The notes beneath the pieces were generated by a model. It had not been told where the DNA came from, made no database searches, and saw only the letters and a list, made by a program, of their open reading frames with translations. A program made the translations under genes and the position numbers. Of a stretch of DNA of 44,175 nucleotides, positions 1-44,175 are shown in pieces. This stretch comes from a virus (lineage: Duplodnaviria; Caudoviricetes): positions 1 to 44,175 of the IMG/VR virus record IMGVR_UViG_3300032373_001178; one strand, written 5' to 3'. Position 1 is the first letter of the stretch; every line of letters begins with the position of its first letter.

Positions 1-564
1 TTAATGTGATTGATTTTGTTTAGGATTCACTTGCTGTAAGATATTTTCTAGTTCCTTAATCGTTTCCCAGGCAGGATGCAGTCGCTCACCGCTTGGCTCG
101 TATTCAGGCATTATGCCCTGCAAATCAGCAAGTGCATTTTTGCAAGACAGGACCATGCGCGAAAGCAAATGAGGCTGCTCCAAAATACCGCTATACTGCT
201 CCAAGATTTCAAAAATATTTTCCGGCAAATTGATTTCGTAGGGATTACCAGATCGGAATGGAGCAAACATTCTAATCTCTTGAGCGGATTGGTACTCACC
301 ATTCATGTAGTAGTTTTTATAATTACATGAACCTTCATCAAAGGTGACTTCCATCAATACATCAGGGTAGAGCTTCGAAAACTTCTTCATTTCTTCTTTC
401 TCTGCGTCCCAAATCATATAGTATTTAGTTATTCCATCAGGTTCAGTTTGTTCAATCACCCCCTTGGGAATGGCTGCAATTTTCCTGTAGATTGCCAAAA
501 CTTGATCGAAATCTTTAGTAAAGTGAAAATCAATACGGCTCCACCTATTAGTTTTACTATTCAT
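1..564 (-). CDS. Hypothetical protein, paralogue of 669..1244
   Basis: ORF 1..657; likely start MNSKTN at 564 because a hairpin occupies 607-651. Shares EMxxFSKxYPxVLxEV...NYYxNGEYQSAxEIRxFAPFRxGxPYE with its neighbour. Confidence 0.75.
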   Translation of the reverse strand: MNSKTNRWSRIDFHFTKDFDQVLAIYRKIAAIPKGVIEQTEPDGITKYYMIWDAEKEEMKKFSKLYPDVLMEVTFDEGSCNYKNYYMNGEYQSAQEIRMFAPFRSGNPYEINLPENIFEILEQYSGILEQPHLLSRMVLSCKNALADLQGIMPEYEPSGERLHPAWETIKELENILQQVNPKQNQSH

Positions 565-606
565 ACTCTCTAGTTTTAAATTATAATTTAACAACTTCAA
601 CATGCA

Positions 607-651
607 GCTAGTATTCATGGCCGAAGCGATAGCTTCGCCACAGATTCTAGC
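607..651. repeat. Long imperfect palindrome / stem-loop in intergenic space
   Basis: GCTAG..TGG-C-CGAAGC-GATA-GCTTCG-CCA..CTAGC. Confidence 0.6.
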
Positions 652-668
652 CACCATTTATTTTACAA

Positions 669-1244
669 CTATCTGCTTTGGTCATCAGCATTTAACTTAC
701 GAGGTTCAACCATCAAAAGAGTCCTTTTTAGCTCTCGTATCATTTCAATACCCGCTTTCGCTTCCTTTGCATTGCGACCAATATTTTCAACCAACCCCTC
801 GATTGTTTGTATGGAGCTGTGACAGCTTTCAATCAGCTTTGGTAATGCTTCAACCTGGGAGGTTCCGCACATACCTGGCTCAATGGCATCAAATAGGTTG
901 TTGGAAAAGTTAGGCTCGTAGGGGCTTCCGGGACGAAAAGGCGCAAATAGTCGAATTTCTCTCGCAGACTGGTATTCTCCATTTTGGTAGTAGTTTAATG
1001 AATCGCTTTCCCCTGTGCCACCATCAATAACTACCTCAAACAATACTTTAGGGTATCTTTTAGAAAACTCTGTCATTTCCTGTTGTTCATAATCCCAACT
1101 CGATAACTGAGTGGTTTGTCCATCGGTTCCGATGAAATCCGCTACGTCCTCGGAATAATCCATCAGCGCGGCCAATATTTCTATGTCATGCTCACCATCC
1201 TCAGTGTTGACAAGGTGAATGGTATGCCAAAATGTATCTGCCAT
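669..1244 (-). CDS. Hypothetical protein, paralogue of 1..564
   Basis: 191-aa ORF sharing a ~55-aa core with the downstream gene. Confidence 0.8.
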   Translation of the reverse strand: MADTFWHTIHLVNTEDGEHDIEILAALMDYSEDVADFIGTDGQTTQLSSWDYEQQEMTEFSKRYPKVLFEVVIDGGTGESDSLNYYQNGEYQSAREIRLFAPFRPGSPYEPNFSNNLFDAIEPGMCGTSQVEALPKLIESCHSSIQTIEGLVENIGRNAKEAKAGIEMIRELKRTLLMVEPRKLNADDQSR

Positions 1245-1245
1245 C

Positions 1246-1512
1246 TTACTCGGTTTTTAAAAGTTCAACATCCTTAACATGCAGCTCGTATTCATATCCG
1301 AAACAGTAGTTTCGTCCTAGATACCAGCCACTTTTTATTTTGCACCCATTATAGGTGCTGGTGCGGTCTTTCCATCCCGGCCCCCGTTCGGTGTCCCTAA
1401 CCAAAATCTTGGTTCTTGAATTGGGGATTAATCGGGTAATCTCTCCATTGAATACCGCGCCTTTGTACTTAGCGTATACTGGCATTCCAACTTCTGCATT
1501 AGAGTATTTCAT
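1246..1512 (-). CDS. Hypothetical protein (88 aa)
   Basis: Start MKYSNAE at 1512 is directly preceded by the recurrent AATAAACGACAC motif; the longer track start (1593) is unlikely. Confidence 0.7.
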   Translation of the reverse strand: MKYSNAEVGMPVYAKYKGAVFNGEITRLIPNSRTKILVRDTERGPGWKDRTSTYNGCKIKSGWYLGRNYCFGYEYELHVKDVELLKTE

Positions 1513-1672
1513 TGTGTCGTTTATTAGTGAATAATTGGAATTGATTAACATTAGTTTGGTCAGCAAGATTCTCCATAAGCCGCGTTTGGACATAACCTAT
1601 CCAGGAGGGACAATTGAAGTCCTCCGCTGAGAATTTCCAGAAGCGGGTTGGTGTTAAGTAAGGAGGGGTGAT

Positions 1673-2332
1673 TTACGCCACTGACGCGGTGAGCTGTTCG
1701 GCTCGATACTGGTAGGGTACTCTACTTCGGATAAGACGTTTGATTTGCTTAAATCGTTGTTTGTTTGCTTCTTCTACTGCATAGTCAATCAGGTGTCTTG
1801 CTTCTGACAATATTCCATTTTCCTCATGGTCTGAACCATAGTAACCCCAACAATGGTGAAGTTCTTTACCGTCAGGCGCGGTGATTCCGTAGCCATAGAC
1901 ATTCCCTACCAAATACTCATCATAAACTTCCACCTCTTGTAAGAGCCATTGTTGAGCTTGTTGCAGCCTAATTTTGGTCCACCTTTTCCAATCATGCCCG
2001 GCCTGCTGTATAGTTTCCAAATCAGTGTAAATTATCCCTACATTGAGTCGGTCCCTATTGCAATTAAACCGCTGTGAGCTTATGGAAATACTACCATGAT
2101 CGTATAAGTAGAGGTTGAGAGCAACAACCTTATTATTCTTAATCGCTAACCGAATAAAGTCAAGAAATTCCTGTTCATCGCTCCAGTTGTGCTCATCTCC
2201 TAATCGGTACTTGCTATGATAGCATACCATTTTACCAATGCACCCGTCAAATTCTTTTCTCGGATTCTGCGGGTCATCATCCCGGATGATGTGAATTTTA
2301 TGTCCTCGGTAATCAATGATTTCTTTGTTCAT
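1673..2332 (-). CDS. Conserved hypothetical protein of mobile elements
   Basis: 219 aa; pattern DxPxNPR..C.H..Y.LGD..LYLYDH..YD.YL.G.VYG..CWGYYG, recalled from phage/ICE hypotheticals. Confidence 0.75.
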   Translation of the reverse strand: MNKEIIDYRGHKIHIIRDDDPQNPRKEFDGCIGKMVCYHSKYRLGDEHNWSDEQEFLDFIRLAIKNNKVVALNLYLYDHGSISISSQRFNCNRDRLNVGIIYTDLETIQQAGHDWKRWTKIRLQQAQQWLLQEVEVYDEYLVGNVYGYGITAPDGKELHHCWGYYGSDHEENGILSEARHLIDYAVEEANKQRFKQIKRLIRSRVPYQYRAEQLTASVA

Positions 2333-2784
2333 GGTTTTTCGGTTTGACTGTTTGGCTTACCTGTATATTTTACTGACCACCACCCAAAGAATTGGATGCT
2401 TTCCTTTCCTTTCTGAACATCCTCGTGCAGCTCCCCCTCTCGAACCCCCTGCATTATCATATTCCTGATTCTCGATTGCCCATTAGTATGCAACATTTCC
2501 ATGTTGTCCTCGGTGGGCATGTACAGGTCGTTGTTCCACCAGTTGTATTCAATTGTGGCTCCTATTACCTTTTGAGCAAGAGCCAATTTTATGGCCTCAA
2601 GATTTTCTATTACCAAAGGTTCATTTACAAACGCATTATCAAAAAATATGACCTTGCCACTGTCCTGATCGACAACAGCCACCGTCTTTCCATTTTCGTT
2701 ATCATTCTTGGTAAAGTAGGCATCGAGGTGCCGAAGATTATCTTCATCGACATAATCTGTTCTTAGTTCCTTAATTGTTTTCAT
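2329..2784 (-). CDS. Hypothetical protein
   Basis: 151-aa ORF with a 4-bp overlap with the downstream gene. Confidence 0.75.
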   Translation of the reverse strand: MKTIKELRTDYVDEDNLRHLDAYFTKNDNENGKTVAVVDQDSGKVIFFDNAFVNEPLVIENLEAIKLALAQKVIGATIEYNWWNNDLYMPTEDNMEMLHTNGQSRIRNMIMQGVREGELHEDVQKGKESIQFFGWWSVKYTGKPNSQTEKP

Positions 2785-2849
2785 TTTGACTTAGTTTTTA
2801 TTTGATTGACTTCTGGACCGCTCAGGATAAATGGGAAGGCTCAGAAGGA

Positions 2850-3296
2850 TTACCAGACTAACCTTTCCTTGGTTAGCTGCTTAAAGCCCCACTCAGACCT
2901 ATCTACAGACCTATCTTCATCGCTCCAATCTCGAAAGACATAAAACTCATGATCCACTGGTTGTTGTTGATCCCAGGTGGGCCTGCTACTAAAACATTCA
3001 ACAATTATCTTCGGTCTCTCGAACTTCTTGGAATAAAGCAGTTTTTCCAGATTTTCCGAGATGTCAGAATCCCAGCCTGTTTGAAACACGATGATTTCGA
3101 AGAATTCAAGTTGTTCGATAATGTATTCCATTGGCAGTTTGTCAATTCGGAATAGCGCATTGTATTTTACTTGCTGCTCCAGAAGGATTGTTTCAAAATT
3201 TCCTACCGCATTGTGCAGGCCATTGTCTCGTTCCAAAAACAACACGCTCTGTCCATTTTTAAAAACCTTGCCGATTTTTTGTTCTATTGTTTCCAT
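2850..3296 (-). CDS. Hypothetical protein
   Basis: Likely start METIEQ at 3296, which avoids overlap with 3317..3811. Confidence 0.7.
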   Translation of the reverse strand: METIEQKIGKVFKNGQSVLFLERDNGLHNAVGNFETILLEQQVKYNALFRIDKLPMEYIIEQLEFFEIIVFQTGWDSDISENLEKLLYSKKFERPKIIVECFSSRPTWDQQQPVDHEFYVFRDWSDEDRSVDRSEWGFKQLTKERLVW

Positions 3297-3316
3297 CTTA
3301 TTAATTGTTAATTGGA

Positions 3317-3811
3317 TTAGTTTATCACCTCTTCCTTTGTTTCCTGATACTTCCAAAGTACTAAGACCTTGCCCCCCTTTACACTTGGCGAACAAAAACG
3401 AACTACTATACTGGCATCTGAGTTGCCCCCTAATTCATGGACCCCGGTATGGATACCCTCAGTTATTTCATTTTCCGGTATAAGGTCGTACCACCGACTC
3501 CCGTAGTAGGTGTTTAAAAAGTCTCGAACAAGCAATATCATGTTCAATTCTGTCAGTATCCATCGTGCAAAATCCGCTGGAGGCTGAAATAGACCTATAG
3601 GGCGTTCAATGCTGTTCAGATAGCTTTCTGATAGTTGCCAGAAAGTTGTACCCGTTGTAGTCACCTTGCAATGTTTAATTGCATCCCAGGCTACATTAGT
3701 GGGCAGCCCCTTTTCCCGCATTTTTACATAATCCAGTATCTCAATTTTTGTTATTCTGGAAGTTTCGGGGTCGAACCATTCACCTTCTTTCAATACTTGT
3801 TTGTAATTCAT
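3317..3811 (-). CDS. Hypothetical protein
   Basis: 164-aa ORF preceded by the recurrent motif. Confidence 0.75.
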   Translation of the reverse strand: MNYKQVLKEGEWFDPETSRITKIEILDYVKMREKGLPTNVAWDAIKHCKVTTTGTTFWQLSESYLNSIERPIGLFQPPADFARWILTELNMILLVRDFLNTYYGSRWYDLIPENEITEGIHTGVHELGGNSDASIVVRFCSPSVKGGKVLVLWKYQETKEEVIN

Positions 3812-3855
3812 AATCGTGTCGTTTATTAGCGTTGTTGATATTAACCTGGCTTAGT

Positions 3856-4185
3856 TTAAATGAACTCATCGGTTAGCACGAGTCCGGCATCCCGAATAAA
3901 CTGAACTGTCGGTGGTGAAAGCTGATAGGCTCCATCATAGTCAGTTACCGTTGGTTTGCCAGTTTCCTCCGAATACTCCCACCACAGGCCAATGTATCCA
4001 CCAATCTCTCCACCATCAAGACTAGTCTTTGCAACTCGTCCCTCTCCAGTACTGAGATCTCCTGTCCCGGTCCACAAATCATAGGTGGCAGAATCTCCGT
4101 TTAACAGCACATTATCATAGGTCTTTGTTAATACTGATTTCATGGTTTCAGGTGTTAAAGGTTTGGAGTAGAATTTGGTTTTCAT
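3856..4185 (-). CDS. Hypothetical protein
   Basis: 109-aa ORF in the co-directional run. Confidence 0.7.
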   Translation of the reverse strand: MKTKFYSKPLTPETMKSVLTKTYDNVLLNGDSATYDLWTGTGDLSTGEGRVAKTSLDGGEIGGYIGLWWEYSEETGKPTVTDYDGAYQLSPPTVQFIRDAGLVLTDEFI

Positions 4186-4537
4186 CCATTTCGACTGTGG
4201 AGGTCATACCGGGATTATCTCTGAGTTTATCAAGGTTGAGGTTGTAACCATTTTCAAGGTGAAGTGCGAGCATATCCAAATGATCGGATATGACAGTTCT
4301 AGTCTTGTTGTACCGGAATTGACCTGAAAGAATAACATGATCATCCCTACTCCAATAACCCCTTTCAATCATTCCTTTGACGTTTCCCGATTTGTCAATA
4401 TTTGGATGGCATGAATGTCCCAATCCAGTAGAATAATTCTCAATGGAAACGATGCCATTTTCGGCCCGTATGTTAACCGATGTGCCGTTGATTTGCAGCA
4501 CATCACCTTCAACTGATAGTACAATTGTATATTTCAT
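4148..4537 (-). CDS. Hypothetical protein
   Basis: Likely ATG start MKYTIV at 4537. Confidence 0.7.
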   Translation of the reverse strand: MKYTIVLSVEGDVLQINGTSVNIRAENGIVSIENYSTGLGHSCHPNIDKSGNVKGMIERGYWSRDDHVILSGQFRYNKTRTVISDHLDMLALHLENGYNLNLDKLRDNPGMTSTVEMDENQILLQTFNT

Positions 4538-4570
4538 TTTCGTAAGTTTTGATAAGATTTTGGGCAACAG

Positions 4571-4595
4571 AAAAGGGGAGCTATAAAGCCCCCCT
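4571..4595 (-). terminator. Intrinsic terminator
   Basis: Minus strand AGGGGGGC-TTTATA-GCTCCCCT-TTT, downstream of 4633..4938. Confidence 0.65.
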
Positions 4596-4632
4596 CTGGT
4601 TCGGTGTCGCGTTCTTTAAATATTGCAGATTG

Positions 4633-4938
4633 CTACCACAAAGCTTCTGGAAGAAAGGCGTGGACTTCAACTAACCGTAAATCACCTTTGGCAAAAAGAA
4701 TGGGCAAACTCCTCGCTTTTTTTTGCTCCAATTCTTCACGAGTATAGGTTTTGTATTCCCCTAACAAATCATCGATGCTTTGGGTCATCAAGGCCCAAAT
4801 GAGCTGGACGTAATCCATACTTCCAGAACAATAACATTTGTTATCGTCTCGAATCTCATAGTACAGCGATATGTCCGTGTCCGTGGAATAAATACTTTGA
4901 GTTGGGCTTACAAAATCTGTAATTGGTTCAATAGTCAT
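4633..4938 (-). CDS. Hypothetical protein
   Basis: 101-aa ORF preceded by the recurrent motif. Confidence 0.7.
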   Translation of the reverse strand: MTIEPITDFVSPTQSIYSTDTDISLYYEIRDDNKCYCSGSMDYVQLIWALMTQSIDDLLGEYKTYTREELEQKKARSLPILFAKGDLRLVEVHAFLPEALW

Positions 4939-4970
4939 GGTGTCGTTTATTAGAAGTTTTCGTGAGGTTG

Positions 4971-5405
4971 CTAAAGGATGGTGATATCAACTACTTCCTC
5001 ATCTTCGTTCAAGTGATATTTCAATTCGGTTTGCCTGTCGGAGCATTCAATAATGAACACCCCCTTTTCTTCGTCAGTTTCGATGAAGTCGATTCCTACC
5101 TTTGTACAAGCAGATTGGATGATTTCCTCAATTCCATCAACATGAGGTTGACACCCACTTAGGTCATTTTCTACGAATATTTGGAGGTTCAAAAAATCAA
5201 CTAGTTGGTTTGCCGGTTGCTGCCCTTTTGTATAGGCAACATGAGCATCAGCCAACTTTGCCATATTGTCCAATTGGCCGTCCATTATCCCGCGCCCCTC
5301 TGCGTTCAAACTGGGGTACATTCTTCTATATAATCTCAATGTATCGGCCCATGATGGAGTAACATCTTCGGCTGCGTATTTGCTCAAATCTTCTGTTGTT
5401 GGCAT
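4971..5405 (-). CDS. Hypothetical protein (intact copy of duplicated gene)
   Basis: 144 aa; near-identical over most of its length to 6014..6446; preceded by the motif. Confidence 0.8.
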   Translation of the reverse strand: MPTTEDLSKYAAEDVTPSWADTLRLYRRMYPSLNAEGRGIMDGQLDNMAKLADAHVAYTKGQQPANQLVDFLNLQIFVENDLSGCQPHVDGIEEIIQSACTKVGIDFIETDEEKGVFIIECSDRQTELKYHLNEDEEVVDITIL

Positions 5406-5465
5406 AATTGTGTCGTTTATTTGTTGGGTTTACATGAGGTTGTTAATTGATGTTGATAGCATTAA

Positions 5466-5981
5466 TTATATTTCCATTTCAAAAATGCACTCTGCTATTA
5501 TTTCATAATTTTCTCCTTCATCAATCCAATTACACATTTCATTATAAGAATACCCAAATGGCTCTACGCACTTAAACATTTCTTCATCAGTGTATTCGCT
5601 CAATTGTATTTCAGATTCATATACTTCTGTCTCGTTTGTTTCAGGATTTACAACCCTATCCTCTTTAAATAAAAATATATTGTCTGCAATTTTTTTAAAC
5701 ATTTGATTGCAGCTTGGGTCTGTTACTACCCATACCATATTGGTGTCATTTCGAAATAAGCTATCGACAAGGGCGATAAATGAAATGCAGTCAGCTTCCG
5801 TTTCTAGGTCAGCAATACATTCTAACCCGCCCCATTCAAGGTGGGCATAGACAGACCAAAAATCAGGTTCTTCGTTGTCGGTGCATTGTTCTATTACATC
5901 GGGGGCTACTTCTTGAACTGGGTGATACTCTAGCTGGTCCCATGTCGCGCCTTCGGATAATGGTGTAAATTCGATTTTCAT
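5466..5981 (-). CDS. Acidic hypothetical protein
   Basis: 171 aa, very D/E-rich; preceded by the motif. Confidence 0.75.
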   Translation of the reverse strand: MKIEFTPLSEGATWDQLEYHPVQEVAPDVIEQCTDNEEPDFWSVYAHLEWGGLECIADLETEADCISFIALVDSLFRNDTNMVWVVTDPSCNQMFKKIADNIFLFKEDRVVNPETNETEVYESEIQLSEYTDEEMFKCVEPFGYSYNEMCNWIDEGENYEIIAECIFEMEI

Positions 5982-6013
5982 AATGTCGTTTATTCGAGGT
6001 TTACGGGAGGTTG

Positions 6014-6446
6014 CTAACTGATAGTGATACCAACAACTTCCTCATCTTCGTTCAAATGATATTTCAATTCGGTTTGCTTGTCGGAGCATTCGATAATGAA
6101 CACCCCCCTTTTCTTCGTCAGTTTCGATGAAGTCGATTCCAACCTTTGAACAAGCAGATTGAATGATTTCCTCCATTCCACCTACACAAGGTTGAGACCC
6201 ACTTAGGTCATTTTCTACGAATATTTGGAGGTTCAAAAAATCAACTAATTGATTTGCTGGTTGCTGCCCTTTTCTATGGGCAACGTTGGCATCTGCTACC
6301 CTGGCCATGTGGTCCAACTGGTCGTCCATTTTTTTACGACCAATAGTGTCTAAGCTGGGGTATAAGCGTCTATATAATCTCAATGTATCGGCCCATGTTG
6401 GAGTAACATCTTCGGCTGCGTATTTGCTTAAATCTTCTGTTTTCAT
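6014..6446 (-). pseudogene. Frameshifted duplicate of 4971..5405
   Basis: C6 run at about 6103-6108 versus C5 at about 5060-5064 in the intact copy. The homologous C-terminus (..EDEEVVGITIS*) continues in another frame to a stop at 6014. Confidence 0.75.
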
Positions 6447-6458
6447 AGGAGTATTGAT

Positions 6459-7284
6459 TTAGAATGATAATTGCATCTGTTCCGTCTGCGGATTTCCAGT
6501 AACGGTGATTTCTTCTTTTGGCTCGTCTTGGTAGTCAAATTCAACCTCTACGATTTCAGTAGTAATGTTCACCCCTCGCCATTGGTCTCGGTAACATGAG
6601 GTATCAATCCCAATGTTGTGGCCTAACGTAATTCCAGTATCGCGCTCGAAGGAAATTAGTTTACTAGATAAGCTACCATTATGACGTTTACAGATAAAGT
6701 GTGGCTGTCCTGACAATTCAAACGGACAAGAAACTTGTGGAAGGATAAACGCACCGTCCCGTGAAATTTTCGAAGCCACTTCAATTACCTTAAACTCAAA
6801 CTCTGGTCCCCTATAATTCAGCCAACTAGTGCTATCAGTTTGCACCCTTCCAAAAGGGGGGTTAGATATGCTCTGGTCAAATTTGCCAAGGCTGGATATT
6901 AGTTTCTCATCCAATACCGAACCCAACACCCAATTTGCCTCTGGTAGAATTTTCTTTCCTACCTCCACATAATCCGGGTTAATTTCGACACAAGTGATTT
7001 GAGCATTTGGATTATCCCTCCAATAGTCATGTTGATTTGATATTGTAAAAGCCAGTGTTCCAATTCCCGCGCACAAATCAATTATGTTCGTATCGTATCG
7101 CTAGGTTAATTTCCCGCGCCAGATCGTAGGGTGTAAAAAAGGCTCCCATACTGGAATTAACATGGTTTGCTGATTCTTGCCAGTTGTCGATAACAAACAG
7201 CTTATCGTCATAACTCAATTTGTCCTTTTCAAGCAATCGGCAAGCCTGCTCATGCGCTCGAATTTGAGGTTTGGATAGTTTCAT
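6459..7284 (-). pseudogene. Frameshift-split N6-adenine DNA methyltransferase (plasmid/ICE type)
   Basis: 7078..7284 carries the N-terminus with GAFFTP. The other frame reads IIDLCAGIG (motif I) and SNPPFG (motif IV). The frame break is near 7085-7100. Confidence 0.8.
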
Positions 7285-7313
7285 GTTTTTGTCGTTTATT
7301 AGGTGTGTTGGAC

Positions 7314-7340
7314 AAAAAAAGGGGGCAATGAATGCCCCCT
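7314..7340 (-). terminator. Intrinsic terminator
   Basis: Minus strand AGGGGGCA-TTCAT-TGCCCCCT-TTTTTT, after the DUF3560 gene. Confidence 0.8.
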
Positions 7341-7371
7341 GTGGTGTTCTAAAGTTGAAATTTTTGACCTC

Positions 7372-8163
7372 TTATGAGCAAAGCTTTTCCACTAGTTCAA
7401 TGGCCTCTTGCACCGCCCATTTTGAACGGTATTTTTGCCAACAACCATTTGAAGGTGACCACCGATAGCCATTCCGTTTCAAGTCCTTCCTAACATCAAA
7501 TTCTGGCTTTCCAGGAAAAAACAGTTGCAGTCTGTTATCTTCAATGCTGTCAACTATATTGACACCATGTACAGTGCGTTCCGTTGTTTCATCGCCTTCC
7601 TTGTTTTCAAATTCAGTGATGCGTTGCTTTATTCTTCGCATGTTCCCGTTGTTATTCGTTAACAGATAGGAAGGAAAACCCACCCTTCCACCAAAATCAG
7701 GTTCAAGAATTTTAAGTACTTCTTTTTCAGTGTATCCCTGTGCTTTCAGTCCGTCAACCTTTTCAACTTCCGATAGTTTCTTGCTTTTAACAACTTTGTT
7801 TGCAGCTTTCATTTTCTCCTGCGTCTCTTCCAAGTCGGTCAACTTATCCCGCAATTTTGTTAGTGCATCTGGATCGTCAGAACTGATAGCTGTATTGCTT
7901 TCAGCAGCCTTAGCCTTGTCAGCATAGTAGTCTGACGTTTCGCCCAACTTAACGGATTGCCCCATTTTGTTCCAAGACCTGTCTAGCAGATTCCTATGGC
8001 CTTTTTCGGAGTGATGACCAACTAGAATTGGCTGACCCATAGGTATGTGTTCAACCATACTTTTTGATGCCTTATACGCTTCCTCTGATTCTCTTTTTTT
8101 CTTCGCGGCCAAGTCCTTGTATCGGTCTATTCTGGCCTGTTTTCTTTCTTCGTAACTACTCAT
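7372..8163 (-). CDS. DUF3560 domain protein
   Basis: YEERKQARIDRY...IPMGQPILVGHHSEKGHR signature; C-terminal NRLQLFFPGKP..LK.NGYRWSP...WQ. Confidence 0.85.
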   Translation of the reverse strand: MSSYEERKQARIDRYKDLAAKKKRESEEAYKASKSMVEHIPMGQPILVGHHSEKGHRNLLDRSWNKMGQSVKLGETSDYYADKAKAAESNTAISSDDPDALTKLRDKLTDLEETQEKMKAANKVVKSKKLSEVEKVDGLKAQGYTEKEVLKILEPDFGGRVGFPSYLLTNNNGNMRRIKQRITEFENKEGDETTERTVHGVNIVDSIEDNRLQLFFPGKPEFDVRKDLKRNGYRWSPSNGCWQKYRSKWAVQEAIELVEKLCS

Positions 8164-8212
8164 AATTTGTCGTTTATTAGTGATTGTACTACCCCGGCCC
8201 GAAGGCCGAACG

Positions 8213-8539
8213 CTATGAGCCTAAAGCCTCTTTTAAGTCGCTCATACGACTGAAAGATTCCAAGCCTATTGTATGCAGTTGCCTTATTGATTTTTCCGTT
8301 GCTCTGCAATTGTCAGTGGCAAGGGTTATACTGGGGTCGTCACTACTCATAAGCACATAATTAAAACTTGTAAAACCGGGACTCGAAGTATCTAAGGTTC
8401 CAGCTTGCGCATAGCATTTAATCCCTCTTGAACTTTTCCAAGTCGTTACTTTCCAATCCCTTCCTAAATGGTTGACATGAGTTTCAGCTTGCCAGCCACC
8501 ACGTTCTTTTTTTAATGTTGATTTGGTTAAATATTCCAT
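8213..8539 (-). CDS. Hypothetical protein
   Basis: 108-aa ORF. Confidence 0.7.
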   Translation of the reverse strand: MEYLTKSTLKKERGGWQAETHVNHLGRDWKVTTWKSSRGIKCYAQAGTLDTSSPGFTSFNYVLMSSDDPSITLATDNCRATEKSIRQLHTIGLESFSRMSDLKEALGS

Positions 8540-8574
8540 GTTTGTCTGTGTTATATTCGTTTGATTGATTTGTG

Positions 8575-8602
8575 AAAAAAGGGGAGACTTGATCGCCTCC
8601 CC
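8575..8602 (-). terminator. Intrinsic terminator
   Basis: Minus strand GGGGAG-N10-CTCCCC-TTTTTT, right after the J-domain gene stop. Confidence 0.75.
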
Positions 8603-8610
8603 GGATTGTG

Positions 8611-9129
8611 CTAAACGGCCAATTTGAAACGACCTTGATTGATTCCTTTGGGGCTATCTTCGTCACCACTTCGATTAACTTTTTCTGCTCCGAACATACC
8701 TTTAATCTCTTCGTAGCTGTGGGTTTTCTTGGACCTTCTGCGGTATTTTCTAGGTGAGAAATACCACTGTCCTTTTTTAGGCGAAAAGCCCCGTTTCATT
8801 TCCTCGCCAGTGTCAATAGCTTTTATCTGCTCTTTTACTGGTTTGGTGTTACCCTCTAACCAGATGAAGGAGCCGCAAACAACTATTTCAATTCCCGGAA
8901 TTTTAATGAGTTGGAAAATGATTTCAGCATAGGCTACACCATCCCACTGGTCATACTCACCTTTAAATTTTTCATGCTCTGTTTCCGGTCTGAATGCGTG
9001 GAAATAGTTTAGCAACTCCTGAAAATCTTCTTTCCTCCCTCCCTTGTCCGGGTGATGGATGATAGCCAGTTTGTGAAACAGCTTTTTTGCTTCGTCAAGG
9101 GTTTGAACCCCGATAAATGGATTTGTCAT
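8611..9129 (-). CDS. J-domain (DnaJ-like) protein
   Basis: KKLFHKLAIIHHPDKGG...FQEL: HPD motif in a short N-terminal J-domain. Confidence 0.85.
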   Translation of the reverse strand: MTNPFIGVQTLDEAKKLFHKLAIIHHPDKGGRKEDFQELLNYFHAFRPETEHEKFKGEYDQWDGVAYAEIIFQLIKIPGIEIVVCGSFIWLEGNTKPVKEQIKAIDTGEEMKRGFSPKKGQWYFSPRKYRRRSKKTHSYEEIKGMFGAEKVNRSGDEDSPKGINQGRFKLAV

Positions 9130-9212
9130 TGTGTCGTTTATTAGTGATTGATTAATTACTTTTGGATGGTCGTTTATTAGTGAATAGCCGCAAGACCATT
9201 CGTTAATAACAG

Positions 9213-9236
9213 TCCCCGGAATAGTAGTTCCGGGGA
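9213..9236. other. Perfect 9-bp stem hairpin
   Basis: TCCCCGGAA-TAGTAG-TTCCGGGGA; no good U-tail on the minus strand. Confidence 0.6.
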
Positions 9237-9258
9237 TATTTTTATGGCTCGACTGAAT

Positions 9259-9795
9259 CTACCTCTTGCCATCTAAGGTGTGGTTATCAGCAAATGAGTA
9301 ATACCCGGTGGTTGTCACTATCAAATGGTCGACCAGTTCTAAATCAAGAACTTCCCCGCACTTTTTCAGTTCCCCTGTTATCTTAAAATCTGATTCGCTC
9401 GGTTTTAAACTTCCAGATGGATGATTGTGAGCAACCATAAAGGAGGAAGCACCACTTTTAAGCCCCGTGGCCAGAATTAATTTTTTGTCAGCAACAACAC
9501 CTGAAATCCCTCCATCCCCGATCTTAATCCAGCCAAGGACACGCATCGCACTGTTTAGAAAAATTGCGTAAAATGATTCTCGTAGTTCAATCGTGTCGTG
9601 ATCCCAAACCTTCATTAGGTAATCACGAGCGGCATCACTAGATGAAATCTTCACACGTTCGGAGGCAGGCGTTTTAGTTTTATATCTAAGCTGTATTTCC
9701 TCTAACATTGGGCATGTTTCCCAAGATTCGCCACGGGGCTGCACTTCGCCTTGTGGTGCATCCTCATAAATTGGTAATGCTGTTTGATTTGTCAT
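9259..9795 (-). CDS. JAB-domain (RadC-like) protein
   Basis: E..FYAIFLN...HNHPSGSLKPSESD...LVDHLIV...YYSFAD. Confidence 0.9.
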   Translation of the reverse strand: MTNQTALPIYEDAPQGEVQPRGESWETCPMLEEIQLRYKTKTPASERVKISSSDAARDYLMKVWDHDTIELRESFYAIFLNSAMRVLGWIKIGDGGISGVVADKKLILATGLKSGASSFMVAHNHPSGSLKPSESDFKITGELKKCGEVLDLELVDHLIVTTTGYYSFADNHTLDGKR

Positions 9796-9825
9796 AGTGT
9801 CGTTTATTAGTTGTTGTTGATAGGA

Positions 9826-10059
9826 TTATTGAAGTATTTCGACCACTTCTAAAAGATTGTGATCATACTCATCGTTATAGGAGTAAGTATGAATTTCAGA
9901 TCCAAAAAAATCAGCTTGTGAGAGTGTCCCCAATTGGCTCATTTCTATTTCGTCCCCTACTGCTAAATTCCCCGCGTTAGGAAATTCAAACAAGTCAATC
10001 TCATGGTCAAAACTGGTCTTGTAATTACATGCGTCCCGATATAAAAATGTTACTGTCAT
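9826..10059 (-). CDS. Small acidic hypothetical protein (first gene of the left arm)
   Basis: 77 aa, FLYRDACNYK...DH. Confidence 0.7.
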   Translation of the reverse strand: MTVTFLYRDACNYKTSFDHEIDLFEFPNAGNLAVGDEIEMSQLGTLSQADFFGSEIHTYSYNDEYDHNLLEVVEILQ

Positions 10060-10090
10060 AGATTCTAATTTTGGTTAGTATTTGTTGAAA

Positions 10091-10162
10091 TAGTCCCCCC
10101 GGCCGGAATTGAACCAGCCGAACGATAAAACCCTAAATCGTTTCTGAACCTCAGAGGGGGGA
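10091..10162 (-). ncRNA. Non-canonical tRNA-like cloverleaf
   Basis: TCCCCCC/GGGGGGA acceptor stem; TCTGA-GGT-TCAGA; AACGAT-N10-ATCGTT; GGCTGG-TTCAATT-CCGGCC T-arm; ends CTA rather than CCA. Confidence 0.6.
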
Positions 10163-10500
10163 TAAAAGCGCAACTCGTATAGTCACGCTTTTAGATGTTT
10201 TCATTGTGTTTAGTTCTTCCGGGCACTTCCGCCAGTTTACCCGGTTACATTTGTTTGCAAGCCTTAAAGACTTGCCTTCGTTTTGCCTTCTAATCGCGGC
10301 ACTTTCCCTTATACCCGTCACAGGTATTAGTTAGGCTCAGAGGGTGTAAAGCTCCTGCCCGGAATTGTCGCCAGATTCATTGTCCCGCCTTTCTCATGGC
10401 GGGGGCTGCGGTTCGAACAACGTTGCTGTTAAATCCATTGGGTTACTGTACTTCGCCCGAAGCCGTTTAAGCGGGTCATTTCCTACCCGTGTTCGTTTTA
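10163..10500 (-). ncRNA. Candidate structured leader RNA
   Basis: Gene-free, visibly GC-enriched, with many hairpins (CGGGT/ACCCG, CCCGCC/GGCGGG, ATACC/GGTAT, GCAAGTC/GGCTTGC, AAAAGCG/CGCTTTT) and a 9-bp long-range pair, 10217-25 with 10356-64. Confidence 0.55.
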
Positions 10501-10505
10501 TCAAG

Positions 10506-10532
10506 ATGTCAAAGAACAGGCGTTAAAAGCCT
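10506..10532 (-). promoter_or_regulatory. boxB-like hairpin plus boxA antitermination element
   Basis: AGGC-TTTTAAC-GCCT followed by (T)GTTCTTTGACAT; 10/12 match to rrn boxA TGCTCTTTAACA. Confidence 0.65.
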
Positions 10533-10554
10533 TTGTATTGATTAATCAACAATG

Positions 10555-10562
10555 CAATGATA
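10555..10562 (-). promoter_or_regulatory. Possible Bacteroidetes -7 promoter element
   Basis: TATCATTG, one mismatch to TAnnTTTG, about 40 nt upstream of boxA. Confidence 0.35.
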
Positions 10563-10567
10563 TGCAA

Positions 10568-10607
10568 TAAATCTACATAAATCTACACTAAACTACATAA
10601 ACCTACA
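10568..10607. repeat. Four tandem 10-bp repeats (TAAATCTACA-like)
   Basis: TAAATCTACA TAAATCTACA CTAAACTACA TAAACCTACA. Confidence 0.8.
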
Positions 10608-10664
10608 ATGTAACAACTTAACTAATTGACTATCAATGACTTTAATTTTAAACTATTTTTAGGT

Positions 10665-10742
10665 AGTAAAGGAGAATGACCGGTAAATAGGGTTAACCGG
10701 ACTAGTAAAAGAGATTGACCACACCGGTAAAACAGGCTGACC
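10665..10742. repeat. Four degenerate 17-bp direct repeats RGTAAA-N6-TRACC
   Basis: AGTAAAGGAGAATGACC (10665), GGTAAATAGGGTTAACC (10682), AGTAAAAGAGATTGACC (10704), GGTAAAACAGGCTGACC (10726). Confidence 0.6.
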
Positions 10743-10786
10743 CTAAGAAGTAAGAAGAAAGAAAAACAGGTAAGAAACCACATGAG

Positions 10787-11149
10787 CTAAACCCGGTTTA
10801 AATGGCTTTCCATTATTCGGGCGTATCTCCTTAACACAAGTTCACCGGGTCCGGTAATGTGATAGTAATTAGCTCGTGAAGGGCTGGAGGTCTTTCGGGT
10901 AATCTCTATATATCCTATCTGCTCTAATTGGTGTATGTATTTATATACATCTGTAGAAGGGAGAACCAACAGCCATTGTATAAGAGCGGGAACCGTAAAA
11001 AATGGTTGATCGGGTTCTTGCAATGAATAAGCACCGCACAGTATTTCAAGTTGCCCCCGATTAAGCCCGTACAACTGCCGAATCTCTTTAATAACCTTAC
11101 GATTGATTGAGAATTGACGAATGAGGGGTAAACCTTTATAAATGGACAT
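10787..11149 (-). CDS. Winged-helix (MarR-like) DNA-binding protein
   Basis: GLNRGQLEIL...VYKYIHQLEQIGYIEI...YYHITGPG pattern typical of wHTH proteins. Confidence 0.65.
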   Translation of the reverse strand: MSIYKGLPLIRQFSINRKVIKEIRQLYGLNRGQLEILCGAYSLQEPDQPFFTVPALIQWLLVLPSTDVYKYIHQLEQIGYIEITRKTSSPSRANYYHITGPGELVLRRYARIMESHLNRV

Positions 11150-11556
11150 AAGTACGTTGTATTTGAATCGAACCCCGGAAACACTGGTATTTTATTGGGC
11201 TTCGTTGGTATAAAATCCCCACTCGGTTAGGGTTGAGTGTGGTTGCTTCGTTCACACAGACACAAAGCCACTTTGAAAAGCTTGGTTTTGTTACAATTTC
11301 CCTCAAACCGGGGCCAATTGTCCAAAAAGCAGGAGTACACAGGTAAGAAAAAAACCTAACTGCTTAATTATTAGTGTTTTATACACAAATGATGCAACCC
11401 ATCGTGGAATGAACCTAAAAAGTAAGGTTGAAAAATCGACCCCACCCCCTTTTTCAAATCCGATTTTCTTTTGACGGCCCCACCCTCTGCTATATACAGT
11501 TGGTCCAGTCCAATACCTACAGGGTGATTTTTTTGTTTCCTTCAAAATTTTAACGT

Positions 11557-11655
11557 CAATTTTGTCACGCAAAACAATCAATTGGAGGCAATTTTGTCAC
11601 GCAAAATACGTCTATTGTGGACAAAAGCTCCAATTAAAGTGTAATTTTGTCACGC
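11557..11655 (+). promoter_or_regulatory. Three AATTTTGTCACGC boxes upstream of the late operon
   Basis: CAATTTTGTCACGCAAAA at 11557 and 11589, AATTTTGTCACGC at 11643; the last overlaps TAATTTTG (TAnnTTTG). Confidence 0.7.
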
Positions 11656-11682
11656 TAATAATTCAAAAAAAAGCTCTGTAAG

Positions 11683-12297
11683 ATGCCATTCTATCCCTCT
11701 CCAACATCCCCGCGAGATTATATTTTCTTCCAAGTTGATAGGGTAATTGCCGATAGTATTCAGGGCGAAAACGGGCTTAGTCTGGTGCTCATAACTGGAG
11801 GAGAACCCGGAAGTGATTTACATCATGTTCGTGAGTATGGTGAGGTCGTGGCGACTCCCAAATTGTTGAGCACTCATCTGGATACCACAATGGATGTTCA
11901 AATTGGAGACAAAATATACTTCCACTTCCATACCGTTAGCGATGAAAACCGGATTGAGCTGGAGGGAGAGATTTACTATAAGGTTCACTATTCCCAAGTG
12001 TATTGTGCCATCCGAGACAATCGCCTGATCATGCTTAACGATTATCTATTGGCCACTCCCAAAATGGAATCGGAGGATGACATCAAGACACCTGGAGGCA
12101 TCTACCTAAAGATGGAGCCTGAGCCAATCCCCTTGCGGGCTATCGTGGCTCATATACCAGCAGGTCCGGGATTCGATGAAATCCAGGTCGGGGATGAGAT
12201 TTATTACAACAGTCATAGCGATGTCCCCATCTCCATTGAAGGAAAAAGCTACTACCGAATGCGGCAACAAGATGTCCTGGCAAAATATACCGAATGA
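11683..12297 (+). CDS. Tandem GroES-like co-chaperonin
   Basis: Two GroES-like halves: GEVVATP..VQIGDKIYF and NDYLLATP..KTPGGIYL..IQVGDEIYY..IEGKSYYRMRQQDVLA. Confidence 0.8.
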   Translation: MPFYPSPTSPRDYIFFQVDRVIADSIQGENGLSLVLITGGEPGSDLHHVREYGEVVATPKLLSTHLDTTMDVQIGDKIYFHFHTVSDENRIELEGEIYYKVHYSQVYCAIRDNRLIMLNDYLLATPKMESEDDIKTPGGIYLKMEPEPIPLRAIVAHIPAGPGFDEIQVGDEIYYNSHSDVPISIEGKSYYRMRQQDVLAKYTE

Positions 12298-12635
12298 AAA
12301 AGAAGTCAAGCCCCCTGGAAACTCATTTCTCGCTCCTCCTGTTGGCTGACAACATTGAGGGATTCGTTCGGGAATTTTCATTTCACCCAACCCGTAGGTG
12401 GAAATTTGATTTTGCACATCCAGGGCTTAAAATAGCAGTCGAGATTGAGGGAGGTATCTGGAGCAACGGTCGCCATGTTCGTGGCAAGGGCTATCAGGAG
12501 GATGCTATCAAGTACAACGAAGCGGTGAAACTGGGATGGAGATTACTTCGATACACAGGCAAAAAGGAGATGCGCAGTTTTCAGCAAGATTGGTTGACAC
12601 TAACGAGGGGGGCGCATGAAGAGGATTCAATATAA
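12294..12635 (+). CDS. PD-(D/E)XK (Vsr/DUF559-like) endonuclease
   Basis: REFSFHPTRRWKFDFA..KIAVEIEGG..GRH..D..KYN.A..LGWRLLR. Confidence 0.8.
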   Translation: MKKKSSPLETHFSLLLLADNIEGFVREFSFHPTRRWKFDFAHPGLKIAVEIEGGIWSNGRHVRGKGYQEDAIKYNEAVKLGWRLLRYTGKKEMRSFQQDWLTLTRGAHEEDSI

Positions 12636-13236
12636 TTCGAAGGATTTCAGTCGCTTGACTTTTCAAATTTTCGAATTGGACCCAAGGGTCCAACTAACGA
12701 AGGAGTTCCCACGCCTTGGGACCGTCCAAGTGTTTGCAAAAAGCACCGGACGCATTGAAAGTAATCTTCTCCTGCGCTATGTGATTTTCTGCTATGACCG
12801 GTACTCACCCCTTCGGGAAATAGAGGACTTGCCACTGAGAAAGGAAACCGCGTTGCATCTTGCGGGGATAACAGAACCATCACCTGGAGTCGAGGCACTG
12901 CTTGACAATAAGCTGCCAATCGTCTGCGATATGATCATCGAGTATTGCAGGCTGCAAAATTCCAGGGTATTTCAGATGAAAGTAGTTGCGCTTGAAGCAT
13001 TGTACGAATACCAGCGACTTATCATTGATCCAATCGACCGCGATTTGGATGACGACAAGAAAATGAGAGCTGCGAACCTCAAAACAAAGCTGATAGAGGA
13101 TTGTGACGTTATCCATTCTAAAATCAAGAAATACAATGAGGAGCTATACGGTTCCGATGATGATGCCGTAGAGGTTGAACAGTTCGTCCGAATTTCTCCA
13201 GAAACAATTTCAAGGGTTTTCAAAGGAGATGTTTAA
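12616..13236 (+). CDS. Hypothetical protein, possible terminase small subunit
   Basis: 206-aa helical protein directly upstream of and overlapping the large terminase; positional inference. Confidence 0.5.
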   Translation: MKRIQYNSKDFSRLTFQIFELDPRVQLTKEFPRLGTVQVFAKSTGRIESNLLLRYVIFCYDRYSPLREIEDLPLRKETALHLAGITEPSPGVEALLDNKLPIVCDMIIEYCRLQNSRVFQMKVVALEALYEYQRLIIDPIDRDLDDDKKMRAANLKTKLIEDCDVIHSKIKKYNEELYGSDDDAVEVEQFVRISPETISRVFKGDV

Positions 13237-15295
13237 ACCATACAAAGGCGGCTCATCAAGGATTATCCAGGGAATCAAACTTTACATCCCTCCAGCCCCT
13301 ATTCGGAAGACAATCGCCAACTATCACCTTCCAAAAAAAGAACAAAGATTCTTCCGGACTGACCTTCCAGAGCAATGGCTTAAAAAAAGAAATGAAGAAA
13401 TCCACCGTCAGAAGTCTGACACTAGTTACGTAAATCCCGAACTGGAATCGTTTCGACTACAGGAATGGGAACGAAGAATAAACGGCTACTGGTTTTTCAA
13501 CAACGGCAAGCCAACCTACATTACCGGCCTTCACTATTTCATGGTGAATTGGTGGAAATGTGATTTCGGATACCCGGACTTTCGTATACCAGACCAGGAG
13601 CTATTCTACTTTCTACAAACAGCAATGGAAGATCCCAATAGTATGGGGATTAACGAGGTTACATTGCGAAGAGACGGCAAAACTGCACGAATGGGCGCTT
13701 TTCTGTACGAGTACAGCAGCCGGTCCTCTTTCGCCTACGCAGGGCTTCAATCCAAAACCGGACCGGATGCCGCAAAGGTCTTTGACCTGTCCATCATTCT
13801 ACCCTGGAAAAATCTTCCAGACTTCTTTCGACCAGTCTACGATTACAACAACACTCAAAAATCGGAGCTGCGTTTTTCCAAACCTCTGAACAAAGGCAAA
13901 AAGGCATTGGACCACTTCCAGGATCGAACCGGGGAACTAAATTCAATTCTCAACTACAAGAACAGCAATCAGTTTGCATATGATGGTTACAAACTACACA
14001 GGTACGGTGCCGATGAAGTTGGAAAGACGGAGGAGGTAAATGTTTGGGAGCGTCATCAAGTTATTATGCCGTGCATGGAGGTTAATGGCGACATCATAGG
14101 AAAAGCATATTACACCACAACCGTAGAGGAAATGAAATCTGGTGGTGCCGATTTCAAAGAACTGCACGATGCTTCCGCTGTCACGGAGAGAAGTGAAAAC
14201 GGAAGAACTAAAAGTGGCTTGTACAATTACTTCAAACCTGCCTATCGAGGATGGAAATACGATAAGTACGGGTTCCCCCTGGAGGAAGCGGCAAAAAAAT
14301 ACTACATGGCTGAGAGGAAAGCCAGGAAAAATGACGCTCGGTCCCTAAGCTCCTACATTCGGAAATTCCCATTCACCATTGAGGAGGCTTTCATGGTCGA
14401 TGGCGAAAACTGCGAGTTCAACGCGATGGTTCTCAATGAGCGACTGACTGAACTAAATTTCAATGAGCACCTGGTTTCAAGAGGAGATTTTATTTGGAAG
14501 GACGGTGTGGAAGATGGAAAAGTAGTTTTTGTTCACAACAACACCAATGGCAGTTTCTATGTGGCATGGCTCCCAAAAACTGACGAGGAAACAAACCTAG
14601 TCAAAGAGATAAGGTCGGTTAACGGAACGCGACAATTCAAGCCACTTAACGATGACAAATTCGCAATTGCTACGGACCCCATTGATCATGGCGTCACCGT
14701 TGATGGAAGACGCAGCAACGCAGCCTCTTATGGGTTTCGAAAATTCGACCTTCTGATAGATGACCCACACGCAACAGACGAAAAAGGGCGCTTGCTATGG
14801 GAAACTTACAATTTCATAATAGAATACATCCATCGTCCTAGTGAACCGACAATGTATTACGAGTCAATGATCCGGCTATGCTGTTTTCTTGGTTGCCAAT
14901 TGCTTGCTGAAAATCAGAAAAGAGGGATTATTACCCACTTCACTAACCGGGGCTATGGGGCTTTCATTATGAGTCGTCCAAAGTTCACATTTACTGCAAA
15001 GGGCAATCAGCAAGACACTCCAGGCATTCCAGCCAGCAAACCAATGATTCAACAATACACAGGTAAGCTGCAAACTTTTGTTGAATACCATGGCCATCGA
15101 ATTCCATTCAAAAGGCTCATTCAAGATCTACTCCAGTTCGACCCAAACAAGCCAACAAAACATGATCCCAGTGTAGGAGCTGGTCTGACCCTGATTGCCT
15201 CCGAGAAAGAAACAGCCAAGAGGAAAGAAACAATTGGTGGCCTCTCCTACGTGCAACTTTATGACAATAGCGGGAATCGATCTCGCCCCTTATAA
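13229..15295 (+). CDS. terL: Terminase large subunit
   Basis: Walker A-like RRDGKT, Walker B YGADEVGK, C-terminal nuclease acidic residues (ATDP, AENQ, HDP); ATG at 13229. Confidence 0.9.
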   Translation: MFKPYKGGSSRIIQGIKLYIPPAPIRKTIANYHLPKKEQRFFRTDLPEQWLKKRNEEIHRQKSDTSYVNPELESFRLQEWERRINGYWFFNNGKPTYITGLHYFMVNWWKCDFGYPDFRIPDQELFYFLQTAMEDPNSMGINEVTLRRDGKTARMGAFLYEYSSRSSFAYAGLQSKTGPDAAKVFDLSIILPWKNLPDFFRPVYDYNNTQKSELRFSKPLNKGKKALDHFQDRTGELNSILNYKNSNQFAYDGYKLHRYGADEVGKTEEVNVWERHQVIMPCMEVNGDIIGKAYYTTTVEEMKSGGADFKELHDASAVTERSENGRTKSGLYNYFKPAYRGWKYDKYGFPLEEAAKKYYMAERKARKNDARSLSSYIRKFPFTIEEAFMVDGENCEFNAMVLNERLTELNFNEHLVSRGDFIWKDGVEDGKVVFVHNNTNGSFYVAWLPKTDEETNLVKEIRSVNGTRQFKPLNDDKFAIATDPIDHGVTVDGRRSNAASYGFRKFDLLIDDPHATDEKGRLLWETYNFIIEYIHRPSEPTMYYESMIRLCCFLGCQLLAENQKRGIITHFTNRGYGAFIMSRPKFTFTAKGNQQDTPGIPASKPMIQQYTGKLQTFVEYHGHRIPFKRLIQDLLQFDPNKPTKHDPSVGAGLTLIASEKETAKRKETIGGLSYVQLYDNSGNRSRPL

Positions 15296-15315
15296 TAACC
15301 CAACAGAACAATACT

Positions 15316-17745
15316 ATGGCAGCAGGACATCACAATTTAGACTTGGATCGCATGAAAGCGAAAAGAACCAGCTACCCAATGCACGACATTGATCCAAAGC
15401 ACAAGGACAAGAAATGGATTCTACAATTTGTCAAGGCATTCTATTTTGACTATTTCAACCGAAAAGGGTCTCTTTTCTACAATAACAGAAGTGACTATAA
15501 TACCAGTTTAAAATATGCTATGGGCCAACAGGATATTGAACAATACAAGCTTATGGTTGGCTGTGACGACACCCAGCAATCATTTGTTGCTGCCAATTGG
15601 GACATTTTGCCAATCGTCCCAAAGTTTGTTGAGGTGACTGTTGGAAATATGCAAAAACACGAGTTCAATGTTGATTGCCAAGTTATTGACCCATCCGCTA
15701 GGGATGAGGCTAAACAAAAGCGCTATCAACTGGAGGCTCAGATTCATCTCAAAGAAACGTTGCACAAAATTGAGCAAATCGTACCGGCTAAATTTACGGA
15801 CCAGGAATCACAAGACCAACCTCAATCACTGGACGAAATTGACCTATACATGCAGCTCAAATACAAGCATAAAATGGCAATTTCTATGGAGGAAGGTCTG
15901 GACTTGATTCTTTACCTCAACGATTGGGAGCAAATGTCAGAACAAATAGATCGAGACTTGATTATATTCGGTTCTGCTGCTATCAAGGATTATTTGGACA
16001 GTAATGGTTTGCCAAGGGCAAGGCGGGTCGATCCTCGCCAGCTACTGACCTCCTTTTCAAAATCTGCATACTTCAAAGGGTGCGAGTCATTTGGCGAATT
16101 GGTAACAATGACGATTGCGGAGTTCCAGCGAAAATGCAACACCAAGTTTAGCGCCACCGAAAAAGAGAAGATAGCCGACCTGTTTAGCAACAAGAACACC
16201 AACCCGGCTATGTATGATACGCACGGTGCTTCGGGGGCAATTAGTAACGACTCAGGACTGTCAGGTGATTATCGCTTCGGCACACCTTATGACGATGTAG
16301 TCATTACAGTGTTGGACGTTGAATTTATGAGCACCAATAGTTCTACTTATGAACGAAAATCAACAAGGCACGGCAATTCCTTTACCTATAAAAAACCATA
16401 TGGATACAAGGCACCGAAGCAATCAAAACATAAGAGAGAAGTTGTTCAGCCCAAGTATAAAGTGTGGTACAAAGCACTTTGGATAGTTGGAACTGACCAC
16501 ATATTCAATGAAGGACTTGTCAATGACATGAAGGTTCCCAAAAGCAGCTTTGAAGAAGCTCTTTCAAGCTACCATGTGATTGCTCCAGGACAAGTGGATA
16601 TGAACAACGTAGCGATGGTCGAAGTAATGAGACCCATAGCAGATGACGTTCAACTAAATGTTGTCAAACTTCGACAGACCATTGCCAGGGCAAGGCAAAA
16701 AGGACTATTGATTGAAATTGGTGGACTGGAGAATATACCAAAAGGAAAAGGAGGCGAAGTATTCGAACCATTGGAACTAGTAGCTATGTACGACCAAACA
16801 GGCAACCTGCTCTATCGAAGGTTGGATGATGCAGGAAATATCCAAGCGCCCCCGATGCAAGAACTTGAAAACGGGATGGCCAGGGATGTGATGAATTACA
16901 TTGCGATTATTAATTTCTATTTCTCATTACTACGAGACGCAACCGGAATTAATGAAATAGCGGATGCCAGTACCCCGCACCCAGATATGCTAAAAGGAGT
17001 TGCTGAAATGGCAATCGCCTCAACAAACAACGCTCTCAAACATCTATTCAACGCTAGGAAATACCTGTTTGAATCATTGATAAAATCCTTAACCATACGC
17101 ATTCAGGAGACCGTTAAAACAAGAAAAATTGAAGGTTATGCCAAAGCTTTGGGGAGAACCGATGAGCGATTTATGCAAGTGAATCAGGATGTATCACTTC
17201 ACGAGATGGGCATTAAAATTGTCGATTTACCTGACGACAGGGAACGAATGATGTTTGAGCAACAACTGAGCACGTCACTACAGCTACGCCAACAATCTGG
17301 CACCGGGGGGATAACCATAGCTGACTACTATGCCGTTAAGCAATACAAGAATCTCAAAATGGCCGAACAATACTTGGCGATAATGATTCGTAGGAGAGCG
17401 CAAGAAGACGCTGCCAAGGCACAACAAGCCATAGAAAACACAACCGCAGCACAGCAAAAAAGCGCTATGGTAACGGCCCAATTGAAAAGAGATGAATTGG
17501 TCCTTGCAACTGACCAAAAAATCCGATTCGAAGAAGCAAAAGCCGAACTACAGGACAGGCTCAGTGAAAACGAGCACCAAAGGCGATTACGCGAAACCAA
17601 TGTTCAAGGCTTGATTAAAAGTGACCACCTGAATCAGACTGGAGATAATGAAGCTGGTCTCATGGCTATGAAACTAGATGGCAATGTAGAACCAAACCAA
17701 ATGACCTCATTCGAGTCACCAGCACCTGACCAAAACAGTCAATAA
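15316..17745 (+). CDS. Portal protein
   Basis: 809 aa after terL; WDILPIVPKFV, LRDATGINE..DASTP and coiled-coil C-terminus as in crAss-like/Flavobacterial portals. Confidence 0.85.
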   Translation: MAAGHHNLDLDRMKAKRTSYPMHDIDPKHKDKKWILQFVKAFYFDYFNRKGSLFYNNRSDYNTSLKYAMGQQDIEQYKLMVGCDDTQQSFVAANWDILPIVPKFVEVTVGNMQKHEFNVDCQVIDPSARDEAKQKRYQLEAQIHLKETLHKIEQIVPAKFTDQESQDQPQSLDEIDLYMQLKYKHKMAISMEEGLDLILYLNDWEQMSEQIDRDLIIFGSAAIKDYLDSNGLPRARRVDPRQLLTSFSKSAYFKGCESFGELVTMTIAEFQRKCNTKFSATEKEKIADLFSNKNTNPAMYDTHGASGAISNDSGLSGDYRFGTPYDDVVITVLDVEFMSTNSSTYERKSTRHGNSFTYKKPYGYKAPKQSKHKREVVQPKYKVWYKALWIVGTDHIFNEGLVNDMKVPKSSFEEALSSYHVIAPGQVDMNNVAMVEVMRPIADDVQLNVVKLRQTIARARQKGLLIEIGGLENIPKGKGGEVFEPLELVAMYDQTGNLLYRRLDDAGNIQAPPMQELENGMARDVMNYIAIINFYFSLLRDATGINEIADASTPHPDMLKGVAEMAIASTNNALKHLFNARKYLFESLIKSLTIRIQETVKTRKIEGYAKALGRTDERFMQVNQDVSLHEMGIKIVDLPDDRERMMFEQQLSTSLQLRQQSGTGGITIADYYAVKQYKNLKMAEQYLAIMIRRRAQEDAAKAQQAIENTTAAQQKSAMVTAQLKRDELVLATDQKIRFEEAKAELQDRLSENEHQRRLRETNVQGLIKSDHLNQTGDNEAGLMAMKLDGNVEPNQMTSFESPAPDQNSQ

Positions 17746-17773
17746 CTGTTCATCAAAATCAATTAAGAGCCTT

Positions 17774-17847
17774 TTTTGTCACCTTAATTATAAATTAACG
17801 TGACATTATTTCCTTTTATTAATATATTTACGGTACATTTTGTCACC
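17774..17847 (+). promoter_or_regulatory. TTTTGTCAC boxes upstream of scaffold/capsid genes
   Basis: TTTTGTCACC at 17774, inverted GTGACA at 17800, ATTTTGTCACC at 17837. Confidence 0.6.
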
Positions 17848-17861
17848 CTAATTGTTTAATA

Positions 17862-18935
17862 ATGGAAGAATTGGAAGATCTAAAGGCCGAAGATATTACG
17901 CTCGTTGGCAGCGAGACAGAGGAAAACGAAGCAGATGCCATCCCCGTAAACGAAGAGGAAGAACTGCCAGAAGAAACCCAGGAGGAAGATGATGCCCCAC
18001 CTGCCGAAGATGCTGCCGAACAGCCAGAGAATACCCCGACAGGAACAGAGGCTCCAGACTTCAACCAGCTTTTATCAGAGCGTTCAGAAGGCAAATTCCA
18101 ATCCTTTGAAGCACTTCAAACTCACTTAGACCAGTTAGGTCAAAATCAAAAAACGCCATCTCAGGACTTACAAAATGAGTGGGCGCAAAAATTCCTGGAT
18201 TTTAGCTCAGGTCGGACTAACGATCCAAAAACATCTATCAAAATGTTTTTGGAGACGCAACTAATGGAGCCAGACAAATTGACTTCAATGGAGGTCGTTA
18301 GACACCAAATGCAAATGTCCCACCCCGAACGCAGCGAATCTGATATTGACTTCCTGCTCAATGCCAAATACAAGTTAAACGAGGACAATTTTGAGGAAGA
18401 TGAGATTCGTCTTGGTAAACTTCAACTGGATGACGATGCACGTTCAGCTCGAAAGGAGTTGCTATCACTCCAGGAACAAATTGCTCTTCCCGAACAAGCT
18501 CCTTCCGAAACGGAAAGCCTGGAACAAATCCAACAAGCCAATGAGCAATGGCAGGGATCAGTAGAATCCGCATTGAGTGGATTTGATTCACTTGACCTAA
18601 CGGTCAACGACAAGGGAGACAAATACACCTTCGGTGTGGACAATGCCGAAGAGGTAAAAACCTCTATGCTAAACCTTCCTGCCTTTTGGTCTCGGTATAT
18701 CAACTCCGATGGCACAGAGAACATTGACAAGCTTCGGCAGGAGATGACGGTCCTCCACAATTTAGACAAGATCATCAAGGCAGTGTCCGAAAACGGTGCT
18801 TCCCGTGGTCGTGACGAAGTATTGAAAGAACGAAAGAACCCAACTGATACGGAACGAAAAGACCGGGCAGATGGAGCGTACAAAAGTGAGCTGGAGGAAA
18901 TCGCAGAAGGCTTGTCAGCCAAATTCAACAACTAA
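17862..18935 (+). CDS. Probable capsid scaffolding protein
   Basis: Very acidic low-complexity N-terminus; lies between portal and capsid. Confidence 0.65.
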   Translation: MEELEDLKAEDITLVGSETEENEADAIPVNEEEELPEETQEEDDAPPAEDAAEQPENTPTGTEAPDFNQLLSERSEGKFQSFEALQTHLDQLGQNQKTPSQDLQNEWAQKFLDFSSGRTNDPKTSIKMFLETQLMEPDKLTSMEVVRHQMQMSHPERSESDIDFLLNAKYKLNEDNFEEDEIRLGKLQLDDDARSARKELLSLQEQIALPEQAPSETESLEQIQQANEQWQGSVESALSGFDSLDLTVNDKGDKYTFGVDNAEEVKTSMLNLPAFWSRYINSDGTENIDKLRQEMTVLHNLDKIIKAVSENGASRGRDEVLKERKNPTDTERKDRADGAYKSELEEIAEGLSAKFNN

Positions 18936-18956
18936 CAATTTTAACATTCAATAACC

Positions 18957-20279
18957 ATGAGCACTACAGTAACAGGCCGGTTGAATGAGCAGTACGTAAG
19001 TACAGTAGATTTCATGCACGACAGAGAAATCTACAACAAGCTCTACAACCGCTACCACGAAGACGACATACTGTCTTTCTTTTCTGAAACAGGTCGATAC
19101 AAAGAGGCCACAGAAACTACTTTCCACCACTTTGAAAAGGACTGGATTTACCAAACGATTACCGTAGCCAACGTTGCCGGGACCGCTGGTTCTGGAAATG
19201 ACGTTACGGTCACTTTATCAGCAGCAAATCATGATTCTGGAAGGTCATTTCCAAAAATCAATGACTTGGTGCTTGTCAACAATGATAAGGTCGGTCTGGT
19301 CATTGACAAAAACATCAATGTAAGCACAGCACATACCCTTATTATCCGTCCGGTTGATCAGAGCGATGACCTTGTTTCGGCCATCAGTAATGGTGACTTG
19401 CTGGCATTCTATTCTAATGCCCACGCGGAAGGGTCTTCCCAACCCGAAGGTCTAATCTCAAAACCTCTGAGGTTTGAGGGTATTCACCAGATTTTTAAAG
19501 GCCATTATTCAGTCACAGGTTCGGAAGCGACCAACCGGATTGAGTTCAGCACATCGTCTGGAAAAATGTACTACACATTTGAAGGTGAGCATGATGCTTT
19601 TCTCAAATTCCGAATGGACGTTAGTTTTGGATTACTCTTCAATCAGCAAAGTGACGGTCTGACAGACAATCTTGGCCGAGAGGTTCGGGTGACAAAGGGA
19701 TTGGCACAATGGATTCGTGAGGAGGGTATCACTTACAACGGTGGCATTACCTCCTTGACTGACATAGATTCCATTATCAAGCAACTCGACAAACAAAGAG
19801 GGTCCAAAGAGAACCTTATGCTGCTGGGTATTAACCTGGACATCGACACTGACAATGTGTTGATTGACAAAATGGTGAATGGAGCAATCCAGTACAACTC
19901 GTTTGGCAAGGGAAATGCCCAACAAAGAGCTGTTGATTTAGGATTTAACAGCTTCCGAAAAGGCAGTTATACCTTCCACAAGAAATGTGTGGACGCTTTT
20001 AATCACCCCAATGTATCAAGCGCTAGTAACTACACTTGGCCGAACAAAGGCTTTATAATCCCAACCGATAAAGGCAGGGATGTGAAGAGCGGCAAAGAGC
20101 TTGACTCAATGTGTGTTCGCTACAAAAAAGCACCGCACATGAATCGAATGTATATACACAAATTAGGTGGGTTGCTGGCACCACACCCAACCAACGATGT
20201 GGATGAGCTTTCATTCGAATACCTGTGCGAAAAAGGATTGCAGTGCTTCGGCCTTAACCGATTCGTGATTCTGGAATAA
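18957..20279 (+). CDS. Major capsid protein
   Basis: 440 aa; position; EGS..P, QIFK..Y.VTGS, TKGL..WI, and C-terminal E.GLQ.FG.N.F; followed by a terminator. Confidence 0.85.
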   Translation: MSTTVTGRLNEQYVSTVDFMHDREIYNKLYNRYHEDDILSFFSETGRYKEATETTFHHFEKDWIYQTITVANVAGTAGSGNDVTVTLSAANHDSGRSFPKINDLVLVNNDKVGLVIDKNINVSTAHTLIIRPVDQSDDLVSAISNGDLLAFYSNAHAEGSSQPEGLISKPLRFEGIHQIFKGHYSVTGSEATNRIEFSTSSGKMYYTFEGEHDAFLKFRMDVSFGLLFNQQSDGLTDNLGREVRVTKGLAQWIREEGITYNGGITSLTDIDSIIKQLDKQRGSKENLMLLGINLDIDTDNVLIDKMVNGAIQYNSFGKGNAQQRAVDLGFNSFRKGSYTFHKKCVDAFNHPNVSSASNYTWPNKGFIIPTDKGRDVKSGKELDSMCVRYKKAPHMNRMYIHKLGGLLAPHPTNDVDELSFEYLCEKGLQCFGLNRFVILE

Positions 20280-20289
20280 TATAGGAAGC

Positions 20290-20332
20290 AAGGGGGCCGG
20301 ACGAGGTTCAAGTTTAGCACCGGCCCCTTTTT
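20290..20332 (+). terminator. Intrinsic terminator after capsid gene
   Basis: AAGGGGGCCGG...CCGGCCCCTT-TTTT. Confidence 0.7.
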
Positions 20333-20355
20333 GACAACCATTAACCATTTATACA

Positions 20356-21186
20356 ATGACAACCATTAGCAAAAAATTAAAGGTGACAATGCCCAAGGAA
20401 ATCATCACCTATCGGGTATTGAATATCAAACCTGACAAGGTGAACAAGGGCCGTCTCAAAATGTCCTCAATGATAAATGTCCCGGCATTCGATACCATTT
20501 TTGACCAGGGAGACAATGAGGTCAAACCGATAAAGTATGTCGCACAGGTGCGCATGACCACAGACCGAGAAGGTAAGCCACACAACATTGAGATTCCAGG
20601 GGATATTTTCTTTGAACGTGACAATCAGGGAATGATTCACATCCGACCTGAGAACAAAAGAGATCTCGCACTTTACCAATATTTGGAAATCTGCAATTTC
20701 AACAAGTCCAACCCGAACCGTGACGAAAAGGTCGTCCCTATTTTCGAGCGAATCGACAAACGACAGGATGCGAAAAAGGATTTCGAGAAATCCGTCCAGG
20801 CTAATGAAGCCATAGCCCTTGCCCTCAATATGCCTTACGAGGAATTGAAAACGTTTGCCGAAGAAATGAAGGTTGATACTAAGCGGGACGCTTATGAAGT
20901 GCGCATGTCCATGAAGGTAATGGCAGAAAAGAACCCTACGCTCTTTATCTCAAAAAGCAAGGTCGAACTAGGCACAACCCTCTCTGCCCAAATCAATGAA
21001 GCCGTTGAACGAAAGTTATTCAGTTGGAATGACAAAGACCGCAAGTGGCAATGGCTACCAAATAAAATTCTGATTCTGGCAGTCGAGCCAGGAAAAGATG
21101 AAACCGAGGCTTTGATTTCGTACTTCACCGAAACGGAGAAAGGCCAAACAACCTGGAAGAAAATTCTGGACAAATTCAAGAAGTAA
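20356..21186 (+). CDS. Conserved phage protein downstream of major capsid
   Basis: 276 aa; position immediately after the capsid gene. Confidence 0.75.
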   Translation: MTTISKKLKVTMPKEIITYRVLNIKPDKVNKGRLKMSSMINVPAFDTIFDQGDNEVKPIKYVAQVRMTTDREGKPHNIEIPGDIFFERDNQGMIHIRPENKRDLALYQYLEICNFNKSNPNRDEKVVPIFERIDKRQDAKKDFEKSVQANEAIALALNMPYEELKTFAEEMKVDTKRDAYEVRMSMKVMAEKNPTLFISKSKVELGTTLSAQINEAVERKLFSWNDKDRKWQWLPNKILILAVEPGKDETEALISYFTETEKGQTTWKKILDKFKK

Positions 21187-21194
21187 CATTTCCC

Positions 21195-21235
21195 AGGGCG
21201 ACCAGTCCGCAAAGCCGGATATGGTCGCCCTTTTT
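21195..21235 (+). terminator. Intrinsic terminator
   Basis: AGGGCGACCA...TGGTCGCCCT-TTTT. Confidence 0.75.
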
Positions 21236-21245
21236 ATAAAGATTT

Positions 21246-22472
21246 ATGCCACTACCTACTAGCCCCGACATAGAGGTTGTTTTCGACCTCAAAGCTGACT
21301 TTCCAATATTCAAAGTGACGGATGTTACCGACTATGCCGGTGCTACTGAAACACTCACTGGAGGCTTTATAACGATCATCGACCCAAACGGAACAGTAAT
21401 TTACAGCACTCCAAATGGTGCTCCCGATTTCCTTCCAAATGCGTTAACCTTTGATCAGGTTCTCATTCCTACTGACCTGGAGGAAAAAGTGATTCAAGGA
21501 AGTTATCTTTTTCAGTACAAGGCTGAGACTACCAACAATCCACAGGGATTTCAATTAGAGGTCGCGTTTGACTTCAATTTTAAATCGCCAAACCCAACAG
21601 TGGAGCACGAATTGGATTGCTTTATTGCTCGGCTGCGCTCCAAAGACACGACCAACTATACAGTCAACAACATTGAACCAACCATCGGGCGGGTACACCA
21701 AATTTTTTATCCGGCATTTCTGGAGCTTCCGACCCTCTCCTCCGCAAGCCCCATTTTGGATATTAATTATCCTAATCTGCATGAAGGAACATATTCCATC
21801 AAACTTACCTCCACTCTTGTCTATGATTTCCCTGGAGCATTTAGTGTTTGTACAGAAGTAGAATTGATTAGAAATATCACAGTTAAGTGCGATACAAACC
21901 TGTGTAAAATATACTGCTGCATTCGGTCACTCAAACTAAGACTGGCGAGACTAAAATGCGCAAATCCAACGGAGTACCTGCGCGAGAATAAGCTGCTTGC
22001 TCAGGTGACAGCCTTGATGGTTCTTTTTAACCAATCAAGCAAGTGCGGAAAACCAGAAGATGCAACGAGCTATCTCACGGAGATTTTAGAAATAACTGGA
22101 TGTGAAGAGGGCTGCAAATGTGGAGGATGTAGCGAGAACCAACCCCAACAAATTAAGCCCTATGCGCAACAAGTAAACACCTCCAGCTCTTGCAATGCTT
22201 TCACCAAAAACTTTTCAGTTCCCGGCACTTACCTACAGGGCGATTGGCTAACAATTGTTACTCCAACTGAGGCCACTACAGCTAATATCAGCCATGCCAC
22301 CTACAATATCTATGAACGAATAGACCCTGATGGTTCCCAAACCACAGAGTACCAACAGGACGCAGTACTCTTGGCTAAAGTAACTGCTGTTAGAAGAATT
22401 GTTCAAACAAATGAATGGCAAGCGCAATTTGCTGCAGTCGGTGATTATGCGATAGTTCTAGTTGGTGGATAA
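21246..22472 (+). CDS. Putative virion protein with Cys-rich segment
   Basis: 408 aa; beta-rich N-terminus, then CDTNLCKIYCC...CEEGCKCGGC. Confidence 0.65.
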   Translation: MPLPTSPDIEVVFDLKADFPIFKVTDVTDYAGATETLTGGFITIIDPNGTVIYSTPNGAPDFLPNALTFDQVLIPTDLEEKVIQGSYLFQYKAETTNNPQGFQLEVAFDFNFKSPNPTVEHELDCFIARLRSKDTTNYTVNNIEPTIGRVHQIFYPAFLELPTLSSASPILDINYPNLHEGTYSIKLTSTLVYDFPGAFSVCTEVELIRNITVKCDTNLCKIYCCIRSLKLRLARLKCANPTEYLRENKLLAQVTALMVLFNQSSKCGKPEDATSYLTEILEITGCEEGCKCGGCSENQPQQIKPYAQQVNTSSSCNAFTKNFSVPGTYLQGDWLTIVTPTEATTANISHATYNIYERIDPDGSQTTEYQQDAVLLAKVTAVRRIVQTNEWQAQFAAVGDYAIVLVGG

Positions 22473-23158
22473 TGGACATTAACACCGCATACGAATTTGT
22501 CAAAGACTTGGCGAACAAGGACCAGAAAGGGTACTTGCCTTCCATAAAATTCAACCGTTATGCAGAACGTGCGCAAATGGAGGTATTTATGATTCGATAT
22601 GGCAACCCCCATGAATACCAACCTGGAAGACCTATTCCACGCATGGCATTTTCCACAACTCAGAAAATGAGTGATGATTTGCGGCCATTTCTCAATCGCT
22701 CACGGTTAAATATTAGTCGATATGGTCAGTGTGTACTTCCCAAGGATTATGTTCATCCCACAAGCATCCGATACAAGCTCACAAGCAGCCGGGGCACTAA
22801 AGAAGTCCCTATAAAAATACTTTCAGAGGACAAGCTTTCATACAGATTGGCAAGCGCAATAGTTGCGCCTTCTAAGGAGTACCCGGTTTGTACTTTCTAC
22901 GACAGTTTCGTTCAATTCTATCCTGAAAACTTGAACACCGTTTCCTTCACTTATTTGAGGCGACCGAACAAACCGGAATGGGCCTATACCATCCTAAATG
23001 GCAGAGAAGTCTACGATCCTTCGAACTCCGTAGACTGGGAATTTCCTGATGATGTTCACAATGAGCTGGTGATGCGAGTCCTCAGTTATTTGGGTATACG
23101 AATCAGGGAAGCTGAATTAACGCAATATGCAGAACTAAAAGCAGGTAAAGGGATATGA
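22472..23158 (+). CDS. Putative tail tubular/ring (adaptor) protein
   Basis: 228 aa; NKDQKGY..FN..A..AQ, YLRRP.KPEW, size and position as in Bacteroidetes podophage ring proteins. Confidence 0.65.
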   Translation: MDINTAYEFVKDLANKDQKGYLPSIKFNRYAERAQMEVFMIRYGNPHEYQPGRPIPRMAFSTTQKMSDDLRPFLNRSRLNISRYGQCVLPKDYVHPTSIRYKLTSSRGTKEVPIKILSEDKLSYRLASAIVAPSKEYPVCTFYDSFVQFYPENLNTVSFTYLRRPNKPEWAYTILNGREVYDPSNSVDWEFPDDVHNELVMRVLSYLGIRIREAELTQYAELKAGKGI

Positions 23159-23790
23159 GCGGGACCAGCACAAAACGAATGATAGCGGAACAAGTGCTAA
23201 GACGACTCTCTGGAGGAGATATTAGCCAAGATACCGATTTTGATTTCCGGGAAATCATTTTGCTCATTGAGCAAGCCGTGAACCTCTTAGTGAAGGCCAA
23301 TATATTTGATTCACTCAGGTATGGCGCAACCGAAATTGGTGCTCAGTACATTTCGTCTTTTCGCAATGTACCCGTCCAATTTGACGAAAGTATCAATCTG
23401 GCATTTTCCGAGGTTCCTTGCAACTACATCGACCTGCCACAGCAACGAGGCATTTATCAGGTAAGCCCCATGCAGGACCAATTTCAATCCTTCATTCCTG
23501 TTGGTCCGGGGTTCCTGAATCTATATAGCCGAAACCCCGCTGGCAGGTTAGAGGGGCAGGTTGGGTATTGGCCGGAACAGCTACGAATTTACTATACAAG
23601 AAACATCCTGAAAGAGGGGTGCAAAAACATCCTGCTAAAGATTGTGGTTCCCTCGCCCGAAATGGTTGGTGATGACGACCCCTATCCTATTGGAAGCGAT
23701 CTGGAGCTGCCAGTTATTCAAAAGGTTTTGGAATTGCTTGGCGTAAGAGTCCAGGCAGACGATACAAACGACAATTCAAATGCACGGTAA
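23155..23790 (+). CDS. Putative tail ring/structural protein
   Basis: 211 aa, translationally coupled; DD.YPI..D and D..ND C-terminus. Confidence 0.6.
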   Translation: MSGTSTKRMIAEQVLRRLSGGDISQDTDFDFREIILLIEQAVNLLVKANIFDSLRYGATEIGAQYISSFRNVPVQFDESINLAFSEVPCNYIDLPQQRGIYQVSPMQDQFQSFIPVGPGFLNLYSRNPAGRLEGQVGYWPEQLRIYYTRNILKEGCKNILLKIVVPSPEMVGDDDPYPIGSDLELPVIQKVLELLGVRVQADDTNDNSNAR

Positions 23791-24936
23791 ATGAGCCAGT
23801 ATCAAACCATAATGGAAATTGTTGATACCGTCCTTATCGACATTGGTGAACAAACGAACCATCAAGCTCCGAAATATCTCAATTGGGCGCTTCGCGGTTT
23901 AAAGGAGCTTCAATTCGACACACACGCTGCACCAAGGGAAATCAACATTCTGATGAATGCCAATAAAACAGTGTCGTTCCCCTCTGACTACATAGATTGG
24001 GTTGAGGTAGGAATTTGGGTTGGCAACCAGGTATTCCCTCTGGCATTTAATTCCAAATTGGTAACATCCTACGGAAGGGACAACTGCGGAAACCCTACTA
24101 TCCAAACAGCCCGAAAAGATAGTTATCACCGGGATAGTGGCCATTATTACTACGGTGGCTATGTCTTCAATGAGTCAAGCAATCACACCGGCTTTACCTC
24201 TGGAAACCTGTGCTACAATTACGGATACTTTGATGTGGACGATGAACGCGGTTGGTTCACATTTTCTTCGGAAGTACCAACCGGAACCATCCACCTTAAA
24301 TACCTAACGAATGGGATCAACGCAACCGGTGATTCATTGGTTCACACCTATGCTGCCGAGGCACTGACCTCTTACATTCACTGGAAGCGAAAACAACATG
24401 GCGACAAGTTCTCAGCGAATGAAAGAGAGCACGAACGCCAGCTCTACTACAATGAGTTGCGGAAGGCAAAAGCCCGACTTAGCGGAATCACCGTGTTAGG
24501 TGTCCTACAAGCATTGCAAAAAGGATTCTTAAAGCGACAGTTGGCCCCAGCCTACATGGGAGCACCTGAGCAACAAAAGGCGGTAGAATCATGCACCGAC
24601 CCGTTCATCCAATCCAAAGACGATATGCCAAAAAGGTATTGGGGAATATCCCAACAGGGAACCCTCCAGGACACAGCGGAAATATTGACGCTCCAGAACT
24701 CGGAATTTGCCAATGACAGGTATACCTCAAAAACACTGGATGCCACCGGAGGATATTACCTGTACTTCAGCTATCCCGTTGAATGGGGAGAAGCCAATTT
24801 CATTTTCAATGGGTTTCCAACAGCATTTCTGCAAGGGGTCGTCAGTTTTCAAGAATTGAACAACACCATCGACTACTATGTCTATCGCTCATTGAATCTT
24901 CAAAATGGGAATTCTCTAACGGTTACTATTCAATAA
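23791..24936 (+). CDS. Putative tail ring protein with C-terminal extension
   Basis: First ~245 aa ring-like (A.RGL.EL.FD, FPSDYIDWV, AAEAL..YI, AKARLS), plus a ~130-aa beta domain. Confidence 0.6.
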   Translation: MSQYQTIMEIVDTVLIDIGEQTNHQAPKYLNWALRGLKELQFDTHAAPREINILMNANKTVSFPSDYIDWVEVGIWVGNQVFPLAFNSKLVTSYGRDNCGNPTIQTARKDSYHRDSGHYYYGGYVFNESSNHTGFTSGNLCYNYGYFDVDDERGWFTFSSEVPTGTIHLKYLTNGINATGDSLVHTYAAEALTSYIHWKRKQHGDKFSANEREHERQLYYNELRKAKARLSGITVLGVLQALQKGFLKRQLAPAYMGAPEQQKAVESCTDPFIQSKDDMPKRYWGISQQGTLQDTAEILTLQNSEFANDRYTSKTLDATGGYYLYFSYPVEWGEANFIFNGFPTAFLQGVVSFQELNNTIDYYVYRSLNLQNGNSLTVTIQ

Positions 24937-24937
24937 G

Positions 24938-26707
24938 ATGGCAAAAAACCAAGGCACATACGTTTTAGCAACCATTGTCACACCAGACGACCAGGACACC
25001 TATGCCACCCACGATGCCAACACGGGTAAAGGCGGGTTACACTACAAAAAGACGGTTCAGGACATGCTCAATATTGACGTTGAGAAGCGTGAGGCTGGAA
25101 TGGAATGTCGTGTTACTGCTGACCCTGACTCCTCAAAGAATGGCAAGTACCTTTTGCTAAATGACCTTTTGATGTGGGAGAAGGAAAAATTCGGTGACGA
25201 GTTATTACTGGCTCCCCCGGATGATGGTTGGGGGAATGGCTCCTCGACAACCCATATGCTCACAGGGGTAGCAACAGGAGATTCCAAAGAAAAATACATT
25301 GACAAAATTCTGACCTATTTCGATGCCACGGCAAAGCCCCCGCCTCCTGCAATTGGTTCATTAAACATAGTAATACCAAGTGTCTGGACAGCAAACGCCC
25401 AAGGTCAAAGCTCGTTAACTTCTGTCAGTAACGTACAAGCGTCAACCCAGCCAACCGGAACGCTTTCGGCAAAATTCGGCAATTCCAATACAGGGTTGGT
25501 AACAGCTTTTGTTGATACAGTGGATGAAGGTTCTCTCGACCTCACCGCTGGCAATCCTGGAGACGATGACGGGGTGTACGGTTCCTTGACCTTATCAGGA
25601 GAAGAAATATTCAATGACGTTTACCAGCAAATTCTAGCATCCGTCCAATCAGCATCCTCATTGGTGCTAAACAACACCCCACACGTCTACCGCATTGATC
25701 ATGGGTTAGATGCAACTGAAATAACATTTTTTGTAGACGACCCCGCGACACCTGCTTTATCCTCCATACTACTGGAAGCTACGCATTTATCATCACCGAG
25801 GTACGTTTCTGGTGTACCGGGCATGGAAGTTGGGGACCATTTATTGTCCTCCTTTGTCGTTGAAAACGCTGTGAGCTGGTTCTACAACCTAACCGCAATT
25901 GCTGCTATCGAATCGGCATATTCGGCTAATCTCCAAATAGCTCCTCCAGCCGGACTTAACCGTAACAATAACATTCCACAAGTCTCGATACCAACATCGG
26001 TAAAAGCCAATGTATATACAGAAAATGCAAGCGTCACAATCCGAGGGTACAACTCCAGAGCATTGACTGGAGCGGCTATCGCAGGGGACACAAAATCAAT
26101 CGCAGGAACTGGCACTACCGGACCAATTCGAATTGACACAATTAGTGAAGAATCAATCTGTGTCGCAGCGGGGAGCGGTAAATTTCCAACGGTCGGTTCT
26201 GGAGCAAATGAGTGCGGAGGAGTGATTGATTCCACCGCTGACTTGAATACTACAGGAAATGAAGAACTACAAATGCTCAATGGAGACATAGGCTATCCTT
26301 CTGGAGACTATTCTGGCAATTTCCCTACCCCCGGACCAAACTACACCAGTGTACCCTCCGGGAGTTTTAACAATTTAAGGTGGAAAGCTTTTTCACTTGG
26401 CAACATTGCAAACCTCAACTCGGTGACTGTCCGAATTAACGGATCTGACAACTTTGCTGGAAGTCCCATAGAAAGCGGAATATCCCTTTATGTCCAGGTG
26501 GTCGGTAGTACAGGATGGTTAGACGCAAATTCGGCTTACCCTGGAGTTGGCAATCCAGTTGCCAATGGAGACCCGGCTTTAGATGTTGCCAGCTCCACCA
26601 CGACCAACCGCAGAATTACATTTGGAACACAACCTCAATCAGGATTAGTGCTCGTCCGGTTGGGGCTTCCATCCGGTTCCAACAAATCATTTAAAAGCAT
26701 TACCTGA
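24938..26707 (+). CDS. Putative tail/fibre-associated structural protein
   Basis: 589 aa, G/S/T/N-rich and beta-like, in the tail module. Confidence 0.6.
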   Translation: MAKNQGTYVLATIVTPDDQDTYATHDANTGKGGLHYKKTVQDMLNIDVEKREAGMECRVTADPDSSKNGKYLLLNDLLMWEKEKFGDELLLAPPDDGWGNGSSTTHMLTGVATGDSKEKYIDKILTYFDATAKPPPPAIGSLNIVIPSVWTANAQGQSSLTSVSNVQASTQPTGTLSAKFGNSNTGLVTAFVDTVDEGSLDLTAGNPGDDDGVYGSLTLSGEEIFNDVYQQILASVQSASSLVLNNTPHVYRIDHGLDATEITFFVDDPATPALSSILLEATHLSSPRYVSGVPGMEVGDHLLSSFVVENAVSWFYNLTAIAAIESAYSANLQIAPPAGLNRNNNIPQVSIPTSVKANVYTENASVTIRGYNSRALTGAAIAGDTKSIAGTGTTGPIRIDTISEESICVAAGSGKFPTVGSGANECGGVIDSTADLNTTGNEELQMLNGDIGYPSGDYSGNFPTPGPNYTSVPSGSFNNLRWKAFSLGNIANLNSVTVRINGSDNFAGSPIESGISLYVQVVGSTGWLDANSAYPGVGNPVANGDPALDVASSTTTNRRITFGTQPQSGLVLVRLGLPSGSNKSFKSIT

Positions 26708-27414
26708 TGCCGACTCCAGAAGAAATAACAAGAATCGACACAGACATTCTATTCAAGGAGCTGTTAACAGGCAAAGCTTCCTCCAGTCCTGAAACCGCAT
26801 TCTTTGAGGAACTAATTAACTCCAAGAGGTTGATTTTCCCTTCGCAAATAATCGCAAGTGAAAGCCAAATACCTGCAACTGCACAAGCTGTACCTGGAGT
26901 GATTGAAGAAATCACAGACCTCGAAATGTTGCACATTCCGGGAGCTAATTCGACCGGATTTTATCACCCAAATCTAGCGGGAATAATACCATTCACATTC
27001 GGTGATGGAACGTCCTATTTGTACCAATTTAAACGCCAGGACGATTCGATTATCCCCGCTGGCCTAAACGGGTTGTTCTTCAACCCAAATGCCGGGGTAG
27101 TTTATTTCCGCTATGGCTTTCCGTCAGGGGTTTCGGCAAGTCAACCTATTAAATTTAGTGGATACAGATACATTGGGCCAACTGGAATTCCATCGGGCAG
27201 CAGCGCCTTCCAGGAAGATAGATTTACGCCAACTCCAGGACAATCGATTTTTCAGCTAAACAGCACTCCATTTAAAATAAAATTGGCCGCAATTGGCCCA
27301 TTGGTGCAAGTGGAAGGAATAGACTTTCAAATCACGGATGATCAATTCACTTGGCTTGACAGCAACGTGATATTGGACAGTTCCGATTTATTAATAGTCC
27401 AGTACTACATCTAA
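26707..27414 (+). CDS. Putative tail-associated protein
   Basis: 235 aa, coupled to the upstream gene; GYRYIG motif. Confidence 0.6.
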   Translation: MPTPEEITRIDTDILFKELLTGKASSSPETAFFEELINSKRLIFPSQIIASESQIPATAQAVPGVIEEITDLEMLHIPGANSTGFYHPNLAGIIPFTFGDGTSYLYQFKRQDDSIIPAGLNGLFFNPNAGVVYFRYGFPSGVSASQPIKFSGYRYIGPTGIPSGSSAFQEDRFTPTPGQSIFQLNSTPFKIKLAAIGPLVQVEGIDFQITDDQFTWLDSNVILDSSDLLIVQYYI

Positions 27415-27531
27415 CCAGAAATTATGCAGCTTAACAACAGCCCTTAATCAAAAAAAAGAACCCCGAAGCGGCAACTCCAGGGTTCTGAAAGAACAAAATC
27501 GAGTTAACAATTTCATTCAATCAACCAAATT

Positions 27532-28491
27532 ATGAGTCGAATTAAGAACAAATTTATCGAAGTCACAACTGACTTCGATTTAGCAAACAACAAACTCACC
27601 AACCTAGCAGCTCCGGTCAACCCAAGCGATGCTGTGGATTTGGCAACACTAGATGCACGAGTACAGGGGTTCAGCCAAAAGGAGCCTTGTCTATACAAAA
27701 CCACGAGTGACTTTGGCGATTTCAACCTAGCCGGGGACGTTCAAGCTGCGCTGGACAGGCTTGGAGGTGTTGATCCTATCCTGGTCTCTGGTGATCGCGT
27801 TCTAGTCACTGAACAACCTGATCCTATCGAAAATGGAATTTACGAATGGACTGGTACGGCATTAGTCCGCGCAGCCGATGCAAACGATAGTGGCGACCTA
27901 AAGGGTGGTTCCGCAGTGTTCGTAACAGCAGGCGATACTATGGCGGACAAAGGATTTGTACTCACCGATCCCAATCGAGATGTAAACATAGGAACGGACG
28001 AAATTTACTGGGCGCAATATACCGCTTTTGCACAAATAGGTGCTGGTAATGGGCTGACCAATAACGGGGGCAACCTAGATGTCAATGTCGCGGCAACCGG
28101 AGGGTTGGAAATTCAATCTGACAATGTGCAGGTAAAGTTGGATGGCGATAGCCTAGCAACTGGAAGTTCAGGATTAAAGGCCGCAGTTCCTACCACCCAG
28201 GACAAGGCCCGAAACCCAACTGCGAATATCTCGGCAAACTTTGGAGATACAGGTCTTGTCATTTCGAACACCCCAGCGGGTGACGGCTATGTCGGAGTAG
28301 TTGTCAGTGGAGTACCACAGGTGCTTCTCGGAAACCGAAATGGAGATGCCTACTTTTCCATTGATGGAGGCACTACCGCCCGTGCTCTAGCAGACATCAC
28401 CGCAGGAGACCCGCTATATTTCAACGCTACCATTGCAGGGTTCAGCCTAGAAACTTCCGATTGGGTTGACCTCCACTACAACGCGGTTTAA
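27532..28491 (+). CDS. Putative fibre/decoration protein
   Basis: LTNLAAPVNPSDAV stalk-like motif, GDRVLV..Q....ENGIY, AGNGLT repeat-type motif. Confidence 0.65.
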   Translation: MSRIKNKFIEVTTDFDLANNKLTNLAAPVNPSDAVDLATLDARVQGFSQKEPCLYKTTSDFGDFNLAGDVQAALDRLGGVDPILVSGDRVLVTEQPDPIENGIYEWTGTALVRAADANDSGDLKGGSAVFVTAGDTMADKGFVLTDPNRDVNIGTDEIYWAQYTAFAQIGAGNGLTNNGGNLDVNVAATGGLEIQSDNVQVKLDGDSLATGSSGLKAAVPTTQDKARNPTANISANFGDTGLVISNTPAGDGYVGVVVSGVPQVLLGNRNGDAYFSIDGGTTARALADITAGDPLYFNATIAGFSLETSDWVDLHYNAV

Positions 28492-28506
28492 TCTTCTTCT
28501 AAACAT

Positions 28507-28526
28507 GCTACCCCTTCGGGGGTGGC
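28507..28526 (+). other. C(UUCG)G tetraloop hairpin
   Basis: GCTACCCC-TTCG-GGGGTGGC between two fibre genes. Confidence 0.6.
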
Positions 28527-28540
28527 TGTAAAACCAAACC

Positions 28541-29002
28541 ATGACTTTAATTCCAAGCAAATTATTAGAAGGAGGTGGCTCTATATACCAGGAGGGCACA
28601 GGGGCAGATTCGGTTATTCCGATCCAAGGTGGTCATGACGCAGAAGCCGACTCATCCTTAATTACTGGCGGCACTGGAAACTACATTGACCCAAGTGGTG
28701 AAGGCTCCTTTATTGCCGCAGGTGTTAGCAACGTGGTAGCGGCTGCAAACTGCTTTGTATTAGGAAGCGGCATAACCGCAGAAAGTGACAATACTACGTA
28801 TGTCGAAAACCTTCAATCCGCAGGTAAAGCTTCGTTAGCTAATGGCACGAACGCGGTTCTAAACATTCCTGTTCTAAGTTCCGATCCAGGCTCACCCGCA
28901 ACAGGGGACATTTGGGCTGTTACCAACGGTCCCGCTATCAGTTTAAAAATACACAATTCAGGTACAACCTATTCTGTGGACCTAACCGCTGGAGGGGGAT
29001 GA
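28541..29002 (+). CDS. Putative small fibre protein
   Basis: 153 aa; S.I.GG.GN beta-roll-like repeats and P.SPATGDIW. Confidence 0.6.
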   Translation: MTLIPSKLLEGGGSIYQEGTGADSVIPIQGGHDAEADSSLITGGTGNYIDPSGEGSFIAAGVSNVVAAANCFVLGSGITAESDNTTYVENLQSAGKASLANGTNAVLNIPVLSSDPGSPATGDIWAVTNGPAISLKIHNSGTTYSVDLTAGGG

Positions 29003-32000
29003 GTAGTCAACTAGATAAAATACATTTTGTTGGTCTGGACAGCGACACGGAAGATCACTTCCTCCCCGCTGGACACTTCCGACATGCGCTAAACTGTAAT
29101 GTGGGAAGCAGCGAAGAGAGCAATGTTGGTTCCGTTGAAAACGCTGCCGGAAACGAGCTGGTGTCATTTGCACTTCCCGCAGGTGATAACCGCTGCATAG
29201 GAACCTATGAGGACGAGGTGGGCGACTCTACTGTCTACTTCGTATGGAACTCAAATGGCTACCATTCTATTTTACGCTATTTCGCCAGGACCAACTTCAT
29301 TCGAAGGGTAGTCCAATCTGTTCTACTCGAATTTGATAAGGACCATTTAATTACTGGTGTTGATTATGAAGATGATTTGCAATACTGGACAGATGGCCAA
29401 ACAGAACAGCGAAAAATCAACATCGAACGCGCTGCCCATGACAAAGAGTTGCAAGCACACCTATACTTTCAATTAGCCCCTCCAACTGGAACGGATTATA
29501 CACTTGCCATATATTCTGACACAGGCACACAGCTCATTGACCAAATTGTTTATACCTCCACCGTAGCTGCTACTTCTACTTCGGGTATCGCCTCTTTGAT
29601 AGCTTCGGGAATAAACGCCCATGCTCTTTCCCCTGGTATTTTCGAGGCAACAGCACAACACAATTTCATTGAACTAAACTTTAAAATTCCAGATTATTTT
29701 GACATTGCATTCTACGCAACGTCAGGCACAAGGGCAATGGCTGTCTACCACAATATGTACCCTGAACCTCTGCGAAGAAATTACCTGGACCTTATCAAAT
29801 CCCCTCCGGTATTTCCACCTAAAACCTCCTTCCAATCAATTGTGCCAAACAGGTTTTTTAACACCATTAAACTCCGGCTCTTTCAGTTCCGCTACCGCTA
29901 CATTTTTGACGATGGGGAAAGGTCTGTCCTATCCCCTATCAGCAAACTACCGCGCTCAACAGGGTCGGACCAATTTTTCACACCAGCGCAGAATGTATAC
30001 ATCGAAGTGAACTATGGCGATTTACGGGTGAGGCAAGCTGCGGAATTAGCAACCATCGAGTACGTTGAGCTTTACGTTCGTGAGGGAAACCTGGGGGACT
30101 GGAAGCATGTCACCACATTGGACCGACCTACAATGGTCCAATACGATTTCAAATATCAGTTCACAAATGAAGCAGAATATCCGGTTGCTGCCAATGTGGA
30201 TTCGGACAAGCCCTTTGATACAATTCCATTGTTATCAAATGCTCTGGCAATTATGAATAACCGACTGTTCCTAGATGCTAAACTGGAGGGATATGACCCA
30301 ATTATTCCAAACGCAGAGCTGATTATCGGAGTAGGTCCAGACTATCTAACTATTCCAGGATTGCCATTTGTCGAAGGCGGGTATAAGCGCTCAGGAAGCT
30401 ACAAAAAAGGGTTGGTCTATTTCGACCGTGCTAATAGAAGCAACTCGGTTTGCACAAATTCTGAAATGGAACTTATTATACCCGGCTATGCCGACTATCT
30501 GGATGGATGGCCAAACGTATACCCCTTTTACCCTGGTGGCCCCAATATTCTCAGGCATGGCCGTGTTACTGTTGAGTGGAAAATTCATCACGTACCGCCA
30601 CTTTGGGCAACCCACTACCAATGGGTAATGACCAGGGACAGTGTTCACAATGACTACATCCAAGCTACTGTATTATCAAGAACCGATATTAAAGGTGACG
30701 GGACTCCGGGAACACCTGCCATATTTTGGGACTTAAACTTCTCCCATTGGGCCAGTAATAACGGTGCAATTTTTAATCATGGTTGGTTGGTTGAACCCGG
30801 TGATAAAATTCGCTACCTGCAAACTTCTTCTGGTGGAGGAACCCCAACGCCAATTACAGCACAACCACCCTTGGAAGGCAATGTCGTGAGCCAGGACGGT
30901 GACAATATTCGAGTTGAAGCATTTGCCTCTCCACCCTACTCCAACTTTGGCGTTGGGGGTACGCTTGTGGAAATTTACCGACCTGGAAAAGGGACAGAAG
31001 TTCCCATCTACTATGAGATTGGGGAGTGCTACGAAGTCCTTAACCCTGGAACAAGCAACAGACTCCACCAAGGACAGTTCACGGACCAAACGATTAACTC
31101 ACCAGCAACGGGCGAATTTCTATTGGGTGACACCTATCGCAGGATTAGACCAATGCTCATTGCCGGAAACCTATTCTCCCACTTGGTTGAATCACCAATG
31201 CCGTTAGACATTCGCCACGCGAATTTTTCAACAAGTTCCTACGACTTTGGACGAGCGAATGTTGTAAGCTATGAAACCGGACAGGCCAAACGTGGTCATA
31301 CGGTACGCATTTCCAACCCCCGGTTTGAAGGAACCAGCATAAATGGGTTTTCAACTTTTGATTCTCTTGACGCGAAAGACCTGGAAACAAATTATGGTGA
31401 CGTAATGAAGTTGGCGAGGGTAGACAACATATTGTTGTCAATCCACACCAGGGAGGCAGTTAGTCTATACATAGAAGAGAATATCTATACCGATGTAAAC
31501 GGTCAAGCTACGGTAACAATTTCTGATAGAATTATTGGCACTGACCGAGTACTGAGAGGAGGATTTGGAACGGAAAATCCCGAAAGTTTCACAATTCAGG
31601 ATAGTCGCGCTTATTGGTTCTCCACGAATAAAGGGCAAATGATTCGGTATGGCGGTGACGGATTGACACCAATATCCGAATACCTGATGAAACGCTATTT
31701 CCATACCAAGGGACAGCAACTAATGGAACACGGTGGGCATGTCTGGACGAGCTATGATGTTGATCATGGAAAATTAATAGTGGCCTTTTCTAAAATCGAG
31801 GCTCCTGATCCCAATACACCGTCAACAGAGCAAAACCCATTCCCGACAATTTTAATTAGCGATCCTGAAACATTGGTGTTCGATGAGCGGTCGAACCGTT
31901 GGACATCATACTTCTCATATCATCCGGAGTATTTAAGCAAAATCAACAATGTCGTGGTTTCATTTCTTGATGGCGCACTGTACGTGCATGGTGGCAATAC

Positions 32001-32385
32001 CCTCCGCAACAATTTCTATGGGGTTCAATACACTTCAACAATCACCTCAGTATTCAACGCAATGCCGAGCCTTACCAAAATTTTCAAGGCTCTAAGCGTT
32101 GAGTCCACATCATTGTGGCTGCCAGTGGCAATGAGCACACCAGAGGGGCAGCAATCGCATTTAATACCGGAGGACTTCGAAAACCTCGAAGGGATTTGGT
32201 ATGCGGCCATTCTTATGGATGAACAAACCCCAAACGTTGCTAATCCAATAACACAAGGGGATGTCATGCGAAGCACAGTTTTAAGAATTACCCTGGAGAG
32301 CGATTCCACCAGCGCAACAGTGTTGCACTTTGTAAATGTCGATTTCATCCAATCTAACCTGAGTCATACAGTACCAAATGTTTAA
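28999..32385 (+). CDS. Tail stabilisation/muzzle protein (P22 gp10-like)
   Basis: ATG at 28999 (ATGA overlap); GLDSD....L....R.ALN, YWTDG...RKINI, FRYRY...D.E.S, G..NPES, W.SY.SY.PE, KIFKAL. Confidence 0.75.
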   Translation: MSSQLDKIHFVGLDSDTEDHFLPAGHFRHALNCNVGSSEESNVGSVENAAGNELVSFALPAGDNRCIGTYEDEVGDSTVYFVWNSNGYHSILRYFARTNFIRRVVQSVLLEFDKDHLITGVDYEDDLQYWTDGQTEQRKINIERAAHDKELQAHLYFQLAPPTGTDYTLAIYSDTGTQLIDQIVYTSTVAATSTSGIASLIASGINAHALSPGIFEATAQHNFIELNFKIPDYFDIAFYATSGTRAMAVYHNMYPEPLRRNYLDLIKSPPVFPPKTSFQSIVPNRFFNTIKLRLFQFRYRYIFDDGERSVLSPISKLPRSTGSDQFFTPAQNVYIEVNYGDLRVRQAAELATIEYVELYVREGNLGDWKHVTTLDRPTMVQYDFKYQFTNEAEYPVAANVDSDKPFDTIPLLSNALAIMNNRLFLDAKLEGYDPIIPNAELIIGVGPDYLTIPGLPFVEGGYKRSGSYKKGLVYFDRANRSNSVCTNSEMELIIPGYADYLDGWPNVYPFYPGGPNILRHGRVTVEWKIHHVPPLWATHYQWVMTRDSVHNDYIQATVLSRTDIKGDGTPGTPAIFWDLNFSHWASNNGAIFNHGWLVEPGDKIRYLQTSSGGGTPTPITAQPPLEGNVVSQDGDNIRVEAFASPPYSNFGVGGTLVEIYRPGKGTEVPIYYEIGECYEVLNPGTSNRLHQGQFTDQTINSPATGEFLLGDTYRRIRPMLIAGNLFSHLVESPMPLDIRHANFSTSSYDFGRANVVSYETGQAKRGHTVRISNPRFEGTSINGFSTFDSLDAKDLETNYGDVMKLARVDNILLSIHTREAVSLYIEENIYTDVNGQATVTISDRIIGTDRVLRGGFGTENPESFTIQDSRAYWFSTNKGQMIRYGGDGLTPISEYLMKRYFHTKGQQLMEHGGHVWTSYDVDHGKLIVAFSKIEAPDPNTPSTEQNPFPTILISDPETLVFDERSNRWTSYFSYHPEYLSKINNVVVSFLDGALYVHGGNTLRNNFYGVQYTSTITSVFNAMPSLTKIFKALSVESTSLWLPVAMSTPEGQQSHLIPEDFENLEGIWYAAILMDEQTPNVANPITQGDVMRSTVLRITLESDSTSATVLHFVNVDFIQSNLSHTVPNV

Positions 32386-32403
32386 TCCAAAAATTCACTC
32401 ATC

Positions 32404-33114
32404 ATGGCCATACCAATAGCACTTGCCGCACTTGCCGCAGCCCCTTATGTATACCAAGGGGTTCAAGGAATTCGACAAGGAATAAAAGGCGGAAAAATCA
32501 AACCCAAAAGGCCGGACTACCAAATAGCTCCAGCTATGACCAATAAGGTCGGCATGTACCGAAATCTTGCGGCCAACCCGATGTTACCCGGATTTGGGCG
32601 AATGGCGGACCAACAGAGCCGAGCAACGGCAAGCGGAATAGGCACACTTAGGTCGGCTTCAGGAAGCTCCCAAGACCTTATTGCCGGAGCTTCCGGTATG
32701 GTAGGAAATCAAAATCGCGCACTAGGAGACCTAGCAATTGCTGGAGCGCAAAATCAACAGCGCAATCAACAATTATACGGTCAAAGCCTAAGTGAAATGG
32801 CTCGGTATCAAGACCAAGCATTCAACATTAACAAGATGATGCCATACTTGAATGATGTTCGAGAAAAGGAAGCGCTAATAGCTGCCTCTCAAAGCAACAT
32901 ATATGGCAGTTTGTCAGGACTTGCGGACGTTGGAATGGGAGTAAACAAGGCCGGTGGAATCGGAGGAGGTGGAGGAACCGGGACCGGAGATTTGGCAGGA
33001 ATTGCAAAAATGGGTGGAGCAGCCGGGACCGGTTCGGGAGCCGCTGCTGCCGGGACCGGCACAGGAGCTGCCGCTGCGGGTTCAGGTGCAGCCGCTTTGC
33101 CACTCGCAATATAA
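32404..33114 (+). CDS. Putative ejection/internal virion protein 1
   Basis: 236 aa, A/G/Q-rich, hydrophobic N-terminus, GTGxGAAAA repeats at the C-terminus; follows the muzzle gene. Confidence 0.6.
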   Translation: MAIPIALAALAAAPYVYQGVQGIRQGIKGGKIKPKRPDYQIAPAMTNKVGMYRNLAANPMLPGFGRMADQQSRATASGIGTLRSASGSSQDLIAGASGMVGNQNRALGDLAIAGAQNQQRNQQLYGQSLSEMARYQDQAFNINKMMPYLNDVREKEALIAASQSNIYGSLSGLADVGMGVNKAGGIGGGGGTGTGDLAGIAKMGGAAGTGSGAAAAGTGTGAAAAGSGAAALPLAI

Positions 33115-33120
33115 GACGCT

Positions 33121-34956
33121 ATGAATGTAGACCCAGGAGCAATTAACTATCAACAGGGACTTGGAGGAGCAGTAATACTGCCAACCTTCAATAATTCCGG
33201 TTTGTGGAAAGTCGCAGCTACAGAGCAACAAAAGCAGCAAGACCAAGCTACCGCAAAAGCCGCTGAGGACAAGGCGATAAATGACCTGTTAACAAAGGAT
33301 ATTGACCCACCTGCAAGGAGAGACGTTGAAGCCGTTAGAGGGCAAATCGGAGAAATGGAAACATACATCTCCGATCAACTAGCACAGGAAAGCCGAGACT
33401 TCACCAAAGCTGGTACTCCAGAATGGCGAGAATTACAGGAGTTGCAAAGAAAAACAACCTGGGGCGCGAAAAAGTCCCAAGAAGATGAGGCGTGGCTTAC
33501 GGAAACTGTCAAGCAAATTAAATCAAGCAGCGACCCCTATTTAGACAAGGAGGAAGCCATGAGACAGGTGTTGAGATATTATTATGGAACGGACGGAAAG
33601 AAAAACGTTTTTACGGAAGACTATGGCGAAAGACCTAATTGGCAAGGAGCATTCAATGAAGGTGCCTGGGTAAAGGATTTTGTTGACGGCCTTCCGGAAA
33701 AAGTGTCTGAGCAATTCGAAATCGGAAGCGATGGCCAAGGGACGCTCATCGTGTCAGAAGAAGTGAAAGGGAAGTTTTTTGACCTTGATAAAAATGGAGA
33801 CATTAAAACTGACTCCAAAGGAAAACCCATAATTAATGTCGGACCAGAGTTTACGGAAATGGCCATGCAGGATAGTCGCTTCCGAAGTCACGTAGAAAGA
33901 GAAATGGCCGATCCCTCAAATGCCGGTAAAACTGCCCAACAAATTGTAGAAGAAAAACTCAGAAGTCACGGTCAACTAAATATTAAGTCCAGCGCAAAGG
34001 GCGGTCACCGATACCCAAGCAAATCGGGGTCAGGGAAGAATAAAACATCTAGTGAGGACAACGTACTTACAGAAATGTCCAAGCTGCTGCAGCACGACTT
34101 TGGGAAGCTTAAAACAGGGACAGACGAAAGCGTTACACTTCCTGACGGTACTCAGAAAATTCTACGAAAAGTACCAAGCTTGTTTGACCTCAAAAAGATG
34201 GGAACTAACGAGTTGGGCGACAAGGTTACGATAGACGGCATCTATATAGACCCTGGACAAAAAGAAGGCTTTTTCATTCAGGATAGCGATGGAAATGTAC
34301 AAGAATTTGATTCCAGCAACGCCTATGATCTCTTATCGGTCCTGACCGAAAATACCGGGGAATACAATCGTACACAGATAGACAGGATACTTGGAGAGAA
34401 AGACGGCTATCAAAATGGGGTATTCCAACCCAATAAGTTCTACAAAAGTGATGTAGGTGACAAGCAAACAGTTGTTGAACAAGAATCCGGGTATCAACAG
34501 TTGGTTCAGATTAAACAAGACAAAGCCATCGAAATTTTGGATCAGCTGGAAGATACGGGAGCATTCGAATGGATCGGCAACAAGGTCTTTGGATGGGCAG
34601 GTGTGGAAAACCTCAATCAGAAGTTTGCCGTGCGCCTGGAGAAAGAAGTACTCAATGATGTCGGGCTAATAATAGACGGCAAAAAATATCCAAACCTGGG
34701 TATTGAAGTTAGTTCCAGTGGAGCCTTCACACTCAAAAACAAAGACAATGGTGAAGTGATAGAGGAAAGCCTTTCTGAGGATCAGCTAAAGACACTATTC
34801 AGAACCTCCAAGATAATCCCCAAAAGGGCATATCTGGACGGGGAACAGGCCAAGGCTGCGAAAAAAGAGGAATCAGAAGATGAGCAGGAAAACAAAAAGT
34901 CTGCCGAACAGGAGGAAAACAACAAAGGTATCAACTACGGTGAATTGATTTACTAA
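33121..34956 (+). CDS. Putative ejection/internal virion protein 2
   Basis: 611-aa charged protein between the small and giant internal proteins. Confidence 0.55.
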   Translation: MNVDPGAINYQQGLGGAVILPTFNNSGLWKVAATEQQKQQDQATAKAAEDKAINDLLTKDIDPPARRDVEAVRGQIGEMETYISDQLAQESRDFTKAGTPEWRELQELQRKTTWGAKKSQEDEAWLTETVKQIKSSSDPYLDKEEAMRQVLRYYYGTDGKKNVFTEDYGERPNWQGAFNEGAWVKDFVDGLPEKVSEQFEIGSDGQGTLIVSEEVKGKFFDLDKNGDIKTDSKGKPIINVGPEFTEMAMQDSRFRSHVEREMADPSNAGKTAQQIVEEKLRSHGQLNIKSSAKGGHRYPSKSGSGKNKTSSEDNVLTEMSKLLQHDFGKLKTGTDESVTLPDGTQKILRKVPSLFDLKKMGTNELGDKVTIDGIYIDPGQKEGFFIQDSDGNVQEFDSSNAYDLLSVLTENTGEYNRTQIDRILGEKDGYQNGVFQPNKFYKSDVGDKQTVVEQESGYQQLVQIKQDKAIEILDQLEDTGAFEWIGNKVFGWAGVENLNQKFAVRLEKEVLNDVGLIIDGKKYPNLGIEVSSSGAFTLKNKDNGEVIEESLSEDQLKTLFRTSKIIPKRAYLDGEQAKAAKKEESEDEQENKKSAEQEENNKGINYGELIY

Positions 34957-37900
34957 TGGGAGGATTGCGCGAAATATATAACGGCCTCAGCTCCAAGAAC
35001 GAGGGCTTAAAAACTGCTGGTTTTGAAAAGTTCCAGGTTGACATGCAAAATGATGACAACCTTCGAAAAGTATTTGATGGCCTTGCTTCTAAAAACGAGC
35101 AGCTAGGAGAATACGGCTTCGACAAATTCAAGGCTGATATGTTCCCCGGTCCTGTAGGCGCTGTTAAAAAAAAAGATGGTACGAACCAATCCTCACATGG
35201 CTCAGGCTCCCCTCTCCCTCCTGAACCAAGCGACCCAACTGTTTGGAGCACTATGGACCTTTTTAAAGCGAATGTTAAACTTGGCTCAGAAGTTCCGGAA
35301 CTCAAAGAAGGGCTGATCGGTGCCGAGCCGGACGAGACAGACAAGCAATTGGTTGACGACTATCAAAGCATGTTCAATCAAGACCCTCGTGCCGTTGGGC
35401 TGACACGTCAGGAAATCGAACATGAATTGCGCCTTAGTCATCCAGATTATGAGCCACAAATTTACGCTGGCACTCCCTTCACCATGTTGGATGATGAGAC
35501 ATTTGAACAATTAGGTGAAGAGGAAAAAACAAACCTGCAAAATGAATCTGCCAAACTGCACCAACAAATAAATGACCGCAAGACCTTCGAAGATGCACGA
35601 AAAGTAACCTCCCAAACCATAAAAGAGTACCAAATGACTGACGCTGCATTCGTGCTCATATCAGACGAAGCTGAACACAAAATTCTGGAACAATCCTGGA
35701 CGGAAGGAGGAGGTCAATTCCCCCCATTCCGGCAAGCCTACCAAAGAAAGAAAGATGCTGCATGGAAACGCTTGATAGACCCAACTACCAGCCTACGAAA
35801 AGAAGTGGAATCCGAGGCTGCGCAACATGGTGGAACAGAGGCCATGTTAAACCCCGAAACACGCGATAAGGTTAAAACGGCAGTCCTCAACAAGCGATTG
35901 CACTATGGAGTAAACATGCTCTCTCCAGAGCACCGACAACTATACGCATTACAGGGACAGCGCTCCACCTTACTCCAACGACTACAGGAACCAATGAATC
36001 CAGCTGATCAGGTTACGCTAACTAGCCAGCTCGATGAACTAAACGCCCAAATTGAAAACTCCAGAGAAGCGGTCCCTGCATTGTTCGACCCGGCCACCGG
36101 TGAATATTTAGACCCGGAAGATGCGGATGACGAAAAGGTCCAACGCGCCCAAGCCTATGAAAAGGACATTCAAAAGCTCATGGTACGGTACGAGGATACT
36201 GACCTCGGTTCATTGGTCAATTCATGGAACCAACTGCAAAGCAAACTCAAATATGTTGAACAGCACCTTGGAAACCAAGCTACCATAGAGGTTCCTGGAA
36301 ACGACAATATAAGTGTTAGCGATGTGTATGAGCTGAAACGATATACGGAGAAAAAAGGGGCAGGATTTGGGATGCCATTAGGTGGAGATGCAGCAACAAA
36401 AATCACGAAATACACAGATGTTCTCCTTGAAACAAGAAAGAAATTTGATGCCGTAAATCGGACCCTGTTACTAAACATGGACCCTGGCAGCGTTCAAAAG
36501 AATGCAGGTTCTCTTTTCCTGGAATATGCTGCCGAAGGTTTTGGATTCGACATCAAAACGGACGTGGATTGGGTCGAGACTTATGTTGCCGCAATAAAGG
36601 AAACTGGAGGTACTTTGACCAAAGCCCAAGAAGAGGCAGCTAAAGATGAGCTTAAACATACTGCGGCAAAGGGGTTCGGTGCCTCTGTACGTCCAATGCT
36701 GGAAATCATGGTTACCTCCTACGGTATCGGAGCTGTGGGCCGCATCCCCATGATTGCAAAATACAGCAACATGTTAAAAGCCGGAATGGTCCAACGGTGG
36801 GGCAAACGTGGGGAACTGGCGTACAACGTCACCAAGGGACAATTACAAGGCACACTATCATTTGGCCTCACTTCCGATGAAAATTTATCGGCCATGATGG
36901 GAACAGGAGAAGGCACGGTGCAAGGTGTCTTGGATCACCTTAATGTTGAGAAATTTTTTCGAAAATCAAAGTGGGGTAAAGTTGCGGAGTTCGGGATGCG
37001 GCTTGGTTTTGGGACCACGACCGAGACTATTCAGGAGTTCGCTGGCGACTACCTGGACAACCTCAGCAGCTATAATTATAATTGGGAACTGGCATTTGAC
37101 GAAACCTTCGGACGGGAACCGGAAGACTTTATAGATAAACTGGTATTGACCGGGCTATTGTCTGCTGGATTTTCCGGGGCATTTAATGCCAAATATCTTG
37201 CCCAGGTGCGAACAGTAGTTGCCAATTCTGAAAGTCCACACAAAGAGGAATTATTGAATCAAATTGACACGGCTGTTCAGGAGCAAGAGCAATCAAACGC
37301 ATCTCCGGAAGAAAGCACAGAACCCGCTCAGGAGGAAACGGCAGAACAAGCACGGGCAAGCGGGGAGATTCAACCCCAAGAGGAGCCACAATTGGATATT
37401 TCTACCTTACCAAAAGACGAGCACCGGCAATTTACTCCAGAAGAAGAACAACAGGTAAAATCCAACTTTGAAGCCAGTGGCCTCACTCCACCAGTTACCG
37501 CAACAGAGGTTATTTCAACAGGCAGGCCAGTCATAGATTTAGCGAATAGGTGGGATGAGGTTTACGGAGAGTATGAGGAAATAATTGAGCAGCCCCGAAC
37601 GGAGCGCATCCAGGCAATCGAAACGGAAATTGATGGACTAAAAGACAAACGTAAGAAAACAGACAGGGAGCAGCGGAAAGCATTAAAAGAGGAGATTGTA
37701 ACCCTCACAGAGGAAATTGAATTTGGGCGGGGAATAATCGAACAGGAAGCACTTTCGTTTCAGGATCAGGTTATGGATTATGCCAAGCAGAGGGCCAGAG
37801 AGATGGGGCATAATTATGACGGTTTGGAAGCATTCGAGAAAGGTCAATTCATGGATGGCCTCAGTCAAGCCCTATTCGATAATCGAATGGTTGAAAATCA

Positions 37901-40900
37901 CCATAACCAACCTGCAAGGGATGTAATTGACTTTCTTGTTGATGACCATTTCAGCTCCCGCAATAAAGCGGAACCCACGAAACAAAACCCCAGCTCTGAT
38001 CCTATCAAATCGGTAGGAGACCCTTCTATAAATGAAGGTTTTTTGAACAGCCAGGTCAACCGGGGTAAAAAGACAAAAATCCGGCTTCCAAATGGCGAAA
38101 TGCGAGAATCAGAATTTGCATTGGTCGATGCCGATAAAATTTTGGCCTCACATGATGAGGTGAACTTTAACAACACAAAAGGCTACCCAACCCAAGGTGG
38201 AAGAAGTGTCAACCCAAGAAACTACAAGGCCGACCAAAACGCCCAAGGTCAAATCGACCAAATTGCTAAAAACCTAGACCCTTTTGAAATTATATCAAAT
38301 GCCGCCAATCCATCTACGGGAACACCTATAATTACCCCCGATGGAATCGTAGTTTCTGGCAACGGGCGAACCATGTCCATCAAACGGGCCATTAAATCCA
38401 ATCCAGAGGGGTATGCAGCATACGTCAACCACCTCAAAGGAGATATTGGCACCTACGGCCTGACAGAGGAGCAACTTGCCCAACACACCAACCCCATCCT
38501 GGTTAGAGTAGACAACAGCCTTTCAGAATACTCACCAAAGGAGCTGGACCGATACAACAAGCAATCCCAAAAGGAAGAGGCCAACATTGACAAAGTTGTC
38601 AAAATCGGCAAAATACTTAGCGACAATCCAGAAGGTAGAGGTCGAATTATGGAAGTCATTAGCCGTTACGATACGATGTCTGATTTCTTTAGCGACCGCA
38701 AGGCTCAGGAGACGGTTATGAAGCTCCTCCAAAACGAGGAAATTTTGCTTGACAACGAGTTGAGCAAGTACCTGGACACTGACGGCACTTTCAATAGAGA
38801 TGGAAAGGAACTCGTTCAGGACTCATTGCTTGGGCTTGTGCTGGACGAAGATACCTTGCGGGTATCAGAAATTCAAGGCGTAAAGAGCTTCCGAAGAAAT
38901 GTTGTAAACGCGATACCCGCACTTACCAAGAACTACACACTTGGAGAATACAGCTTACAAACTGAGCTGAACAAAGCAATTCAATTACAAGCTCAATTTC
39001 AACAATCAGGAATTGATGATTTCGCTACATTTGTGGCCCAACATGATCTATTTGAGGGATTGGCCGATGCAAATGTCATCAAAGTCAATCGAATGGTTAG
39101 CACCGGACCGAAGAGGTTCAAAAAAATGGTGCAGGTTTACAACCAATCGGCTGAACTCAGCTCCCAAGGTGGTGGATTATTTGGAGAAAGTGAAGTACTC
39201 GACAAAGAACAAATCTTAACTGGTCTAAATGACTCCAGCAGTAAACAATCAAGCACACAAAACCCAACTCCTGAACAACCTGGTAAAGGAGCACCTGACC
39301 CCACAGGAAAGGGAGGAACTGACCAAAGCATTGGCCAGTCTGCCAAAGAAGCAACCGATTCCCAAGAGGTAAGCGAGGCCGACACCGGCAGCAGCTCCCG
39401 GACGCTCGAAAATCAAATCAATGAAATTACATCCCGGTCAGACGAAACGTTTGATCAGGTTTCCAGCCAAGGTCTTAGCTCAGGTCGAATCAAGCGACCT
39501 CCGATAAATAAAACTGAGCTTCAGCAGCAAATACAATTTGCTGATTCCACTGTAGAAGATCGGTTCCGTGAGGCTGAGAAACTCCATGGCCCCGCAGAAT
39601 CTACCTGGACTAAATCCCGCGATTGGACCAAATCCACTTTACGCAACTTCCAGCGGCATTTTAAGCACCTCAACCCTCGCAAGTTCCCGGAACTGGCCAA
39701 TAAGTTGCGCGTTTTTGAAAGCCTTTCCGACTACAGCAAGGTTAAATCTGAGCAGTATGTTAAGGGGATATTGGAACCGCTGACCTCGGAGCAAAAGGAC
39801 ATCCTTGTACGAAGAATCATTTTAGAGGATTTAATCTATGGCGTTGATGGAGGCAAAGAAGTAGAACAAAAGCTCCCTTTCGGTTTCAAATCAAGGGATG
39901 AAGTTCAATCTGAACTGAACAAGTTTGTCCTGCTTATGGACCAGGAACCGGAAGCCCAAAAAGCCTACGATGCCCGTACCGGTTTTATGAAAGAACTATA
40001 TGAGCAAATGGTCAACAAAAACGTCATCGCTGACCAGGGCAACTATCAATCCTACTACCATCGAAGGGTCTTGCAGTACATACACGATGATGTGCAACAA
40101 CAGGTTATTCACGGCAAACGACTGACCAAAGCGCAGCGTAACTTTATGAAGCAACGGACCGGAACAATGGGCAAAGATTACAGCACCAATTTTCTGGAAA
40201 GTGAGTTTAGGGTGGTTGCCGATGCCCTTTTTGAGATTAAGAAAAAAGAGACTTTCGATGCCATTTTTGAACCGTATCAAACCCAACTCAAAGAGCTAAA
40301 ACAGCAGGCGGCAATTGCCTACGACTACAAGCTAAAACAACTCAAAAAACAGTTTGATTCGAGCGACAAAATCATCCAGGTATTTCAGGAAAAACGCAGC
40401 AGCTTCATTCAGGGGTTTATAGCCCAAAACAAGCCGGAGGGCTACACCGTTTATCAGCCCTCTCCTGGCAACAACCTTTTCAGACAATCAATGGTCACTC
40501 AGGGCCAGATAGAGGGCACGTTAGAGTACCTTAAAACTGAATTGGACCTGGTTAGCGCAGTCTCCATATTGGAACTGCTGGCCGCTGGCAGCTCCGACTT
40601 TCTGGTCGTTGGGGGCAAAAAAACGCAATACCTCATCCCGGAGGAGCTTGCAGCAACATTAGAGGACATTGGCTCACCACGCGCGGAGGTCACAAATTTG
40701 GAAAAGCTGTTTCGGGGGGCCACAACTTCTTGGAAAGCCTACGTGCTGCTTAACCCCAAAAGGGTGGTCAAATACAACATTAACAACATGATTGGCGACC
40801 TCGATGGAGTCCTGGCAGCCGACCCGACCATCTTAAAACATGGGCAAAGGGCTTGGAAAGAAATATTCCAGTACGCTCAAACCGGCAAAGTGAACAACCT

Positions 40901-42407
40901 AATGAATGCGGCTCTTGAACAGGCCGTGATAGATAGCGGTTTCGATCTCACCGAACTGTCTGACATTAACAAACAGAAATGGGCCAAATACTTCAACAGG
41001 AAAAAGGTAACACTTGCTGACTTAGCAGACAAAAACTCAATAAGGGAAATGGTTGCTTCGGCAAATCCAGTAAGCGTCTATTACAATTGGGTAAGAAAAT
41101 GGACCGGGGTACGAGAGAATTGGTTGAGATACGCTGCCTTTTCAAGAGCTGTAGAAAAAATTGACAATGGAGATAGCTTCTATTGGGCAAGTGACCCGAA
41201 ACAGATAGATGCCATCACTGACAAATACGAAAAGGCAGGGAAGCTCTCCAGAGAGGCATTGGGCGATTACGGCAACATCAGCGAAACGGGCCAATACATT
41301 CGCAAGCACCTGATTCCATTTTACAGTTGGATGGAAATAAATATGGGCCGTTATGTACGTCTGTTGCGCAATACCGCCTCCCCGAAAGCGCAAGCACGGA
41401 TAGCTGGTATTGCCTTGGGTAGAGGCGTTGCAAAATTATCAGTCAAAACGATCACTGGGTTGGCCCAATTGGGCATTCTTACCGCTGCCATCGCAGCTTG
41501 GAACCGGATGGCATTTCCCGATGAGGACGATGAGCTAAGAGGAGCCGATGCCAGGGGAATGCACATCATCTTAGGTCGCAATGATGCCGGTCAACCAATC
41601 AGCATTCCGGTCGTGGGAGCTTTTTACGACTTTGCCGACTTCTTCGGAATACCTGACCTGTACGAAGAACTAAACATGATGCTGTCGGGACAATCTGAAC
41701 GGGGAATGTCTGAGGCGGGTGAGACTATCCTAAAGGCTCCCATCAACAAAATTTGGCAGGGTGTGACCCCTTTGGTTAAAAGCCCAACAGAATTTGTTAG
41801 CGGACAAGAAACCTTCCCAAGTGTCTTCGAAAGAAGGCCCATCAAGGACCGAACTGAAAAGCTGGCTCGTATGTTTTCACTTGACCAGGAGTATCGCGCA
41901 ATAGCTGGAAAACCATCAAGGCACAAATACTGGGATTGGGAAACTGCCACCAACCTCGCAATCCGATCTTTCGATGTTGAACAAGCAGCCTATTGGCAGA
42001 CTATCGCCCTGATTGGAAAAGAACGCGGCTTCCTTTCAGGTTCCGACCCTGGGAACCCTGAGATAGCAGCACGAAAAGAAGCCCTTTATCATTTTGGTGC
42101 TTCCCTCAGATACGGCCTCGATGAGGAGGCTAGTACCTGGTTAGAAAAGTACTATGAACATGACGGCACTTTGCGCGGATTGCGAACCTCTCTAGCCACC
42201 CGTCACCCACTCCACCGATTGAGCAAAGAAGAAAAAGCCGATGTCAATCGGATTCTGAAAGGTGAAGCCGCCAAATCTGAATTTGGGAAGAAGCTAAACG
42301 ACTTTGAGGTTGCCCGTATCCGCATGGCCATCGACTACTACGAAAAGACTTTTGGAGCTGGTCAAAGGAAACTCCAATCAATTATCGAGGATGTCAAACC
42401 CAAATAA
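34956..42407 (+). CDS. Giant polyvalent/ejection protein with DdrB-like ParB domain
   Basis: 2483 aa; ASHD...NPRNY...LDP...GTPII..DG.V.SGNGR at about aa 1040-1200; C-terminal LGDYG...IPFYSW...AWN region typical of large polyvalent proteins. Confidence 0.75.
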   Translation: MGGLREIYNGLSSKNEGLKTAGFEKFQVDMQNDDNLRKVFDGLASKNEQLGEYGFDKFKADMFPGPVGAVKKKDGTNQSSHGSGSPLPPEPSDPTVWSTMDLFKANVKLGSEVPELKEGLIGAEPDETDKQLVDDYQSMFNQDPRAVGLTRQEIEHELRLSHPDYEPQIYAGTPFTMLDDETFEQLGEEEKTNLQNESAKLHQQINDRKTFEDARKVTSQTIKEYQMTDAAFVLISDEAEHKILEQSWTEGGGQFPPFRQAYQRKKDAAWKRLIDPTTSLRKEVESEAAQHGGTEAMLNPETRDKVKTAVLNKRLHYGVNMLSPEHRQLYALQGQRSTLLQRLQEPMNPADQVTLTSQLDELNAQIENSREAVPALFDPATGEYLDPEDADDEKVQRAQAYEKDIQKLMVRYEDTDLGSLVNSWNQLQSKLKYVEQHLGNQATIEVPGNDNISVSDVYELKRYTEKKGAGFGMPLGGDAATKITKYTDVLLETRKKFDAVNRTLLLNMDPGSVQKNAGSLFLEYAAEGFGFDIKTDVDWVETYVAAIKETGGTLTKAQEEAAKDELKHTAAKGFGASVRPMLEIMVTSYGIGAVGRIPMIAKYSNMLKAGMVQRWGKRGELAYNVTKGQLQGTLSFGLTSDENLSAMMGTGEGTVQGVLDHLNVEKFFRKSKWGKVAEFGMRLGFGTTTETIQEFAGDYLDNLSSYNYNWELAFDETFGREPEDFIDKLVLTGLLSAGFSGAFNAKYLAQVRTVVANSESPHKEELLNQIDTAVQEQEQSNASPEESTEPAQEETAEQARASGEIQPQEEPQLDISTLPKDEHRQFTPEEEQQVKSNFEASGLTPPVTATEVISTGRPVIDLANRWDEVYGEYEEIIEQPRTERIQAIETEIDGLKDKRKKTDREQRKALKEEIVTLTEEIEFGRGIIEQEALSFQDQVMDYAKQRAREMGHNYDGLEAFEKGQFMDGLSQALFDNRMVENHHNQPARDVIDFLVDDHFSSRNKAEPTKQNPSSDPIKSVGDPSINEGFLNSQVNRGKKTKIRLPNGEMRESEFALVDADKILASHDEVNFNNTKGYPTQGGRSVNPRNYKADQNAQGQIDQIAKNLDPFEIISNAANPSTGTPIITPDGIVVSGNGRTMSIKRAIKSNPEGYAAYVNHLKGDIGTYGLTEEQLAQHTNPILVRVDNSLSEYSPKELDRYNKQSQKEEANIDKVVKIGKILSDNPEGRGRIMEVISRYDTMSDFFSDRKAQETVMKLLQNEEILLDNELSKYLDTDGTFNRDGKELVQDSLLGLVLDEDTLRVSEIQGVKSFRRNVVNAIPALTKNYTLGEYSLQTELNKAIQLQAQFQQSGIDDFATFVAQHDLFEGLADANVIKVNRMVSTGPKRFKKMVQVYNQSAELSSQGGGLFGESEVLDKEQILTGLNDSSSKQSSTQNPTPEQPGKGAPDPTGKGGTDQSIGQSAKEATDSQEVSEADTGSSSRTLENQINEITSRSDETFDQVSSQGLSSGRIKRPPINKTELQQQIQFADSTVEDRFREAEKLHGPAESTWTKSRDWTKSTLRNFQRHFKHLNPRKFPELANKLRVFESLSDYSKVKSEQYVKGILEPLTSEQKDILVRRIILEDLIYGVDGGKEVEQKLPFGFKSRDEVQSELNKFVLLMDQEPEAQKAYDARTGFMKELYEQMVNKNVIADQGNYQSYYHRRVLQYIHDDVQQQVIHGKRLTKAQRNFMKQRTGTMGKDYSTNFLESEFRVVADALFEIKKKETFDAIFEPYQTQLKELKQQAAIAYDYKLKQLKKQFDSSDKIIQVFQEKRSSFIQGFIAQNKPEGYTVYQPSPGNNLFRQSMVTQGQIEGTLEYLKTELDLVSAVSILELLAAGSSDFLVVGGKKTQYLIPEELAATLEDIGSPRAEVTNLEKLFRGATTSWKAYVLLNPKRVVKYNINNMIGDLDGVLAADPTILKHGQRAWKEIFQYAQTGKVNNLMNAALEQAVIDSGFDLTELSDINKQKWAKYFNRKKVTLADLADKNSIREMVASANPVSVYYNWVRKWTGVRENWLRYAAFSRAVEKIDNGDSFYWASDPKQIDAITDKYEKAGKLSREALGDYGNISETGQYIRKHLIPFYSWMEINMGRYVRLLRNTASPKAQARIAGIALGRGVAKLSVKTITGLAQLGILTAAIAAWNRMAFPDEDDELRGADARGMHIILGRNDAGQPISIPVVGAFYDFADFFGIPDLYEELNMMLSGQSERGMSEAGETILKAPINKIWQGVTPLVKSPTEFVSGQETFPSVFERRPIKDRTEKLARMFSLDQEYRAIAGKPSRHKYWDWETATNLAIRSFDVEQAAYWQTIALIGKERGFLSGSDPGNPEIAARKEALYHFGASLRYGLDEEASTWLEKYYEHDGTLRGLRTSLATRHPLHRLSKEEKADVNRILKGEAAKSEFGKKLNDFEVARIRMAIDYYEKTFGAGQRKLQSIIEDVKPK

Positions 42408-42413
42408 AAAACA

Positions 42414-42947
42414 ATGAAACTCATTCAACTATTCGTCTCCTCTTTTGGCTTCCTGGACATCCGGGATTTTGCGAACTCAATGCTAAAGCCAAAGCTACTA
42501 ATAGTGACCTTGCCGATAGCTGCATTATCAGGAGCAGCCGAGTTGTATTTCGGCCTTAAACTGGTTACGGTGGTGGCCTTCTGCCTCCTACTATCAATGG
42601 AGGTGATAACCGGATTATGGGCATCAAAAATCAAAGGGATACCCATAGAATCAAATAGGGCCAAACGTGCCGGATTTGTAGTTGGGTTTTGGATGATACT
42701 CTTTTTCATACTTCACAGCCTTAAATCCCACTACCCTCCGGAAAGTATTTATTATGATTTGTTCTCTTGGTTGCACAGTACAGAACTGATTTTTGTTTCG
42801 TGCGTGTACCTGATTTCGGTTTGGGAGAACCTGGGTGTAATGTCGGGCAAAAGCAACCAGCCAATGATACATGCCCTCAGACGAAAAATCAACGCCTTTC
42901 TCAATATAGATGAAGGCGACATCAATAACCCAAAATCAAACCTATGA
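42414..42947 (+). CDS. Probable holin
   Basis: 3-4 hydrophobic segments; ITGLWAS and SVWENL motifs; upstream of the lysin candidate. Confidence 0.7.
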   Translation: MKLIQLFVSSFGFLDIRDFANSMLKPKLLIVTLPIAALSGAAELYFGLKLVTVVAFCLLLSMEVITGLWASKIKGIPIESNRAKRAGFVVGFWMILFFILHSLKSHYPPESIYYDLFSWLHSTELIFVSCVYLISVWENLGVMSGKSNQPMIHALRRKINAFLNIDEGDINNPKSNL

Positions 42948-43411
42948 AACTTGAAGTATTGCGCTACAGCAGCCAGGAGGACGATACCCTTGGACTGTTG
43001 CTTATTGACGGCAAATTTGAATGCCACACTTTGGAGGACGAGCACCGAGAAGTAAAAGTAAAAGGTGAAACCCGTATAAATGACGGAACCTACCCAGTCA
43101 CTTTGAGAACTGTGGGTGGTTTCCATTCCAGGTACTCTAACCACAAAAATCAGAAAATACGCTCAATCCACAAGGGTATGCTTTGGATTCGAAATGTGCC
43201 CAATTTTGAATATGTACTTATCCATTGCGGGAATCACGAAGGAAATACCGCTGGCTGTCTTCTGGTGGGTTCAACCGCCAACAACAACAAGTACGAACGT
43301 GGCTTCATTGGGCACAGCATCCTTGCTTACTGTCGAATGTACGTACAAATAATCAAGGCATTGGAGGCTGGCGAGAAAGTCACTATCACCTATAGAACTA
43401 TCGAATCCTGA
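42944..43411 (+). CDS. DUF5675 family protein (putative endolysin)
   Basis: TLG.L.IDG.F.C.TLED...GETRI..GTY...LIHCGN...T.GCLLVG. Confidence 0.8.
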   Translation: MKLEVLRYSSQEDDTLGLLLIDGKFECHTLEDEHREVKVKGETRINDGTYPVTLRTVGGFHSRYSNHKNQKIRSIHKGMLWIRNVPNFEYVLIHCGNHEGNTAGCLLVGSTANNNKYERGFIGHSILAYCRMYVQIIKALEAGEKVTITYRTIES

Positions 43412-43446
43412 AAGGGATTATTTTTAACCAAACCCCATCATAAACT

Positions 43447-43695
43447 ATGGCATCATTGTTAGGAGAATTAGTAAAAAACAAACTCAAGCGGGTTGGAAAA
43501 GGGCTGGTCAACGAGCTGCCCATTGTTGGTAGCGTCAAGGCCAATGTCCAATCGCCTGACGGGGGCAAAGGAAAAGTGGACACGTACCAATTGGTAGGAA
43601 CGCTTTTGATTCCTCTTGCCCTTATCGGCCTCCTTGCGTTTGGAGTAATTGACAAGGAAACATTGGAATGGCTGTACGGCCTTTTTGGTGACTGA
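43447..43695 (+). CDS. Small membrane protein (lysis accessory?)
   Basis: 82 aa, amphipathic N-terminus, one C-terminal transmembrane segment. Confidence 0.6.
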   Translation: MASLLGELVKNKLKRVGKGLVNELPIVGSVKANVQSPDGGKGKVDTYQLVGTLLIPLALIGLLAFGVIDKETLEWLYGLFGD

Positions 43696-43732
43696 GTAAT
43701 TACAACTACATACGAATTTTGGAAATGTTAGG

Positions 43733-43751
43733 AGGGGCGAAAGCCCCTTTT
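43733..43751 (+). terminator. Intrinsic terminator ending the lysis cassette
   Basis: AGGGGC-GAAA-GCCCCT-TTT. Confidence 0.7.
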
Positions 43752-43785
43752 CCATTGGACGAAAAATTTGTAATTTGCTTTAAAT

Positions 43786-44175
43786 ATGCGACTCTTTATT
43801 CTTTCCGGGTTAATTGCCACCGCTCTCGCCTTCGGTTCCTGTACGAGTACCAAAGAAATCATGGATTCCTGGTTAGGTCACACGAAACATGATCTTGCGA
43901 TGAAATGGGGGCCACCAGCACGAACGGCCCCTGACGGCAATGGAGGTGAGATTTTGGTCTACGCGAACCAAGTTTACATTCCTGCCAGTAGAGGCATCAC
44001 CACCGCCAACACGTCTAATGGCACAACCTCCACAGGTCCGGGCAGACCAGCTCAAACTTATTGGGATTACAAAATGATGTTTGTCAACAAGGAAGGAAAA
44101 ATCTACCACTGGCTTACTCAGAGGCAGCAGATACCTCCTCAACAAATAGACCTCAACGTTTACTTTAGGAATTAG
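43786..44175 (+). CDS. Lipoprotein (possible moron or host gene)
   Basis: Signal peptide II MRLFILSGLIATALAFGS-C; SWLG....L...WGPP motif. Confidence 0.75.
   Translation: MRLFILSGLIATALAFGSCTSTKEIMDSWLGHTKHDLAMKWGPPARTAPDGNGGEILVYANQVYIPASRGITTANTSNGTTSTGPGRPAQTYWDYKMMFVNKEGKIYHWLTQRQQIPPQQIDLNVYFRN

Follow-up and report, generated by a model that had tools for sequence, protein, structure and literature searches.

A Start-Codon Tag on Early Genes of a crAss-Related Prophage and a Candidate Antisense RNA as Its Reader

The window (the whole stretch of 44,175 nucleotides that we analysed, about 72% complete and, thus, with some 28% of the genome missing) belongs to a crAss-related, Bacteroidota-type prophage in which 9 of the roughly 19 early-arm genes present carry the same short tag just ahead of their start codon. 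Judging from the sequence, we consider it probable (roughly 0.7) that this tag is the address of a phage-encoded small RNA, and that an antisense-RNA regulon blocks the translation of the tagged early genes. The sequence-only reading had proposed a regulon-wide translation signal, an idea that gains support here; it had not noticed the likely reader, a phage small RNA that would be made from an orphan copy of the motif on the opposite strand.

Tagged Genes of the Early Arm

Ten exact copies of GTCGTTTATT had been described on the plus strand, and all ten were recovered (at 1516, 3818, 4942, 5412, 5985, 7291, 8169, 9133, 9169, and 9799). The other strand has no copy, the orientation being the same throughout, and the reversed pattern used as a control has no match either. 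With one mismatch allowed, there are 15 matches, compared with a mean of 3.09 and a maximum of 9 after shuffling, and 0 of 100 shuffles reach 15. Nine copies are linked to genes, as listed below, where the seed is the 5′ end of the predicted small RNA described in the next section.

9799..9808, minus strand: tag of the RadC-like JAB gene 9259-9795, 13-nt contiguous match to the seed
9133..9142, minus strand: tag of the J-domain-like gene 8611-9129, 15-nt match to the seed
8169..8178, minus strand: tag of the DUF3560 gene 7372-8163, 15-nt match to the seed
7291..7300, minus strand: tag of ORF 7078-7284, the N-terminal piece of a split DNA methyltransferase gene
5985..5994, minus strand: tag of ORF 5466-5981, a weak copy (10-nt core only)
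5412..5421, minus strand: tag of ORF 4971-5405, a weak copy
4942..4951, minus strand: tag of ORF 4633-4938
3818..3827, minus strand: tag of ORF 3317-3811, 14-nt match to the seed
1516..1525, minus strand: tag of ORF 1246-1512, 19-nt match to the seed

The distances to ATG are as first reported: 3 nt at starts 1512, 4938, 5981, 9129, and 9795, 5 nt at start 8163, and 6 nt at starts 3811, 5405, and 7284; the copy at 9169 is indeed an orphan, with no ATG. No exact copy lies beyond 9808, which agrees with none having been noticed in the late arm. The leading CT is found in eight of the ten copies and is missing from two; an A follows the motif in all nine gene-linked copies and not in the orphan. 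Self-blastn finds no DNA homology between the nine coding regions, though the tagged gene starting at 5405 is a duplicate of the untagged gene starting at 6446. PADLOC, run on 10 early proteins, returned no match.

Two further features of the arm are needed below:

10555..10562, minus strand: TATCATTG, candidate early-arm promoter with one mismatch to the −7 box and a predicted start at about 10550
10787..11149, minus strand: winged-HTH gene, a relationship marker common to the window and three related early arms

At its default threshold, ARAGORN does not call the tRNA-like fold at about 10093-10162, which is among 29 calls made at a low threshold.

The spacers keep an A at −3, −12, and −13, which are positive determinants of initiation (PMC6847099), in eight of the nine leaders. 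In 401 Bacteroidota genomes, which are proxies and not the true host, no genome has more than two instances of the tag followed by ATG, a frequency that does not exceed that of the reversed control, and the motif was therefore rejected as a Bacteroidota-wide initiation signal. Equal frequency before ordinary host genes had been named as an observation that would speak against a special role; no such general host signal appeared in these proxy genomes.

A Candidate Small RNA at the Orphan Copy

The motif itself is not a TAnnTTTG promoter, as had been stated; such a box does, however, lie 4 nt before the orphan on the strand opposite to the tags, where it opens a compact unit:

9157..9164, plus strand: TACTTTTG, a perfect Bacteroidota sigma-A −7 box, predicted small-RNA promoter with predicted +1 at 9169
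9169..9243, plus strand: predicted 75-nt antisense small RNA with the orphan copy (seed) as its 5′ end (MFE −25.3, z −5.5)
9169..9173, plus strand: predicted 5′ toehold, the unpaired GUCGU, which complements ACGAC of the tags
9174..9209, plus strand: predicted hairpin masking the rest of the seed
9212..9243, plus strand: intrinsic-terminator-like 11-bp stem and T run

The predicted +1 follows from the position of TAnnTTTG at −12..−5 (PMC9723704, in excerpt), and it is the very base at which the orphan's match to the nine tags comes to an end. As read from sequence, the unit has a predicted promoter and terminator of its own, and the orphan is the single copy out of ten with a −7 box within the 40 nt before it on the plus strand. 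A box and a terminator would coincide at a random site with a probability of about 1e-5, an after-the-fact estimate; CAAAnnTA is common in A-rich leaders, and another lies at 10066. Folding of the unit is slightly more favourable on the mRNA strand (−27.0 vs. −25.3), and no Rfam family reaches its gathering score on the 75 nt (20.2 bits at best vs. 90). Among 143 box-plus-terminator units in 114 loci, more than two start-proximal targets were found only in the window (nine) and in the related arm L120 (five), in a scan designed after these two units had been seen.

The seed is complementary to each tag over 10-19 nt, and over 13-19 nt in five copies, in trans. Within the window, this complementarity is circular as evidence, because the seed and the tags are the same motif. 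With a free toehold of 5 nt and the rest of the seed held in the hairpin, seven of the nine tags outrank all background sites in pairing; the tags of 5405 and 5981 pair no better than background, and the untagged start 657 (−9.1) equals both.

Related Early Arms

The layout of box, 4 nt, seed starting with G, hairpin, and terminator is kept in three related early arms belonging to two further lineages, which brings the lineages found with it to three; each of them has its own tag. The contig of L120 also holds a capsid gene (69% identical). Its tag, CAATTAAAGC, is unlike that of the window and stands before five early starts, and the complement of CAATTAAAGC opens a unit with a box at −12..−5 (one mismatch, inside ArdC codons), a 9-nt toehold, a 14-bp hairpin, and a terminator, which folds better on the antisense strand (−31.4 vs. 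−17.0). The tag followed by ATG occurs six times in the 6.1-Mb bin of L120: five times in the early arm and once before a tRNA-adjacent integrase. L114 and L115 share a third tag (CATTTAAA core), with a perfect box, the same 4-nt gap, a G start, a hairpin, and a terminator; their units also favour the antisense strand (−25.8 vs. −14.6 and −30.0 vs. −22.5, respectively), and their tag pattern has 10 further matches among 15 in the bin. All three arms have perfect boxes at the place equivalent to the candidate promoter 10555..10562.

In L120, L114, and L115, the seed is read from the opposite strand of the leader of the first gene itself, so only trans copies count as evidence there. The L120 unit pairs with its four trans tags at −10.3 to −20.5 kcal/mol, compared with 0 to −4.8 on eight untagged starts, and cross-pairing between the window and L120 gives −0.4 to −5.0. 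In L114 and L115, strong pairing is found in cis alone (−25.4 and −27.8), the L115 unit pairing weakly with its own two trans tags (−1.9 to −2.9). When aligned, the four units share their spacing and show slight sequence likeness, too little for pair-covariation counts to be made. L121, a more distant prophage arm, yielded no such unit.

Among viral contigs, the capsid protein alone and the GroES-like and winged-HTH alignments gave no close relatives, and the capsid alignment reached one distant record (L008); motif scans returned 7, 61, and 9 loci with no multi-gene tag array among them. Apart from the contig of the window itself (L014), the metagenome scan returned 22 distant loci, none with early-gene homologues, and the 13 viral loci found with the J-domain alignment share no start tag beyond ordinary Shine–Dalgarno words. 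In 87, 1, and 351 genomes, the winged-HTH search turned up only G002 and G003. Among cultured phages, the relationship is distant at best (23% capsid identity among the best 25 of 63 matches).

One more element is common to the window and L120:

8187..8251, minus strand: Pistol self-cleaving ribozyme, by match (RF02679, 60.6 bits, gathering score 34.5, E 2.8e-9)

It ends 8 nt before the 8169-8178 tag. The match in L120 (61.5 bits) is also above the gathering score; both are full-length, and we saw no difference from the Rfam family. Roles of such ribozymes in mRNA are only suggested (PMC6765202, in the part consulted).

Proposed Mode of Action

The host sigma-A polymerase would transcribe the orphan unit, whose free 5′ GUCGU would dock on ACGAC of a tag and open the hairpin. 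The resulting duplex would cover about −15 to −4, and up to 3 nt further upstream with the longer spacers, a region in which the ribosomes of Bacteroidota rely on adenines (−12, −13) in place of a Shine–Dalgarno sequence. Ribosome loading would be blocked and translation would drop, some untagged genes that abut tagged ones following by coupling. As this RNA would not yet be present in a newly infected cell, the tagged genes (RadC-like, DUF3560, J-domain, and methyltransferase; ArdC and the integrase in a relative) may be expressed in a short burst after infection and then kept off in the lysogen. There is a precedent for the central step: a Bacteroides sRNA can repress by pairing with an initiation region that has no Shine–Dalgarno sequence (PMC7366714, in excerpt).

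Alternative Explanations

The unit might control just the leader that it overlaps, the other copies being a good initiation sequence spread by duplication. P22 sar, which acts on ant in a cis-type fashion, would be the model; the unit does overlap the first gene's leader in L120, L114, and L115, the strong pairing of the latter two is confined to cis, and leaders have been copied within the window. We nevertheless find this unlikely, as no start codon belongs to the seed copy in the window, trans pairing extends over 13-19 nt in five window copies, and L120 has four trans tags and one before an integrase; moreover, all nine leaders have the same 10-nt core, which in five of them places a G at −6, where A is favoured.

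The tag could also be bound, as RNA, by a protein of the phage or the host, either a translational repressor or an endonuclease (T4 RegA and RegB being the models), with the orphan unit a chance product or a decoy. A short, asymmetric tag with most of its bases predicted as unpaired and a fixed place close to the start codon would suit such a protein, and a conserved winged-HTH gene lies nearby. This reading, distinctly unlikely to us, leaves unexplained the opposite-strand box exactly 4 nt from the tag end and the terminator, found in four elements, as well as the complete difference between tags that lie next to a conserved set of proteins; in the proteins scanned, no RNA-binding family turned up.

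The sequence-only reading had offered a second meaning, a joint for the capture and shuffling of single-gene cassettes, and part of this stands as a side effect. A duplication of 472 nt (4927-5397 and 5970-6441) stops a few codons beyond a tag. Three gains or losses of genes distinguish L114 from L115, and two of them have one end on the tag: in one, the sequences become homologous again at the tag that follows a single inserted gene, and in the other, homology is lost at the tag ahead of a missing PRTRC block. The early gene content differs almost wholly between relatives. However, the tags lie at gene boundaries, close to which the gain or loss of a gene will end in any case. With ten bases, the tag is a short substrate for homologous exchange, and neither a joint at a tag nor variants were seen in contigs from two DNA runs (contigs drop rare variants); the orphan's promoter and terminator would be left without explanation. 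As the main function of the motif, a recombination joint is quite improbable. The integron-like array gains no support: the tag is asymmetric, with no attC-like palindrome, and no integrase is found among the 31 proteins scanned of a window that is about 72% complete.

Finally, a promoter element for a phage or alternative polymerase, giving near-leaderless early transcripts, would account for the three terminator-like hairpins that interrupt the arm (8581-8602, 7320-7340, and about 4571-4597) and for the absence of a perfect −7 box on the mRNA strand between 1.2 and 10 kb, but it is very improbable, given that two of the three genes directly after these terminators have no tag, that the spacer varies from 3 to 6 nt, and that neither a DxDxD nor a DFD motif occurs in the 2483-aa virion protein (some 28% of the genome being missing). 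A virion RNA polymerase was rejected as a candidate on the same lack of a catalytic motif in this protein.

Significance and Comparison with Known Systems

A broader form of the antisense-RNA regulon, which we put forward tentatively and at somewhat less than even odds from these sequences, is an all-RNA repressor–operator system in temperate Bacteroidota phages, in which a toehold RNA would silence any leader-tagged gene, anti-defence genes would be recruited by recombination at the tags, and each lineage would have its own tag–seed pair. Tag and candidate reader do change together between relatives. If true, such a pair could be an RNA-based immunity type, with zygotic induction without a protein repressor, and the phage would have a way to time variable early and anti-defence genes in hosts that lack Shine–Dalgarno sequences. 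The tag would then be a marker for finding such genes, orthogonal seed–tag pairs might be useful for gene control in Bacteroidota, and start-associated sequences of other phages would gain a testable function. Our literature search, outside which most older subscription papers lie, found no paper on a tag and antisense-RNA system of this kind.

P22 sar, P1 C4, and P4 CI are small phage RNAs with two hairpins, and they silence lytic or antirepressor genes. Sar is transcribed convergently over the start of its target, a layout shared by the predicted units of L120, L114, and L115. Each of these three RNAs is known to act on one operon leader, whereas the window element has many separately tagged genes.

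The closest repeats are the SAS/ESAS of Cluster K mycobacteriophages, start-associated repeats given as of unknown function in the part of PMC3203893 considered here. They are likewise short, asymmetric, in many copies and one orientation, and just before start codons; they are rare in their hosts, as the window tag is in proxy genomes, the true host not being among them. The SAS consensus, GGGATAGGAGCCC, has partial ribosome-binding-site character, unlike the window tag, and belongs with another host phylum; half of SAS have 17-bp inverted repeats (ESAS), and none of this type is among the 25 longest inverted repeats listed for the window. A further difference is the predicted cognate antisense unit: a start-associated phage repeat comes here with a candidate reader, where earlier ones were described without a known function (same source).

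GibS of B. thetaiotaomicron (PMC7366714, in excerpt) resembles the predicted RNA in its 5′ single-stranded seed (here a predicted 5-nt toehold, with the rest in the hairpin), its targets without a Shine–Dalgarno sequence, and repression, which is predicted here. It differs in that it regulates host metabolism, its few targets match imperfectly, and its seed is long and unstructured, whereas the phage appears to place one near-identical tag before many of its own genes, tag and seed being lineage-specific.

In biological outcome, there is a likeness to the pLS20 family of plasmids (PMC8708921, in excerpt), where a repeated upstream sequence marks variable anti-defence genes, including ArdC, that are expressed transiently on entry. 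The portion of that paper drawn on gives no support for antisense control in these establishment regulons, which use a DNA-binding repressor (EGeRS2) or an unknown mechanism on elements of 400-600 bp (EGeRS1); the control proposed for the window element would instead combine a 10-nt RNA tag with an RNA regulator.

The repeated tag and its position

The repeated tag is a real feature of the window's early arm. Counting in the window upheld the ten exact copies of this 10-nt motif reported by the sequence-only reading, as well as the nine spacers to ATG, which precede early genes on the minus strand (named here by start position). The spacers are mostly 3 or 6 nt, fitting host initiation rules, and A is kept at -3, -12 and -13 in eight of the nine gene-linked copies, these being positive initiation determinants described for Flavobacterium (PMC6847099); since spacing and A positions both match host rules, the tag sits on the initiation region itself. 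Among 401 Bacteroidota genomes, a tag-plus-ATG match was found in 59, with at most two per genome, and a reversed control was no rarer, which rules out a phylum-wide signal. An unrelated AT-rich viral contig (L057, 3938-4909) carries TAAACGAC in two pairs with 66 nt between the copies; in either pair an ATG follows the second copy.

The provirus record is about 72% complete. Its left arm comprises about 19 small minus-strand genes, including RadC-like, J-domain-like, DUF3560 and split DNA methyltransferase genes, the last (phrog_3820; 6459-7284, -) lying in two ORFs in different frames. The right arm encodes terminase, portal, SU10-type capsid, crAss-type muzzle protein and a 2483-aa ddrB-ParB protein. 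The latter (34956-42407, +) is a probable ejected protein without an RNA-polymerase motif; crAss-like phages have a virion polymerase at this place. Because the bins holding relatives are titled Flavobacteriales and Chitinophagales, and the window leaders are A-rich without Shine-Dalgarno sequences, we infer a Bacteroidota host.

A predicted small RNA at the orphan copy

A -7 box (TAnnTTTG) precedes only one of the ten copies, the orphan at 9169, which lacks an ATG:

9157-9164, plus strand: -7 box TACTTTTG, by sequence match
9212-9243, plus strand: predicted terminator-like stem and T run, downstream of the orphan

According to PMC9723704 this box sits at -12 to -5, so a small RNA is predicted to start at 9169; that base opens GTCGTTTATT and is also where the orphan ceases to match the nine tags. 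The 75-nt predicted product has five free 5' bases, then a seed-masking hairpin, then the terminator (fold z -5.5); the opposite strand folds about equally well, and no Rfam family matches the unit. When the seed was ranked against all window sites, seven of the nine tags came above every background site, those of 5405 and 5981 falling within background. Net pairing was -7.4 to -20.8 kcal/mol at tagged starts and 0 to -9.1 kcal/mol at ten untagged window starts. Ranking and energies show feasibility only, the seed being itself a copy of the tag motif.

Related early arms

Early arms were recovered for L120 (bin G003) and for L114 and L115 (bin G002). That of L120 shares a contig with the capsid gene. 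Its tag, CAATTAAAGC, differs from the window's and stands ahead of five starts, including those of ArdC and a prokaryotic ubiquitin-like gene; the complement opens a unit made up of a box with one mismatch at -12 to -5, a start at G, a toehold of 9 nt, a 14-bp hairpin that includes G-U pairs, and a terminator. The antisense strand folds at -31.4 versus -17.0 for the other strand. Computed pairing is -10.3 to -20.5 on four trans tags and 0 to -4.8 on eight untagged starts, with no cross-pairing between the window and L120 units. Across the 6.1-Mb bin as a whole, the L120 tag with an ATG was counted six times, the sixth (L134 7298-7311; pairing -15.2) lying ahead of a tyrosine integrase that adjoins a tRNA-Asp gene and is followed by repressor-like and DnaB genes. 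L134 and L120 have a tandem repeat in common, and the L134 contig is probably the opposite prophage end. Such short tandem repeats lie between the late arm and the winged-HTH gene (window 11558-11666; L120 6144-6156; L114 156-175 and 4734-4753) and resemble arm-type integrase sites placed internally; the L120 repeat recurs at L134 7128-7147, and in relatives such repeats recur at the probable prophage end.

L114 and L115 are 85% alike, were counted as one lineage, and are placed among the relatives by common winged-HTH and J-domain genes; L009, the G002 contig with the capsid gene, has no physical connection to them. Each has four copies of the CATTTAAA core on the mRNA strand and none on the other, and units in which a perfect box is followed, as in the window, by a 4-nt gap, a start at G, a hairpin and a terminator. 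Strong pairing occurs in cis only, the L115 seed is a poor match to the trans tags of its own arm, and the tag pattern shows lower element specificity (5 of the bin's 15 hits). An extra tag-like copy (L114 927-945 and the L115 equivalent) lies at the predicted early-transcript 5' end, before a one-codon ORF. No box-seed-terminator unit was found in L121, a more distant prophage arm, whose whole locus (18 kb) carries 20 copies of AACGGYCTT, divided between the two strands and mostly away from start codons, possibly as operator sites.

The unit layout is thus common to four of five arms examined, in three lineages. A scan designed afterwards, over 114 partly overlapping loci, many not Bacteroidota, gave 143 box-plus-terminator units. 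Start-proximal targets were absent for 116 of them, 23 had a single one and two had two; only the L120 (five) and window (nine) units had more.

Other early-arm RNA and possible gene shuffling

On its mRNA strand, the window early arm has three terminator-like hairpins and lacks a perfect -7 box in its interior. Both this arm and that of L120 carry a Pistol ribozyme, among different neighbouring genes, which likely cuts the early message:

8187-8251 of the window, minus strand: Pistol ribozyme ending 8 nt before the 8169 tag
4226-4316 of L120, minus strand: Pistol ribozyme after ArdC; the next gene is untagged

A long structured leader (10060-10550, -; z -3.2) ends in a tRNA-like three-arm fold (about 10093-10162); neither gave an Rfam hit or a default ARAGORN call. 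A second perfect antisense -7 box (10066-10073, +), separated by 4 nt from a G at 10078, runs into this fold, with no terminator within 110 nt.

The motif had also been proposed as a joint for shuffling cassettes in an integron-like array. In the window, the end of a 472-nt duplication falls shortly beyond a tag, and of the three events of gene gain or loss that separate L114 from L115, two have one of their ends on the tag; this support is modest, because tags sit at gene boundaries. We read these events as the route by which genes join the proposed regulon rather than as an integron. Internal duplications of the early arm are 4927-5397/5970-6441 and 587-667/1264-1344; of the duplication paralogues, one is tagged (5405) and the other untagged (6446).

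Proposed mechanism and comparison with known systems

Tag and orphan unit likely form an antisense-RNA regulon, to which we give a probability of roughly two in three; what the sequences themselves show is the set of parts, how these are spaced, and that the arrangement is conserved although its sequence differs. Host polymerase would transcribe the unit, the toehold of the small RNA would dock on the tag, and the paired RNA would mask the A-rich initiation region, so that tagged genes might show a burst then silence upon infection, and lasting silence in the lysogen.

Phage systems for comparison are P22 sar, P1 C4, P4 CI and T4 RegA/RegB; our literature search found no report of a phage RNA with many tagged targets of its own. 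In L120, L114 and L115 the unit lies within the first early gene's leader, a placement like that of a cis-antisense RNA, versus a separate copy further down the early arm in the window, which suggests that a regulator first acting in cis came to control many genes through the spread of tagged leaders. Repression of this kind works in Bacteroides, as described for GibS (PMC7366714), and the timing proposed for the tagged genes resembles the logic described for plasmid establishment genes (PMC8708921).
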